Positions 1-64,000 of a DNA stretch of 64,000 bases are shown here, piece after piece. The notes beneath the pieces were generated by a model. It had not been told where the DNA came from, did not search any database, and saw only the letters and a program-made list of their open reading frames with translations. Position 1 is the first letter of the stretch, and each line of letters starts with the position of its first letter. The position numbers and the translations under genes are program-made. The DNA is from Bacteroidaceae bacterium (GTDB taxonomy: Bacteria; Bacteroidota; Bacteroidia; Bacteroidales; Barnesiellaceae_A): NCBI GenBank assembly GCA_017410245.1, contig JAFQRE010000016.1, positions 5,704 to 69,703 on the forward strand, given 5' to 3'.

Positions 1-883
1 AACGTGCAAACTTGTTGTTGATGGTGTGGCCGGGACGGGTAGCAATGATGCGACCACGAATAGGACGACCTACAAGAGCTATATCACCAAGTATGTCGAG
101 CAATTTGTGTCGGGCAGGCTCGTTGTCGAAAACCAAAGGCTTATTGTTGATATACCCCAGCTGATTGGCAGGCTTATGCTCAACACCTATCGTATCGGCC
201 AATCGATCGAGGTCGGCTTGCTCCATTTCACGATCATATATTACAATAGCATTGTCGAGGTCACCACCTTTTATAAGATTGTTTTTGAGCAAGGGTTCTA
301 TTTCTCTTACAAATACAAAGGTACGACTTGCAGCTATCTGATCCTTAAAGTCGTTCATGCGCTCCATGGCAGCAAATTGGTTGGTAAGGATAGGCGAATC
401 GTATGATACCATTGTGTTGATACTGAACACATCGTCGGGAAGTACAATAATAGAGCTACCGGTAGCCTCATCTACAACCTCAATCTTCGATTTGATGATG
501 AAGTAGTCCTTCTCGGCATTTTGCTCTACTACACCCACACGCTCTATGGCATTGACAAACTCAATAGCACTACCCTCCAAAATAGGCAACTCAGGTGCAT
601 CTACTTGAATGAGGCAGTTGTCTATCTCGGCGCAATACAACGCAGCCATAGCATGTTCGATAGTGCTTATGCGCACATCTCCTTTGCCCACAACCGTACC
701 ACGACTTGTCTCTATAACGTTTTCGGCAACAGCATCAATAATGGGTTGGTCGGGAAGATCTACACGCTGTATTTTATATCCTGTATTTTCAGCGGCAGGC
801 ATAAAAGTTGCAGTAATTTGCAAGCCTGTATGCAAACCTTTGCCGCTTATTGAGAAACTCTCTTTCAGTGTTTTTTGTTTCAT
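1..883 (-). CDS. lpxC: UDP-3-O-acyl-GlcNAc deacetylase (probably the Bacteroidota LpxC-FabZ fusion), runs off the window edge
   Basis: Not in the ORF track. Read manually from ATG at 883: MKQKTLKESFSISGKGLHTG, then NEPARHKLLDILGDIAL (zinc motif) and RPGHTINNKFAR. Lies directly downstream of lpxD. Confidence 0.93.
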   Translation of the reverse strand, partial: MKQKTLKESFSISGKGLHTGLQITATFMPAAENTGYKIQRVDLPDQPIIDAVAENVIETSRGTVVGKGDVRISTIEHAMAALYCAEIDNCLIQVDAPELPILEGSAIEFVNAIERVGVVEQNAEKDYFIIKSKIEVVDEATGSSIIVLPDDVFSINTMVSYDSPILTNQFAAMERMNDFKDQIAASRTFVFVREIEPLLKNNLIKGGDLDNAIVIYDREMEQADLDRLADTIGVEHKPANQLGYINNKPLVFDNEPARHKLLDILGDIALVGRPIRGRIIATRPGHTINNKFAR

Positions 884-932
884 TTTAAACTCCTTTCTAT
901 GTGTATCTTTATAAACCAATACCAAGCTCAGA

Positions 933-1976
933 TTACTTCTGTATTAATTTCTTCAACTCTTCAATCTCTTGGCGCAGCTCTTTTACGGTGCGATTGAGGT
1001 CGGGAAGTCGTTTGATATGTACCGTTTGACGGGCAAACTCGACCTTTTGCACAGCCGGATAGCCCATAATCTCCATACCTTCTTTCACATCGTTGGGGAT
1101 ACCCGATTGAGCACCAACAACAACACGATCGCCCACATGGCGATGACCTGCCACGCCAACTTGACCACCAAACATACATTGAGCGCCTATCTTGGTAGAA
1201 CCAGCAACACCCACTTGTGCTGCCATAACAGTATTTGCGCCCACTTCTACATTGTGAGCTATCTGCACAAGGTTATCGAGTTTCACACCTCGACGTATTG
1301 TGGTAGCCCCCATAGTAGCACGATCGATAGTAGTATTGGCCCCCAACTCGACATTCTCCTCAAGCACAACGATACCAATCTGAGGTATTTTCTTGTACGA
1401 GCCATCGGGTTGTGGAGCAAATCCAAATCCATCAGATCCTACTACAGCACCGGCGTGAAGGATACAATTATTGTCTATACGACAACCATGATACACTTTT
1501 ACACCGGGATACAGAATAACATTGTTACCAATAACAACATCATCGCCCACATACACCTGAGGGTATATTTTAGAGCCAGCACCGATAGTAGCACGCTCAC
1601 CAATATAAGCAAAAGCACCCACATACACATCATCGGCCACTTGAGCCGAGGCAGCAATATGCACATGTTCTTCTACGCCCTGCTTACTACCCCTCACGCT
1701 ATCAACAAGTTCGAGCAAACGTGTAAGACAAGTATAAGGGTCATCAACCTTGATAAGTGTAGGAGTAACCGGTTGCTCCGGCTCAAAGTCACGTCGTACC
1801 AAGGCTATACTAGCTTGAGTTGTATATAAGTATTGGGTATATAACGGATTGGATAAAAATGTAAGTGTACCCGGAGTACCCTCCTCTATCTTAGATAGGT
1901 TACTCACACTCACTTTGGCATCTCCTACCACCTCACCTCCCAGGAAGGTGGCTATTTGTTCGGCTGTAAATTGCAT
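933..1976 (-). CDS. lpxD: UDP-3-O-(3-hydroxyacyl)glucosamine N-acyltransferase
   Basis: Hexapeptide repeats; GSDGFGF, IPQIGIV and [10 protein letters not shown] motifs; adjacent to lpxC. Confidence 0.96.
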
Positions 1977-2117
1977 ATTTATTTTTGCTATTTAGGCGCA
2001 AAGTTCGTAATTATTTTTCACATATTCTCTCTTTTTGTTCATAAAACAACAAAATACCCGCTATAGTATATTGTAGGTGCGATGTTAAAAATATATAATA
2101 AAAAAGTCCCCCGATTA

Positions 2118-2149
2118 TTTGTCAAACGCAAGGAAATCCGTTATCTTTG
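2118..2149 (+). promoter_or_regulatory. Bacteroidota sigma-A promoter for spt
   Basis: TTTG (2118-2121), 20-nt spacer, TATCTTTG (2142-2149): matches the -33/-7 consensus. Confidence 0.8.
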
Positions 2150-2213
2150 CCAACTGTATTGAAGTTTGATAACTAATTTTAGCATTTCGCATGCTAAATA
2201 AAAAAGATAAATT

Positions 2214-3401
2214 ATGAAGTTATTACAAACCAAACTCGCTCGATACGATGCACCGCAAATCGCTAAGGCAAAAGGTGTTTATCCATATTTTCGCGAGATA
2301 ACAAGCGACCAAGATACAGTGGTCAAGATTAATGGTAAAAAAGTGCTGATGTTTGGCTCAAATAGTTACTTAGGCCTTACAAATCACCCCAAAATCAAAG
2401 AAGCCGCAATAAAGGCAACAAAGAAATATGGTACAGGTTGCGCTGGTTCTCGTTTCTTGAATGGTACACTCGACCTACATACCCAACTTGAAAAACGCCT
2501 CGCCAAGTTTGTCGGCAAAGAAGAAGCCCTCATCTATTCAACCGGTTTCCAAGTAAATCTTGGTGTAGTATCATGCCTCACTGGTCGTGAAGATTATATC
2601 ATCACCGACGAGTCAGACCATGCTTCTATCGTTGACGGTTTCCGTCTCTCGTTCTCTAAGCGATTGAAATATCGTCACAATGATATGTTTGAGTTGGAGC
2701 AACGACTCAAAATGTGTCCTCCCGAAGCAGTGAAGCTCGTTGTTACCGATGGTGTATTCTCGATGGAAGGCGATGTAGCCAATCTACCCAAGATGGTAGA
2801 GTTGTGTAAACAATACAACGCCGCCCTGATGGTCGATGAGGCTCATGGTATAGGTGTATTCGGTCGTAACGGCCGTGGTGTATGCGACCACTTTGGTGTT
2901 ACCGATGATGTAGATCTCATCATGGGTACATTCAGTAAGTCATTCGCATCATTAGGCGGTTTCATTGCCACCGATGCAGTTACAGCCAACTTCTTGCGTC
3001 ACAACTCTCGTTCGTATATCTTCTCGGCAAGTATCACTCCCGCTTCTACAGCCGCAGCCAACGCCGCACTCGACATTATGGAGAGCGAACCCGAGCGTTT
3101 CGACCGTTTGTGGGACGTTACCAACTATGCCCTTGAGGGTTTCCGCAACATGGGTTGCGAGATAGGAAACACTTGCACACCTATCATACCCCTCTATGTA
3201 CGCGACAACGACAAGACATTCCTTGTTACTCGCATGTTGCTCGATGATGGTATTTTTGTCAATCCCGTTGTTTCGCCAGCAGTAGCTCCACACGACACAC
3301 TCATTCGCATCTCGTTTATGGCTACTCACACTCGCGAGCAAGTAGATGTATTGTTAGAGAAAATCGAGAAGAATTTCCGCATGCTCAACATTATTCCTTG
3401 A
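2214..3401 (+). CDS. spt: Serine palmitoyltransferase (alpha-oxoamine synthase family, PLP-dependent)
   Basis: GSNSYLGL, GTGCAGSRFLNGT, DEAHG and GTFSKS (PLP lysine) motifs; N-terminal GVYPYFR is typical of Bacteroidales SPT. Confidence 0.85.
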   Translation: MKLLQTKLARYDAPQIAKAKGVYPYFREITSDQDTVVKINGKKVLMFGSNSYLGLTNHPKIKEAAIKATKKYGTGCAGSRFLNGTLDLHTQLEKRLAKFVGKEEALIYSTGFQVNLGVVSCLTGREDYIITDESDHASIVDGFRLSFSKRLKYRHNDMFELEQRLKMCPPEAVKLVVTDGVFSMEGDVANLPKMVELCKQYNAALMVDEAHGIGVFGRNGRGVCDHFGVTDDVDLIMGTFSKSFASLGGFIATDAVTANFLRHNSRSYIFSASITPASTAAANAALDIMESEPERFDRLWDVTNYALEGFRNMGCEIGNTCTPIIPLYVRDNDKTFLVTRMLLDDGIFVNPVVSPAVAPHDTLIRISFMATHTREQVDVLLEKIEKNFRMLNIIP

Positions 3402-3425
3402 CAAATAAAGCATTACAATACAACC

Positions 3426-3459
3426 GAGGGTGCAAACGCATGTTTGCATCCTCTCTTTA
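3426..3459 (+). terminator. Intrinsic terminator after spt
   Basis: gagggtgcaaac-gcat-gtttgcatcctc stem followed by tcttta. Confidence 0.65.
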
Positions 3460-3476
3460 TATCAAAAAAAGAGACC

Positions 3477-4115
3477 ATGCAACTGAAAGATATAAAAAAG
3501 CTATACCGCTTGTACATGAATGGCATCGTATCGCACAGCATGAGACAGAAGGGTGCAGCATATCGCGTCAATTTCGGACTCACACTGCCACTATTGCGTC
3601 GCATAGCACAACAAGTGCCTCCTTCACCTCAAATTGCCGAAGAACTATGGCACGACACCGGCGTACGCGAGTCGATGCTATTGGCACCAATGCTCTACCC
3701 AATTGAGCAATGCACACCCGAGGTAGCACAACGTTGGGCCTCAGAGATACCCAATGTAGAGGTTGCCGACTTCTGCTGCAAATATCTCTTCTCTCAACTA
3801 CACTCAGCCCCCCGGCTGGCCGGTTGCTGGATTACATCGACAAGCAGCCTCCTGCAATACACAGGATTTCGGTTGGCATACTCATTACTCAATGACATAG
3901 ACGACACCGAGTGGCTGAAAGAGACCTCTCGGCAAGCAATAGCTATAGCTCACAACAACGAGGGTGCAGCAGCTCAAGCCGCACAACGCTACCTCACAGA
4001 AGCATTGATGCTAAAAACTGCCGGTCGCATAGTAGTAGAACTGCTACAAAAAGACAACAACATAGACAATTCTTGGCGTACAAACCTCATCGCATTGTAT
4101 GACGAGGAGTTGTAG
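3477..4115 (+). CDS. DNA alkylation repair protein (AlkD-like HEAT repeat)
   Basis: MNGIVSHSMR..G..Y.VNFGLTLP and LW....RESMLLA pattern. ATG 3477 preferred over the ORF-track start, which lies inside the terminator. Confidence 0.75.
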   Translation: MQLKDIKKLYRLYMNGIVSHSMRQKGAAYRVNFGLTLPLLRRIAQQVPPSPQIAEELWHDTGVRESMLLAPMLYPIEQCTPEVAQRWASEIPNVEVADFCCKYLFSQLHSAPRLAGCWITSTSSLLQYTGFRLAYSLLNDIDDTEWLKETSRQAIAIAHNNEGAAAQAAQRYLTEALMLKTAGRIVVELLQKDNNIDNSWRTNLIALYDEEL

Positions 4116-4134
4116 AACGCCACATACAAATACA

Positions 4135-4179
4135 ATAATAAGGCTGAGCTGATAACCCTTCGGCTCAGCCTTATTGTTT
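4135..4179. terminator. Intrinsic terminator
   Basis: aataaggctgagc ... gctcagccttatt inverted repeat. Confidence 0.75.
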
Positions 4180-4335
4180 GCTATTAGACACACTTCTACC
4201 AGGATTTAGGCAACCTGATTCTATCTACATTTACACCTATGACATGATTTTTATTGGGAAAATGCTCTTTTTTGAAATAAAAACTATTTTATCACGATTT
4301 TTTATTAAATTTGTATGCTGATAAACTATGTAACA

Positions 4336-5445
4336 ATGAGCCAAAATTCATTACTGGACAAACTGAAAGACTTACAGTTGCGATTTGAAGAGGTAGGTAC
4401 ACTCATTACCGACCCGGCTGTTATTGCCGACCAAAAGCGCTACGTAAAACTCACCAAAGAATACAGCGATCTTGAAAAAATCAACGCAGCAACAATACGA
4501 TACGAAGGCTTGCTGAACTCAATCAGTGAAGCACGCGAAATACTCGAAGCCGAGAACGACCCCGAATTGCGAGAAATGGCCAAAGAAGAACTTGACAACA
4601 GCCAAGCGCAAATACCCGACATGGAGGAGGAGATAAAGTTGCTACTCGTTCCGGCCGACCCCGAAGATGGCAAGAATGCCATCGTAGAGATACGAGGCGG
4701 CACAGGAGGTGACGAGGCGGCCATTTTTGCCGGAGACTTGTTCCGTATGTACTCGAAATATTGCGAAACAAAGGGTTGGAACCTGAGTGTATCGAGTTTC
4801 AACGAAGGCACATCGGGCGGATATAAAGAGATAATCTTTGCCGTAAGTGGCGACAATGTATATGGCACAATGAAGTATGAAAGCGGCGTACATCGTGTAC
4901 AGCGTGTGCCTGCTACAGAGACTCAAGGTCGAGTACATACATCGGCTGCCACCGTAGCAGTACTGCCCGAGGCCGAAGAGTTTGATGTAGAGATAAACGA
5001 AGGCGAAATAAAATGGGACACCTTCCGCTCGGGAGGCGCCGGCGGCCAGAATGTAAACAAAGTAGAGTCGGGTGTGCGCTTGCGTTACGTATGGCGTAAC
5101 CCCAATACGGGTGTATCGGAAGAAATCCTCATAGAATGTACCGAGACACGCGACCAACCCAAGAACAAAGAGCGGGCCTTGTCGCGTCTGCGTACATTTA
5201 TATACGACAAAGAGCACCAAAAATATATCGATGACATAGCGGCTCGACGTAAAACCATGGTTTCGACCGGCGACCGTAGTGCAAAGATACGCACCTACAA
5301 CTATCCGCAAGGTCGCATAACCGACCATCGCATCGGATACACCATATACAACCTACCGGCATTTATGGACGGCGATATACAAGATTGTATAGACCACCTT
5401 ATCGTAGCCGAGAATGCCGAACGACTAAAAGAGAGTGAACTATAA
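4336..5445 (+). CDS. prfA: Peptide chain release factor 1
   Basis: GGQ motif ([12 protein letters not shown]), PAT anticodon mimic (VQRVPATE), [10 protein letters not shown]. Confidence 0.97.
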
Positions 5446-5471
5446 ACAACACAAAAATAAAGTCCATAATT

Positions 5472-6302
5472 ATGAATCGTCAGGAACTTTTTGAAAATAT
5501 CCGTCGTAAGAAATCATTTCTTTGCGTAGGACTTGATACCGACATACGCAAGATACCGGCACATTTGCGCGATCGTGAAGATGCAATATTTGCCTTCAAC
5601 AAAGCCATTATCGATGCAACCGCCGACCTTTGCGTTGCATATAAACCCAATCTTGCATTTTACGAGAGTCTCGGATTGGCCGGCTGGCAAGCATTTGAGG
5701 ATACAGTACGCTACATACGCAGCAACTATCCCGATATGCTCATCATTGCCGATGCCAAGCGTGGCGATATTGGCAACACCAGCGAGATGTATGCACGCAG
5801 CTTCTTTGAGCACCTCGACATACACGCTGTAACAGTAGCCCCCTACATGGGCGAAGATAGCGTTAAGCCCTTCCTCAACTACGACAACCGTTGGGTAATT
5901 GTATTGGGCTTGACATCTAACAAAGGCTCGCACGACTTCCAACTCACAGCCGATGCCAATGGCGAGCGCCTCTTTGAGAAGGTATTGCGCGTAGCACAGA
6001 CTTGGGGTACAACCGACAACATGATGTTTGTAGTAGGTGCAACTCAGGGTTCACTCTTTGAGGACATACGTCGCGTAGCTCCCAACCACTTCTTGCTTGT
6101 TCCCGGTGTTGGAGCTCAAGGCGGTAGCCTCAGCGAGGTTGCCAAGTATGGCCTCAACGACCACTGCGGCCTCATCGTCAATTCATCACGTCAGATTATC
6201 TACGCCGATAACAGCGAGAACTTTGCTGAAGCAGCCCGTGCACAAGCACTTGCTGTACAACAAGATATGGAACAAATCCTAAAAGAAAGAAACATTTTAT
6301 AA
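5472..6302 (+). CDS. pyrF: Orotidine-5'-phosphate decarboxylase
   Basis: [16 protein letters not shown] and PGVGAQGG motifs. Confidence 0.96.
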
Positions 6303-6321
6303 ACCACAAAAAAATCAGACA

Positions 6322-6897
6322 ATGAAAACTATTAAAGGAACTCAAACAGAGAAAAATCTGCTCACTTCATTTGCAGGAGAGAGCCAAGCTCGCATGCGTT
6401 ATAACTACTTTGCAAGTGTAGCCAAGAAAGAGGGTTACGAACAAATTGCAGCCATATTTGAAGAGACTGCCAATCAAGAAAAAGAGCACGCTAAGCGCAT
6501 GTTTAAATATCTCGAAGGTGGTATGGTAGAAATCACTGCATGCTATCCCGCCGGTGTTATTGGTACTACAGCAGAGAACCTTCGTGCTGCGGCTGCCGGT
6601 GAGAACGAAGAATGGTCAAAAGACTATCCTCACTTTGCCGATGTTGCTGCCGAGGAAGGTTTTGCCGACATCGCTGCCATGTATCGCAATATAGCTATTG
6701 CCGAGAAAGGTCACGAAGAGCGTTACCTTGCATTCTTGGCCAACATCGAGAATGGCACCGTATTTGAAAAAGCCGAGAATACCGTATGGCAATGTCGCAA
6801 CTGTGGTTTCATCATGGAAGGTACAAAGGCTCCCAAAGTATGCCCCGCTTGCTTGCACCCCCAAGCACACTTTGAAGTGATGAAAACAAACATTTAA
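6322..6897 (+). CDS. rbr: Rubrerythrin
   Basis: FAGESQA, EKEHA and EKGHE di-iron ligands; C-terminal CRNC/CPAC rubredoxin domain. Confidence 0.95.
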   Translation: MKTIKGTQTEKNLLTSFAGESQARMRYNYFASVAKKEGYEQIAAIFEETANQEKEHAKRMFKYLEGGMVEITACYPAGVIGTTAENLRAAAAGENEEWSKDYPHFADVAAEEGFADIAAMYRNIAIAEKGHEERYLAFLANIENGTVFEKAENTVWQCRNCGFIMEGTKAPKVCPACLHPQAHFEVMKTNI

Positions 6898-6941
6898 TGA
6901 CAATTGTTATATCCTCTAAAGAATTAGATAAATAAATCTAT

Positions 6942-8192
6942 ATGCAAGCAATTGACAATTTCAATTTTTCGGGCAAAAGAGCCATCGTACGTGTCGATTT
7001 TAACGTACCCCTTGATGAGAATGGCCACATTACCGACGATACACGCATTCGCGGTGCATTGCCCACATTAAAGAAAATCCTCGCCGATGGAGGTAGCCTC
7101 ATTATCATGTCGCACATGGGCAAACCCAAGAAAAATCCCGACATGAAATACTCTTTGGGACAAATTGTTGATGCTGTATCGGAGAAACTCGGTGTAAAAG
7201 TACAATTTGCCCCCGACTGCATGAAAGCCGATGAGGCTGCAGCAGCTCTCAAACCGGGCGAAGTTCTCATGCTCGAGAACCTCCGCTTCTATGCCGAAGA
7301 AGAGGGTAAGCCCCGTGGAGAATTTGCTACCGAAGAGGAGAAGAAAGCTGCTAAGGCTGCTATGAAAGAGCCTCAAAAAGAGTTTGCTAAACACCTCGCT
7401 TCGTATGCCGACTGCTATGTAAACGATGCATTTGGTACAGCTCACCGCAAACACGCATCTACTGCTATCATAGCCGACTACTTCGATGCCGACCACAAGA
7501 TGCTCGGCTACCTCATGGAGAAAGAGGTTGAGGCCGTAGATAATGTTTTGAGCAACATCAAACGCCCCTTTACAGCCATCATGGGTGGTTCGAAAGTATC
7601 TACCAAAATAGGTATTATCGAGAACTTGATGGACAAGGTTGACAACCTTATTCTTTGCGGTGGTATGACATATACTTTTGCCAAAGCACAAGGTGGTAAC
7701 ATAGGTAAATCAATCTGCGAAGACGACAAGTTGCAACTTGCTCTCGACATCATAGCTCAAGCCAAAGCAAAGGGTGTAAACCTTGTATTGGGTGTAGATT
7801 GTGTAGCCGGTGACGACTTCTCTAATGAAGCCAACACTCAAGTTGTTCCTGTCAACAACATTCCCGAAGGCTGGGAAGGTATGGACGCCGGCCCCAAGAC
7901 TCGCGAACTCTTTGCCAACACTATTCGCGGTTCTAAGACAATACTTTGGAATGGTCCTGCAGGAGTGTTTGAGTTCGATACATTCTCTCAAGGCTCACGT
8001 GCGGTTGCCGAGGCTATCGCCGAAGCTACTGACGAGGGTGCATTCTCACTCATTGGTGGTGGTGACTCGGTAGCTTGTATCAACAAATTTGGTATGGCCG
8101 ACCGCGTATCATACATCTCTACCGGTGGTGGCGCATTGCTCGAGGCTATCGAGGGCAAGGTACTCCCCGGTATTGCAGCTATCAAAGGCTGA
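6942..8192 (+). CDS. pgk: Phosphoglycerate kinase
   Basis: [21 protein letters not shown] and STGGGA motifs. Confidence 0.98.
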
Positions 8193-8216
8193 TAGTCCCT
8201 ATACCAATATAATACG

Positions 8217-8245
8217 AGAGACTGACCCGATGGGTCAGTCTCTTT
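8217..8245. terminator. Intrinsic terminator between convergent genes
   Basis: agagactgaccc-gat-gggtcagtctct perfect 12-bp stem. Confidence 0.8.
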
Positions 8246-8379
8246 GCTATCATACAAGCGCACATACACGCTATTTAGCCCTTATTGGCTGCCGAGCTTT
8301 AGTAGCACCTATATCAATTTATCTCCTTTTGCGATGCGACAATGATTACTGCGCTGTTCGTTATAGTCGCAAAGTGTAT

Positions 8380-9081
8380 TTATTGCACAGGTATAAGTTG
8401 TCGGGCTTTGGCCATGTTCGACTCATATTCCGGAAAGCCTTGTCCGGCAGGAACATTAATGTAAACAACCAAATTCATACCCATATCACTCAAGAAGCCA
8501 ACCATCACCTGCTGATCGATAGATATAAAAGCCTCCTCTATTTCTTCATCTAAAGGCAAGTAACGCTCCTTCAAGAAAAGAGCTACTTCCTCGGCCGATA
8601 CCTCAGGAAGAACTACATAAGCCATCTCCAAGATAGGGCCATTGAAACTATAGGTATACATAGTTGTATTGTCCTTAGATATATAGGCATATACACCTTC
8701 CTCACCCCCTTCATTTTCCAACAAGTCATAGTCTTTCATATATTGCTGCACAGCTTCAACTGTTACATCAACACCCATCAAAGGCTCGCGGAATGTATTA
8801 TAGCGAGGATTGACTATAACGCTACAAGCATCATCATTGGCACAAACATTGGTTTTACCAACAAGATGAGCCGTTACAAGACCATTTTCGACACTGGCTA
8901 TGAGCGGTTGTTCAGACAACCACACACACTCGCCGGCATTATAAGTGAGTTGATAAGTTTCATTGGTTAGCATCTCAATCTTGTCCTTATTAAGACCTTG
9001 TGTTGTCTCTTTCTCACAAGAGAATGACATTAATGACAATGTTATCACTACGATGGCTGTTAGAAAAAATGTCCTTTTCAT
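8380..9081 (-). CDS. Hypothetical lipoprotein with an Ig-like (Big_2-like) N-terminal domain
   Basis: Signal peptide II ending FSC followed by EKE. W.SEQP.IASVENGLVTA..VGKT resembles Big_2. ATG at 9081. Confidence 0.65.
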   Translation of the reverse strand: MKRTFFLTAIVVITLSLMSFSCEKETTQGLNKDKIEMLTNETYQLTYNAGECVWLSEQPLIASVENGLVTAHLVGKTNVCANDDACSVIVNPRYNTFREPLMGVDVTVEAVQQYMKDYDLLENEGGEEGVYAYISKDNTTMYTYSFNGPILEMAYVVLPEVSAEEVALFLKERYLPLDEEIEEAFISIDQQVMVGFLSDMGMNLVVYINVPAGQGFPEYESNMAKARQLIPVQ

Positions 9082-9282
9082 AATGGTAAATTTTAAATTA
9101 AGGTTTATATTATTGCAGTAATCACATGTAACACTTAACAATGCAAAAATAAGGAAAAACTGAATAAAACAAAATAAATAACAAACTAAAAATTTAGTTT
9201 ACCAAGACACCTCAACCCTCATAGCAACATACATCTACAAACGACATAGATGATTGTTGGCAAATAACCCCAAAATAAAGAA

Positions 9283-10527
9283 CTATTGATAAAGAGATGA
9301 ACGAGGTACAAACGACTCGGGCAGAGGCATATCATTGACAGCCGCCCATAGAAACTCGTTAAACTCGGCCGGACGCACATACTTGCCCTGCTCCTCTACG
9401 CTGATGGTATGACCTACAATTACGCGGTGCTCGCCTTTATTTTTGTTGAATAACTCCGACGGCATACGCAACAGCCTCAACGGAAGGCCCAAGTATCCCA
9501 ACCAATAATATAGGCGCGAGTTGCGATCAAGAAATCGGATAGGAACGATAGGCAGATGTGCCTCTTGTATAAATCGCAACGTATCGGTATCCCATGGACG
9601 ATCGATGACACGGTGTTGCCTGTGTCTATAATCCGAGCCTACACCCGATGGGAATATACCTACCGGCGAATGGGCTGCAAAATGTGCCGAAACCTCAATA
9701 AATCGCTCATGCACGCCACCCATACGAGCATACACAAAGCTATCACTAAGAGGCTTGATGCGAGAAAACAACTCATTGGCATAGATCTTGAAATCGGCAC
9801 GCTTATGACCTATCATATCAATGAGAACAATAGCATCTAATGCACCATAAGGTTGATTGCTGACTACTATAAAAGCGCCCTCGGGCAGTTGTTGCAGACG
9901 CTCGCTATGGCCTACCCGATAGTCACAATCGACATAACGCAACAACTTGTCGGTACACTCTACCCCCCTATCAAAATATACCTGATCGTACAACACATTG
10001 AGTTTGGTAGCATCACACACCGCTATCACTATCTTGGCCAACAAGCGACCCCAACGACCTTGAAAGACCGGCGACAAGTCGGCCAACTCATCGACATTGA
10101 GCAACTCATGTTCGGGGTGCTCCTTGCGTTTGCGAAAGACCACCAGCTTCTCTAAGAAGAAATTGAGAATACCCGATATACACAAAGCGACGATGTTACA
10201 TACAATCACGTCCCAGGCATAAATATGCTCAAAGAGCAACAAGAAGAGCATCTTCACCGCAAAACCCGACAATGCGGCGATATTGAACACCATAAAATGC
10301 TTGAAAAACGACCTAAGACTCTTATCCTCTACCCTATTGTTCCATATAAAGAAGTAGGAACACAAGAAATTGCTCATTACGGCAAATTCAAACGATATCA
10401 TAGGAGAGATAACATTGCGCTCAAAGTAGCTGCCACTGAAGATGTAGTCGGAACACAACCATAGCACGAGTGTATCTACACCCGTGCCAAGATAACGGCT
10501 TAAAATGTATAGAATATATACGCGCAA
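9283..10527 (-). CDS. GtrA-family membrane domain fused to a PlsC-like (lysophospholipid) acyltransferase domain
   Basis: Four hydrophobic helices with GTGVD, SNF..SYFFIW and NF.LEKLVVF (GtrA). Then IVVSNQPYGALD, GIFPSG and PIVPI acyltransferase blocks. TTG start. Confidence 0.75.
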   Translation of the reverse strand: MRVYILYILSRYLGTGVDTLVLWLCSDYIFSGSYFERNVISPMISFEFAVMSNFLCSYFFIWNNRVEDKSLRSFFKHFMVFNIAALSGFAVKMLFLLLFEHIYAWDVIVCNIVALCISGILNFFLEKLVVFRKRKEHPEHELLNVDELADLSPVFQGRWGRLLAKIVIAVCDATKLNVLYDQVYFDRGVECTDKLLRYVDCDYRVGHSERLQQLPEGAFIVVSNQPYGALDAIVLIDMIGHKRADFKIYANELFSRIKPLSDSFVYARMGGVHERFIEVSAHFAAHSPVGIFPSGVGSDYRHRQHRVIDRPWDTDTLRFIQEAHLPIVPIRFLDRNSRLYYWLGYLGLPLRLLRMPSELFNKNKGEHRVIVGHTISVEEQGKYVRPAEFNEFLWAAVNDMPLPESFVPRSSLYQ

Positions 10528-10539
10528 ATTCTCTAACTA

Positions 10540-11244
10540 TTACTTTTTTTCTTGAGGATTATAAGGCTTCAAGGGGTCCATTTGCGAGAGTTGCTTGCGA
10601 TCTTGAAGGAACTTAGACAACCACATAATTGCCATCAACACCACGATAATAAGGCCCAATACATCGAAGAAGTGGAATGTTTGGTTGCACACAGTGCATG
10701 ACCAATTTCGCAATGGTGCGACGTACATATAGACAGTATTCATCAAGATTATAAGGAGACGCAACTCGGTAGGTCCGAAACCACCATAGGTCAAAAGGAA
10801 TTGCCCCTTGATAATAGTACCGATATAGGTATATATAGACAAGCCCAAATATGCAGCCAGCACCATAAGTGCTATATCCAAGCGGAACATAGGCGAAAGA
10901 CCTGCTCCAACACACATGAGGCAGATAGTAACTACATCGAGCGAGTGATCGATAAAGAAACCATACTTAGGACGTTGCGTATTGCGCACGCGAGCCAACG
11001 TTCCGTCAAGGCTGTCGCCATACCAATTGACAAACAAGCCAAAAGAAGAAAGCCACAAGTAATTGATATTGACACAACCAAGCGCAAAACCGATCGCACA
11101 TATCAATGCTCCTACTACTCCTATATAGGTAAGTATATCTGACGTTATCCAACGAGGCTGACGTTCGGCAAGCCACACCAATGCTACTTTCTCAGCACGG
11201 TTGAGAAAAGAGGTCTGTATTCTCTCTGATTGTTCGTTTCCCAT
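10540..11244 (-). CDS. CDP-alcohol phosphatidyltransferase family protein
   Basis: DSLDGTLARVRNTQRPKYGFFIDHSLD matches the family signature DxxDGxxAR...GxxxDxxxD. Confidence 0.92.
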   Translation of the reverse strand: MGNEQSERIQTSFLNRAEKVALVWLAERQPRWITSDILTYIGVVGALICAIGFALGCVNINYLWLSSFGLFVNWYGDSLDGTLARVRNTQRPKYGFFIDHSLDVVTICLMCVGAGLSPMFRLDIALMVLAAYLGLSIYTYIGTIIKGQFLLTYGGFGPTELRLLIILMNTVYMYVAPLRNWSCTVCNQTFHFFDVLGLIIVVLMAIMWLSKFLQDRKQLSQMDPLKPYNPQEKK

Positions 11245-11271
11245 ATTATTTTTAATATCTATAAATTACTT

Positions 11272-12375
11272 TTATTGTTCATCATCACCAGTTAAGTCAA
11301 GGACCTCGCGGTCGCCACTCTTATCGACATATTGACGGCGCAAGGGTGATGCATGAGCCTCATCGTCACTGATGCGATTGCGATAAATATCTATTGCTGC
11401 ATATACAGCTTGTCTGAACGACTCTTCCGAAGCAAGCCCCTTACCGGCTATATCGTATGCCGTACCATGATCGGGAGAGGTGCGCACAAAGGGCAATCCT
11501 GCGGTAAAGTTCACACCATTTTCCATAGCAAGGGTCTTGAACGGAGCAAGACCTTGGTCGTGATACATAGCCAACACACCATCAAAACGACGATAATGTT
11601 CTGTCCCGAAAAATCCATCGGCAGCATAAGGACCAAAGCACAACGAGCCATTCTTCTTGGCTTCGTCGAGAGCGGGTTTGATAATATTAATCTCTTCATC
11701 GCCCAACATACCATTCTCACCGGCATGAGGATTGAGCGACAAGACTGCTATTCGAGGCTTACGCACACCAAAGTCGTGACGCAACGATTCTTCAAAAATG
11801 GCAATCTTCTCGAGAATCAACTCTTGGGTCAATGTAGCGGGGACTTGCGCAATGGGCATGTGGCCTGTCACCATGGCTACTCGCAACGAATCATTAAGCA
11901 AAATCATCAAAGCCTTGTCTCCTTCCTCACCCAAGCGTTGCTCCAAGTATTCGGTATGACCGGGGAATGTAAAGTCGGCCGACTGCATGGCATGCTTGCT
12001 GATAGGTGCAGTAACCAACACATCTATCAAGCCTTCCGAAAGGTCGGCAACAGCACGCTCCAAGGCTGCAAAGGCGGCAGGACCTACTTGCTCCGAAGTG
12101 TGTCCAATCTCAACTTTCACCTCCTCGTCAATACAATTTATAAGATTATTCTGTCCATCTACAACCTGACGAGCACCCGATACGATATTAAAATTGACCG
12201 GTTCCATATCGAGGGCCTTACGATGATAGGCTGCAACCTTGGCCGAGCCATATACTACCGGAGTACATATCTCAACAAAACGAGTATCTACCAAGGTCTT
12301 GAGGATTACCTCGTAACCTACACCATTGATATCTCCATGGGTAATACCCACTCTTATCATTTTATTTTCACTCAT
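11272..12375 (-). CDS. pdxA: 4-hydroxythreonine-4-phosphate dehydrogenase
   Basis: GDINGVG, FPGHTE, LNPHAGE, MYHDQG and RTSPDHGTA motifs. Confidence 0.96.
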   Translation of the reverse strand: MSENKMIRVGITHGDINGVGYEVILKTLVDTRFVEICTPVVYGSAKVAAYHRKALDMEPVNFNIVSGARQVVDGQNNLINCIDEEVKVEIGHTSEQVGPAAFAALERAVADLSEGLIDVLVTAPISKHAMQSADFTFPGHTEYLEQRLGEEGDKALMILLNDSLRVAMVTGHMPIAQVPATLTQELILEKIAIFEESLRHDFGVRKPRIAVLSLNPHAGENGMLGDEEINIIKPALDEAKKNGSLCFGPYAADGFFGTEHYRRFDGVLAMYHDQGLAPFKTLAMENGVNFTAGLPFVRTSPDHGTAYDIAGKGLASEESFRQAVYAAIDIYRNRISDDEAHASPLRRQYVDKSGDREVLDLTGDDEQ

Positions 12376-12490
12376 GTCAGTTACTTTTGAGTTGCTATAG
12401 CAACTTATATAATATTTCGACTGCCGAAGTTAAGCATTTTTATATAAATATACCCTATAAACACCAGGTCATTTATATAAGTTTTATAAT

Positions 12491-13513
12491 TTATGAATTA
12501 TTTTTTGCTGTGGATAACATTCCGCAAGCCGCAAAAATATCTTCACCACGCGAAGCCCGTATAGTGGCTACCACTCCTCGCTCATTGAGACGATCGCGGA
12601 AAGCCTCAATTTGTGCCATGTCGGAAGTCTTTAAATCGACACCGGGAATGGCATGAAAACGTATCAGATTGACTCGGCATGGCATACCACCAAATAAGCG
12701 CACCAACGCATCGGCATGCTGCATAGAGTCGTTGTAGTCGCGGAAAACTATATACTCGAAAGACAATCGTCGCTGATGACTCCAATCATACTCTCGCAAG
12801 AGAGCCAAAAGGTCTTTGATGGGGAATGATTTTTCGACAGGCATCACCTCGGCACGCTGTTGCGGATATGGAGCATGAAGGCTCAAGGCCAAATGACACT
12901 CGCTCTCTTCAATAAAACGACGTAAATTGGGTCGATAACCTATTGTAGATACAGTGATGCGACGAGGGCTCCAAGCCATACCCCATGGCTGGGTAAGGAT
13001 AGAGAGAGCCTTCATCAGTTCATCGATATTGTCGAGAGGCTCACCCATACCCATAAACACAAGATTGGTAAGTGTTTCACTTAGAGGCACCGACACAATC
13101 TGGTTGATTATCTCATGAGCTGTGAGATTACGTGTAAAGCCTTGTTTACCGGTCATACAGAAGTAGCAGTTCATCTTGCAACCTACCTGCGACGACACGC
13201 ACAGGGTAGCACGCTGACGATCGGGGATATATACAGCTTCAACGCCCGAGGTAGCACCTACATCATACAGATATTTGGCAGTGCCATCGACCGATTGCAT
13301 GGAATGTGAAGGCGCATAGTAACCCACATCGTACGTCTCGGCCAATCGCGCACGATGAGCCTTTGAGATATTGCTCATCGCCTCTATATCATTGACACGA
13401 CGCACATATATCCACTGAGCCAACTGCTTGGCGGCAAACGAAGGCATACCACATGAGGCCGCAACAACTTGCAACTCCTCCAACGTCTTTCCTACGAGGT
13501 GCTCTTTTTCCAT
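12491..13513 (-). CDS. rlmN: 23S rRNA m2A2503 methyltransferase (radical SAM)
   Basis: CVSSQVGCKMNCYFC, MGMGEP and C-terminal AACG motifs. Confidence 0.96.
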   Translation of the reverse strand: MEKEHLVGKTLEELQVVAASCGMPSFAAKQLAQWIYVRRVNDIEAMSNISKAHRARLAETYDVGYYAPSHSMQSVDGTAKYLYDVGATSGVEAVYIPDRQRATLCVSSQVGCKMNCYFCMTGKQGFTRNLTAHEIINQIVSVPLSETLTNLVFMGMGEPLDNIDELMKALSILTQPWGMAWSPRRITVSTIGYRPNLRRFIEESECHLALSLHAPYPQQRAEVMPVEKSFPIKDLLALLREYDWSHQRRLSFEYIVFRDYNDSMQHADALVRLFGGMPCRVNLIRFHAIPGVDLKTSDMAQIEAFRDRLNERGVVATIRASRGEDIFAACGMLSTAKNNS

Positions 13514-13535
13514 AGATACATTCTATTCATAGTAG

Positions 13536-13577
13536 AAAGAGAGCGTCTAATGCTCTGTTTAGACGCTCTCTTTTTTA
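13536..13577. terminator. Hairpin/terminator between ppiD and rlmN
   Basis: aaagagagcgtctaa ... ttagacgctctcttt 15-bp stem. Confidence 0.7.
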
Positions 13578-13590
13578 TTTGGGTATTCTA

Positions 13591-15684
13591 TTAGAAGAAA
13601 CGAACCAAAGTATTCTCTATATCGGCATTGTCTTTCAACACTTCTACGAAGCGATTTACAGCCGAAATATATTGTTGCTCGAGACGTGTCATCTCAGCAG
13701 CCTCATCGTAAGGACGCGAAGCAGCATTCTCGTTTACTACCTGCAACACATATACACCACGATTACCAGCTACGGGAGCCGATACAGCACCCATCTCAAG
13801 GCCCGAAGCTGCACCGGCTACAACAGGCTCATAACCAAGACCTGCGATGCTGGGAGAAGCTACCGACACAAACTTAACAGTATCAACCTTGGCATTCATA
13901 GCTGTAGCATAAGCCTCAAGCGTAGCGGGAGAAACGGCTGACAATTGCTCGGCAATCATATCGCCCTTCTTGTTGCGACGCACTGTCGAAGTGAGCATCG
14001 ACTCCATGTCTTCCATGGGACGATAACCCTCTTTTACAATCTTCTCAACTACGGCAACTACATATTTATCGCCAATCTCATATATTTCCGACATATCACC
14101 TTTCTTGGCATTGAATGCCCAGTGAATAATCTGACGGCTGTTTTGCATACCGGGGAGTGAGGTTTGCGATGCTTGGCAATCGGCGGGCATTACAGTATAA
14201 CCGGCAGTGAAGGCACTATCGACAAATTGCTCTACGTTGTTATATTTAGCAACATAAGAAGAGAGAGCGTTATAGAGCGATGTCTCTGTATCAACACTGG
14301 GATCTACACCGATGGTGAGAGTAGCAACCTTAGCTTTGGCAACAGGAGCCGAACGCTTAACAATCTTGGCAACGTGTTGTGCACCACCAAGGCTTGAAGT
14401 CTTGAAGTAACCATTACCGGCAGCAAACACATCGGCAACAAATTGACGGCCAAGATCGGCATACATAGCTTCGGTTACAACAAACTCGTCCATTACAGCG
14501 ATGTCTTCACCAAGAGCATCAAAGCTACCACCGGCAACCAATACATCGTAAACGCTATCAACGCGAGCATCGCCCATAGCGAAGCTGGCCAATTGCACTG
14601 TGATGCTATCGGGAGCAGTTTTGGTATCGATCAATCGGTACATTGTGTAGGCCTCGTTGGCAAAAGCGGGAGCTGTAGCATCACCTACCTTAGCACCTTC
14701 AACGAAGGCTTTCATTTCGGCGGGCATAGTGCTTACGGCAACGAAAGCATCTTCATAAGGCATATCAGAGTTGTTATCTACGATACCTGCAACATCGGCA
14801 GTAGTAGCAAAAGTCTCTTGAAGCATATTTACTTTCTCCTCAACCTTGGCATAGTCTTCGGCCGAGGGTTTTACATCTACAGTGATGTAACGAATAGTGC
14901 GAGTCTCGGGCATCTCATAGCGAGCTTTCATTTTGTCATACTCGGCTTTCATATCCGACTTCGACACAGCCACCAATGAATCGGCTACCGTTGTATAGGG
15001 TTGTACTGCATAAGCAACATCAACGGTATTGTTTTGAGCAGCAAATGCCATTTCGGCATCAATCTTATTGGGTTGCAATGCAGCCATAAGAAGAGCTGTA
15101 AATTTCTCATAAGCACGATTTTGACGGATTTGATCCTCCATATCGAGCCATGCTTGACGTTGAACAGCTATTTGTTGCAATTGAGCAGGATCGGTATAAC
15201 CGTTCTCTTCGGGGTTGAATACTACGCTCAAATAGTTGTCGAGAGCTTGGCGATCGAAAAGACCTGTTGCGGGGTCGGTAAATGCACGTTGTATCTCGGC
15301 ATTGATATTGTTACCGGTGAGCATATCTTGGAGCTCGGCATCAGATACGGCAATACCAACTGCAGCAAGTTCCTCTTGGAGAAGTTGCTCATTGACCATT
15401 TGCTCATAAACTTCCATTTGGATAGAAGCCGACATACCTTCGGGCATAGTCATACCGCTTTGTTGATACATAGCTTGCATTTGCTCGGTACGAGCATTTA
15501 CACGCTCTTGATACTTCTCAACACCAATAGTTGTTCCATTTACAGTTGCAACTTTGTTTTGATTCATCATGAAGAACGACTGTCCTGAGTTAAGGAAGTC
15601 ACCAATGATAAAGGCAAGCAAAGCAAGACCTATCACTACGACAAGCAAGGCGGCTTTGCTTCTAATTTTCTCTAATGTAGCCAT
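13591..15684 (-). CDS. ppiD: PpiD/SurA-N-domain periplasmic chaperone (peptidylprolyl isomerase family)
   Basis: MATLEKIRSK then a TM helix ending LAFIIGD; about 700 aa; expected synteny with lptC and rlmN. Confidence 0.85.
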   Translation of the reverse strand: MATLEKIRSKAALLVVVIGLALLAFIIGDFLNSGQSFFMMNQNKVATVNGTTIGVEKYQERVNARTEQMQAMYQQSGMTMPEGMSASIQMEVYEQMVNEQLLQEELAAVGIAVSDAELQDMLTGNNINAEIQRAFTDPATGLFDRQALDNYLSVVFNPEENGYTDPAQLQQIAVQRQAWLDMEDQIRQNRAYEKFTALLMAALQPNKIDAEMAFAAQNNTVDVAYAVQPYTTVADSLVAVSKSDMKAEYDKMKARYEMPETRTIRYITVDVKPSAEDYAKVEEKVNMLQETFATTADVAGIVDNNSDMPYEDAFVAVSTMPAEMKAFVEGAKVGDATAPAFANEAYTMYRLIDTKTAPDSITVQLASFAMGDARVDSVYDVLVAGGSFDALGEDIAVMDEFVVTEAMYADLGRQFVADVFAAGNGYFKTSSLGGAQHVAKIVKRSAPVAKAKVATLTIGVDPSVDTETSLYNALSSYVAKYNNVEQFVDSAFTAGYTVMPADCQASQTSLPGMQNSRQIIHWAFNAKKGDMSEIYEIGDKYVVAVVEKIVKEGYRPMEDMESMLTSTVRRNKKGDMIAEQLSAVSPATLEAYATAMNAKVDTVKFVSVASPSIAGLGYEPVVAGAASGLEMGAVSAPVAGNRGVYVLQVVNENAASRPYDEAAEMTRLEQQYISAVNRFVEVLKDNADIENTLVRFF

Positions 15685-15855
15685 TTGTTGTTTATATTTT
15701 TAGTTTTTATTTATATACTATTTATCAAGGGTGCGAAATTACAAAAAAAGGACGGATAGCCGAAATTTAAGAGCAAAAATTTTACTGAAAGTTACAAATT
15801 TGCCTCATTTCGGGCCTACATCGCCCCTATATATGCTATAAAATTACTATTTCAG

Positions 15856-16470
15856 CTATTCTTCGACGGTCGAATCTTGGTGTTGGACGTTGCGCTCGAA
15901 TGTAAATATACCGGTCGTGCGCAGTATGACATACTTGGTTATCTGTTCATTCGACCTGAAACCAACCCCCTCTATGACTTCTTCTCCATCGGTGATGCGA
16001 ATGGCCGAGTCGGAGTATATTTCGCGACTCTTTTGATTCCAGAAAAGTTGCTGAGTATCAAACTTTTTACCCTCTACATTCTCAATATGCACATTACCAT
16101 CAAGTCGCCATATCTGTTGTTTCTTATGATATATGGCTGTATCGCCTTTTATCATCGTTTCGGTAGCAAAGAGGGTGTCGAATTGCTCTACATATATACC
16201 CTCGGGGAAGTACCAATAGGGATCTTCCATCGCTTCGCCTTCATACATATACCACACTGCGGCTTCGATGCGATAGCGTGTCACACCCGAGTCGGATATG
16301 AGTGTATTTACATCACGTGTATAGAGAGATGGCATACTATCCACGTTATCATATCCTTCGGCCACCTCAGTTTTTGCCTCGGAACAAGCTGCGAGCAATA
16401 TAATGCAACATAGGGCTACACTCGATATGCGTGTAACCCACGAAAAGTTTGCAATACAGTCTCTATTCAT
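15856..16470 (-). CDS. lptC: LPS export periplasmic protein LptC
   Basis: TLISDSG..RYRI, YWYFPEG, TQQLFWNQ and IEGVGFRSN pattern of Bacteroidota LptC; lipobox LAAC. Confidence 0.85.
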   Translation of the reverse strand: MNRDCIANFSWVTRISSVALCCIILLAACSEAKTEVAEGYDNVDSMPSLYTRDVNTLISDSGVTRYRIEAAVWYMYEGEAMEDPYWYFPEGIYVEQFDTLFATETMIKGDTAIYHKKQQIWRLDGNVHIENVEGKKFDTQQLFWNQKSREIYSDSAIRITDGEEVIEGVGFRSNEQITKYVILRTTGIFTFERNVQHQDSTVEE

Positions 16471-16484
16471 TTTTACAAATAAGC

Positions 16485-16508
16485 GGGCTACGCCTTGCGA
16501 CGTAGCCC
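16485..16508 (-). terminator. Hairpin between the third C10 gene and lptC (weak terminator or RNA stability element)
   Basis: gggctacg-ccttgcga-cgtagccc stem with a short, interrupted U tail on the minus strand. Confidence 0.5.
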
Positions 16509-16526
16509 TACCCTATATCTGTCTTA

Positions 16527-18188
16527 TTATTTCTTAATAAAAGTCTTCACGCCTACACCTTCGCCATGCACATATCGCAAGATGTATGTACCGGCGGCCA
16601 ACGACGACACATTCACCTCGGTTTTATAAGTTGCCAACTCTCCGGCTTGTACTTGCGCACCGGCTACCGAATAGATAGCATACTCGCCACCTACAGCGGG
16701 CACCTCTACATTGATGTAGCTATCGGCTACCGAGGGATATACACGCATGGCATCGCTCATTACACTCTCTACCGCATTATCGGCAACGATTTGCACCTTG
16801 AAGAGTTGGTCGAACGACTCGCCTGTATTGGCATTGGTCACAGTCATATATATTTCGCGGAAAGCGGCAGCATCTTCTACTGTTTTGGTAGACATCAACT
16901 TGCCATCTTTCACCTCATAGGGCGATGCCACATGCTTGCCGGCGATGTTTTTGGGGCCTTTGAGTTCATACTCAAACACAGCCTCGGCATCTTCACAAGC
17001 CACTTTCACATCGGCGAGAGCTACACCGGCAGCTGTTCCGGCTGTAAAGCGGGTATTGCTCAATACGATACCATAGGGAGCTGTGGTGGGAGTACCTACA
17101 CCCACTATTGCACTATTGGCATAGGGGAAGGTAAGACCTTGATAGTCATCTTGCATCTTATCTATATCGAAGTAGCCATTACCATAGCCACCCCAACCCC
17201 AGTTTACGTGTACTTTCTGAGTAGAGTTTTTCCAACCGTCGATGTTCCAGCAGTGGGCACCGCCATCACCGGCACCAAAGTAGATAACTACGCGACCCAA
17301 AATCAACTCATCGAGCAAGAAATTCAGCCACTCTTCGCCCTTATCTTCTTTATTCACCAACTGAACATAATTCTCATCATACGAGAAGTTGCGCACCAAA
17401 GCCTTGGGTACGGGTTTATTGCCTGCACCCGAGCCATCAACGCCATAGCCCATCGATACCGACACACCGCAGTGGTAGAGCAAACGAGCCACCTCGTCAT
17501 AGTCACCTGTTTTGTCGCTGTTGAGCATAGCTTCCCAGTCGTAGGCTTTCTCGGCATCATAGTCGATAGAGAGCTTACCTATACCCTCACAAGTATATGA
17601 GTATTGTCCTACAGGACGCAAAGGATACTCTTGCACCATCATAGCCTGAGCCATACCCACAGCCACACAACCTACCATAACACGTTCGCCACCTACCGAA
17701 GGACAATGTCTGTTATAGGGATCGCCTTGGTTGAGATTGACAGTAACGAGAGGAGCTACATCGGGAACATTGGCAGGATCGGCAGCGGGTTTACGTTGCA
17801 TGATGCGTTGCCAAGCCTCGTGTTGGCTGTCGGCCATCACGCGAGCCTCTTCAACGATACGCTTTGCATTGGCATCAAGCACAGCCTGCATAGGCTCGGG
17901 CACTACATAAGCATCGGTTGTATTGTAACCTATGATAGGGTCGGACGACGACTGAGCGGCAACTATAGCCCAACCACCTTTATCATATTCCACCACGTAA
18001 TAGGCGGCAACACCATCACTCTCTACAAGTCTCACCGAAGCCTCTTGATGACCTTGCCACTCGCTATCGAGGCTGAGGAAGTTGTCGGCAACGGCCTTGG
18101 CATAGTCGGAAGTAATAACTTCGGCACTACTCCAGGTTGCAATCATTGCCACCGACACGGCGGCCAACAGGCTGAATACTCTTTTCAT
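16527..18188 (-). CDS. C10 (streptopain-like) cysteine protease paralog 3: propeptide, catalytic domain, cadherin-like domain, T9SS CTD
   Basis: Signal peptide; VGCVAVGMAQ (Cys), AHCWNIDG (His) and HVNWGWGG motifs; C-terminal RVYPS...LAAGTYIL...KTFIKK. Confidence 0.92.
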   Translation of the reverse strand: MKRVFSLLAAVSVAMIATWSSAEVITSDYAKAVADNFLSLDSEWQGHQEASVRLVESDGVAAYYVVEYDKGGWAIVAAQSSSDPIIGYNTTDAYVVPEPMQAVLDANAKRIVEEARVMADSQHEAWQRIMQRKPAADPANVPDVAPLVTVNLNQGDPYNRHCPSVGGERVMVGCVAVGMAQAMMVQEYPLRPVGQYSYTCEGIGKLSIDYDAEKAYDWEAMLNSDKTGDYDEVARLLYHCGVSVSMGYGVDGSGAGNKPVPKALVRNFSYDENYVQLVNKEDKGEEWLNFLLDELILGRVVIYFGAGDGGAHCWNIDGWKNSTQKVHVNWGWGGYGNGYFDIDKMQDDYQGLTFPYANSAIVGVGTPTTAPYGIVLSNTRFTAGTAAGVALADVKVACEDAEAVFEYELKGPKNIAGKHVASPYEVKDGKLMSTKTVEDAAAFREIYMTVTNANTGESFDQLFKVQIVADNAVESVMSDAMRVYPSVADSYINVEVPAVGGEYAIYSVAGAQVQAGELATYKTEVNVSSLAAGTYILRYVHGEGVGVKTFIKK

Positions 18189-18198
18189 AGTAATATGA

Positions 18199-19842
18199 TT
18201 ATTTCTTTATAAATGTTTTCACACCTACTCCCTCGTTGTGTTCATAGCGCAAGATGTATGTACCGGCCATCAACGACGACACATTCACCTCGGTATTATA
18301 GGCTGCCAACTCACCGGCTTGTACTTGTGTACCGGCTACCGAGTATATGGCATAGCTACCACCGGCTACCGGCACTTCTATGGTGATATAGTCGTGAGCT
18401 ATCGAGGGATATACACGCATAGCATCACTCATAATGCTCTCTACTGCGTCATTGGCAACAATTTGGAATTTAAAGTCTTTGGAGAACGACTCGCCGGTGT
18501 TGGTATTGGTTACGGTCATGAACAAGTCACGGAATGCAGCGGCATCTTCTACAGTCTTGGTTGCCATCAACTTGCCATCTACCACCTCATAGGGCGAGGC
18601 CACGTGCTTACCGGCAATATTCTTGGGGCCTTTGAGTTCATACTCAAACACAGCCTCGGGGTCTTCACATGCTATCACTACATCGGCAAGAGCCACGCCG
18701 GCAGCAGTTCCGGCCACAAACTTGGTCTTGCTTATTTTTATGCCATAGGGAGCTGTAGTGGGAGCACCTACACCTATCACCGCAGCGTTAAGATCGGGGA
18801 ACGACATACCTTGATACTTATCCTCCATCGAGTTGATATCGAAGTAGCTGTTACCATAGCCACCCCAACCCCAGTTTACGTGTACCATTTGAGTCGATTT
18901 CTTCCAACCGTCAATATTCCAGCAGTGACCACCGCCTTCGCCTTGACCACGATACACAACGACGCGACCCAACATTATCTCATCGAGAAGTATCGACAAC
19001 CACTCCTCGTCACTTTCGGGACGATCTACAAAGCGTACAAAGTTCTCATCATACTTGAAGTTGCGAGGCAAAGCCTTGGCCACGAGGTCGGTTTGAGTAC
19101 CCGAACCGTCAATGCCATACTGCATATTTACCGACACACCACAGTGATATACAAGGCGTGCTATTTCGTCAAAATCTTCTTGATACATAGCGTCCCAGTC
19201 GTAGGGAGCTTCGGCATCATAATCTATCGACAGTGTACCCACACCATCGGCTGCATAGGTATATTTACCCTCGGGAGCATCGGGATAACGAGCCACCATC
19301 ATGGCTTGAGCCATACCTACAGCCACGCAGCCCACCAAGGCGCGTTGGCCATTGATAGTAGGGCAATACTTATTGTAAGGCTCTTGTTGATTGAGATCGA
19401 TAGTGATAAGGGGAGCCACATCGGGAGTAGATGCAGGATCGGCAGCGGGCTTGCGTTGAGCTATACGTTGCCAGCCCTCATGCTTCACATCTTGTTGGTG
19501 ACGAGCCTCATCTACAATGCGCATTGCATTGGCTTTCATCACAGCCTGCATGGGCTCGGGAGCCTGATATGCACCGGTGGGATTGTAACAAATAACAGGT
19601 CGTGACGACGATTGTGCCGATACTACTGCCCAACCGCCTTTCTCATATTCTACCACATAATAGGCAGGCACACCATCTTCCTCAACAAGTGTCAGACGGG
19701 CATCTCCCTCTCCTTGCCACTCGCTATCGAGACTCATAAAGTTATCGGCAGCATTCTTGGCTACTTCCTGTGTTATAACTTCGGCTCCGGCATAAAATAC
19801 GGCCATTGCCAACACCGATACAATCGCTACAAATTTCTTCAT
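18199..19842 (-). CDS. C10 cysteine protease paralog 2 with T9SS CTD
   Basis: VGCVAVGMAQ, GHCWNIDG and HVNWGWGG motifs; CTD RVYPS...KTFIKK. Confidence 0.92.
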   Translation of the reverse strand: MKKFVAIVSVLAMAVFYAGAEVITQEVAKNAADNFMSLDSEWQGEGDARLTLVEEDGVPAYYVVEYEKGGWAVVSAQSSSRPVICYNPTGAYQAPEPMQAVMKANAMRIVDEARHQQDVKHEGWQRIAQRKPAADPASTPDVAPLITIDLNQQEPYNKYCPTINGQRALVGCVAVGMAQAMMVARYPDAPEGKYTYAADGVGTLSIDYDAEAPYDWDAMYQEDFDEIARLVYHCGVSVNMQYGIDGSGTQTDLVAKALPRNFKYDENFVRFVDRPESDEEWLSILLDEIMLGRVVVYRGQGEGGGHCWNIDGWKKSTQMVHVNWGWGGYGNSYFDINSMEDKYQGMSFPDLNAAVIGVGAPTTAPYGIKISKTKFVAGTAAGVALADVVIACEDPEAVFEYELKGPKNIAGKHVASPYEVVDGKLMATKTVEDAAAFRDLFMTVTNTNTGESFSKDFKFQIVANDAVESIMSDAMRVYPSIAHDYITIEVPVAGGSYAIYSVAGTQVQAGELAAYNTEVNVSSLMAGTYILRYEHNEGVGVKTFIKK

Positions 19843-19890
19843 CTACTACTATTATTAAATGTATTTACTATATTTTTCTCAATTCGGCCA

Positions 19891-19922
19891 CAAAGAAAAG
19901 AAAACGTAGCAAAAAAAGCAAA
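19891..19922 (-). promoter_or_regulatory. Probable promoter for C10 paralogs 2 and 3
   Basis: Minus strand TTTG-N20-TTTCTTTG (one mismatch in the -7 box). Confidence 0.5.
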
Positions 19923-19971
19923 TCATTTTCTATTTTTTGTATCCCATTTGAGAGTTTTCTTGCGTATTATC

Positions 19972-20006
19972 AAAAAAAGTCAAGGGCATCTATGATGCCC
20001 TTGACT
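19972..20006 (-). terminator. Intrinsic terminator after C10 paralog 1
   Basis: agtcaagggcatc-tat-gatgcccttgact 13-bp stem; the A-run on the left is a U tail on the minus strand. Confidence 0.85.
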
Positions 20007-20049
20007 CTTCATATCATATCGATTTTACTCCTGCGAGTCTATCGCTGTT

Positions 20050-21726
20050 TTATTTTACAATAAAGGTTTTCACACCTACACCTTCGGCATGAACATAACG
20101 CAATATGTATGTACCGGCAACAAGCGATGAAACATTCACCTCGGTCTTATGACCTGTCAATTGACCGGCTTGTGCTTGAGTACCGGCTATCGAATAGATA
20201 GCATACTCGCCACCGGCAGCAGGCACCTCTACAGTGATGTAGTCGTGAGCCACCGAAGGATATACACGCATAGCATCACTCATGACACTCTCTACTGCAT
20301 TATCAGAAACGATTTGGAACTTGAAGTCTCTCGTGAAAGACTCACCTGTGCGGTCATTGGTCACTGTCATATACAACTCGCGGAAGGCGGCTGCATCTTC
20401 TACAGTCTTGGTAGACACCAACTTACCATCTACCACCTCATAGGGCGAAGCCACGTGCTTGCCGGCGATATTTTTAGGGCCTTTGAGTTCATACAAGATA
20501 GTAGCCTCTTCGTCCTCGCAGAACACAGTCACATCGGCAAGAGCCACACCGGCAGCAGTTCCGGCTGTAAACTTGTTACGGCTCAACTCTATACCATAAG
20601 GAGCTGTTGTAGGCACACCTACACCTGTGATAGCACCATGGTGATACAAGAACGAAATACCTTGGTATGAGTCGGTCATATTATCAAGATTGAAGTATCC
20701 GTCACCGTAGCCACCCCAGCCCCAGTTACAGTGTACCATTTGAGTCGATTTTTGCCAACCGTCTATATTCCAGCAGTGGCCACCATTACCGGCCTCATCG
20801 GCGGCAGCTTGATAAAGCACTGCACGACCCATCAACAAGTCGGTCAATATGATATCATACCACTCGGCATCGCTATATTGGTAACGGAAGTAGAGGCCTA
20901 TTTTCTCTTTGTCATATTGGAAGTTCTTCACCAATGCACGAGCGGCATCGTCCATATACGCACCCGAGAATTGCAAACTATACATCATATCGATAGACAT
21001 ACCGGCATGATACAACATACGAGCCACCTCGTCATAGTTCTTGGTCTCATCGCACGAGAGAATGGCGTCCCAATCGTAAGCAGGCTCGGCATCGAAGTCT
21101 ATCGACAACTTACTCAGACCCTCAGGTGTATATGAATTAGAACCTACGGGACGAGCCGGGAAGCGTTGTACCATCATGGCTTGGGTCATACCCACTGCCA
21201 CACAACCTACAAGAGCGTGCTGGCCATTGATAGAGGGACAATACTTATTGTAAGGATTGCTTTGGTTGAGGTTGATAGTGATAAGAGGCTTGATGTCGGG
21301 GGTAGTATTAACATCAGCAGCAGGCTTGCGTTGCATCACACGCTCCCAACCTTGGTGTTTCATTTCCACACCGTCTTTCACACGAGCGGCTGTCATCTTG
21401 GCATTGAAGTCGAGCAACTCTTGCACAGGAGCAGGAGCCACAAACTTGCCTGTTGTGTTGTAGCCGATAACAGGAGTTGACGACGACTGTGCCGACACGA
21501 TAGCCCAGCCACCGGTTGTATATTCTACTACATAGTAGGCAGGCACACCATCATGTTCTACCATAGTGATAGTAGCATCGGTAGCACCTTGCCACGAGTC
21601 ATCGAGACTCAAGAAGTTGTCGGCGGTGAGCTTGGCAACATCTTGCGATATAAACTCGGCCGAAGCCACCATAAAGATTGTCGATACCAAAGTAGAGACA
21701 ATGAGAGTAAAGATCTTTTTCATCAT
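20050..21726 (-). CDS. C10 cysteine protease paralog 1 with T9SS CTD
   Basis: VGCVAVGMTQ, GHCWNIDG and HCNWGWGG motifs; CTD RVYPS...KTFIVK. Confidence 0.92.
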   Translation of the reverse strand: MMKKIFTLIVSTLVSTIFMVASAEFISQDVAKLTADNFLSLDDSWQGATDATITMVEHDGVPAYYVVEYTTGGWAIVSAQSSSTPVIGYNTTGKFVAPAPVQELLDFNAKMTAARVKDGVEMKHQGWERVMQRKPAADVNTTPDIKPLITINLNQSNPYNKYCPSINGQHALVGCVAVGMTQAMMVQRFPARPVGSNSYTPEGLSKLSIDFDAEPAYDWDAILSCDETKNYDEVARMLYHAGMSIDMMYSLQFSGAYMDDAARALVKNFQYDKEKIGLYFRYQYSDAEWYDIILTDLLMGRAVLYQAAADEAGNGGHCWNIDGWQKSTQMVHCNWGWGGYGDGYFNLDNMTDSYQGISFLYHHGAITGVGVPTTAPYGIELSRNKFTAGTAAGVALADVTVFCEDEEATILYELKGPKNIAGKHVASPYEVVDGKLVSTKTVEDAAAFRELYMTVTNDRTGESFTRDFKFQIVSDNAVESVMSDAMRVYPSVAHDYITVEVPAAGGEYAIYSIAGTQAQAGQLTGHKTEVNVSSLVAGTYILRYVHAEGVGVKTFIVK

Positions 21727-21763
21727 TAGAGGTGATTGATTGTTTAAATTGTTTATTTCGGTG

Positions 21764-21795
21764 CAAAGATATACATTCTATCGTACAATCACAAA
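21764..21795 (-). promoter_or_regulatory. Sigma-A promoter for C10 paralog 1
   Basis: Minus strand TTTG-N20-TATCTTTG, a perfect consensus match. Confidence 0.8.
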
Positions 21796-21870
21796 GAGAT
21801 TGACATTATTTATATATGCGACTCCATAATATATCATATACTACACAAAACACATTGCCGGCAAAGGCAT

Positions 21871-21911
21871 AAAGAAAAAGAAAGTGCACTCCACGCGGAA
21901 TGCACCTTCTT
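21871..21911 (-). terminator. Intrinsic terminator ending the susC operon
   Basis: aagaaagtgcactcc-acgc-ggaatgcaccttctt imperfect stem with an A-rich left flank. Confidence 0.65.
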
Positions 21912-21932
21912 GATACTCGTTATAGAGATTTA

Positions 21933-23396
21933 TTATTTCTTAATAACGCGGAATTCGCGGGGAAGATCCTTGATAGCAGACATTTCCAAGCGAATGGGAG
22001 TCTCATAGTAGTTCACTTGTGATGCGCCCAATATGCTCTCATCAACGATTAAGAGTTGCTCGAAATCGAACAAAATGTAGGGACTTTCACCTCGGCCAAG
22101 ATCGGCTATAAAGATTACACAAGGGCTATAAGCGGCATTAACCAAAACTTCGTTACCATTCATCTCATCTACTATAAAATCACAAGTTGTATAGAGACTA
22201 CCTGTTGAAGGATCCCAACTTGCAAAGTAGCACTCTTGCTGAGCACTTGCACCGGCGTTTGTAAGGTCATAGGTACCGGCTACAACAAGACCGTTAGGAG
22301 CTGTAGAATTGGGATCAAAGAATGTAAGCCATGAATAAGTGTTACCATCTTGTGCTTGAGCTTCATAAGAGAAACAAGGCACATCATAAACTTGAGCATT
22401 GGTCAAAATAGACATTACGCTGGGCATTGACCATTCATTTGCAATGAGAGCTGAGCCAAAATACTCGCTCAAATCAACATTACTTTGTACTAAAGATACT
22501 TGGAAAAAGTCCGAACCTACTTCTTTCTCTGATTCGTCTTCAGTAAATGAAGTAGAAAGACCATAATAAGCATAATTAGCACCGTCTTGGAGGAAGCCTT
22601 CTATCTCAACATCACCACCGGGGTTATTCTCATAGCTCCACCAGGGACCTGTGGGAAGGAGGTCGGCATCGAGACCATTCTCGATAGCCACCATCTTGTT
22701 CTCATAGAGGTCGGTTACAGCACCCTCGGCAAACGAGAGAAGCACAAACGACATGGCGTTCTCGGGGAATGCTACAGTCTCGGGCAATGTAACAGTGAGG
22801 TTGCTACCCGAAGCAGTTGCAACAGCATCACCTGTATCAATAGTCTCAAGGTTTTCGTCGAGAACAGCATAAGTGATAGCACCCATGTTGTCGTTGCGAA
22901 TGATAGCCTCGTTGAATGCAAGAGTTACTCTTCTACCTTGTTGAGCGGGAGTGAGGGGGAATACCGAAGTGATGTAAGGAGCAGTCACGTCGTAAGCACC
23001 AATCACCTTAGCAAAAGTAGTTTGTACACCTGCACCATTGGCAGCAACTACATAGAGGTAGTAAGTAGTACCGGGAACAACACCGGGGTAGTTGACAGAT
23101 TTGGCATCACCCGCCGAATCAACTTCAGCTACTAATGCGCCATAACCACCTTGCAAGAGAGTGGTATAATCAATCTCCACAGGCTCAGTACTGATTGTAA
23201 GAGCAATATTGGTAGCATGCTTAGTGATAATCTCGATAGGCAATGTCTCAGAGAGGACAGAGTCGGGAGTATTAACAGTAAGCTCAGCTACAGGACCCCA
23301 TGTATCGGGTGCCATGGGTTCGATATTCTCCCATTGGGCGCAACCGGTCATGATAAGACCGATTGCGAGAGAGAGCATATATACTAACTTTTTCAT
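21933..23396 (-). CDS. SusCD-associated acidic surface lipoprotein with FN3/Ig-like domains
   Basis: Lipobox MTGC; PGTTYYLYVVAAN (FN3-like); D.TAP...VTLAFNEAI...EGAVTD (Big_5-like); no catalytic motif recognised. Confidence 0.7.
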   Translation of the reverse strand: MKKLVYMLSLAIGLIMTGCAQWENIEPMAPDTWGPVAELTVNTPDSVLSETLPIEIITKHATNIALTISTEPVEIDYTTLLQGGYGALVAEVDSAGDAKSVNYPGVVPGTTYYLYVVAANGAGVQTTFAKVIGAYDVTAPYITSVFPLTPAQQGRRVTLAFNEAIIRNDNMGAITYAVLDENLETIDTGDAVATASGSNLTVTLPETVAFPENAMSFVLLSFAEGAVTDLYENKMVAIENGLDADLLPTGPWWSYENNPGGDVEIEGFLQDGANYAYYGLSTSFTEDESEKEVGSDFFQVSLVQSNVDLSEYFGSALIANEWSMPSVMSILTNAQVYDVPCFSYEAQAQDGNTYSWLTFFDPNSTAPNGLVVAGTYDLTNAGASAQQECYFASWDPSTGSLYTTCDFIVDEMNGNEVLVNAAYSPCVIFIADLGRGESPYILFDFEQLLIVDESILGASQVNYYETPIRLEMSAIKDLPREFRVIKK

Positions 23397-23424
23397 TGTT
23401 ATATTTGCTTTACTGAGTTATACA

Positions 23425-24390
23425 TTATTTTTTAACCATTGTAGGAGCTTGGATAGCTTGATACCACCACTCATTAGCAGCGATGTTACCTACACCAAAA
23501 CCGTCGCTGAAGCTGATAGTTACACCACCATCTACCACCTCGAAGTTAGCAATATTAATGCCAGACAAAACAGGAGAGTTACCAACACCGGCTATAACCA
23601 TGTTATAGCTTTGACCTTCGCCACCATATACGCATTGTCCGTAAGGCATTGCTATAGTACCCTTAGCAACATCTACAAGAGCATATACAGGATAGATTGA
23701 GCCTGCAGAGAGACCACCAAACATACAGATGGGTTGGAACCAGATCTTATTGTCAGCCTCATCGTCACGAGAGATTGTCACCTCCCAGCTTTCATCGGGG
23801 TAACCGTCGAACATAGAAGCAGCGGTAGCAGCATAAGTACCAACGAGCATGTTCATGGGGTCCTCATCGTCGGCAATAGTCACAGCAAATATGCTGTGAG
23901 CACCGAGGTTGCAACCCTTAACATTGTTGAGAACAAGGTCGAACTTCTTGTCACCACCTTGTTGGTTGTTGTCGATAGTTTGAACATAGATAGAAGCGAA
24001 ACGATGATCGGCATCGAACTTGATAACGTTACCGGCTGTCAAATCAACAGTTTGAACGTTTGAACGGTTCTTTTGAGTATCCTCGTTATAAACTTCGGCA
24101 CCAACAAAAGTGAAAGCCTCACCTACCTTGGCACGGAGAGCCTCGGCATAAGCAGTATCAACAGCCTCGAAAACAACCTCGGCATTGATACCTTCTACAG
24201 AAGCACAGTGCAATTTCACTTCGAGCATACCGGGAACACCGTCAACGGCCTCTTTAACAATAGCCGAAGCACCCTCGAAGGCAATATAAGCTTGCGTATT
24301 GTCATCAAAGACAGGTTGCTTGTTGAGATCGCAAGAAGCAAAGAGCAACGAAGCTGCAAGCGTAGTGTATATTAAACTTTTAATTTTCAT
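23425..24390 (-). CDS. SusCD-associated lipoprotein with a Calx-beta-like domain
   Basis: Lipobox FASC; IAFE......KE, IDNNQQGGDKKFDLVL and VTIADDED resemble Calx-beta. Confidence 0.7.
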   Translation of the reverse strand: MKIKSLIYTTLAASLLFASCDLNKQPVFDDNTQAYIAFEGASAIVKEAVDGVPGMLEVKLHCASVEGINAEVVFEAVDTAYAEALRAKVGEAFTFVGAEVYNEDTQKNRSNVQTVDLTAGNVIKFDADHRFASIYVQTIDNNQQGGDKKFDLVLNNVKGCNLGAHSIFAVTIADDEDPMNMLVGTYAATAASMFDGYPDESWEVTISRDDEADNKIWFQPICMFGGLSAGSIYPVYALVDVAKGTIAMPYGQCVYGGEGQSYNMVIAGVGNSPVLSGINIANFEVVDGGVTISFSDGFGVGNIAANEWWYQAIQAPTMVKK

Positions 24391-24419
24391 TTTTACTAAA
24401 ATTTAAATATTAGTATTAA

Positions 24420-25862
24420 TTACCAACCGGGGTTTTGTACCAAATTGGGGTTCACGTCAAACTCGCTCTCAACGAAGGGCATGCACCAGTATTTGCTTGT
24501 AGCGGGCACGTCTTTGTTGATAGCTGAAGAAACGTCGGTACGAACGAGATCGCGTTGGAGACGTTTGTAGTCGTGGAAGAGGTGACCCTCGAAGGCCAAC
24601 TCACGACGACGCTCATTGAAGATATCGTCGGCCGAAACAACAGCAAACTCGGCAGCGTTACGGTTTGAAGCGATAACGTTGATATCAGAAGTAGCACCAT
24701 TGATGTTACCTTGCTCATAACGAGCCTCGGCACGTACAAGGTACATCTCAGAGATACGGATCATAGGAATGCTTGAGTAAGCAACGGGACCGCCATCTTT
24801 ACCTTGGTACTTGTTGGGCCAGTAGTAACCGGTGTGCTCATCAGAAGTGCGGAGCATCTCTTTACGAACGTCACCATCGGCATAGAGCTCGAGGAGGTCG
24901 TTAGATACGCGAATGTCACCGTACTCATCGGGGTGAGTCAAGTTACCGGGAGAAGAGTTCAACGAACCCTCAACTTGGCTAACATAGGCAGCGAAGATGA
25001 TTTCACCGGCACCTTCCCAAGTAACATCGCCCCAGAAAGTTTGATAAGTAGCAGCATCGGCAATTTGATAATCGCCCGAGTTGATTACGTTAGTAGCGTG
25101 AAGCTCAGCGTTAGCATAGTCGTTCATATAGAGATATACGCGAGCGAGGAGAGCCTCGATAGCACCTGCAGAAACGGCACACTTAGCGTCATATACACCG
25201 GCACGTACATACTCGGGATCGATAATCTCGAGAGCTGTAGTGAGGTCTTCAACGATAAGCTCATAGTTCTTAACTGTAGTTTCACGAGCGGGTTTTTGCA
25301 ATACACTCACGTTGGCATCTTCGCTTGTAACGGGAACACCAAGAGACTTCACATCACCCTCGGGAGCAGCAACAGCTACAGCATAGGGTTGAGCATACCA
25401 ACGAACGAGGTCGAAGTAGCACAAAGCGCGTACAAAGAGACACTCGGCCATGAGGTTATCCAAGTCTTGTTGTTTCACGCCATCCTCTTTGAGGTAATTC
25501 TCGGCGTTGTTTTTGATAGCATAGATAACGTTGTTACAACGCAAGATGTTGGTATAGGCACTACCAAATACGGGACCACCACCGGCCTCGGTGAAGTTCC
25601 AAGTTTGCCAGTTCATACCACGACCCGAGTTCAAGGGAATACCTGCTACGCAGTTACCGCACATTACATCGGGGTACAAGAGGGTGTTAAGACCATACCA
25701 ACCCTCCGAGCGGAAAGCCGAATATGTAACGGCTGCAGCACCGTCGATACCACTGTATACAGACAAGGCCTTATCAGAGTCGAGATAGATTTCGGGCGGC
25801 GTTGTAAGGTCGCACGAAACAAGGCCAAGCGCAACGGCTGCTAATAAAAATATCTTTTTCAT
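24420..25862 (-). CDS. SusD/RagB family lipoprotein
   Basis: Lipobox LVSC; ECLFVRALCYFDLVR, ALLARVYL, RISEMYLVRAEA, ERRRELAFEG and C-terminal QNPGW. Confidence 0.95.
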   Translation of the reverse strand: MKKIFLLAAVALGLVSCDLTTPPEIYLDSDKALSVYSGIDGAAAVTYSAFRSEGWYGLNTLLYPDVMCGNCVAGIPLNSGRGMNWQTWNFTEAGGGPVFGSAYTNILRCNNVIYAIKNNAENYLKEDGVKQQDLDNLMAECLFVRALCYFDLVRWYAQPYAVAVAAPEGDVKSLGVPVTSEDANVSVLQKPARETTVKNYELIVEDLTTALEIIDPEYVRAGVYDAKCAVSAGAIEALLARVYLYMNDYANAELHATNVINSGDYQIADAATYQTFWGDVTWEGAGEIIFAAYVSQVEGSLNSSPGNLTHPDEYGDIRVSNDLLELYADGDVRKEMLRTSDEHTGYYWPNKYQGKDGGPVAYSSIPMIRISEMYLVRAEARYEQGNINGATSDINVIASNRNAAEFAVVSADDIFNERRRELAFEGHLFHDYKRLQRDLVRTDVSSAINKDVPATSKYWCMPFVESEFDVNPNLVQNPGW

Positions 25863-25885
25863 ACTTCTTTATTCTTTACAAGTTA

Positions 25886-28864
25886 TTAGAATGAAATATC
25901 AAGACCTACGATAAATGATTTGGTAGTAGGATATTGACCCAATGAAACACCTGAAGTACCACGCTCGGGATCCCAGTATGTAGCATCGTGGAGAGTGATG
26001 AGGTTGTAACCGCTGACATAAACACGGAGGTTGTTGATAGCAGCTTTCTTCATCCACTTAGCGGGGAATGTATAACCGAGAGTCAAGTCTTTCACGCGGA
26101 GGTAATCACCACGCTCGAGGAAACGAGTTGATGAAGTCCAAGAAGAGTTAGTACCGTTGTTGGCGATAGGCATAGGAGAGCAACCGGTGTCACCGATTTC
26201 TTTCCAGTAGTTACCAGCAACCTTCAACTGGTTGTAACCAAATGTAGCACCGTCATTCCAAATCAATTGGTGGTCGGGATAGAGGAGGTAGTTACCAATC
26301 TTATACTCGAAGCTTGCGCTGAAGTCGATACCGTTCCAGTTCAAAGCAGTGTTGAAACCACCGGTAGCGATAGGTTCGGGAGAACCTTTGTAAACACGAC
26401 GAGCCTCGTCGAAGCTGTTGGTGATCGCACCTTCTTCGTTATACCAGAGAGCCTCACCATTAACGGGGTTAACACCGGCATAGTCGTAGAGGTAGAATTG
26501 CATCAACTGCTCACCTTGTACGGCGCGGATACCGCTACCGAGTGAGAGGTAATCTTTGTCACCAATGTTGATAACTTTAGACTTGTTGTAAGAGAAGTTG
26601 ATACCGAATGTCCATTGGAGGTCGTTGTTGTTGATAATATCAACATCGAATTGAGCCTCAACACCTTGGTTCAAGAGTGAACCAACGTTCTTGGTCATTG
26701 AGCTGAAACCGGTAGTCAAAGGAATACGAGTTGCGAGCAACATGTCCTCAGTAGTACGGTGGTAGTACTCCAATGATCCCGAGAAGCGATCCCAGAAACG
26801 GAAGTCAACACCGACGTTGTGAGCCAAGTTAGTTTCCCAAGTAAGGTCGGGGTTAGGCAAGTTGATAGGAGCCGAACCGTTAACACCATTGTAAGTACCC
26901 GAGCCATAGAGAGCGTAAGCCAAGTATGCACCGATGTTGTTGTTACCGTTTACACCATAGCTATAACGGAGTTTCAATTGGTTAACCCATTCAGCATCTT
27001 CCATGAATGATTCTTTGTCAACATTCCAAGAAGCACCTACCGACCAGAAGAGACCCCAGCGACGGTTTTCACCGAAGAGTGAGCTACCATCACCACGAAC
27101 CGATGCTTGCAAGTAATATTTTTGACGATAGTTGTAGTCGGCAACACCGAAGAACGAAAGCATCTTCTCATCTACCGAGCTATAACCAAGCAAGTAAGTG
27201 CTTTGGGGAGCGTTATCGGGGAAAGGAAGCAACTCGTTCACGTCGCGAGCTTGATAAGAATCGCCGAAGCTTCTTGTATAAGTGTACTCTTGACCTGCCA
27301 ATACACGGAGGAAGTGCTCATCGTTGAAGTTATCCTCGTAAACAGCAGTATTAGAAGTAGTAATAGCTTGATATTGTGAGTTACCACCGGCAACAACGTT
27401 TTGGTTGGTTGTTGTCATGTAACCGGGCTCATAAGAGTAGTTACGAGTGAAGAGCAACTCAACGCTATTGTTAGACTTGAATGTCAATTGACGGATAGGT
27501 TTCCACTCCAAGTACATTGTACCATTCATCTTGTAGTGAGTATCGTATGTATTCTTGTCGAATGCATAAGCCAAGGGGTTGATATCGTTGTACAAGGGGA
27601 GGTTGAAGTTGTAAGAACCGTCTTCGTTATAAATAGGATATGTGGGAGGCATTACAACACCACCGAAGAAGGGGTTGGTAAATGTCCAATTGTCGGCTTG
27701 GTTGGTTGACTCACCGGTCATGCGAATGTAACCACCATTGACACGAGCACCAAATTTCAACCATTTGTTCAACTCGCTATCAACGTTTACACGCATGCGG
27801 AGGTTTTGATAGTCAGAACCGTAAGTAATACCTTGGCTCTTGTTGTAAGCGATAGAAGCATAGTAGTTAGTCTTAGCAGTACCACCTTGAGCATTCACCT
27901 CATACTCTTGCATAGAGCCCTCACGAGTAAGAGCGTCCATCCAGTTGTAAGATCTTTGAGCTTTGGTACCGATAGGCATATAATACTCGCTATAGGGATC
28001 GTCGGGGTTGTAGCCACCGTTGATAGCAGCGTCGCGATACCAATCAACAAACTCTGAACCATTCATGACAGCGTAGTTGTTGTCATTGGCGAGAGTAGTG
28101 ATACCGGCACGTACACGAGCTGTGATGCGAGCTTTACCTTCGCTGTTCTTACCGCTCTTGGTTGTGATAAGGATCACACCGTTGGCAGCACGCGAACCGT
28201 AGATAGAAGCAGCAGCAGCATCTTTCAACACAGTGATTGAAGCGATATCGCTGGGGCTGATGAGGGCGATAGCATTGGTACTTTCGGCAGCACCACCCGA
28301 GATATCACCACTCATTACGGGAATACCATCGACTACATACAATGGGTTGCTACCGGCCGAGAGTGAAGAAGTACCACGTACACGGATTGTAGTGGTAGCA
28401 CCGGGCTGACCATTGCTACTTGTAATTTGCACACCGGCCATTTTACCTTGCAACATCTTATCGACTGATGTAGCAGGGATAGAAGCCAACTCGTCACCGC
28501 TTACTTGAACAACGGCACCGGTCTTTGCTTCGCGACTTTGTACACCGTAACCAACCACGATTACCTCATCGAGAGTAGTCGTAGAAGATAGAGTCACTAC
28601 CATGCCATCACGAGCAAACACTTCGGCTTTCTCCATACCGATGTAGGAGATAACAAGTGTTTTAGAGCCGTCAGGCAACTTGATAGAGAAGCGTCCATCG
28701 GCATCAGTGATTGCCGATGAGTTTGTACCCTTCACGAGGACAGATGCACCATAGATAGGCAGATCGTCGTCGCCAGAAATAACTGTACCTGTTATGGTCT
28801 TTTGAGCCATAGCAGACGTTACTCCTACTAACAGGGCACACAAGAACATTGTTAGTTTTCTCAT
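25886..28864 (-). CDS. SusC/RagA family TonB-dependent transporter
   Basis: Plug motif PLYVVDG...LKDAAAASIYGSRAANGVILITTK, NPDLTWE, and terminal F. No N-terminal signalling extension. Confidence 0.96.
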   Translation of the reverse strand: MRKLTMFLCALLVGVTSAMAQKTITGTVISGDDDLPIYGASVLVKGTNSSAITDADGRFSIKLPDGSKTLVISYIGMEKAEVFARDGMVVTLSSTTTLDEVIVVGYGVQSREAKTGAVVQVSGDELASIPATSVDKMLQGKMAGVQITSSNGQPGATTTIRVRGTSSLSAGSNPLYVVDGIPVMSGDISGGAAESTNAIALISPSDIASITVLKDAAAASIYGSRAANGVILITTKSGKNSEGKARITARVRAGITTLANDNNYAVMNGSEFVDWYRDAAINGGYNPDDPYSEYYMPIGTKAQRSYNWMDALTREGSMQEYEVNAQGGTAKTNYYASIAYNKSQGITYGSDYQNLRMRVNVDSELNKWLKFGARVNGGYIRMTGESTNQADNWTFTNPFFGGVVMPPTYPIYNEDGSYNFNLPLYNDINPLAYAFDKNTYDTHYKMNGTMYLEWKPIRQLTFKSNNSVELLFTRNYSYEPGYMTTTNQNVVAGGNSQYQAITTSNTAVYEDNFNDEHFLRVLAGQEYTYTRSFGDSYQARDVNELLPFPDNAPQSTYLLGYSSVDEKMLSFFGVADYNYRQKYYLQASVRGDGSSLFGENRRWGLFWSVGASWNVDKESFMEDAEWVNQLKLRYSYGVNGNNNIGAYLAYALYGSGTYNGVNGSAPINLPNPDLTWETNLAHNVGVDFRFWDRFSGSLEYYHRTTEDMLLATRIPLTTGFSSMTKNVGSLLNQGVEAQFDVDIINNNDLQWTFGINFSYNKSKVINIGDKDYLSLGSGIRAVQGEQLMQFYLYDYAGVNPVNGEALWYNEEGAITNSFDEARRVYKGSPEPIATGGFNTALNWNGIDFSASFEYKIGNYLLYPDHQLIWNDGATFGYNQLKVAGNYWKEIGDTGCSPMPIANNGTNSSWTSSTRFLERGDYLRVKDLTLGYTFPAKWMKKAAINNLRVYVSGYNLITLHDATYWDPERGTSGVSLGQYPTTKSFIVGLDISF

Positions 28865-29109
28865 ACGTCTGAATTTAATTAAACATTAGTATAAATAATA
28901 AAAAAGTAATTCTCTCAAATAGTTTCTCTCTTTACGCGAAAGAGTGGTATTAGTTTGCGGTTATTAAGGTTTTCCTCACATACAAGTTGCTGCCTACGGC
29001 AACATCTTGCCATCTTTTTGCCACTTTGAGTAGAAGCCGATATTGCACTACAAATGCCACAAATGACACCTCGCATCGGCACACACTCTTAGCGACAATA
29101 AGAGTTTTA

Positions 29110-29117
29110 CAAAGATA
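29110..29117 (-). promoter_or_regulatory. -7 promoter box upstream of susC
   Basis: Minus strand TATCTTTG about 245 nt upstream of the ATG; no -33 box at canonical spacing. Confidence 0.55.
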
Positions 29118-29599
29118 GCAAGAAAGAAGCAAAAAAAATAGTCCCGATTGCAAATCGCACGTTTTTTGTTTCTATCAATAACCAAATCGGAACAAAACTT
29201 TCTACCATTTTATCAACAGGCACTCGGAACACCATGCAAACAACTGTATATCAAGCATGTATTTTATGCGCAAAAGCTATCATTTATTAACATCTGCAAG
29301 GGATAAAACACATGTTAATAAAAGTTAATCAAATAATTTCAGCAATAAACTTCGGTTTGTTTTTTCTTAAAGCGGTCGATTTTTTAACATAAAAAATTGC
29401 TAAATTAACACTTTGTGCAATCAATAGTGGTAGCACATGAACTCAAAAGGGAGCATTACGACAGCATATACATATATTTAATATCGGCATGCTCACTTCG
29501 GCGCACATAGAACGACAAAATGAGCAGTGAGTGGGATTGATATATCAATTTGTCAGATTTAACCATCGGCAATAAGATTTTTATTATATTTGCAACGAT

Positions 29600-30334
29600 A
29601 TGAGATTGATAATAGACCAAGGCAATAGTGCAACCAAAATACACATTGCCAATAGCAAAGAGATAGTAGAAACCGTCATCAAAGAGAATGACGAGCTACT
29701 GGAGTATGTGCGCCAACGCATCGGCGATGGCACATTCAAGGCTGCCATCTACAGCTCGGTACGTCGCGAGTATGACAAGCGACTCATCAACGTGATGAGC
29801 CGAAAGATTACACCTATAATATGTATGGGCAACACTACCCACTTGCCCATAGGCATAGAGTACCGCACCCCCGACACCCTGGGACACGACCGCATAGCCG
29901 CCGCTGTGGGTGCTTGGCAACAACGACCGGGACAGCCCTTGCTGGTAGTAGATGCCGGAACTGCTATCACCTATGACTTGGTATCGGCCAAAGGCAAGTT
30001 TATGGGTGGCAATATAGCTGCCGGCATAGAGATGCGCCTGAGAGCACTGCACGAACAGACCGGCCGACTGCCCCGCGTGAGCAGCGACGGCGAACTGCCC
30101 TTGCTGGGCTATGATACCGAAACGGCCATTCGTGCCGGCGCATTGCAGGGTGCGGCCTACGAATTGGAGGGCTATATAACGGCTTGCGAGGCCGAAAATC
30201 CGGGACTTTTGGTTTTCTTAACGGGTGGAGACGCCGAGCGTTTGGCTACTATCATAAAAAGAACTATCTTTGTCGATAGAAATTTAGTACCTAAAGGATT
30301 AAACTGTATATTGGATTACAATGTCGAAATTTAG
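29600..30334 (+). CDS. coaX: Type III pantothenate kinase
   Basis: IIDQGNS, TLGHDR, VVDAGTAITYD, GGNI and LTGGDA motifs. Confidence 0.94.
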   Translation: MRLIIDQGNSATKIHIANSKEIVETVIKENDELLEYVRQRIGDGTFKAAIYSSVRREYDKRLINVMSRKITPIICMGNTTHLPIGIEYRTPDTLGHDRIAAAVGAWQQRPGQPLLVVDAGTAITYDLVSAKGKFMGGNIAAGIEMRLRALHEQTGRLPRVSSDGELPLLGYDTETAIRAGALQGAAYELEGYITACEAENPGLLVFLTGGDAERLATIIKRTIFVDRNLVPKGLNCILDYNVEI

Positions 30335-31526
30335 ACTCTTTGCAGCAACACTGCTCTGCTGCATGCTCATACCTGCAGTGGCACAGACACCCTACTCGCA
30401 ATATGGATACGGAACATTAGACGATAATGCCACCGGCAATCAGCGCGCTATGGGTAGCACCGGCATAGGCATGCGCAACAACTTGCAAATAAACATGATG
30501 AACCCGGCATCTTACACTGCCATAGACTCACTGACGTTTATGTTTGACTTTTCGTTGGACTACAAGGCATCGTGGTTTAAGGAGGGTAGCGCACAGAACG
30601 AGACGCAAGGTGGAGGTCTCAACTATTTTGCCATGCAATTTCGCTTGGGCAAGACCGTAGCCGGCAGCATAGGCCTCACACCCCTATCGCACGTACAATA
30701 CACCTACGGCAACTCACTTCCCAACGGTAGCTATACCCGCATTGGCGAGGGCGGCTTGTCGCAAGCCTACTTGGGCGTGGCCTATCAGCCTTGGAGTTGG
30801 GTATCGGTGGGCGTAAACGTTGGCTATATGTTTGGCAAAATACAGAATTACATACAAGTAGCCACAAACCCATCGACAGGCGGATACTACAAAACGATGT
30901 CGGTAAACGACATTCGCCTGCAAGCGGGATTGCAATTTCCCATAGCACTGGACAAGAAAAACGATGTGATATTGGGACTTACCTACACACTGGGCAAACC
31001 CACACACGGCCAAGTGCTTGCTTATGCCACATACAGCGACACAACCACATACAATATGAAGGACCTCTACTCGATGCCTCACTGCTTTGGTGCGGGCTTG
31101 AGTTATACACACGACAAACGACTCACCATTGCCGCCGATGCCCGATATGATATGTGGGAAGACGCTAAGTTCTACAACCCCAACACCGAATCGTATGAGC
31201 CTATGAACAACCGCATGCGCTTGTCGGCAGGTGTTGAGTATCGTCCCAAATTGTTATCGAGCAGCTATTTCGACTACATACGCTACCGCGCCGGTGGTTT
31301 CTACGAAGAGTCGTACATAAAGGTTGGCAACAACAGCGTGCGCGAATGGGGCGTAACAGCCGGATTGGGTTTTCCCTTGCGTAGCGACAAGTCGATACTC
31401 AACGTCAGCTTTGAGTATTCACATCGCAACGGCTACCCCACTACACTGCTCAGCGAAGACCACTTTGCCATCGTAATTTCTATGACATTCAACGAGATGT
31501 GGTTCTGGCAACGCAAGTTTGAGTAA
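30321..31526 (+). CDS. FadL-like outer membrane beta-barrel conserved downstream of coaX (probable BamG-type BAM accessory subunit)
   Basis: Signal peptide; TPYSQYGYG...RAMG...NPASY hatch-like N-terminus; alternating beta-strands; C-terminal NEMWF..RKFE. The BamG assignment is recalled from family and synteny and is unverified. Confidence 0.65.
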   Translation: MSKFRLFAATLLCCMLIPAVAQTPYSQYGYGTLDDNATGNQRAMGSTGIGMRNNLQINMMNPASYTAIDSLTFMFDFSLDYKASWFKEGSAQNETQGGGLNYFAMQFRLGKTVAGSIGLTPLSHVQYTYGNSLPNGSYTRIGEGGLSQAYLGVAYQPWSWVSVGVNVGYMFGKIQNYIQVATNPSTGGYYKTMSVNDIRLQAGLQFPIALDKKNDVILGLTYTLGKPTHGQVLAYATYSDTTTYNMKDLYSMPHCFGAGLSYTHDKRLTIAADARYDMWEDAKFYNPNTESYEPMNNRMRLSAGVEYRPKLLSSSYFDYIRYRAGGFYEESYIKVGNNSVREWGVTAGLGFPLRSDKSILNVSFEYSHRNGYPTTLLSEDHFAIVISMTFNEMWFWQRKFE

Positions 31527-31544
31527 TAGAGACACCAAAGAGAT

Positions 31545-31586
31545 AAAAAAACAGGAGCCAAGGCTGATGCGTTGGCTCCTTATTTA
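31545..31586. terminator. Bidirectional terminator between convergent genes
   Basis: aggagccaa ... ttggctcct stem flanked by A- and T-rich tails. Confidence 0.65.
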
Positions 31587-31614
31587 TTCTATATATATTA
31601 TATGTATATAGCTA

Positions 31615-33609
31615 TCAAAATAAACCATAGGTTATAGACATCACCTGAAACTCGGTGCGACGATTGATTTGGTGCGCCACCTCTTGGTCTTCTTCCGACA
31701 GCGTGAGGATAAACTCCTCGGTGAGCACATCACCTTCCTTAAACTGAGGGTACTGCGTAGCTAACTTCTTGGTAATAGTCTTGGGCACCGACTCGCCATA
31801 TCCCACAGCCTTGACACGATCGGGTGCAATACCTCGCGAGATGAGATAATCGACAACCGACTGTGCGCGACGCTGCGACAAGTCTTGATTATAGGCATCA
31901 CGCCCGCGGAAGTCGGTATGTGACGCCAACTCGATAGATATATTGGGATTATCGTCGAGAATGGTTATCAACTCATTATCGAGAGCCTTCTCCGACTCGG
32001 GGCGTAGCGTAGCCTTGTCGAAGTCATAGAAAATGTTTTCGAGAATGACGGGTTTGGTTACCGATGCAAGAACAAAATCGACCACATATTCGGCATCAGC
32101 CTCGGTAGTATCGCTTTGAAACTCTTGTTTGCCATTGAGATAGCCACGACAACCAGCCATCATCACATAACGCACACCTCGATTGAGCGAGAAACGGAAT
32201 GTACCATCTTTACGGCCCGACTCTTTCTGATTAGAACCATCATCGCCAACAATGCGAATAACGGCATCGGGTATGGGTTCATCGTCTTTATCGAGCACCA
32301 TACCCGAGATGGTAACTTTGATAGAAGGTTTCTCGAAACTGTATATCTTATCAAATCCACGACCATCGTTGCGATTGGAAGAGAAAAATCCTGTCTCCTC
32401 GGGGCCAAACGTAATACCAAAGTCGTCGGCAGCCGAGTTCATGGGATACTTCATATTCTCTACATGCCATACACCCACCGTATCGAGCGTAGCCACAAAG
32501 AGATCGAGCCCGCCCATACCGGGGTGACCATCGGACGAAAAATAGAGCGTACTATCGGTGCGCATACAGGGAAACATCTCATCACCGGGAGTGTTGATGT
32601 GGCTACCCAGATTTTCGAGTGTTCCCTCGGTATTGGTACCAAGGCCTACTCGCCATATATCGGTACCCCCCTGGCCGCCGGGCATGTCGGAGGTAAAATA
32701 GAGATACATACCATCGGGCGATACTGCCGGGTGCGCAAATGACGAAATGGTATCGGCAGTGATTTCCAACTTGACAGGTTCGCTCCATTGAGCACCACTG
32801 CGGGTAGAGGTAAAAATCTCGACCGAGGCATCTTTATTGGGGTCTTGACGCGCCTTGCTCAGATACATCATCGAGCCATCGGGACTGAAGCTCACCATAC
32901 CCTCATCGGCCTCGGTATTGAGTCCACCCTCTATCGAGTCGGGTTTCTGCCACTCGCCTTTCTCGTTTTTCTTGGCCAAGAATATGTCGAAGTTTTTGGT
33001 ACCGGTTATAGAGCTCTTCTTATCGCCCAATGCCTTATCGGTAGAGCTTGTAATGTATAACTGATCGAAATCCTCCCCTTGCAACATAGGAGCACAATCG
33101 CTACGTCGCGAATTGAACAGATTGGCCTTCTTGACCGTATATCGGGTAGGATTTTGCTTCCACTCTACAGCCTTCACACAGCCTATCATGCCGTTGTGCG
33201 CCACAAGGCTCTCGGGATTTTTAGCCAGAAAAAGTTCGTAATTGGCAATGGCATCTTTATACTTACCCTCGGCATGCTTGCTTTGTGCCAAGTATAGATA
33301 GGTCATACTATCGGTCTCGGCATACTTATAGCGCACAGCATTGGTAAACGCTGCCGAAGCACGAGCCGTCATATTGAGGCGACGATAACAATCGCCCATC
33401 ATATAGGCCACTTGTCCACGCAACGGGCGGTCGGTCTTCTTCTGCAACTTATTATACACCTTGCGATAGGTCTGCGCAGCATCGTAGTACTCTCCTCGCG
33501 CATACTGCTCATTGGCCACACTCAACTTGGCCGAGCCACACGAGAACAACACGACTGCACCTACCAATATAGATAGGGTATGGATAATATATCTCTTCAT
33601 TTTCGACAT
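31615..33609 (-). CDS. porE: T9SS periplasmic lipoprotein PorE (TPR, PD40 propeller, CRD, OmpA_C)
   Basis: Lipobox LFSC; TPRs; FSPDG/FTSDMPGG/FSSDGHPG repeats; IFYDFDKA, HTD, LSQRRA and NRRTEF OmpA motifs. Start is 33609 or 33600. Confidence 0.85.
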   Translation of the reverse strand: MSKMKRYIIHTLSILVGAVVLFSCGSAKLSVANEQYARGEYYDAAQTYRKVYNKLQKKTDRPLRGQVAYMMGDCYRRLNMTARASAAFTNAVRYKYAETDSMTYLYLAQSKHAEGKYKDAIANYELFLAKNPESLVAHNGMIGCVKAVEWKQNPTRYTVKKANLFNSRRSDCAPMLQGEDFDQLYITSSTDKALGDKKSSITGTKNFDIFLAKKNEKGEWQKPDSIEGGLNTEADEGMVSFSPDGSMMYLSKARQDPNKDASVEIFTSTRSGAQWSEPVKLEITADTISSFAHPAVSPDGMYLYFTSDMPGGQGGTDIWRVGLGTNTEGTLENLGSHINTPGDEMFPCMRTDSTLYFSSDGHPGMGGLDLFVATLDTVGVWHVENMKYPMNSAADDFGITFGPEETGFFSSNRNDGRGFDKIYSFEKPSIKVTISGMVLDKDDEPIPDAVIRIVGDDGSNQKESGRKDGTFRFSLNRGVRYVMMAGCRGYLNGKQEFQSDTTEADAEYVVDFVLASVTKPVILENIFYDFDKATLRPESEKALDNELITILDDNPNISIELASHTDFRGRDAYNQDLSQRRAQSVVDYLISRGIAPDRVKAVGYGESVPKTITKKLATQYPQFKEGDVLTEEFILTLSEEDQEVAHQINRRTEFQVMSITYGLF

Positions 33610-33665
33610 GCTATATACATTATATAATACGGCAATCGTCAAAAATTATTGTATCGACACGCTGT

Positions 33666-34892
33666 TTACTTATCGACACGCCACAGCAACGAGCTGTCGC
33701 CATAGCTCAAGAAGCGGAAATTGTGCGAGAGAGCATAGTCGTAGATAGTGCGCCAATCGCCTGCAACAAAAGCCGACACCAACAACAAGAGTGTACTGCG
33801 GGGTTGGTGGAAGTTGGTAATAATACCATCGACAATATGAAACTTATAGCCGGGAACAATGATAATACGAGTAGCACTTACCAAGCGATCGGCTCCGGTA
33901 CGATCGAGATAGTCGAGCAAGAGTTGCATAGCCTGCTTGCGCGTCAGTGATGGATTGACACCATAAGGCGACCATTGCTCCACCTGCAGCTCTTCGGCCG
34001 AGGCATTGGGATTGCGATAAAGTGTCAAAGCTATATAATAGAGGCTCTCCAATGTACGTACCGAGGTTGTACCCACCGCCACAACACGACGAGGCGAATA
34101 GCACAACGCCTCGATAAGCGCACGCGATACCGAAATATACTCAGTGTGCATCTCATGACCACTTATCGTATCGCTTTTGACAGGCTTAAATGTGCCGGCA
34201 CCAACGTGCAATGTCAGCTCAAGTGTAGGAATACCCTTAGCTCGCACCGCATCGAGTACGGCAGGAGTAAAGTGCAATCCGGCCGTAGGGGCAGCCACCG
34301 AGCCCTCGACCTTGGAATATACTGTCTGATAGGTAGTCTTGTCACTCTCCTGCGTAGCACGGTTGAGATAAGGCGGAATGGGCAATTCCCCCAACACCTC
34401 CAACACCTCTCCAAAGGTTATTGAAGCATCGTCCCACGCAAACTCAATCTCATAACCATCTCCATGCTGAGTGCCACGAACTGCTCGCAAGGCTATCTCC
34501 CTACCCTGCCATATGAAGTCGATTTGCAACTCTCCCTCCTTCCACTTCTTGGCATTGCCTATAAGACACAGCCAACGACAAGAGCCTACACTTTGCAACG
34601 AGAGTGCATAATCGACCGGTGCCAACGGCTCTAAACAGAAAATTTCGATAAGCGCACCAGTGGCCTTGCGAAAACGCAGACGCGCCTGTATAACACGTGT
34701 ATTGTTAAAGACCAGCATCACATCATCGGGCAACATTGCCGGCAGATTGGCAAAATGATGCTGCTCTATTGCACCTTGATTATAGATAAGCAGCTGAGAA
34801 CTATCGCGCTGCAACAAGGGAAACTTAGCTATACGCTCATCGGGCAGTGGATAGTTATAGTCTTCTATGCGGATATTTTGTGTATCTAACAT
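33666..34892 (-). CDS. queA: S-adenosylmethionine:tRNA ribosyltransferase-isomerase
   Basis: PIPPYL, YQTVY, GSVAAPTAGLHFT, TNFHQP and FLSYGD motifs. Start trimmed to ATG 34892 because the ORF-track start overlaps the tRNA. Confidence 0.95.
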   Translation of the reverse strand: MLDTQNIRIEDYNYPLPDERIAKFPLLQRDSSQLLIYNQGAIEQHHFANLPAMLPDDVMLVFNNTRVIQARLRFRKATGALIEIFCLEPLAPVDYALSLQSVGSCRWLCLIGNAKKWKEGELQIDFIWQGREIALRAVRGTQHGDGYEIEFAWDDASITFGEVLEVLGELPIPPYLNRATQESDKTTYQTVYSKVEGSVAAPTAGLHFTPAVLDAVRAKGIPTLELTLHVGAGTFKPVKSDTISGHEMHTEYISVSRALIEALCYSPRRVVAVGTTSVRTLESLYYIALTLYRNPNASAEELQVEQWSPYGVNPSLTRKQAMQLLLDYLDRTGADRLVSATRIIIVPGYKFHIVDGIITNFHQPRSTLLLLVSAFVAGDWRTIYDYALSHNFRFLSYGDSSLLWRVDK

Positions 34893-34912
34893 ACCATTAT
34901 TATTTGCGAGTA

Positions 34913-34944
34913 CAAAATTAATGAAAGCCACGCTAAGTAGCAAA
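34913..34944 (-). promoter_or_regulatory. Sigma-A promoter for queA
   Basis: Minus strand TTTG-N20-TAATTTTG. Confidence 0.75.
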
Positions 34945-34955
34945 TGCAACAAGAT

Positions 34956-34993
34956 AAAACAAAAGAGCTCCGAGTAAAACTCGAAGCTCTTTT
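34956..34993 (-). terminator. Terminator after tRNA-Asp
   Basis: Minus strand AAAAGAGCTTCGAGT-TTT-ACTCGGAGCTCTTTTGTTTT. Confidence 0.8.
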
Positions 34994-34994
34994 G

Positions 34995-35068
34995 CGGTGC
35001 GTACGGGACTCGAACCCGTGACCCCATGCGTGACAGGCATGTATTCTAACCAACTGAACTAACGCACC
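34995..35068 (-). tRNA. tRNA-Asp (GTC)
   Basis: GGTGCGT acceptor pairs with ACGCACC; D-arm AGTTGGTTA; anticodon arm CATGC-CTGTCAC-GCATG; T-loop GGTTCGAGTCC. CCA is not encoded. Confidence 0.97.
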
Positions 35069-35121
35069 AATTATAACCCTTAATTCTTTGCACAGAGACT
35101 TGCGTCTCTCTTTTTGCGATG

Positions 35122-35153
35122 CAAAGGTAATATGAATATTTCAATTACACAAA
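35122..35153 (-). promoter_or_regulatory. Sigma-A promoter for tRNA-Asp
   Basis: Minus strand TTTG-N20-TACCTTTG. Confidence 0.8.
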
Positions 35154-35381
35154 TATTTTTGCAAGATTTTTCATCAGCATACTCACACAACGCACATAAC
35201 GCACTATTTATAAACAGTTTATAAAAACAAAAAAATTCTATTGGCATCGTCGCGCAACCACCACAGCGCATTAAATAAATGTAAATAAGCAACAGACCGA
35301 GTGCTATATCAATAATTATTAGTACTTTTGCTATCGGGTATATTATGCACTAAAAGAATCAACAGACAACAAACAAAAAAC

Positions 35382-37751
35382 ATGGCAAAAAAGAAACAGA
35401 ATAAGAAGAAAAATTCGTCACATATCATCATCGCATTATGGGGCATCTTTGTCACCATTATTGCTGCTATTGTGATACTATTTGTAGCCATTTTTCAAGG
35501 CTGGATAGGCTATATGCCACCCATCGAAGACTTGCAAAATCCCAAGGATAAATTTGCATCGGAGATATACTCGGACGATGGAAAGGTATTGGGACGTTTC
35601 TATCAGAGCCGAAACAACCGTGTATATGTAGATTATAGCGAAATATCGCCTCACCTCATCGAAGCCCTCATAGCTACCGAAGATGTACGTTTTGCCGAGC
35701 ACTGTGGTATAGACTTCAAGGCGTTGATGCGCGCCATCATCAAGCGTGGCATTCTCATGCAGAAGAGCGCCGGAGGTGGCAGTACCATCACCCAACAGTT
35801 ATCGAAACTCCTATACTCCCCTCAAGCCGGCAACGTTGTAGAACGCCTTGTGCAGAAACCGCAAGAGTGGGTAATAGCGGTGAAACTCGAGCGATACTAT
35901 ACCAAGGAAGAGATTATAAATATGTATCTCAACCACTTCGACTTTCTTAACAACGCTGTGGGCATACAATCGGCATCGCAAGTTTACTTCAACAAATATG
36001 CCAAAGAGCTCAATATAGAAGAGGCTGCCACACTTGTGGGTATGTGCAAGAACCCTTCGTACTACAACCCTCGACGTTTCAACGAGCGTACCAAAGGTCG
36101 TCGCAACGTGGTGCTTGGGCAAATGCGCAAAGCGGGCTATATAACAGAGGCTGAATGCGACTCGCTACAACAGTTGCCTCTTGAACTCGACTTCCGCATC
36201 GTCGATCACAAAGAAGGGCCTGCCCCATACTTCCGCGAGCGTATCCGCATGATGCTTACAGCCAAGAAACCCAACCGTAAAGACTATGCCGGCTGGGAGA
36301 AACAAAAATACATCAGCGACTCTATTGCCTGGGAGAACAACCCTGCATATGGTTGGTGCGAAAAAAACCGCAAGCCCGACGGCAGTAAGTACAACATATA
36401 CAGCGACGGATTGAAGATATATACCGGCATAGACTCTCGCATGCAACGCTATGCCGAAGAGGCCGTTCGTGAGCATGTTGCCGAATATTTGCAGCCACGC
36501 TTCTCTCGAGAGAAGCGCGGTCGCAGCTATGCACCATTCTCACAAGACATTCCGGCCGATCAACGTCAAGCCATATTGGAACGTGACATGCGCAACAGCG
36601 ACCGCTATCGTGCCATGAAACGTGCCGGTGCGAGTGCCGAGGAGATTAAGGTAGCATTCAATACCCCTATTGAGACCGAGATTTTCACCTACAAGGGGTT
36701 TGTCGATACCATCATTTCGCCCCTCGACTCTATCAAGCATGCCAAGACATTCTTGCGCAACGGATTTGTCGCCATGGATCCCTTTACAGGCAAGATAAAG
36801 GCTTACGTGGGAGGCCCTGAGTTCTCGCAATTCCAATATGATATGGCCGGCGTAGGTCGCCGTCAGATAGGATCGACCATAAAGCCATTCCTATACACCC
36901 TCGCCATGGAGGAGGGCTTTACGCCCAACTCGATGTTTCTCAACGAGCAACCGGTATTCCATCTGCCCAATGGCGATGTATGGGAACCTCGCAATACCGG
37001 CAAGACACGCATAGGCGAAATGGTACCCTTGAGCTGGGCACTCAGCACATCGAACAACTGGATTTCGGCTCGACTCATCGACCAACTATCGCCCGAGAGT
37101 CTGGTGCGCATCATGCGCTCGTTTGGCATAACAAGCCAAATCGACCCTGTACTCTCACTCTGTCTGGGCACAGTAGAAATTTCGGTTGAGGAGATGGCAA
37201 CCGCCTACACCGCTTTTGTCAATAATGGCGTGCGTGTAAGTCCCATCTACGTCACTCGCATCGAGGACAATCATGGCAACGTTATAGCCGAGTTTACGCC
37301 TCAATTTACCGAAGTATTCAGCGAACGCGCCTACAATCGCATAGTACCCATCTTGCGCAGCGTTATAGACGAAGGTACCGGAGGTCGCATACGCTTCCGT
37401 TACAACATCACAGCCGAGATGGGAGGCAAAACAGGTACAACCAACGACATGTCAGATGGCTGGTTTATGTCGTTCACCCCCAACCTTGTAACAGGCACAT
37501 GGGTGGGAGGCGAAGACCCCAGCATACACTTCGACAACATGAGCGATGGTCAAGGTGCCAGCCTTGCGCTCCCCATTGCCGGACTTTTCTACCAGAAAGT
37601 ATTCCGCGACAAAGACCTGCAACTTGAAGGTTACGTAGAGTCGCTCGAGTTTGAATACCCCGAGGTAGAAGACGATATGGTAGAAGAAGTCATCATCGAA
37701 ACCGTACCACAAGAGAGTGTAGAAGAAGCGATTGAAGGAATATTTGAATAG
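35382..37751 (+). CDS. mrcA: Class A penicillin-binding protein 1A
   Basis: TM anchor; EDVRF and GGSTITQQL transglycosylase motifs; STIK, SNN and KTGT transpeptidase motifs. Confidence 0.92.
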   Translation: MAKKKQNKKKNSSHIIIALWGIFVTIIAAIVILFVAIFQGWIGYMPPIEDLQNPKDKFASEIYSDDGKVLGRFYQSRNNRVYVDYSEISPHLIEALIATEDVRFAEHCGIDFKALMRAIIKRGILMQKSAGGGSTITQQLSKLLYSPQAGNVVERLVQKPQEWVIAVKLERYYTKEEIINMYLNHFDFLNNAVGIQSASQVYFNKYAKELNIEEAATLVGMCKNPSYYNPRRFNERTKGRRNVVLGQMRKAGYITEAECDSLQQLPLELDFRIVDHKEGPAPYFRERIRMMLTAKKPNRKDYAGWEKQKYISDSIAWENNPAYGWCEKNRKPDGSKYNIYSDGLKIYTGIDSRMQRYAEEAVREHVAEYLQPRFSREKRGRSYAPFSQDIPADQRQAILERDMRNSDRYRAMKRAGASAEEIKVAFNTPIETEIFTYKGFVDTIISPLDSIKHAKTFLRNGFVAMDPFTGKIKAYVGGPEFSQFQYDMAGVGRRQIGSTIKPFLYTLAMEEGFTPNSMFLNEQPVFHLPNGDVWEPRNTGKTRIGEMVPLSWALSTSNNWISARLIDQLSPESLVRIMRSFGITSQIDPVLSLCLGTVEISVEEMATAYTAFVNNGVRVSPIYVTRIEDNHGNVIAEFTPQFTEVFSERAYNRIVPILRSVIDEGTGGRIRFRYNITAEMGGKTGTTNDMSDGWFMSFTPNLVTGTWVGGEDPSIHFDNMSDGQGASLALPIAGLFYQKVFRDKDLQLEGYVESLEFEYPEVEDDMVEEVIIETVPQESVEEAIEGIFE

Positions 37752-37765
37752 AACATATAAACGAA

Positions 37766-38722
37766 ATGACAATTTTACTTATGCTCGTTGGCTTAACCCT
37801 ACTATTGGTGGGCGCCAACTACCTAACCGAAGGTTCATCAGCTATTGCCAAACGATTTGGCATCTCTGAATTTGTTATAGGTCTCACCATTGTTGCCATA
37901 GGCACTTCGGCTCCCGAGCTTGTAGTGAGTCTTATATCAACAATCGAAGGGACCACCGATATTGCAATAGGTAATATACTCGGCTCTAACTTATTCAACT
38001 CTTTGATGATATTGGGTATTACCGCCCTCATACGCCCCATCAGCATCGAGCGCAATACATTGTCTCGCGACATTCCGTTCGGCTTGTTGGCAGCTGTTGT
38101 TCTGGCCATTTGCGGACTTGATGCTTGGATCAATAACGAAGCCGGCGTCATTACCCGTAGCGAAGGTCTTTTGATGTTGTGCTTCCTAATTGTTTTCATG
38201 GTTTACTCGTTCATCACAGCCAAGCGCAATGAACCGGCCGAAGAGCAACCTCAAGCAGCTACTAAGCAACACCCTATTTGGCTCGAACTCATCATGATTG
38301 TAGGAGGTCTTGCCGGACTTATCTATGGTGGCGACCTCTTCCTTGAGTATGCCGTTATCTTTGCTCGCGACATGGGCATGTCAGAAGCTGTCATTGCAGT
38401 AACCTTGATGGCAGGAGGAACATCGATGCCAGAACTGATAACTTGCGTGATAGCAGCTGCAAAGAATAAAGGTCAATTGGCGTTGGGCAACGTAATAGGC
38501 TCCAATATATCGAACGTATTCCTTATCCTTGGTACATGCGCCACAGTATCACCGTTGCAATTGGGCAATATACTCCCCATAGACCTTGTGATACTCGTTG
38601 CTGCGTCGTTGATAATAGCAATCACTGCATTTACCTTCCGTCGCAACGAACTCGACCGCACCGAGGGAGCTATCTTCGTGTTGCTATATATTAGCTACAT
38701 TGTTTATCTCCTTATGCGATAA
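37766..38722 (+). CDS. Calcium/sodium antiporter (YrbG-like, CaCA family)
   Basis: Two alpha-repeats: GTSAPE..GNILGSN and GTSMPE..GNVIGSN. Confidence 0.92.
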   Translation: MTILLMLVGLTLLLVGANYLTEGSSAIAKRFGISEFVIGLTIVAIGTSAPELVVSLISTIEGTTDIAIGNILGSNLFNSLMILGITALIRPISIERNTLSRDIPFGLLAAVVLAICGLDAWINNEAGVITRSEGLLMLCFLIVFMVYSFITAKRNEPAEEQPQAATKQHPIWLELIMIVGGLAGLIYGGDLFLEYAVIFARDMGMSEAVIAVTLMAGGTSMPELITCVIAAAKNKGQLALGNVIGSNISNVFLILGTCATVSPLQLGNILPIDLVILVAASLIIAITAFTFRRNELDRTEGAIFVLLYISYIVYLLMR

Positions 38723-38751
38723 AGGAAAAACTTACTACTTATAGATAAACA

Positions 38752-38783
38752 ACGAGGCGCATTGCGGTTGCAATGCGCCTCGT
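38752..38783. terminator. Hairpin between convergent genes
   Basis: acgaggcgcattgc-ggtt-gcaatgcgcctcgt perfect 14-bp stem. Confidence 0.75.
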
Positions 38784-38806
38784 GCTATATAAGGGTCAGG
38801 GTTGTG

Positions 38807-41026
38807 TTACAACTTCAAGATTCTCTTCGACTCTGAGCCGACTCTTACAATATATGCTCCGGGCAATAACTCATTCACATCGATATACTCGGTATCACTT
38901 GCCACTGTCACACAGCGCACCATAGTGCCATCGACACTATATATAGTCACAACACTACCCAAAGTAGCACCTTGCACTATGAGGTAATGAGTAGCCGGAT
39001 TGGGATAGACGCTTACACTCGTCATTACTACCTCCTCTACTGCATTATATACAGCTGTTGTAAACGAGCCTACAGCTTGAGAAATAACAAATCCATCTTC
39101 GTTACGGCCATCGAGTTGATAGTAATAGTTGGTCTCGGGCGACAAGCCCTCAATCATATAGCTTACATACGAGCCTGAACGTGTATCTATCACATTACCT
39201 TCGGCATCGAAATGGAGCGTATAGAGAACATAAGTCATATCGGCATCGGCATAGATAGTGAGTTCATACACATCTACACCCTCCTCAAGCTCCCATGTAA
39301 AATATACTTGATTGCTCTCGGCCGATGTTTGCACATCGTTATCGCCGGGGATAGGAACAAAGACTGCAATTAAGTTGCGATTTTCTTTTACCACAAACTC
39401 ATAGGTGTCGGTGTTACAAACCTCTACACCATCTTCTACCCACGATGCAAATCTATATCCACTATGAGCCACAGCTTGCAGAGAGGCAATATCGCCTTCT
39501 TCATACTCGGTCTCGCCCAACACTATACCGGCATTGAGTATATTGAGAGTCACCGATATAGATATGGGTTGCTGGGCTTGTATATAATAGAAATCTTTCC
39601 AACCTGTACTGCGGGCATACAACTCATCGGCCTTATAGGGCACATGCAACACACAAGTAGCAGTGCGCACACCCATAAATGTGTTGTCGAAGCAAGCGGC
39701 CGGAGAGGCTCCTTGACAATAGATGTGCTCCAGCCCGGCACAGCCATAGAAGGCCTTCTCACCCACCATATACACCGAAGCCGGAATTGTCACCTCCTTG
39801 AGGGTAGAGAAGCCATACAACGCACCATAACTCAACTCCGAGCAACCATCGGCGATAGTAAGTTTCTCCAACTTGGGTGATACATAGAATGTCTTAGACT
39901 TGTCAGTAGCATAATACTGCGTCACCGCTCGCATACTTTCGTCTTTATATGTACCCCAAAGAGCACCCAACAAGCCTTTCTCGCCGGTAGCAGTCGAACG
40001 CTCGCCACAGCCAACAAATGGTATAGTCAAATCGGTCAAATCGCTCATATCGGCAAATGTGCCGGTTGCCATCGACTCCAAACTTGCTATATTGAGTTGC
40101 TTTAAGCTATAGAATTGGGACAAATCTATCGGCATCTCCTTCACATTAGGCAGTACCAAAGTATCTATTTGATTGGCGATGTTATATTGGTACATGTTGT
40201 ACTTAAAGTTATAATGGAAAATGTCGAAAAACTCTTCTGTCATCATCGTCACTTTATGCAGTGAGTTACAGTTATAGAAAGCTCTGTCATTAATTTTAGT
40301 CACACCTCCGGCTATATACACCGACTTCAAATTGGTACAACCCGAAAATGCATACTCCCCGATTGTTGTTACGCTATGTGGGATAGATATAGACTTCAAA
40401 CCCGTACAATTATAAAAAACATCATCACCAATCTGTATAAGTGTACTTGGGAGCGTAACAGATGTAAGATTGTTCCAATTATAAAAAGCCGCATTGCTTA
40501 TAGCAGTAACCCCCTCAGGTATAACCAAATCGGTCACAAGCACATCATTTACATAGAGTTCTTTTGCCTCATAATTATAGTAAAATGGATTTGATTTACC
40601 GCCACCTATATCAATCTTACACCAAGCTGCAATGTCTGTAATATAAAGACGTTTCAAGGCCGTACAATCTCCAAAGGCATCATAGCCAATGTAGGCAATA
40701 CTTTTGGGCAAAGAGATAGAAGTCAGGTTGGGACACCCTTCAAATGTACGATTATCTATACCAACAACCTTCAAAGTCTTGCTTTTATAGACAACAGTTT
40801 CGGGTATCACAAGATCGCCCTTATACTCATTATTATAGCTATTACTGCTATTTCCGCGATATGTAACCACGACCTCGGTATCTGATTTATTATAATCTTC
40901 ATCTACTACATAATTGTAGTAGATTCCATCTTGATTGAAATCATTTGCTACAATGGACACATTAGCCCCCAGTACAAAGGCTACTAATAACAGTATCACT
41001 CTATACCAATACTCGTTTCTTTTCAT
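38807..41026 (-). CDS. BspA-type leucine-rich repeat surface protein with InlB-B-like and FN3-like domains and a T9SS CTD
   Basis: 23-aa TpLRR repeats (VTTIGEYAFSGCTNLKSV); GYRFASW; GLSPETNYYY; CTD VSVYPNPA...LLPGAYIVRV. Confidence 0.88.
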   Translation of the reverse strand: MKRNEYWYRVILLLVAFVLGANVSIVANDFNQDGIYYNYVVDEDYNKSDTEVVVTYRGNSSNSYNNEYKGDLVIPETVVYKSKTLKVVGIDNRTFEGCPNLTSISLPKSIAYIGYDAFGDCTALKRLYITDIAAWCKIDIGGGKSNPFYYNYEAKELYVNDVLVTDLVIPEGVTAISNAAFYNWNNLTSVTLPSTLIQIGDDVFYNCTGLKSISIPHSVTTIGEYAFSGCTNLKSVYIAGGVTKINDRAFYNCNSLHKVTMMTEEFFDIFHYNFKYNMYQYNIANQIDTLVLPNVKEMPIDLSQFYSLKQLNIASLESMATGTFADMSDLTDLTIPFVGCGERSTATGEKGLLGALWGTYKDESMRAVTQYYATDKSKTFYVSPKLEKLTIADGCSELSYGALYGFSTLKEVTIPASVYMVGEKAFYGCAGLEHIYCQGASPAACFDNTFMGVRTATCVLHVPYKADELYARSTGWKDFYYIQAQQPISISVTLNILNAGIVLGETEYEEGDIASLQAVAHSGYRFASWVEDGVEVCNTDTYEFVVKENRNLIAVFVPIPGDNDVQTSAESNQVYFTWELEEGVDVYELTIYADADMTYVLYTLHFDAEGNVIDTRSGSYVSYMIEGLSPETNYYYQLDGRNEDGFVISQAVGSFTTAVYNAVEEVVMTSVSVYPNPATHYLIVQGATLGSVVTIYSVDGTMVRCVTVASDTEYIDVNELLPGAYIVRVGSESKRILKL

Positions 41027-41067
41027 AGCTGTTTAATTTTGATGTTTATAGCTTTTCTATCGCATTG

Positions 41068-44000
41068 CTACGACAACTTAAATTCTATATCTGCCTCGTC
41101 CCAGTCTTTCAAGAAGTCTATCAGTTCGCGAGTGAGCATACACTTGCGACGTGAGCGCATCGACACCTGACGGCCTATCTTCTCGTCGATAATACGGAAC
41201 ACAACCTCAATACTATTATGAGGAGTCTCTTTCATACGCTCAGACAAAGATTCGATAAACGACGGTGTGAATGCGCTGAGCGACAATGTGATAGAGAGTT
41301 TACTAAACATTTTTCCCTGCATGTCGGCCAACAAGTCGATAGAACGTATAGTGAAATTGATATTGTCATTGTAACGACTGCGCTCATATATACCTCGCAC
41401 ATAGATAAATGTAGCACTATCTACACGACCGAAGTTGCTATACTTCACATAGTCGCGCCCGAAGAGCGCAAGCTCGTCCGATCCCGAGTAGTCCTCTATC
41501 TTGAGGAACGCATAAGGATTACCGTTCTTACCCACCTTCTCGCGATAGCCTACAATGACACCTCCAAATGTAATTTCACGCCCCAACAACTCACTCTTGT
41601 TCTTGATATCGACCATGCGGGTATTGCAACCATACTCCAACTCCAGCTTATAAGGATCGAGCGGGTGTGCCGACAGATAGAGTCCTACTAATGCTTTCTC
41701 TCGTTCGAGACGTGTTATCTGAGGCATCTCGGCAACCATAGGAACTTGAGGTTTGGCTGTAGTTGTCTCCATCACAGCATCGCCCCACAACGAGGTCACT
41801 TGCGACGAGCGTTCGGTCTGTACACGTTGGCCATATCGCACCAGTAGGTCAATAAACCCTTGTTCGCCCTCGGGTGCCGGCAAGAAGTTCTCACGTTTCA
41901 CTTCGGTAAAGCCATCGAAAGCACCGGCTGTTGCAAGCGACTCGATGGTTTTCTTGCCACATGCCGACAGATTGACACGCTCTACAAAGTCGTATATTGA
42001 TGTAAAGTTTCCGTTTTTGTTACGCTCGTTGATGATAGCCATCACAGCAGCCTCGCCAACGCCCTTGATAGCACCCAAACCAAAACGTATGTCACCTCGC
42101 TTATTGACCGAGAACTTCAACTGACTCTCATTGATATCGGGTCCGAGTACCTCTATCTTCATGGCCTTACATTCGCTCATAAACTTGGTGACATCGTTTA
42201 TATCCGAAAGGTTGCGACTCAGCACAGCAGCCATATACTCCGAGGGATAATTGGCCTTGAGATAGGCTGTCTGGAAGGCTACCCACGAGTAGCATGTGGC
42301 ATGGCTCTTGTTGAAAGCATACGATGCAAACTTCTCCCAGTCGCCCCAAATCTTCTCCAACACCTCCTCTTTATAGTCGTGCTTCTTACCACCGTTGATA
42401 AACTTGGGCTTCAGTTCATCAAGTTTATCCTTTAGTTTTTTACCCATCGCCTTACGCAATGCGTCCGACTCGCCACGAGTAAAGTCGGCCAGAAGGCGCG
42501 ACAACAACATGACTTGCTCTTGATATACCGTTATACCATAGGTATCCTTCAGATACTTCTCCATGATGGGTATATCGTAGGTAATGGGCTCACGTCCATG
42601 CTTACGCGCAATAAACTGCGGAATGTAGTCCATAGGGCCGGGACGATACAACGCGTTCATGGCGATAAGGTCCTCGAATGTAGAGGGTTGCAACTCACGC
42701 AGATACTTCTGCATACCGGGTGACTCAAATTGGAATGTACCCGTTGTACGACCATCGCAATAGAGTTTGTAGGTAGCAGCATCGTCGATGGGTATATTGT
42801 CAATATCTATCTCTTTGCCTGTACGCAAGCGTATATTTTCGAGGGCCTCTTTGATGATGGATAGTGTCTTCAATCCCAAGAAGTCCATTTTAATCATACC
42901 GGTATCTTCGATGACACTGCCCTCATATTGAGTTACCAGCATCTTCTCGCCGGTAGTTTTGTCATCGGCAGTGCTCACAGGTACCCAATCGGTAATGTCG
43001 TCACGACCGATAATTACACCGCAAGCATGCACACCGGTATTGCGCACATTACCCTCAAGCATCTGTGCATAGCGCATTGTGTCGGCTATCTTCTTATCCT
43101 TGCTCTCACAAGCCTCGCGCAATTCGGCTACCGAGGCAATGCAGTTTTTCAAATTCATCTTCAACGGCTTACCATCAACCTCGGGCAAGCGGTCGGGTAT
43201 AAGCTTGGTTAGTCGGTCACTCTCGGGGATAGGCACTTTCTGCACACGTGCCACATCTTTGATAGCCAACTTGGTAGCCATCGTACCATAGGTAATGATG
43301 TGAGCCACTTTTTCATGGCCATATTTCTCAGTCACCCAATTGAGTACCTGTCCACGACCATCATCATCAAAGTCGATATCAATATCGGGCAGTGAAATAC
43401 GGTCGGGGTTGAGGAAACGCTCAAACAGCAAGTCATACTTGATAGGGTCTATCTGCGTGATACCCAAGCAATATGCCACGCACGAGCCGGCAGCCGAGCC
43501 ACGACCCGGGCCTACCGACACACCCATTTCACGAGCGGCTGCTATAAAGTCTTGCACAATGAGGAAGTAACCCGGGAAACCCATCGTCTTCATAATGTGC
43601 AACTCAAATGTCATACGCTCCATCACCTCATCAGATAGTGGCATGGGATAGCGTTTGGCGGCACCATCAAAGGCAAGTTTTTTCAGATAATCGGCTTCGA
43701 GTTTGATACGATACAACTTATCGTAACCACCCAACTTCTCTATCTTATCGCGGGCTTTCTCCTCACTGAGCACCACTTCGCCATTTTCGTTGCGAGTAAA
43801 CTCATTGAAGAGGTCTTCCTCGGTAAACTGACGGCGATAACCCTCCTCGGTACCAAACTCCTCGGGAATGGCAAATGTGGGCATAATGGGGGCGTGGTCT
43901 ATCGAGTAAAACTCTACCTTATCTATAATTTCGAGGGTGTTGCTCATGGCCTCGGGTATATCACCAAAGACTGCAGCCATTTCATCGCGAGTCTTAAACC

Positions 44001-44892
44001 ACTCTTGCTTACTATAGAGCATACGATTGGGGTCATCAAGATCTTTACCCGTATTGAGGCAGATAAGACGGTCGTGTGCCTCGGCATTCTCCTCGTTTAC
44101 AAAGTGTACGTCGTTGGTACATATGAGCTTTATATCATTGCGACGAGCTATATCGATAAGATGTTTCTCCACCTCAATCTGCTTCTCATACACATCATGC
44201 GCAGCGCGTGGAACGGTTGCTTTGTGTCGTTGCAACTCGATGTAGTAGTCCTCTCCCCATATTCCTTTAAACCATTTGGCAGCCTCCTCGGCCTCGGTTA
44301 TCTCGCCACTCATAATCTTCTTGGGCAACTCGCCACCCAAGCAAGCCGAACAGACAATAAGTCCCTCACTATACTTCTCCAACTCGCTCTTATCGGTACG
44401 AGGGTGGTAATAGTATCCCCGTGTCCAAGCATTAGATACTATCTTGATGAGGTTTTTATATCCCTTCAAGTTCTTGGCCAACAATATCAAGTGCCAACCT
44501 CCGGCATCGTACTTGTCGGCACGTTGATCCATCGAGCGACGCGCCACATACACCTCACAGCCCAATATGGGTTTGAATATCTTCTTCTCCTCCTTAGCAA
44601 GCTCGGCACGACAATCGGCAATAGCCTGCTCGCTATTGTCCGCCTCCTCCTTGCCCTCTTCAAGCTCCTTCAAGCGTTTCTGCAGGGCTTTAATATTGTC
44701 CTTTACTTTTCCATTTTTCTTCTTTACATAGTTGAAGAACTCTTTAATACCAAACATATTGCCATGGTCGGTAAGTGCCATACCGGGCTGACCATCGCCT
44801 ATAGCTTTATCGACAAGAGCGGCAATAGAAGCTTGTCCATCGAGCACCGAATATTGCGAGTGAACGTGCAAGTGTACAAAAGGAAGTTGCAT
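41068..44892 (-). CDS. dnaE: DNA polymerase III alpha subunit
   Basis: HLHVHSQYS PHP motif; GPGRGSAAGS, PDIDIDF, KMDFLGL and YAFNKSH motifs; C-terminal OB fold. Confidence 0.98.
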   Translation of the reverse strand: MQLPFVHLHVHSQYSVLDGQASIAALVDKAIGDGQPGMALTDHGNMFGIKEFFNYVKKKNGKVKDNIKALQKRLKELEEGKEEADNSEQAIADCRAELAKEEKKIFKPILGCEVYVARRSMDQRADKYDAGGWHLILLAKNLKGYKNLIKIVSNAWTRGYYYHPRTDKSELEKYSEGLIVCSACLGGELPKKIMSGEITEAEEAAKWFKGIWGEDYYIELQRHKATVPRAAHDVYEKQIEVEKHLIDIARRNDIKLICTNDVHFVNEENAEAHDRLICLNTGKDLDDPNRMLYSKQEWFKTRDEMAAVFGDIPEAMSNTLEIIDKVEFYSIDHAPIMPTFAIPEEFGTEEGYRRQFTEEDLFNEFTRNENGEVVLSEEKARDKIEKLGGYDKLYRIKLEADYLKKLAFDGAAKRYPMPLSDEVMERMTFELHIMKTMGFPGYFLIVQDFIAAAREMGVSVGPGRGSAAGSCVAYCLGITQIDPIKYDLLFERFLNPDRISLPDIDIDFDDDGRGQVLNWVTEKYGHEKVAHIITYGTMATKLAIKDVARVQKVPIPESDRLTKLIPDRLPEVDGKPLKMNLKNCIASVAELREACESKDKKIADTMRYAQMLEGNVRNTGVHACGVIIGRDDITDWVPVSTADDKTTGEKMLVTQYEGSVIEDTGMIKMDFLGLKTLSIIKEALENIRLRTGKEIDIDNIPIDDAATYKLYCDGRTTGTFQFESPGMQKYLRELQPSTFEDLIAMNALYRPGPMDYIPQFIARKHGREPITYDIPIMEKYLKDTYGITVYQEQVMLLSRLLADFTRGESDALRKAMGKKLKDKLDELKPKFINGGKKHDYKEEVLEKIWGDWEKFASYAFNKSHATCYSWVAFQTAYLKANYPSEYMAAVLSRNLSDINDVTKFMSECKAMKIEVLGPDINESQLKFSVNKRGDIRFGLGAIKGVGEAAVMAIINERNKNGNFTSIYDFVERVNLSACGKKTIESLATAGAFDGFTEVKRENFLPAPEGEQGFIDLLVRYGQRVQTERSSQVTSLWGDAVMETTTAKPQVPMVAEMPQITRLEREKALVGLYLSAHPLDPYKLELEYGCNTRMVDIKNKSELLGREITFGGVIVGYREKVGKNGNPYAFLKIEDYSGSDELALFGRDYVKYSNFGRVDSATFIYVRGIYERSRYNDNINFTIRSIDLLADMQGKMFSKLSITLSLSAFTPSFIESLSERMKETPHNSIEVVFRIIDEKIGRQVSMRSRRKCMLTRELIDFLKDWDEADIEFKLS

Positions 44893-45183
44893 ATATAGTG
44901 TTTTTAAAGGGGTGAGACCTGTTTTTCAATAATACGATTTAAAGCTATAAAGATACATTATTTACAGCAAGAATAAAAGAGAAAAAACGAATTGTTTTCA
45001 ACATACTTTCAACACATCGCAACATACCTTTATACAGGTACACGATAAAAAAAGTATTGCGCATCATCATGACGGCAATACTTACATTTTCACTTTACAC
45101 CAACAACAATATGCTATTATTTATATCAGCACCACTTATTGAGTTATACGGTCTGTTATCTTCTTATGTGCTTGTATTTAGGC

Positions 45184-45900
45184 TTATTTTCTTATTGTAT
45201 CTACCTCGACAACAGGCTCCTCTACTACCACACCCTCGGGCAGTGTAAAATCATACTTATAGTAGGCCATATATCTTTTTCCTTCGGCATTGATACATTC
45301 TATGGTAAGGGTATGTGTAGATAGCTCGGCAGGCTCTACATCAAAGATAAGATATATATTTTGTATAGCCAACTCTAAATCATCGGGTTGCAGATTGGCA
45401 AGCGAAACTGTTTTTTCGGCAATAGGTAAATATTCGTCAGAATATCCGCTATTGATATAATCCCTTGCATTTTGAAATCTCACCGACATCACATCATTTA
45501 GCAAAGTACCGGCAGGGTGTTGGGCATCGAAGTCTTTGTCACTATACACATTGATAGCACCGAAATGCGGATATATAGCATGAGTGAGAGGCAGGCCGAA
45601 CGGACGACCTTCTTCCTTATTGTACGACATATCATTATAGCGACGGCACAACTCGTCATACAATTTCTTATCAGAACCCTCCGACTTGAAATTGACACTC
45701 CCTATCTCATCAATACACAGAGACAAATGCTTGGTCGAGGTAGAAGCCATTGTTCGTTTCACACTGATACCATTATACATGACAAACTCTTCGATGAACG
45801 AACGTAAATAGTAAGGCTCGCCACCATAACACCCGCTCAACACAAAGAGCGTGGCTATAAGCAACACTCTATAACCCTTATTACTCCTAACACTTTTCAT
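45184..45900 (-). CDS. Hypothetical lipoprotein
   Basis: Lipobox LSGC; has its own promoter; no function recognised. Confidence 0.65.
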   Translation of the reverse strand: MKSVRSNKGYRVLLIATLFVLSGCYGGEPYYLRSFIEEFVMYNGISVKRTMASTSTKHLSLCIDEIGSVNFKSEGSDKKLYDELCRRYNDMSYNKEEGRPFGLPLTHAIYPHFGAINVYSDKDFDAQHPAGTLLNDVMSVRFQNARDYINSGYSDEYLPIAEKTVSLANLQPDDLELAIQNIYLIFDVEPAELSTHTLTIECINAEGKRYMAYYKYDFTLPEGVVVEEPVVEVDTIRK

Positions 45901-45983
45901 ATCATCATTTTTATTAATTAGTTTATAATAATATTCCTAACACAAAGTTTGCAAGCAGAGCATATCATAACAAATACTACACG

Positions 45984-46015
45984 CAAATATAGCCATTATC
46001 GACAATGTTTACAAA
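45984..46015 (-). promoter_or_regulatory. Sigma-A promoter for the lipoprotein
   Basis: Minus strand TTTG-N20-TATATTTG. Confidence 0.7.
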
Positions 46016-46040
46016 CTATAAACGATGAAATTAAAGACAA

Positions 46041-46072
46041 CGAGAGGCTTCACCGTGGGGTGTAGCCTCTCG
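46041..46072 (-). terminator. Terminator after nifJ
   Basis: cgagaggct ... agcctctcg stem extended by cacc/ggtg. Confidence 0.7.
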
Positions 46073-46108
46073 CTATATCAGATAATACTATGTATTATGG
46101 TTGCGTTA

Positions 46109-49100
46109 TTATTCCTCCCACTTTTGGTTGGCTTGGCGGAGATAGCTCTTATAGCGCCATTGAGCATTTTCCTTGGCAGCGGCAAAGAGTTGCTCAGCCT
46201 CGGCGGGATATTGCTTCAATACCGAAGCAAAGCGTACCTCGCCCTTGAGGAAGTCGTCAAACTTATCCCATTGAGGCTCTTTAGAGTCGAGAGTGAAGGG
46301 GTTCTTACCCTCAGCCTCGAGAGCGGGATTGTAACGCCACAAGTGCCAGTATCCGCACTCAACAGCAGCAGCCTCCTCGGCTTGCGACTTGCCCATACCC
46401 TTCTTCAAGCCGTGGTTGATACAGGGTGCATAAGCAATTACCAACGAAGGACCGGGATATGCCTCAGCCTCGCGGATAGCTTTGAGTGTTTGTGCTTGGT
46501 CGGCACCCATCGCGATTTGTGCTACATAAACATAACCATAGGTTGTAGCAATCATACCGAGGTCTTTCTTGCGAACACGTTTACCCGCTGCAGCGAACTT
46601 AGCAATAGCGCCGATAGGAGTAGATTTAGATGACTGACCACCGGTATTTGAGTAAACCTCGGTATCGAGAACGAGGATATTGATGTCCTTGCCCGAAGCG
46701 ATAACGTGGTCGAGACCACCGTAACCGATATCATACGAAGCACCGTCACCACCGATAATCCATTGTGAACGACGTACGAGGAAGCTGCTCAAAGCATTGA
46801 TTTTCTTGCAGCAGTCGCAATCGCAAGCGGCAACAAGAGGTTTAATCTTGGCAGCCAAGGCAAGTGTAGCCTCGCCATCTTCGCGTTTCTCCAACCACTC
46901 GGCAAAGAGAGCCTTCATCTCGTCGGTGCAGCAGTCGCACTTCAAGCCGGCCTCCATAGCCTCAACAAGGCGAGCGCGCATCTTGTCGTTGGCAAGTGTC
47001 ATACCCAAACCATACTCGCAGAAGTCCTCGAAGAGTGAGTTACCCCATGCAGGACCGCGACCATCGGCATTGGTAGTATAGGGAGTAGAGGGAACAGAAC
47101 CTGAGTAGATAGATGAGCAACCTGTTGCATTGGCAACCATCTCGCGCTCACCGAAGAGTTGAGTGAGAAGTTTCACATAGGGAGTCTCACCACAACCCGA
47201 GCATGCACCTGAGAACTCAAACAAAGGAGTAGCAAATTGTGAGTTCTTGGGATTGCTCTTCACATCAACAAGGTTTTGTTTGCTCTTCACGTTCTTCACG
47301 CAGTAATCCCAGTTGGCAGCCTCGGGCAATTGGCCTTCGAGGGGAACCATTGTGAGGGCCTTACCATCTTTGTTGCCGGGACATACATCGGCACAGTTGC
47401 CACAAGCCAAGCAGTCGAGAACACTCACTTGCATGCGGAAGTGCATACCCTTCATTGCAGCAGGAGCCTTCATCTCGATAGCCTCGAAGTTGGCACCGGC
47501 CATCTCTTGCTCATCGAGCACGAAGGGACGGATACAAGCGTGAGGACAAACAAATGCACACTTGTTACATTGGATACAGTTGGCAGCATTCCATGAGGGA
47601 ACAAAAGCAGCCACACCACGTTTCTCATACTTGGCAGTACCGGCCTCCCAAGCACCGTCTTCGATACCTACGAAGTCCGACACCTTGAGCAAGTCGCCAT
47701 CTTGTGCATTGATGGGACGTACAATCTTGTTTACAAACTCGGGATCGTTGTTCTCGGCCTTGGCATCGTTTTCGAGAGTAGCCCAAGCAGGATCGATAGC
47801 GAGTTGTTTATACTCATTACCACGATCTACAGCAGCGTAGTTCTTGTTCACTACATCTTCACCCTTCTTACCGTATGACTTCACGATAAATTTCTTCATT
47901 TGCTCGATAGCCAAATCAACGGGAATAACCTCGGTGATGCGGAAGAATGCCGATTGAAGGATTGTATTTGTGCGGTTGCCAAGACCTATCTCTTGTGCTA
48001 TTTGAGTAGCGTTGATATAGTAAACGGTGATGTTCTTCTCGGCGAAGTAACGTTTAACTCGGTTGGGAAGGTGTTTAGCCAACTCCTCACCACTCCACAC
48101 TGTATTGAGCAAGAATGTACCATTCTCACGCAAACCACGAGTAACATCATACATGTTCAAGTATGCTTGTACGTGGCAAGCTACAAAGTTGGGAGTATTT
48201 ACCAAGTAGGTAGAGCGAATGGGATTGTCTCCAAAACGGAGGTGTGAGCAAGTGAAACCACCCGACTTCTTCGAGTCATAAGCAAAGTATGCTTGGCAAT
48301 ATTTGTTGGTATTGTCACCAATAATCTTGATTGAGTTCTTGTTAGCACCTACAGTACCATCGGCACCCAAGCCATAGAATTTGGCTTCATACATACCCTC
48401 GCCACCAAGAGCTATCTCCTCTTTCATGGGGAGCGAAGTAAATGTAACGTCATCTACGATACCGAGAGTGAAGTGATCCTTGGGTTGAGGTAAAGCCAAG
48501 TTCTCATACACTGCGATGATTTGAGCAGGAGTAGTATCTTTCGAAGCCAAGCCATAACGACCACCTACGATAAGGGGAGCATTCTCTTGACCATAGAAGC
48601 ACTCTTTAACATCGAGATAGAGAGGCTCGGCATTAGCTCCGGGCTCTTTGGTACGGTCGAGTACTGCAATGCGCTTGGCAGTAGCAGGAACTGCAGCCAA
48701 GAAGTGTTTAGCCGAGAAGGGACGATACAAGTGTACCGACACAAGACCCACCTTCTCGCCTTGAGCTACAAGGTGATCAACAGCCTCACGGATAGCCTCG
48801 GTAGAAGAGCCCATTGCGATGATTACGCGCTCGGCATCTTCGGCACCATAGTAATCGAACAAGCCATATTTACGGCCAGTGATTTTGTATATCTCGTTCA
48901 TGTACTTCTCAACAATCTCGGGAACCGAAGCGTATGCAGTATTGCAAGCCTCACGGTGTTGGAAGAATACATCGCCATTCTCGGCCAAACCACGAGCTAT
49001 GGGAGCATCGGGAGTGAGTGCACGACGACGGAAGGCGGCAAGACCCTCTTGATTTACAAGCGGAGCAAGGTCTTCTTGGTCGATAGCCTCGATTTTTTGT

Positions 49101-49645
49101 ATCTCGTGCGAGGTGCGGAATCCGTCAAAGAAGTTGATGAAGGGTATGTGCGACTCGATAGTAGCCAAGTGAGCAACACCGGCCAAGTCCATAACCTCTT
49201 GTACCGAACCTTCGGCCAACATAGCGAAGCCTGTTTGACGACAAGCCATCACGTCTTGATGATCACCAAAGATACTCAAAGCATGAGAAGCCAATGTACG
49301 AGCCGATACGTGGAATACTGTGGGGAGCATTTCACCGGCAATCTTGTACATATTGGGTATCATCAAGAGGAGACCTTGTGAAGCTGTATAGGTTGTAGTC
49401 AAAGCTCCGGCGTGCAAAGAGCCATGCAAAGCTCCGGCAGCACCACCCTCCGACTGCATTTCTTGTACAAGCACTGTCTCACCGAAAATATTTTTACGTC
49501 CGGCAGCTGCCCACTCATCTACATATTCAGCCATTGTAGAAGAAGGGGTGATGGGATAGATAGCTGCTACTTCAGAGAACATATACGAGATATGCGCTGC
49601 AGCTTGATTACCATCACATGTCAAAAATTTCTTTTCTTTACTCAT
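46109..49645 (-). CDS. nifJ: Pyruvate:ferredoxin (flavodoxin) oxidoreductase
   Basis: YPITPS, EMQSEGGAAG, two CxxCxxCxxxC ferredoxin motifs, GACSGCGE and YSNTGGQ. Confidence 0.98.
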   Translation of the reverse strand: MSKEKKFLTCDGNQAAAHISYMFSEVAAIYPITPSSTMAEYVDEWAAAGRKNIFGETVLVQEMQSEGGAAGALHGSLHAGALTTTYTASQGLLLMIPNMYKIAGEMLPTVFHVSARTLASHALSIFGDHQDVMACRQTGFAMLAEGSVQEVMDLAGVAHLATIESHIPFINFFDGFRTSHEIQKIEAIDQEDLAPLVNQEGLAAFRRRALTPDAPIARGLAENGDVFFQHREACNTAYASVPEIVEKYMNEIYKITGRKYGLFDYYGAEDAERVIIAMGSSTEAIREAVDHLVAQGEKVGLVSVHLYRPFSAKHFLAAVPATAKRIAVLDRTKEPGANAEPLYLDVKECFYGQENAPLIVGGRYGLASKDTTPAQIIAVYENLALPQPKDHFTLGIVDDVTFTSLPMKEEIALGGEGMYEAKFYGLGADGTVGANKNSIKIIGDNTNKYCQAYFAYDSKKSGGFTCSHLRFGDNPIRSTYLVNTPNFVACHVQAYLNMYDVTRGLRENGTFLLNTVWSGEELAKHLPNRVKRYFAEKNITVYYINATQIAQEIGLGNRTNTILQSAFFRITEVIPVDLAIEQMKKFIVKSYGKKGEDVVNKNYAAVDRGNEYKQLAIDPAWATLENDAKAENNDPEFVNKIVRPINAQDGDLLKVSDFVGIEDGAWEAGTAKYEKRGVAAFVPSWNAANCIQCNKCAFVCPHACIRPFVLDEQEMAGANFEAIEMKAPAAMKGMHFRMQVSVLDCLACGNCADVCPGNKDGKALTMVPLEGQLPEAANWDYCVKNVKSKQNLVDVKSNPKNSQFATPLFEFSGACSGCGETPYVKLLTQLFGEREMVANATGCSSIYSGSVPSTPYTTNADGRGPAWGNSLFEDFCEYGLGMTLANDKMRARLVEAMEAGLKCDCCTDEMKALFAEWLEKREDGEATLALAAKIKPLVAACDCDCCKKINALSSFLVRRSQWIIGGDGASYDIGYGGLDHVIASGKDINILVLDTEVYSNTGGQSSKSTPIGAIAKFAAAGKRVRKKDLGMIATTYGYVYVAQIAMGADQAQTLKAIREAEAYPGPSLVIAYAPCINHGLKKGMGKSQAEEAAAVECGYWHLWRYNPALEAEGKNPFTLDSKEPQWDKFDDFLKGEVRFASVLKQYPAEAEQLFAAAKENAQWRYKSYLRQANQKWEE

Positions 49646-49678
49646 TGTCTAAAACTATATTAGGTTTTGTATATAATA

Positions 49679-50860
49679 TCAGTATAAAAATCCAAACAAC
49701 CACAAAGGTATAACGTTTTTGTTTCCTATAGTCATACCATCAATGGTATAGTAGGTATCGCCACCCATGCGCGACTTGGAGCGTTGCGATATGACGCGAA
49801 ACGGATACTTTCCATCAACAACAAATCGCACACTATTTTTTCCCATATTGAGGCGATGATTGCTATGCAACGCATTGTAAAAAAACGTTTCGCACACAGC
49901 CTGACGATCGGCCACCATAGAGCGATTGGAATATATCAGGTTGGGATTGTGCAAATATAGCATAGCCGGCTTTTGCGGATACGACTCACCCTCTCGATAG
50001 AGCATATTGATGAGACGAGCGTCCTTGAAACACTTGATATAATTCATCACCGTTGCACGAGATATCTGTGTTTCATGACTCAATTGGCTTACATTCAAAG
50101 CACCTGGGGCACGCTTGATAATCAAATACAGCAAACGGCGCAATTTGGGCAGATACGACAACTCCAACTGCTTGAGCAACAATATATCCACCTCCATAAC
50201 CATATTGATGGTTTTGATAAGGTTTTCGGAGAAATTGCTCTTCTCGAGAAAGAATGGATAGTAACCGTGATGCAAATAGCCATCGAAGTACTCCAACGGA
50301 TTGACACGACCCGATATGGCACGAGCTATTGTTGCATGATTTTCTATAATCTCATCGAACGTATATGGACGGAATGACATTCCGGCCTTGATATTGAGAT
50401 ACTCACGAAACGAAAAACCTCGCAGATTGTACGATGCCACCAGGCCATCAAGCAAAGGATTTTCCTCCTTGAGTCGCATGACGGTAGATCCCGTAAAGAT
50501 AATCTGCAACTCGGGCAATGTGTCGTAGCAAGCACGCAAGGCCTCGCTCCAACCCGGGTACTTAAATACTTGGTCTATCAGCAACGTTCTGCCACCCTGC
50601 GCATAGAACACCGTTGCAAATTCCTCGAGCGAGTGGTCGGTAAAATAGAGATTATTGAGATTGATATAAAGACACTTACGGTCTTGTAGGCTCGAATGTT
50701 CGCGAGCATACTGCAACAAAAATGTCGTCTTGCCCACCCCTCGGCTACCCTTGATACCGATGAGACGATGCGACCAATCTATTTCGCGCATCAACTCGCG
50801 TCGGATAGGATTACCCAAGTGCTCCACCAAATAGCTATGTGTCCTATAAAACGATTCCAC
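49679..50860 (-). CDS. AAA_14-family ATP-binding protein
   Basis: Walker A GSRGVGKT; Walker B LLIDQ; C-terminal IPLWLFGFLY; GTG start. Confidence 0.85.
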   Translation of the reverse strand: MESFYRTHSYLVEHLGNPIRRELMREIDWSHRLIGIKGSRGVGKTTFLLQYAREHSSLQDRKCLYINLNNLYFTDHSLEEFATVFYAQGGRTLLIDQVFKYPGWSEALRACYDTLPELQIIFTGSTVMRLKEENPLLDGLVASYNLRGFSFREYLNIKAGMSFRPYTFDEIIENHATIARAISGRVNPLEYFDGYLHHGYYPFFLEKSNFSENLIKTINMVMEVDILLLKQLELSYLPKLRRLLYLIIKRAPGALNVSQLSHETQISRATVMNYIKCFKDARLINMLYREGESYPQKPAMLYLHNPNLIYSNRSMVADRQAVCETFFYNALHSNHRLNMGKNSVRFVVDGKYPFRVISQRSKSRMGGDTYYTIDGMTIGNKNVIPLWLFGFLY

Positions 50861-51056
50861 CTAATCTAAATTACCAGAATAGAATTTACATGCGCAAAGA
50901 TAATTATTAATACCCAATTTGACAACTACACATAGCAAAATAATGCATCAAATTCATAAGTTTGCATCTTTTAACACACATTGAGGATAGCCAAACTATT
51001 ATAAATCATTGCAAAAATGCACTATTAAAAAACACCATACAACTACATTTTCGTTT

Positions 51057-51146
51057 CTTTGAGGTAAACCTCGAAGATAGCCTGCACTCGCTGTGAAAAA
51101 TATTGAAGTAAACTTCATATTTCTCGCTCGTTTCTGTGTATCTTTG
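51057..51146. repeat. Intergenic palindromic element with nested hairpins, ending in a -7 promoter box
   Basis: ctttgagg/cctcgaag hairpin, then AAGATA...TATCTT termini enclosing gaaaaatattgaagt/acttcatatttctc. Confidence 0.5.
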
Positions 51147-51168
51147 TCGTGACAAAAAACAAACAATT

Positions 51169-52245
51169 ATGGCAACATTGAATATTGGCGACAAAGTACG
51201 ATTTCTCAATGCAGTAGGCGGAGGTATCGTACGCAAAATAAGTGGCGATATGGCTTACGTTGAAGAGCCGGACGGATTTGAGACACCTATTCTCACACGC
51301 GAGTGTGTAGTTGTTGAGCCGGCCAAACCTGAGAAGAAGCAGCCCGAAGTGAAAACTATCTTTACTGCTGCTACTTTCAGCAAGGAGGAGAGTAAAAAGA
51401 GCACCCCCTCTCCCATGCCACAGCTCGAGTCTATAGAGGAGACTCCCGAAGGCGAACAACTGAATATTGCATTGGCAATTATCCCTCACGAGCCCAAGCA
51501 CCTCAACACAACAGCCTACGACATCTGCTTGGTAAACGATAGCAACTACTACCTATACTTCACCTTTACGAGTCGCGACGATGCGGGCTGGCGCACACGA
51601 CACGCCGGCGTGATAGAGCCCAACACTCAGATGGAGCTGGAGGAATTGCAACAACAAGACGTAAACTCATTGCAACGCATAGGTTTTCAATACATCGCAT
51701 TCAAGCAAGGCAAGCACTTCGCCGCCAAGAATCCCGGTGGCATAGAGATGCGCTTCGACCCCGTGCGCCTATACAAGCTACACAGTTTCCGCGACAACCT
51801 ATACTATGACGAGCCTGCACTTATTTTGGACTTGGTAAAGAACGACACTCCCATACGTCCTTTGGTAGTAAATACCGACGATCTGGCTCGTGCCATGAGC
51901 GAGAAGAACGCCTCGGCCTCGATCAATCGTCCTCACGTGAGCAAGCCCAAACAACAAGCTGCAGAGATTATTGAAGTAGATTTGCACATCAATGCGCTAC
52001 TCGACAACACCGCGGGTATGAGTAATGGCGAGATGCTTGAGTACCAAATGGATACTTTCCGCAAAGTATTGGCCGAGCACAAGCACCACAAAGGACAACG
52101 CATAGTATTCATACACGGCAAGGGCGAAGGCACACTGCGTCGCGCCATTCTCGACGAACTGCGCACACGCTACAAAGAGTATAGTTGCCAAGATGCATCG
52201 TTCCGCGAATACGGCTTTGGTGCAACAATGGTAACAATACACTGA
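51169..52245 (+). CDS. DUF2027 / Smr-domain protein
   Basis: IGDKVRFLN N-terminus; EVDLHI, IVFIHGKGEGTLR and YGFGAT Smr motifs. Confidence 0.9.
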   Translation: MATLNIGDKVRFLNAVGGGIVRKISGDMAYVEEPDGFETPILTRECVVVEPAKPEKKQPEVKTIFTAATFSKEESKKSTPSPMPQLESIEETPEGEQLNIALAIIPHEPKHLNTTAYDICLVNDSNYYLYFTFTSRDDAGWRTRHAGVIEPNTQMELEELQQQDVNSLQRIGFQYIAFKQGKHFAAKNPGGIEMRFDPVRLYKLHSFRDNLYYDEPALILDLVKNDTPIRPLVVNTDDLARAMSEKNASASINRPHVSKPKQQAAEIIEVDLHINALLDNTAGMSNGEMLEYQMDTFRKVLAEHKHHKGQRIVFIHGKGEGTLRRAILDELRTRYKEYSCQDASFREYGFGATMVTIH

Positions 52246-52266
52246 TTATTCCCTGTACACCATAAG

Positions 52267-52300
52267 AAAACGCCCTGCATGTTGATCATGCAGGGCGTTT
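52267..52300. terminator. Bidirectional terminator
   Basis: aaacgccctgcatg-ttgat-catgcagggcgttt perfect 14-bp stem. Confidence 0.85.
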
Positions 52301-52319
52301 ATCATTGAGTTACTATCTA

Positions 52320-54191
52320 TTATCCTTCAAACTCTACCAATACAGCATTTGTAGCAACAACTTGTCCGGGTTGAACAAAGATGCGTTTGATAACGCCTTC
52401 GCGCTCGCTTGTAACGGTATTTTCCATCTTCATTGCCTCATAAACGAGCAATGCTTGACCTTTCTTCACTGCATCTCCGGGTTGCACAGCTATAGAGATG
52501 ATGTTACCACCCATAGGTATCTTTTGTACAGGACCTGTAATGGGTTCTTCGGCAGCCTTCTTCTCCTCTACAACCTCAGTTTTGGGAGCAGCAGCATACT
52601 CTTCGGCACGACGATTGCGCAAGAATGTAGCACCTACAGTGGGGAAGAGTTGGAGCAAGAGATAATCGCTCTCGTCCTTGGCCAATTTCACGCCACCAAA
52701 CTCGGGCAAAGTAGGATTGGCAGGAGCTTGATATGCATTGATATCGTAAGGCTTCTCAATAGCACTACCGGTAATCTTCTCACGGAAAGCAGGGTCGATA
52801 GCAACGGGAGTCTTACCATACTCACCCTTGATAAGGTTGATAAATTGGTTACTTACCATTGTGTAGTCGGGATTGCCTTTCTTGCGGTCGATAGCAAGGC
52901 TCACAGCCTGACCACCTACGATTTGTGAAGTAGGAGTTACAAGAGGAACAAGACCTGCTGCACGACGCACCTCGGGAATGAGAGCCATAGCATCGTTCAA
53001 TACGTCCTCTGCACCAAGACTCTTCAATTGAGCTACCATGTTACTGTACATACCACCGGGAACCTCGGCATTCTTCACGATTTCGTTAGCTTTGGGGAAA
53101 CCAAAGTAAGCCTCAATAGCGTGGCAAGCATCAAGCAACTCAGCCTCGTTGTTAGCCTTAGCAGCAGCAATTGCTTTGTCAAATTGAGCATCTACCTCAG
53201 CAGGGAGAGTGTCTTTGAGAGGATCGAATGCGCGGGGGAATTTGTCTTTATTCAAGTCAAAGTCGGCCAAGTCGCGACGAATACCCTCGAGTTTTACACG
53301 AATACGGCCTACAGCCTCCATGTTAGCTTCCAACTCTATACCCAACTTTTGACAGAATACATATATAAGCTCGATAGCGGGAGCTGCAGAGCCACCACCG
53401 AAGTACCAAATGTTGGTATCGAGAATATCTACTCCATGTATAACAGCCATTAATGACGATGCAAGACCGTAACCGGGAGTACAGTGTGTGTGGAAATCAA
53501 CAGGTACGCTGACAGCTTTTTTCAAAGCGGGGATAAGGGTTGTAACGCGAGCGGGATTTACAAGACCGGCCATATCTTTGAGTGTGATAATCTTGGCACC
53601 CATAGCCTCCATACCCTTAGCTTTCTCTACGAAATACTCATCGGTAAAGATCTTCTTCATCTCGGCAGGAGCGGCCTTCTTACCAAAGAGACGAGCAAAG
53701 AAACCCACCTTCTCGGGTGCTGCATTTTGTGCCGGTTTGGGATCTACTGTATAACATACTGCACCATCGGCAATACCACCAACTTCGTTGATTTTCTTGA
53801 TAGAACTCTCAACGTTGTTGAGGTCATTGAGAGCATCAAATACACGCATGATGCCAAGACCTTGCTTAACGGCCTCTTTATAGAAACCATCGATAACAGT
53901 ATTGGGATAAGGTGCATAACCAAAGAGGTTACGTCCACGCGAAAGAGCTGTAAGATAAGAACGTCCTTCTATAACTTTGCTGATAGAGCTAAGGCGTGTC
54001 CATGGACTCTCATCGAGGTAACGCATTACTGAATCGGGCACTGCACCACCCCAAACTTCCATTGCATAGAAACCTGCCTCTTTGTAGTCTTCGATAACTT
54101 GCTCTACATGCTTACTTTGCAAACGAGTTGCAAAAAGCGATTGATGACCATCGCGCAATGTTAGGTCGCGAATTTTCAATTTTCTCGCCAT
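52320..54191 (-). CDS. Pyruvate/oxaloacetate carboxyltransferase with biotin carrier (PycB/OadA-like)
   Basis: RDGHQS, EVWGGA, LKDMAG, HTH, PGGMYSN and LVTPTSQIVG motifs; EAMKM biotinylation site; no biotin carboxylase domain. Confidence 0.9.
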   Translation of the reverse strand: MARKLKIRDLTLRDGHQSLFATRLQSKHVEQVIEDYKEAGFYAMEVWGGAVPDSVMRYLDESPWTRLSSISKVIEGRSYLTALSRGRNLFGYAPYPNTVIDGFYKEAVKQGLGIMRVFDALNDLNNVESSIKKINEVGGIADGAVCYTVDPKPAQNAAPEKVGFFARLFGKKAAPAEMKKIFTDEYFVEKAKGMEAMGAKIITLKDMAGLVNPARVTTLIPALKKAVSVPVDFHTHCTPGYGLASSLMAVIHGVDILDTNIWYFGGGSAAPAIELIYVFCQKLGIELEANMEAVGRIRVKLEGIRRDLADFDLNKDKFPRAFDPLKDTLPAEVDAQFDKAIAAAKANNEAELLDACHAIEAYFGFPKANEIVKNAEVPGGMYSNMVAQLKSLGAEDVLNDAMALIPEVRRAAGLVPLVTPTSQIVGGQAVSLAIDRKKGNPDYTMVSNQFINLIKGEYGKTPVAIDPAFREKITGSAIEKPYDINAYQAPANPTLPEFGGVKLAKDESDYLLLQLFPTVGATFLRNRRAEEYAAAPKTEVVEEKKAAEEPITGPVQKIPMGGNIISIAVQPGDAVKKGQALLVYEAMKMENTVTSEREGVIKRIFVQPGQVVATNAVLVEFEG

Positions 54192-54299
54192 AATAATTTC
54201 TTTAAAGTGTTTATATTCACAGTATTAATAATTAATAATAAATTCTTCTTATTACATCTTCGACACAGGTTGCTAAAACATCTGCCAAAGAAGCAACTG

Positions 54300-54330
54300 C
54301 AAATATAGCGAAAGGTAAAAAAAAAACAAA
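54300..54330 (-). promoter_or_regulatory. Sigma-A promoter for the carboxyltransferase
   Basis: Minus strand TTTG-N19-TATATTTG; the spacer contains T10. Confidence 0.7.
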
Positions 54331-54633
54331 TAAATTCGGAAAATTTTCTCTATTTATTTTACTCTGCTATCTACCTATGTTTCAAGTCTTTTAATTATAC
54401 ACACATTGCTAACTTGTATTTTGCAAACAGCACTTTACAACTAAGCACATAACATCGACCTATTTGACAAATTACTTATAAATATATAAGTATCTCTACG
54501 CATCTCACGCTACCCCCATCGACAATATATATCAACACATCGCAATAAAACTTTACCGGCTTGATACACATTAAACAGATTTATTTTTTATCTTTGCACC
54601 ACATGTGATAAAAACCTAATAATACAAATAGTT

Positions 54634-56277
54634 ATGGCAACAAAACCTTTTAAGTATCAGCCGATGTTCCCCAACGTAAAACCCGATGAAACGGAGTATT
54701 ACCTATTGACTAAGGAACACGTATCGGTAAGTGAATGTAATGGACACGAAATATTGGTAGTAGAACCCGAGGCTCTCACCAAACTTGCCAATGCAGCCAT
54801 GCGCGATGTATCGTTCATGTTGCGTCGCGAACACAACGAGATGGTAGCCAAGGCTCTTCACGACCCCGAGGCCAGCGACAACGACAAGTTTGTAGCACTC
54901 ACCATGTTGCGCAATGCCGAGGTTGCTTGCAAAGGCGTACTCCCCTTCTGCCAAGACACCGGTACTGCCGTTGTAATGGGTAAAAAAGGCCAACAAGTAT
55001 GGACTGGTGGTGGAGACGAAGAGGCTCTTTCGTTGGGTATATACAAGACATACACCGAGGAGAACCTTCGTTACTCACAAAACGCTCCTCTCAACATGTA
55101 TGACGAGGTGAATACCGGTTGTAACCTTCCCGCTCAAATAGACCTTTTTGCCACAGATGGCAACGAGTATAACTTCTTGTTTATTGCCAAAGGTGGTGGC
55201 TCGGCCAACAAAACATATCTCTATCAAGAGACCAAAGCTCTTATCAATCCCAAGACACTCGTTCCCTTCCTCGTTGAGAAGATGAAGACCTTGGGTACCG
55301 CTGCTTGTCCGCCCTATCACATTGCTTTTGTTATAGGTGGTACAAGTGCCGAGACCAACCTCAAGACCGTTAAATTGGCTTCGGCCAAGTACTACGACCG
55401 CCTTCCTACCGAGGGTAACGAGTGGGGACAAGCCTTCCGTGATGTAGAACTCGAGAAAGAGGTATTGGCTGCAGCACAAGCATCGGGCTTCGGTGCTCAA
55501 TTTGGTGGTAAATACTTTGCTCACGACATTCGCATCATACGTCTGCCTCGTCATGGTGCATCTTGCCCTGTAGGTATGGGTGTATCTTGCTCGGCCGACC
55601 GCAACATCAAGGCCAAAATCAACAAAGACGGATTGTGGATTGAGCGTCTCGACGATCAACCTTCGACCCTTATACCCGAGGAGTTGCGCCAAGCAGGCGA
55701 AGGCGATGCTGTACGTATCGATCTCAACCGCCCCATGAACGAAATATTGGCCGAACTCACCAAGTATCCTGTAGCTACTCGTCTGTCGCTCAATGGTACT
55801 ATCATTGTAGGTCGCGACATCGCTCATGCCAAGATCAAAGAGCGTCTCGATGCCGGCGAGCCTATGCCCGAATACTTGAAAAATCACCCCATCTACTATG
55901 CTGGTCCCGCCAAGACTCCTGCCGGTATGGCTTCGGGCTCATTCGGTCCCACAACAGCAGGCCGTATGGACTCATACGTAGATTTGTTCCAATCAAATGG
56001 TGGCTCGATGGTAATGATTGCCAAGGGTAACCGCAGCCAACAAGTAACCGACGCTTGTCACAAACACGGAGGTTTCTATCTTGGCAGTATAGGTGGCCCG
56101 GCCGCTATCTTGGCTCAGAACAGCATCAAGAAAGTTGAGTGCCTTGAGTATCCCGAGCTTGGCATGGAGGCTATTTGGAAAATCGAAGTTGTTGATTTCC
56201 CCGCCTTTATTCTCGTAGATGACAAAGGCAATGACTTCTTCAAGCAAATCAAACCCACCTGCCCCGGCAAGTGCTGA
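54634..56277 (+). CDS. fumB: Class I (Fe-S) fumarate hydratase
   Basis: [28 protein letters not shown] and GPTTAGRM motifs; TATCTTTG box at 54589-54596. Confidence 0.93.
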
Positions 56278-56301
56278 TAAGTAATAAGATATAAACTGAA
56301 C

Positions 56302-56333
56302 ACGGGTCTCTCTTTCGGAGGCCCGTTTTTTTA
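56302..56333 (+). terminator. Intrinsic terminator after fumarase
   Basis: acgggtctc ... gaggcccgt followed by a T-run. Confidence 0.8.
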
Positions 56334-56351
56334 TCCTATTTTACCAATTGT

Positions 56352-58100
56352 TTATTGAGGCACTTTATACAGTGTAATGTAAGCATCACTATAGGCTTCA
56401 TAGTACCCATGGCGTTGCATAAATTCGATTAAGGCATTGGCCTTGGCATGCAGTTCGGGGTGCTCTATGGCATTGAGATAATCGGTATGCGAAAGGTCGC
56501 GGTAATAGAAATGAGGAATTGCTATCAAAGGCAACTGGCGCGGACTATGTTCGGCATCATAGAGTTGTCGCTGAAACATATCAGCCCCCCAGAAAGTACT
56601 CCACGGAGAGCCTAAATAGGGTTGCATGCCGGTAAGATAGTGCAACATAGGCGCATTATCGAAGATGAGCAGATAGTTGCCCGGCATGCGATGTTTGAGT
56701 GTAGCAGTCACAATGCAATCGGTCAGTTGTGCTCGTTGGTGCGAGGTATAGGTTGTGGCAACTGTAGCAACTTGCGGACGATACAACTTCTCCAATCGAC
56801 TACCATCGTCAAAGTAGCATACGCTATGCGTTGCAACAAAGAATATAAAGGCCACACCGGCTATCAAACTGATATCGCGCGATGTACTTTCATCTATAGT
56901 AATGCCATATCGTTGCTCACGAGCATCGTCAATAGTAATCTTCAACTTGAGTGGACGACGCATAAGATCAATGAGCAAAGGCATACCCAACCACATGCAA
57001 GAGTTGCTTATATTGTTGTATGAGTCGCCTCCAATGGGTATCACCACAAGCATAACAAGAGCCGACAGTGCCATTATCATCACATTGCAATCGCTCCGGT
57101 TACAGAATGCATAAATAAGGCTTGCGGCAGTTACGGCTCCCCACATGGCATATATATTACGTGTAAGCAAAGCATACAAAATAGCCACACATATAGCTCC
57201 TGCTATCAACTTATTGCCTCGCAATTTGACATATTGTGTAGCAACAATATATATAAGACATACCAGAAATACATACAACGAACTTGTTACTATGGCTTTA
57301 TAGGTATATGTATAACTACCTATGAGTCGCTGCAGATTGTGTGTATCGGAGGAGTCGCCACTCATGACAAAAAGCGAACCGATTGAGGAGAACCACACCG
57401 ACAGATGCTGTAAGGCGAGCATTACTACCAACATTACTCCCGAGGCAATTATCATACCTCCAAGTATGCGCAGTGCGTTATGAAATGCATTGTAGTAATT
57501 CTCTCTGTACGCAGCCTCGACAAACGGAACAAAAAAGAGTATAGCCAGCGCAAAATTGGGAAGTCGCACCATACCATTGAGCACAATCAAGCCTCCCATG
57601 AGATACCAAGCCACTTTGTTTCCCCCCAGTCCGCGTTGCATAGCAAGAATAGTGAGTAGGAACAACAATATGGTGAGGCAATCGTGGTTGAAATAATATA
57701 GACACAGTCCCGGCCATAATACACAAGCCAACGTACTCAGCACGATAACCGAGGGCTTGAAGTAAGGACGAAGTATGGCAAATGTGGTAAGCACAATACC
57801 ACATGATGTAAGCGCAAAAAGTATGCGATAGCCGTATGTACCCAGCCAGCCAAATAAAATCTCCCACACGCCTCCTATCAAGCCGGTAAGGTAGTAGAGA
57901 AAGAGATACTCTACATCGGCCGGGTGTGTAAAGATATTCTGATAGAAAGTAAGCGAGAAACCCTCATCGGCATAATCGAGGCCTTGCAATGATATGAGCA
58001 GATAATAGACAAAGGCAAACACCACCATGCCCCACTTGCAACGTCGAGGGTGACGGTCGAGTAGGCTCATTATATCCGATATATTCTGGAGAAGCTGCAT
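56352..58100 (-). CDS. Polytopic membrane protein, putative GT-C (ArnT/PMT-like) glycosyltransferase
   Basis: About 12 hydrophobic segments; acidic DYADEG loop after the first TM; soluble C-terminal domain. Confidence 0.55.
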   Translation of the reverse strand: MQLLQNISDIMSLLDRHPRRCKWGMVVFAFVYYLLISLQGLDYADEGFSLTFYQNIFTHPADVEYLFLYYLTGLIGGVWEILFGWLGTYGYRILFALTSCGIVLTTFAILRPYFKPSVIVLSTLACVLWPGLCLYYFNHDCLTILLFLLTILAMQRGLGGNKVAWYLMGGLIVLNGMVRLPNFALAILFFVPFVEAAYRENYYNAFHNALRILGGMIIASGVMLVVMLALQHLSVWFSSIGSLFVMSGDSSDTHNLQRLIGSYTYTYKAIVTSSLYVFLVCLIYIVATQYVKLRGNKLIAGAICVAILYALLTRNIYAMWGAVTAASLIYAFCNRSDCNVMIMALSALVMLVVIPIGGDSYNNISNSCMWLGMPLLIDLMRRPLKLKITIDDAREQRYGITIDESTSRDISLIAGVAFIFFVATHSVCYFDDGSRLEKLYRPQVATVATTYTSHQRAQLTDCIVTATLKHRMPGNYLLIFDNAPMLHYLTGMQPYLGSPWSTFWGADMFQRQLYDAEHSPRQLPLIAIPHFYYRDLSHTDYLNAIEHPELHAKANALIEFMQRHGYYEAYSDAYITLYKVPQ

Positions 58101-58109
58101 ACCAAACGC

Positions 58110-58586
58110 CTATTTTTCTATCAACACAACAGCGTAAGCCGATATACCCTCTTCGCGACCTGTAAAGCCTAACTTCTCGGTTGTAGTAGCTTTGATAGAA
58201 ATATCCTCTACATCAATGCCCATACACTCGGCCAACGCCTCTTTCATGGCCGGTATATGAGGATTAAGTTTGGGGCGCTCGGCGCAGATGGTCATATCGG
58301 CATTACCCACACGATAGCCCTTCTCGGCAAGCAAAGCAATCACTTCACGCAACAATATCTTACTATCGATACCTGCATATTTGCCGGCAGTATCGGGGAA
58401 GTGATAACCTATATCGCGCATATTGGCAGCTCCTAACAATGCATCACACAACGCATGTATCAACACATCGGCATCTGAGTGTCCCAGCAAACCGGCAGTG
58501 TGCTCAATGCGTACACCGCCCAGCCAAAGGTCGCGACCTTCGACAAGGCGGTGTACGTCATATCCCATACCCACTCTTATTTTCAT
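58110..58586 (-). CDS. ispF: 2-C-methyl-D-erythritol 2,4-cyclodiphosphate synthase
   Basis: GYDVH, GHSDADV and KATTTEKLGFTGREEG motifs. Confidence 0.97.
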   Translation of the reverse strand: MKIRVGMGYDVHRLVEGRDLWLGGVRIEHTAGLLGHSDADVLIHALCDALLGAANMRDIGYHFPDTAGKYAGIDSKILLREVIALLAEKGYRVGNADMTICAERPKLNPHIPAMKEALAECMGIDVEDISIKATTTEKLGFTGREEGISAYAVVLIEK

Positions 58587-58599
58587 AGGAGTTGTATTT

Positions 58600-59817
58600 T
58601 TATTTTATCAAGTTCTTTATTCCTTCCATGTCAAACGACAAGGTGAAGCGCAATGTTTGGTCGAGCGGACTCGAAGCTGCTGTTGCCAAGAGATAGGCAG
58701 CATCTACTTGCAATACGCTATAGGCAAAACTGGCACCAAACGAGAAAAATTGGCGGTTGCCTTTATATTCGTCTTCGTAGTAGTAACCGGCACGAAGTGA
58801 GAACTGACGGTTGTATGAGTACTCAATACCTACAGAGAAGTTTATCTCACGCAACTCTTCGGCAAAACCTCCGGGTGCATCGTAGAACGACTTGGCAATA
58901 CCTTCAAAGGGCGACATGGCATAATATTCTTCACGAGCTGCATTGTAAGCATCGGTATCAATTGTACCATCTTCATTTCTGAATTGATATTCTTGTGGCA
59001 TAGTGGGTACCAACAACTTATTGGCATCGAAATTAATCGACATGGTATTCTTGTCGGCTATGGGAAACAAGAAAGTTGTACCCAACTTGAGGTTAGTAGG
59101 CAAGAATGCCGGCTCATTACCATTATCATAGGCAAGTTTCGAACCGATATTCGAGATATTCATACCCCATGTCCACTGACACTCGTTGCGGGCAATAATA
59201 GGATATGAAGTGTGATACCATGAAATATCGGCGCCAAAGGCCGAAGCTCCCTTGACACTTCCTGTGGCACTTCCGCTCTCGTCATATTGAAAACCGAGGT
59301 CGGAATAGATATAGCGCAATACTACACCCATTGAAAAACTCTCCGACAACTTACGTGAGTAACCCACATCTACTGCCATCTCAAAGGGATTGATTGAATT
59401 TACTTCATCACCATTCTGGTTGGTAAGAATAATACTACCCAATGAGAAATAGCGCAACGAAGCACTGACAGCTTGGGGACTACCCTCGCCAAACTTCAAA
59501 TAGCCACTAAGGTTGGCCAAGTAGATGTCATTGACAAGTTTACTCAACCAAGGTGTGTATGACAAACCTATACCTGCATCGCTGTAGGCAAATGCATACT
59601 TCGAAGCGTTCCAAAACTGAGAGTTTACATCGGGGTCGGTAGCCGCACCTATATCACCCATACCGGCACCTCGCGCATCGGGTGCAATTGTGAGCGATGT
59701 AGCTCCGGTATTGACCGGATTGAATTGTCTTACTACCTCTCCCTGTCCATACACATTGATGGCATAAAGCGTTACCATGAAGAGTGCTATGACCGATATT
59801 TTTCTTGTCTTATTCAT
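58600..59817 (-). CDS. porV: T9SS shuttle/outer membrane protein PorV
   Basis: LTIAPDARGAGMGD, SYTPWL and SPLDQTLRFTL motifs; porU-porV-ispF synteny. Confidence 0.95.
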   Translation of the reverse strand: MNKTRKISVIALFMVTLYAINVYGQGEVVRQFNPVNTGATSLTIAPDARGAGMGDIGAATDPDVNSQFWNASKYAFAYSDAGIGLSYTPWLSKLVNDIYLANLSGYLKFGEGSPQAVSASLRYFSLGSIILTNQNGDEVNSINPFEMAVDVGYSRKLSESFSMGVVLRYIYSDLGFQYDESGSATGSVKGASAFGADISWYHTSYPIIARNECQWTWGMNISNIGSKLAYDNGNEPAFLPTNLKLGTTFLFPIADKNTMSINFDANKLLVPTMPQEYQFRNEDGTIDTDAYNAAREEYYAMSPFEGIAKSFYDAPGGFAEELREINFSVGIEYSYNRQFSLRAGYYYEDEYKGNRQFFSFGASFAYSVLQVDAAYLLATAASSPLDQTLRFTLSFDMEGIKNLIK

Positions 59818-59875
59818 GCAATTCTATTTTTATTTGGAGATAAAGTCACTTATATATAACCACATTTTATATGAT

Positions 59876-62800
59876 TTATTGCCCCAAGACAATTATTTTT
59901 TTCTGCTCAGTGACAAATTTATTGTCGCCAACTCCTACGAGGGCATATACCATGTACTCACCGGGCAGGGCTTTGCCATACGATGTAGTCATATCCCACA
60001 CAATCTCTGTTGCAGGAGTCTCTACAGACCACACTTCACGTCCGGTAGCTCGTTCCACAACAACATAACGAACAATCATGCTCTCCTCGACTACACCGTC
60101 GATACTCAACGATGCCTTGTCAATTACAGGATCCTCGGCAATATGCAACTCATATTGTGGACTCACTATCTCGTTGATGACAAAAGATATAGTAGCCTCA
60201 GATGCATTACCGGCATTGTCAAACAATCTGATTGTGACTGTGTGCATACCAGCCTCAAGACCTTTGAGAGTATAATCGATACTACCTTGGGCACTACCCT
60301 TTATAGGGCTATAATAGCCCGACAAGTCATTACATACAACCCTGCCATCGATGAGCAATATCATACTGCGACCCAACGCCACCTCATTATTGGTTATACC
60401 ACTCTCATTGTCACTCACATCGCAATGGAATAGACTGTTGGGGGCTACCACATCGCCCTCGCTAAATGTGTCATCACCAATCCAAATATTATCTATAGTG
60501 GGAGCTGTAGCATCTGCCACAGCATCATCAACACCATATACGTGTATGTTTTTACTGAAACCGGCTGCCTCTATGTTCATGTCGGTATTGTAGGCATAGA
60601 GAGTAATAAGACCGGTTGTATCGCTCTGCAATGTTTGCGAAGGCATGCGGAATTTTGTTGTAAAACAACCATCGACAATCGTGTCGGCAGCAACCACCAA
60701 TTTGTATTGTCGCAATCCGAAATTCTCTTTTATAGTAATATTTCCGCCGGGAGTTGTAATAGACTCTTGGGCAGCCAAATCTACTTCAGCATCATATACC
60801 TCATAGCATAGCGTACCATTGTAGTCGGGCACAAACTCTCCCGCCTCGTTATATATTTTACCCACAAGAGTCACTTCGCTATTGGCAGGTGTTTTCACGA
60901 TGACATTATCGACCATATCCACTCCATTAATACGCTCTATTTCGATGCGATAGGTAGGCAAAGGCAACGCCAAAGCAGGATCGCCAATTAGACAATATTT
61001 GAGTTTATTAGGGTCGCTTACAAGATTACCCTTTTCGTTATATAACAGAGACTCCTTGGCACGGCGCATCACATCGCCCAAACGTATTTTACCATCGGCT
61101 GCCGGGACAAAAAGTTCACGCAACAGCTCGCGATTTATATCCTCATTGCCATTGGTGTAGACTGTGCGAGTGGTGGTATATAAAGCTATGAAACCACCTT
61201 GATCGTTACGGAATAACTCCTCTCCTACCGAGTTTTCGTCCTTATCGAAAGGACACACATCGCAAGTAGCAGTGATAAATACCGGCCAGTAGTCATTGCG
61301 CATACTCTTGGCATGATTGATACCTATAAGGTTGCTACCCAACGACACATGCCCGGCATGTCCCATATAGCTATATATAAATGCACCCTCTTCAAGATCT
61401 CTGAAGATTTGCTCTTGAGCGCCCTCAAACTCGGCTCCGGGGCGCGAGTTATAGGCATTGAGATATACCTTATCGGGCACAATGTGCTCTTGTTCGTTCT
61501 CTACCGACTCAAGCGAAACGGTATTCATCTGATGCACATGAAGATTATTATCGCCATTGAGACCTATAAAGCAAGCTTTGTTCTTCCACATATTATTCGA
61601 TGGCTTTTGCGACATATATTTTACCAACTTGTTATAGACCTTCTTCGACTCCTCAAGGCTTTTGATAGGCATACGACCTATACCCAAGTCTATCTTCTCC
61701 ATCGATATATCATAGCCGGTATTGTCGCCAAGGATACCAAAGTAATCATCGGAGACATACGAATAACGCTGGTCGGTACTGGTCTCCGACTGGTAGGTGA
61801 CAAGCAACATATTATCCTCGTTGTGCATATTGGGGGCTATAGCTCGGTTGTTATACGAACTGCGTCCATACAGCAACAAATAACGAGGTGCGCTACCATA
61901 ACCGGCTTGCGCTCGGTCGTAGAACATCTTCATCAGGCGACGTATAGCAGTAGCATCGGGTATGCCACCCGAAAATTCATTGAAAACCGACAACTGATCA
62001 CACACCAGCACCTTCATATTGTCGGTATCACGGTGTATCTGCGCTATACGTTCGGCCTCTTTCATAAAGTATCGAGTAGAGATAATTACCATATCGGGAA
62101 TATAGTCTATTCCATGCAAATTTTGAGGCTCTACCTGACACACAAATTGGGGTATGGCAAGGGTATCGGTTATGTCGTATGCAACATACTCTTTAAGTAA
62201 CAGATCCTCTTCTTGGGGCTTGAAAGTCACTTTACCATCGACAATTGCAGTTTGTTGCAAAACAGGAGCCTCGGTATCGGTTATATCCCATACTCGTATG
62301 TTATTGGCATGACGATTGGCAACATCTAAGGCATAGTAATCGCCACTTTGTTGCGTACTGCGGAACTGCATTTGAGCATCATTGAGTACAAGACTACGAG
62401 TATAAAACATGCGTACAAAATCGAGATAATAACTCTTGATAGAGCCGGCTCCTTTGGAGGTAAACGACAATGTAAACTCGTCTGCAGCCGCTACTGTATA
62501 GTAGTTGTTGGCCTCCTTGAGATAGGTATATGAGTCGGAAGCTCCTACAACCATTGTGGGAGACAAGGCCGAGCCATTATAATGCGGAATGAGTGTACGT
62601 GTTGTCGAAGCGTTGGCTCCTAAAGCAATGTGCAGTGTCATCTTATCACCCTCCACACCGGGAAGGTTGAATGTCAGAGAGTTGTTATTGATAAGATCCT
62701 CGCCAAGATACAGACGGCCGGTCTGGCCAATACATATATCCTCATTTTCGTGTAAAGCATATTCATCAAACGAGGTTATACTTGTTCCTTCACACACATC

Positions 62801-63274
62801 GGTAACCCTACTTTGCAAATGGATAGGTGTGCGATCTTGCGTTAGAAAATAATAGGAGATATTGGAATAACAATTATTGGTATGATGCCAATAAGAAGTA
62901 CTTGCATCGTAGGTCCACTGTGTACTTCCGGTAGCATAGAAGTACAAATCGCCATTCTCGACATATACCGCAATAGGTTGCAAGTCATCACCATCAACCT
63001 CACTAAAGGTCTCGGGCAACATGTAACCATTTTTGCCATAAACACTCACTGCCGAAGCATCGGTGAAGCCCCATTGTTGCAATGTAGCTGCATCTATGCG
63101 ATGAACACCACGCTCGGTTGTAGCAATCTTTACCCATCGGCCACTACTCAAAACAGACTGTTCGGCATAGTGCGAAACCGGCAGAGCCTGTACTTGCAAC
63201 GCACCACACAGCACACTTGTCAGTATTATCACGCAACATAGCAGCGAATAATAATTGTAACGCGAGAGTGTCAT
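59876..63274 (-). CDS. porU: T9SS sortase PorU (C25 gingipain-like)
   Basis: SVLSSGRWVKI, NEFSGG.PD.TAIR, SDDYFG, GIGRMP; catalytic YMGH and TATC; LIGDPAL. Confidence 0.92.
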   Translation of the reverse strand: MTLSRYNYYSLLCCVIILTSVLCGALQVQALPVSHYAEQSVLSSGRWVKIATTERGVHRIDAATLQQWGFTDASAVSVYGKNGYMLPETFSEVDGDDLQPIAVYVENGDLYFYATGSTQWTYDASTSYWHHTNNCYSNISYYFLTQDRTPIHLQSRVTDVCEGTSITSFDEYALHENEDICIGQTGRLYLGEDLINNNSLTFNLPGVEGDKMTLHIALGANASTTRTLIPHYNGSALSPTMVVGASDSYTYLKEANNYYTVAAADEFTLSFTSKGAGSIKSYYLDFVRMFYTRSLVLNDAQMQFRSTQQSGDYYALDVANRHANNIRVWDITDTEAPVLQQTAIVDGKVTFKPQEEDLLLKEYVAYDITDTLAIPQFVCQVEPQNLHGIDYIPDMVIISTRYFMKEAERIAQIHRDTDNMKVLVCDQLSVFNEFSGGIPDATAIRRLMKMFYDRAQAGYGSAPRYLLLYGRSSYNNRAIAPNMHNEDNMLLVTYQSETSTDQRYSYVSDDYFGILGDNTGYDISMEKIDLGIGRMPIKSLEESKKVYNKLVKYMSQKPSNNMWKNKACFIGLNGDNNLHVHQMNTVSLESVENEQEHIVPDKVYLNAYNSRPGAEFEGAQEQIFRDLEEGAFIYSYMGHAGHVSLGSNLIGINHAKSMRNDYWPVFITATCDVCPFDKDENSVGEELFRNDQGGFIALYTTTRTVYTNGNEDINRELLRELFVPAADGKIRLGDVMRRAKESLLYNEKGNLVSDPNKLKYCLIGDPALALPLPTYRIEIERINGVDMVDNVIVKTPANSEVTLVGKIYNEAGEFVPDYNGTLCYEVYDAEVDLAAQESITTPGGNITIKENFGLRQYKLVVAADTIVDGCFTTKFRMPSQTLQSDTTGLITLYAYNTDMNIEAAGFSKNIHVYGVDDAVADATAPTIDNIWIGDDTFSEGDVVAPNSLFHCDVSDNESGITNNEVALGRSMILLIDGRVVCNDLSGYYSPIKGSAQGSIDYTLKGLEAGMHTVTIRLFDNAGNASEATISFVINEIVSPQYELHIAEDPVIDKASLSIDGVVEESMIVRYVVVERATGREVWSVETPATEIVWDMTTSYGKALPGEYMVYALVGVGDNKFVTEQKKIIVLGQ

Positions 63275-63282
63275 ATATAATC

Positions 63283-63897
63283 TTATTTTATGTTGAATTC
63301 CAATACTTTTTTATCTCCTATATAGCCTGTCACATGGTCATTTATAGCTACAGGCCCAACACCGGCTGGTGTTCCGGTATAAAGCAAGTCGCCCATTTTG
63401 AGGGTAAAGAAACGGCTTACATAAGCGATAATATTGTCTATGCTATGTATCATATCGCGAGTATTGCCTACCTGCACTGTATTGCCATTGAGTTGCAGAC
63501 TAAAGTCAATTCCTGTCTCCAACGCAACCTCTTCTTTAGGAATCCATGTACCAATAGCAGCCGATCCATCAAAGCCCTTAGCCAACTCCCAAGGAGCTCC
63601 AGCCTCACGCAATTGTTGTTGCAAATCGCGTGCTGTGAAATCGACCCCCAACGTAACAGCATCATAGTAACGATGTGCAAAACGAGGTGCCACATTTTTT
63701 CCCACACGACATATACGTACCACTATCTCTGCTTCATGCTCTATGCGATTGCTATAGGGTGGCAAAAAAAGTGGTTTGCCATCTTTGAGCAATGCCGTCT
63801 CGGGCTTAAGAAATACAACCGGATAGGCACTCTCCTCTTGACGCCCCATCTCGGTATTGTGAGCTCTATAATTCCAGCCTACTGCTATTATCTTCAT
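63283..63897 (-). CDS. Fumarylacetoacetate hydrolase family protein
   Basis: IIAVGWNY, FLKP, HEAE, DFTARD, AKGFD and TGTPAGVG motifs. Confidence 0.93.
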   Translation of the reverse strand: MKIIAVGWNYRAHNTEMGRQEESAYPVVFLKPETALLKDGKPLFLPPYSNRIEHEAEIVVRICRVGKNVAPRFAHRYYDAVTLGVDFTARDLQQQLREAGAPWELAKGFDGSAAIGTWIPKEEVALETGIDFSLQLNGNTVQVGNTRDMIHSIDNIIAYVSRFFTLKMGDLLYTGTPAGVGPVAINDHVTGYIGDKKVLEFNIK

Positions 63898-63901
63898 TTT
63901 C

Positions 63902-64000
63902 TTACAATTGAATATTAATCAGTCCGTTAAATATTACGGCCCAATCGGGCTAATATCGATGTATCTTGCATAACAAACACCTGCATCAAACAACAATTTC
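63902..64000 (-). pseudogene. Possible frameshifted 3' end of the redox-sensing repressor Rex
   Basis: Minus strand reads VMQDTSILARL, then after a +1 shift AVIFNGLINIQL*, resembling the Bacteroidales Rex C-terminus. Only 99 nt are visible. Confidence 0.35.

Follow-up and report, generated by a model that had tools for sequence, protein, structure and literature searches.

A conserved two-module locus of SusCD transporter and type IX-secreted protease genes as a candidate system for protein or peptide acquisition

Gene content and domain architecture

The window (that is, the whole stretch of 64,000 nucleotides that was analysed) carries on its minus strand seven open reading frames encoding a SusC, a SusD, two acidic lipoproteins and three C10 proteases, which were confirmed at the coordinates proposed in an earlier note on this DNA (Table 1). 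The gene content given in that note, including the absence of any glycoside hydrolase, sulfatase, HTCS or ECF regulator, was borne out by a search with Pfam and NCBIfam profiles, in which none of these, nor any other CAZyme or SusR, was found in the window, and its identification of PorU and PorV was equally confirmed. The genes flanking the locus include rlmN, ppiD, lptC, coaX, bamG, a gene for an OmpA-family protein and queA. The genome of the host, a gut Bacteroidales bacterium, is 99% complete and contains only four SusCD pairs, four full SusC genes (the susC of the locus being one of them) and eight C10 domains, five of which lie outside the locus.

Table 1. Features of the locus and type IX secretion genes in the window (positions are those of the window)
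Feature	Position	Strand	Description
susC	25886..28864	-	SusC/RagA-family TonB-dependent transporter, 992 aa; TIGR04056 809.9 bits (cut-off 368), TIGR04057 signature 63.2 bits, PF07715, PF13715
susD	24420..25862	-	SusD/RagB-family lipoprotein lid, 480 aa; PF07980 86.3 bits, PF14322 59.1 bits
321-aa acidic lipoprotein	23425..24390	-	Predicted Calx-beta domain and 8-stranded beta-barrel; lipoprotein signal ...FASC
487-aa acidic lipoprotein	21933..23396	-	Predicted Ig/FN3/PKD-like domains and beta-rich domain; lipoprotein signal ...MTGC
Terminator-like hairpin closing the four-gene transporter operon	21878..21911	-	15-bp stem, then T-run
-7-like motif TATCTTTG before C10a	21764..21771	-	Match to TAnnTTTG
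C10a	20050..21726	-	T9SS-secreted C10 cysteine protease, 558 aa; PF01640 170.3 bits, PF13734, TIGR04183
Terminator-like hairpin 3' of C10a	19974..20010	-	-26.1 kcal/mol, z = -8.5, then T-run
C10b	18199..19842	-	T9SS-secreted C10 cysteine protease, 547 aa; PF01640 173.8 bits, PF13734, TIGR04183 28.0 bits
C10c	16527..18188	-	T9SS-secreted C10 cysteine protease, 553 aa; PF01640 171.4 bits, PF13734, TIGR04183 29.3 bits
Hairpin 3' of C10c	16508-16485	-	Follows C10c
-7-like motif TATCTTTG before susC	29110..29117	-	Match to TAnnTTTG
porV and porU	58600..63274 (porV 58600-59817, porU 59876-63274)	-	T9SS shuttle and sortase; NF033710 480.5 bits, NF033707 773.8 bits

The SusC protein carries a CarboxypepD_reg-like domain at its N-terminus as well as a Plug domain, the same profile search detecting no STN domain in it, and the signal peptide of SusD ends in ...LVSC. 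Each of the C10 proteins combines an Inhibitor_I69 domain, a Peptidase_C10 domain and a T9SS type A sorting domain (TIGR04183, 25.7-29.3 bits, cut-off 23), and in C10a these are laid out as an I69 propeptide, the catalytic domain, an Ig-like spacer and the C-terminal sorting domain. The three proteins are 63-69% identical in pairwise comparisons, Cys175 and His317 are invariant across seven aligned C10 proteins, and C10c starts 10 nt past the end of C10b. The Peptidase_C10 domain, the I69-type propeptide and the conserved Cys and His are shared with streptopain (SpeB), interpain A and the Bacteroides Bfp/Btp proteases, from which the proteins described here differ in carrying a T9SS sorting domain and in adjoining a SusCD operon.

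The two lipoproteins (pI 4.22 for the 321-aa and 4.05 for the 487-aa protein) would both be exposed at the cell surface. Neither has a Pfam or NCBIfam match of its own; of the 54 relatives of the former, 36 carry a Calx-beta domain, and of the 50 relatives of the latter, 30 carry Big_5. The AlphaFold model of the 321-aa protein (pLDDT 89.6) predicts a Calx-beta domain at about residues 32-177, for which Calx CBD1 was a structural match (Z 14.1), and an 8-stranded beta-barrel at about residues 178-321. As modelled, the protein resembles BT2262 over both domains (Z 9.5, rmsd 5.6, 180/199 residues) and its barrel resembles BT2261 (Z 8.8, 116 residues), Z values that the structure-search tool itself grades as middling; sequence similarity of the lipoproteins to BT2261 or BT2262 was not detectable. 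For the 487-aa protein, the model (pLDDT 81.7) predicts Ig/FN3/PKD-like domains at about residues 31-136 and 137-260, with Ig-like structural matches of Z about 9, and a C-terminal beta-rich domain at about residues 270-455. Both lipoproteins share modules with proteases encoded in the same genome. The barrel at the C-terminus of the 321-aa protein is present two to three times in the large C10 open reading frames (35-47% identity, E 1e-18 to 1e-38), and residues 35-139 of the 487-aa protein are 36% identical to part of a 1183-aa C10 open reading frame.

Transcription-unit signals

The earlier note had placed a terminator at about 21.9 kb, and a hairpin was indeed found there (-23.1 kcal/mol, z = -6.2), with an equivalent between the transporter operon and the proteases in 9/9 gaps from the genus and in 12 of the 15 non-genus gaps tested. 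Contigs from RNA libraries stop near it, at 21921, 21947 and 21964, and in metatranscriptome libraries from two studies there are contigs covering the transporter genes as well as the C10 genes. The strong hairpin between the modules indicates that the transporter and protease genes are adjacent, yet form separate transcription units. The susC transcript does not include the proteases, and the caveat of the note regarding a terminator and separate promoters was correct.

In Bacteroidetes, the -7 promoter motif is TAnnTTTG. The matching sequence TATCTTTG is found both 38 nt before the start codon of C10a and 246 nt before susC, where it would imply a long 5' leader; the window contains 72 matches to the motif, 44.7 being expected, so that a single match is only suggestive.

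Linkage of a secreted protease to one SusD clade

The locus is present in 13/13 congeners, and two to three copies of C10 genes lie downstream in all 12 genus loci whose contig continues, while the housekeeping genes that flank it are conserved within the genus only. In a SusD tree of 94 rows (FastTree, SH-like support, without bootstrap), all protease-linked loci fall within one clade of 42 rows (support 99), to which the SusD of the locus belongs. A T9SS endopeptidase is encoded directly downstream, on the same strand, at 21 of the 29 evaluable non-genus loci of the clade (C10 at 13, S8 subtilase at 8), against none of 20 control loci of the same order whose SusDs are more distant and none of the 52 rows outside the clade, all of these being counts that do not represent independent events, since the loci come from related organisms. 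The recurrence of the linkage across genomes, on which the proposal of the earlier note depended, was thus positive, with the addition of a second protease class. The S8-linked loci form a single nested subclade (11 rows, support 99), and the transporter therefore retained a secreted endopeptidase as its neighbour through a change of protease class. The clade itself is sparse: of 298 non-genus genomes of the order that were sampled, only 8 gave top-tier SusD matches. C10 genes occur in 217 of 301 genomes of the order (about 710 matches, on average about 2.4 per genome). Three genomes (G023, G110 and G118) have a single C10 gene each, sited at this locus.

These observations could also be accounted for by linkage without a common substrate: the C10 or S8 proteases would serve immune evasion, adhesion or the processing of surface proteins, SusCD would import an unrelated nutrient, and adjacency would derive from an inherited island of surface-protein genes or from shared regulation. 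This is an improbable alternative. It is consistent with the separate transcription units and the conserved terminator between them, with the location of most C10 domains of the genome elsewhere, with the lack of a protease at the remaining 8 of the 29 clade loci and with an integrase beside one locus (L131); moreover, in the available text of one source, C10 homologues such as streptopain and interpain usually figure as factors of virulence or immune evasion, including immune modulation, and not as nutrient-acquisition enzymes (PMC4936053). However, it accords poorly with an adjacency that was kept across many families and through the change in protease class, that is missing from all controls within the order and that accounts for the only C10 gene of three genomes, or with the domain common to a lipoprotein and proteases.

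The co-oriented blocks of the related loci contain only SusC, SusD, the Calx and Big_5 lipoproteins, the protease, a 222-aa protein and a PorV-like barrel (plus, in locus L091, a BACON-domain protein); the barrel of the S8-type loci belongs to the PorV/PorQ family (NF033709, 190 and 103 bits). A dedicated barrel of this kind, the linkage of T9SS cargo to the locus, the large I69 propeptides of the proteases and the presence in the window of the envelope-biogenesis genes lptC, ppiD and bamG would fit a role in surface-proteome housekeeping, in which SusCD takes back fragments that the T9SS itself sets free, for example sorting domains after cleavage, propeptides or proteins shed from the surface, instead of foreign protein. 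Such a role seems very unlikely: those envelope and housekeeping neighbours do not extend beyond the genus, the substrate-binding-like lipoproteins would be left unexplained and our literature searches found no precedent for it.

Relation to known systems and the probable substrate

The earlier note had described the transporter as RagAB-like, a label to which its sequence gives no support. In profile comparisons with solved SusC proteins, RagA (621.8 bits) scored about the same as the dextran importer 8aa4 (637.5 bits), and BT2264 was the most distant (299.8 bits), its single-sequence match being limited to the plug region; for SusD, the scores were 290.6 bits for 3kez, 163 for the dextran SusD and 88 for RagB. 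Among functionally characterised structures, SusC and SusD are nearest to the dextran pair, and nothing in its sequence sets the transporter particularly close to the known peptide importers.

This raises the question of whether the locus imports a glycan or glycopeptide, for instance from mucin or a plant glycoprotein, the proteases only stripping the protein backbone and the glycan enzymes being encoded elsewhere. SusC and SusD are indeed no farther from the dextran utilisome pair than from RagAB, and the lipoproteins share a domain layout with surface glycan-binding proteins of PULs, the matches being the DUF1735-type 3sot and 3n91, BT3507 and, at rank 11, SGBP-B of the mixed-linkage glucan locus (MLGUL). 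Furthermore, a T9SS Sortilin/BNR-repeat protein takes the place of the protease at two of the eight protease-less clade loci and, together with the BACON-domain neighbour, could hint at a glycoprotein. Nevertheless, glycan import is considered unlikely, because neither the window nor any co-oriented block among the related loci scanned contains a glycoside hydrolase, lyase or sulfatase, the sole GH10 seen (L082) being on the opposite strand and past an ATPase gene; an endopeptidase is the conserved partner in every case, and the barrel module is common to the lipoprotein and proteases, not to CAZymes.

The best reading of the locus is, in our view, that of a conserved two-module system for the acquisition of protein or peptides, with a probability of about 0.6. 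The recurrence of the SusCD-protease pairing in many distant relatives suggests a dedicated protein-feeding rather than sugar-feeding system; our literature searches found no description of the locus as such. The earlier proposal that proteases and SusCD are coupled in a peptide-directed analogue of a PUL is supported as regards linkage, and the interpretation given in the note is, as a whole, partly supported. Briefly, the first module, the four-gene operon, would provide a TonB-dependent "pedal-bin" importer (susC, susD) with two accessory binding lipoproteins, and the second, directly downstream behind the hairpin and with its own promoter-like motif before C10a, three C10 cysteine endopeptidases, presumably exported by the type IX secretion system with their sorting domains processed by PorU/PorV. 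In a first step, extracellular proteins would be cut by these secreted or surface-attached proteases. In the second, the lipoproteins, one of them with the barrel module also found in large C10 proteases, may bind the protein or its fragments, and in the third SusCD would import oligopeptides into the periplasm. The analysis shows the gene content, the domain architecture, the transcription-unit signals, the linkage conserved across families and the module common to lipoprotein and proteases; that the substrate is protein or peptide, that the lipoproteins are exposed at the surface and that the components touch one another is inferred.

Several known systems resemble parts of this arrangement. 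To our knowledge, RagAB has neither accessory lipoprotein genes nor an adjoining protease gene. It is likewise a SusC/SusD-type TonB-dependent pair in a T9SS-bearing, protease-rich member of the Bacteroidales and is encoded at a locus without CAZymes, and RagA has one of the two highest scores among solved SusC homologues, although the dextran SusC lies slightly above it and RagB is distant from the SusD described here. The available text of one report attributes to RagAB of Porphyromonas gingivalis (PDB 6sli and others) the uptake of protease-generated peptides (bioRxiv 10.1101/755678). The BT2261-BT2264 locus of B. thetaiotaomicron (PUL27; PDB 5fq6-8, 5fq3, 3h3i) also consists of four genes, which encode SusC, SusD and a pair of small lipoproteins, and lacks CAZymes, and the predicted fold resemblance of the 321-aa lipoprotein extends the likeness. 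It differs in that its lipoproteins are smaller than the present ones, which comprise a Calx-beta domain and a three-domain Ig chain, in that secreted proteases flank the present locus and in the distance of BT2264. Its solved structure contained oligopeptide ligands, according to the accessible part of one source (PMC7782687), and its substrate is still unknown according to that of another (PMC8121099). In the levan and dextran utilisomes of B. thetaiotaomicron, SusCD is similarly combined with surface binding lipoproteins and an endo-acting enzyme at the surface that breaks the polymer down to a size that can be imported, and binding modules are common to binding protein and enzyme; in contrast, the enzyme here is an endopeptidase and not a glycoside hydrolase, is T9SS cargo and not a lipoprotein, and is encoded behind a terminator, at a locus without HTCS, SusR or ECF regulator.

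SusCD pairs clustered with peptidases are also found in Flavobacterium, where, in the available portions of the reports, the authors read TRV642_0198-0209 of F. collinsii (SusCD plus peptidases; PMC10132118) and the collagenase with SusCD THC0290_2100/2101 of F. psychrophilum (PMC9723704) as serving oligopeptide uptake. As far as those portions describe them, these loci encode S9, S37, M24 and M43 peptidases or a collagenase, with neither a lipoprotein pair of the Calx/Big_5 kind nor a T9SS protease of class C10 or S8 described, and the Flavobacterium SusDs that were recovered fall outside the 42-row clade.

Gene content and transcription units of the locus

The seven genes that an earlier note had described as co-oriented all lie on the minus strand, and their coordinates proved exact. 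The SusC protein is full-length and, in addition to its family model, carries the TIGR04057 signature (63.2 bits, cut-off 46.2), a Plug domain (PF07715, 69.6 bits) and an N-terminal CarboxypepD_reg-like domain; the Pfam and NCBIfam domain search revealed no STN signalling domain. It is followed, after 23 nt, by a SusD whose lipoprotein signal ends in ...GLVSC, and on their domains the two proteins belong to the SusC/RagA transporter and SusD/RagB lipoprotein families. The next two genes encode acidic lipoproteins of 321 and 487 residues (pI 4.22 and 4.05), neither of which is matched in its own sequence by any Pfam or NCBIfam model or by the sequence of any solved structure, their domain names being taken from relatives and from structural models. 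Because Calx-beta is present in 36/54 relatives of the former protein, and Big_5 in 30/50 of those of the latter, their description as Ig/Calx-beta-like holds. Both families are rare (76 and 55 clusters, respectively, among 5.8 billion proteins), and every one of these clusters is unnamed or tagged hypothetical.

The three proteases (C10a, C10b and C10c) share 63-69% pairwise identity, and each combines an I69 propeptide (PF13734, 41-44 bits), a Peptidase_C10 domain (PF01640, 170-174 bits) and a type A T9SS sorting domain (TIGR04183; 25.7, 28.0 and 29.3 bits, cut-off 23). Cys175 and His317 (C10a numbering) are invariant across seven aligned C10 proteins, and would correspond to the catalytic pair of streptopain. 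Domain, Cys and His, and propeptide place these proteins in peptidase family C10, and their sorting domains, together with the PorV (480.5 bits) and PorU (773.8 bits) that had been claimed for the window, mark them as T9SS type A cargo. The flanking genes are rlmN, ppiD, lptC, coaX, bamG, queA and one for an OmpA-family protein. The claim that carbohydrate enzymes and regulators are absent stood as well: the 12.5-35 kb interval, with its 14 genes, contained no GH, PL, CE or sulfatase domains and no HTCS, ECF or SusR regulators. With neither co-located CAZymes nor a dedicated regulator, the locus is not a canonical polysaccharide utilisation locus (PUL).

Features of the locus, of its surroundings and of the loci compared (L, locus compared; G, genome compared, G000 being that of the window; C, contig)
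Feature	Location	Strand	Details
susC	window 25886-28864	-	full-length SusC/RagA; TIGR04056 809.9 bits (cut-off 368.25)
susD	window 24420-25862	-	SusD_RagB PF07980 86.3 bits; SusD-like_3 PF14322 59.1 bits
321-aa lipoprotein gene	window 23425-24390	-	after susD
487-aa lipoprotein gene	window 21933-23396	-	after susD
Hairpin closing the transporter operon	window 21911-21878	-	15-bp stem and T-run; -23.1 kcal/mol, z = -6.2
Hairpin after C10a	window 20010-19974	-	-26.1 kcal/mol
BamG-family protein	window 30321-31526		NF053685 312.5 bits; overlaps coaX end; upstream of and divergent from susC
675-aa protein	window 31615-33642		adjoins BamG-family gene; TPR, PD40, CarboxypepD_reg and OmpA domains
Second T9SS cargo gene	window 38807-41026		739-aa leucine-rich-repeat protein, type A sorting domain
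Larger C10 ORFs	G000:C22:3959-8719; C27:12361-15912 (L162); C6:38500-41892 (L161); C11:7437-9890; C35:259-3045		five, of 817-1586 aa
PorV/PorQ-family barrel	L086:17571-18491; L097:17271-18191		counterparts in L089, L090, L091, L103, L111
~222-aa family	L082:15711-16382; L084:15702-16367; L086:14218-14886; others; G000:C13:150075-150794 (L160:5076-5792)		signal peptide; conserved WPY[IL]Y motif near N-terminus
Trypsin-like serine protease	L069:8681-11335; L072:1565-4234		T9SS; 884-889 aa; convergent to C10
Tyrosine recombinase	L131:5715-6893		phage integrase family; directly after the locus
Separate SusD lineage with own peptidases	L077 (G039:C2:1174900-1189900)		pairs with L125

Within the four-gene transporter operon the gaps measure 23-29 nt, and the operon is closed by a strong hairpin. 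A TATCTTTG motif, which matches the Bacteroidetes -7 promoter consensus, occurs 38 nt upstream of C10a and another 246 nt upstream of susC, motifs of this type numbering 72 across the window against 44.7 expected. A second hairpin follows C10a, and a third ends the C10b/C10c pair, whose members are 10 nt apart. Since a hairpin closes the transporter operon and a promoter-like motif precedes C10a, the caveat that a terminator and separate promoters probably keep the proteases off the susC transcript was right. The arrangement is conserved, with a hairpin and T-run found 3' of the last lipoprotein gene in 9/9 gaps of the genus and in 12/15 gaps of other families tested. The latter result disposed of protease-transporter co-transcription in those families, for which their short gaps had spoken, and any claim that the susC operon and the proteases are co-transcribed should be dropped.

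RNA contigs from three runs of one RNA-library study span susC to the 487-aa gene, terminating at 21921, 21947 and 21964, those from one run of a second study span the C10 genes, and none of the contigs listed bridges the 21.7-21.9 kb gap. These contigs give no expression levels and may stem from DNA carry-over, and we regard them as a weak hint at separate transcription units; the sparse cover of C10b/C10c in the three runs of the first study is no evidence of silence. In run X3, a contig joins window position 16710 to 18383, skipping 1672 nt. Such a junction is the expected outcome of recombination between the paralogues C10c and C10b, and it fits the presence of two or three C10 copies among congeners. 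No Rfam families were found between 12 and 32 kb.

Protease linkage across a SusD clade

In congeners the gene order is kept as coaX, susC, susD, lipoprotein, lipoprotein, C10 (two or three copies), lptC and ppiD. The 487-aa lipoprotein is present in all 13 of them and in none of 47 genomes of other families of the order (one sampled per family), and C10 genes lie downstream in the 12 of 12 congener loci whose contig continues, one further contig stopping just past the lipoprotein. Because the housekeeping neighbours are kept as well, conservation at genus level, taken alone, amounts to synteny only.

The comparison was extended beyond the genus. A SusD search of 301 genomes of the order returned a distinct top tier of nine loci in eight non-genus genomes (38-45% identity), and a scan of the genomes of 185,579 species with a SusD alignment added 80 more. 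Neighbouring genes were annotated with Pfam, NCBIfam and profiles built from the loci themselves, followed by a six-frame recheck, and a SusD tree of 94 rows was computed with FastTree (SH-like support, without bootstrap, midpoint root). A single SusD clade, which contains the SusD of the window (42 rows, support 99), takes in every protease-linked locus. Its 38 non-genus loci include L103, L108 and L120, which are not tree rows and were placed by their gene neighbourhood and by the profile score of their SusD; L120 is a truncated fragment of only 423 bits.

Non-genus loci of the SusD clade, by downstream partner
Class	Number	Loci
C10 directly downstream, same strand	13	L068, L069, L072, L074, L082, L084, L085, L093, L095, L101, L102, L106, L131
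S8 subtilase directly downstream	8	L086, L089, L090, L091, L097, L103, L108, L111
Without protease	8	L070, L071, L073, L075, L076, L092, L094, L098
Not evaluable (contig ends)	9	L083, L087, L088, L096, L099, L100, L105, L107, L120

The check asked for in the earlier note, that is, whether C10 linkage recurs across genomes, therefore came out positive, and it brought to light a second protease class. Five of the six full-length S8 proteins scanned possess a T9SS sorting domain, two loci without protease (L070 and L071) have a T9SS Sortilin/BNR-repeat protein in its place, and a core of a Calx-beta lipoprotein and a Big_5-type lipoprotein is found in most of the 38 loci. All S8-linked loci group within a single nested subclade (11 rows, support 99), and the simplest reading of the tree is that S8 took the place of the C10 partner, the transporter being retained.

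Outside this clade the linkage was not seen in the loci compared: C10 or S8 was found within ~9 kb downstream in 0/20 loci of the order sample whose SusDs are more distant, and within six genes in 0/52 tree rows outside the clade. C10 genes occur in 217 of the 301 genomes of the order (~710 matches) and, since this corresponds to ~2.4 per genome of 2-8 Mb, adjacency by chance is expected at about one in a thousand per locus. Three genomes (G023, G110 and G118) have one C10 each, located at the SusCD locus of the clade. The clade rows come from related organisms and two genomes supply two loci each, so that independent events must be fewer than the counts suggest. Moreover, the clade is sparse, being present in 8 of the 298 non-genus genomes of the order sample. 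This patchy distribution and the recombinase gene adjoining one locus, in a Parabacteroides-labelled MAG, are hints of horizontal movement.

Several other genes accompany these loci. In 7/7 S8-type loci with a continuing contig, S8 is directly followed by a PorV/PorQ-family barrel of ~306 residues (NF033709; two proteins scanned, with 190 and 103 bits), which suggests a T9SS shuttle dedicated to this cargo. A ~222-aa protein, for which no Pfam or NCBIfam match was obtained and the ESM Atlas gave unnamed Bacteroidota clusters only, precedes S8 in 8/8 S8-type loci, follows C10 in 8/13 C10-type loci (in one of them on the opposite strand) and occurs by itself downstream of SusD in L075 and L094; in the genome of the window its gene lies away from the locus, divergent from an M16 peptidase gene. 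M16 peptidase genes also adjoin L086 and L095, and the trypsin-like serine protease was seen in C10-type loci of two different families, one locus in each.

Accessory lipoproteins and a module shared with proteases

The model of the 321-aa lipoprotein (pLDDT 89.6) comprises an N-terminal Calx-beta domain, which superimposes on CBD1 over 113 residues (Z 14.1, rmsd 2.0), and a C-terminal barrel of eight strands. As a whole, the chain aligned with BT2262 (Z 9.5, rmsd 5.6, 180/199 residues) and the barrel with BT2261 (Z 8.8, 116 residues), both in a range that the tool rates as middling, and the likeness of fold in these models is best taken as a lead. Foldseek ranked high for this model the two-domain PUL lipoproteins 3sot, 3n91 and BT3507, the last of which is described as an 'auxiliary nutrient binding protein'. 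The model of the 487-aa lipoprotein (pLDDT 81.7) consists of two Ig/FN3/PKD-like domains and a C-terminal beta domain. For this protein Foldseek returned generic Ig/FN3 chains only, the wide structural search having covered residues 31-259, and the ESM Atlas leads for the C-terminal domain (270-455) were all below 0.8 (DUF4984/DUF4987).

Modules common to binding proteins and enzymes (SGBPs, CBMs) are a hallmark of glycan PULs. Modules are shared in the genome of the window too, with the difference that the enzymes concerned are proteases. Five more C10 ORFs, larger than those of the locus, lie elsewhere in this genome, and three of them (1183, 1130 and 1586 aa) contain two or three copies each of the barrel of the 321-aa lipoprotein, which is found in three non-protease ORFs as well (35-47% identity, E 1e-18 to 1e-38). 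In the 487-aa protein, the first Ig domain likewise matches the 1183-aa C10 ORF with 36% identity. The C10 ORF on contig C6 also contains BspA-type leucine-rich repeats, and has a DUF6383 tail in place of a recognised T9SS type A domain. The genome (2.53 Mb, 99.3% complete) encodes only four SusC/SusD pairs as against eight C10 domains, counts that would fit an organism investing more in proteolysis than in glycan harvesting.

Relation to known SusCD systems and reading of the locus

SusCD pairs are textbook sugar importers and, to our knowledge, RagAB and BT2261-64 are the only well-studied ones linked to peptides, the former not being known to have enzymes or accessory proteins linked to it. 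Import of peptides has been described for RagAB (10.1101/755678), and BT2261-64 as holding oligopeptide ligands (PMC7782687), with a further paper treating the substrate of the latter as still to be established (PMC8121099). The SusCD of the window had been called RagAB-like, a label that the bit scores do not sustain. As a single sequence, its SusC matched RagA with 392.8 bits, 8aa4, described as the SusC of the dextran utilisome (10.64898/2026.02.19.706672), with 385.5, and BT2264 with 146.7 (plug region only). With the clade profile, RagA (621.8) fell below 8aa4 (637.5), and BT2264 was the lowest-scoring solved SusC (299.8); the SusD clade profile gave 290.6 bits for 3kez, 163 for the dextran SusD and 88 for RagB, and BT2263 was missing from the 39 SusD chains that it matched at E <= 1e-5. 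On these scores the transporter is classifiable by sequence neither as RagAB-like nor as BT2263/64-like, orthology to BT2264/BT2263 was not found, and the label RagAB-like should be dropped. The locus has the same operon make-up as BT2261-64 (a susC-susD pair with two accessory lipoprotein genes and no CAZymes); BT2261 and BT2262 show no sequence match to its lipoproteins. The similarity to known peptide importers is one of gene logic and, weakly, of fold in a single accessory protein.

Considering the whole of the evidence, the proteases and the adjacent SusCD are best read as a locus for protein or peptide acquisition, a reading to which we would give a probability of roughly 60%, with an inferred substrate, and which gains real support from comparative genomics. 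Two alternatives are live. The locus might import glycoproteins: in favour of this, the SusC profile scores the dextran transporter highest; against it, carbohydrate-active enzymes are lacking among the neighbouring genes. Alternatively, the proteases and the SusCD might be linked without having a substrate in common: in favour of this, they appear to form separate transcription units; against it, their adjacency recurs across many families and through a change of protease class. A bolder and rather doubtful reading is a 'proteolytic utilisome', in which both lipoproteins and a T9SS-anchored endopeptidase would join the SusCD in a physical outer-membrane complex, the protein-degrading counterpart of glycan utilisomes. 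The barrel module common to the lipoprotein and the large C10s would then serve as a docking or substrate-holding element, and the protease slot would be interchangeable across Bacteroidales, occupied by C10 or by S8 with its own PorV-like shuttle barrel.

What gives these proposals their interest is that the transporter keeps both accessory lipoproteins and a secreted endopeptidase beside it across many Bacteroidales families, despite a change of protease class. C10 'streptopain-like' proteases are usually read as virulence factors. If true, the proposal would provide a genetically hard-wired model of protein harvest by gut and environmental Bacteroidota and a genomic marker of proteolytic lifestyles in uncultured gut bacteria, and it would suggest a nutritional role for C10 proteases. 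T9SS streptopain homologues of gut Bacteroidales have been interpreted as enzymes of immune evasion (PMC4936053), and Flavobacterium genome papers contain readings of peptidase-bearing PUL-like loci as oligopeptide-uptake systems (PMC10132118, PMC9723704). Searches for 'protein/peptide utilization locus/loci' yielded nothing relevant, and no description of a C10 protease linked to SusC/SusD was found in the literature searched; the clade, with its Calx/Big_5 lipoprotein pair, C10-or-S8 partner and lipoprotein-protease module, is undescribed in that mostly non-subscription literature, which leaves its absence elsewhere unproven. The idea is directly testable because culturable carriers exist, such as the Maribellus isolate that carries L086.

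A separate SusD lineage outside the clade, formed by L077 and L125 (pair support 100), has peptidases of its own. In L077, SusD is followed by a DUF4843-like protein, a DUF4953 Met-zincin and an S46 dipeptidyl-peptidase, and the genes of L125 match these in size, the domain scan having covered L077 only.
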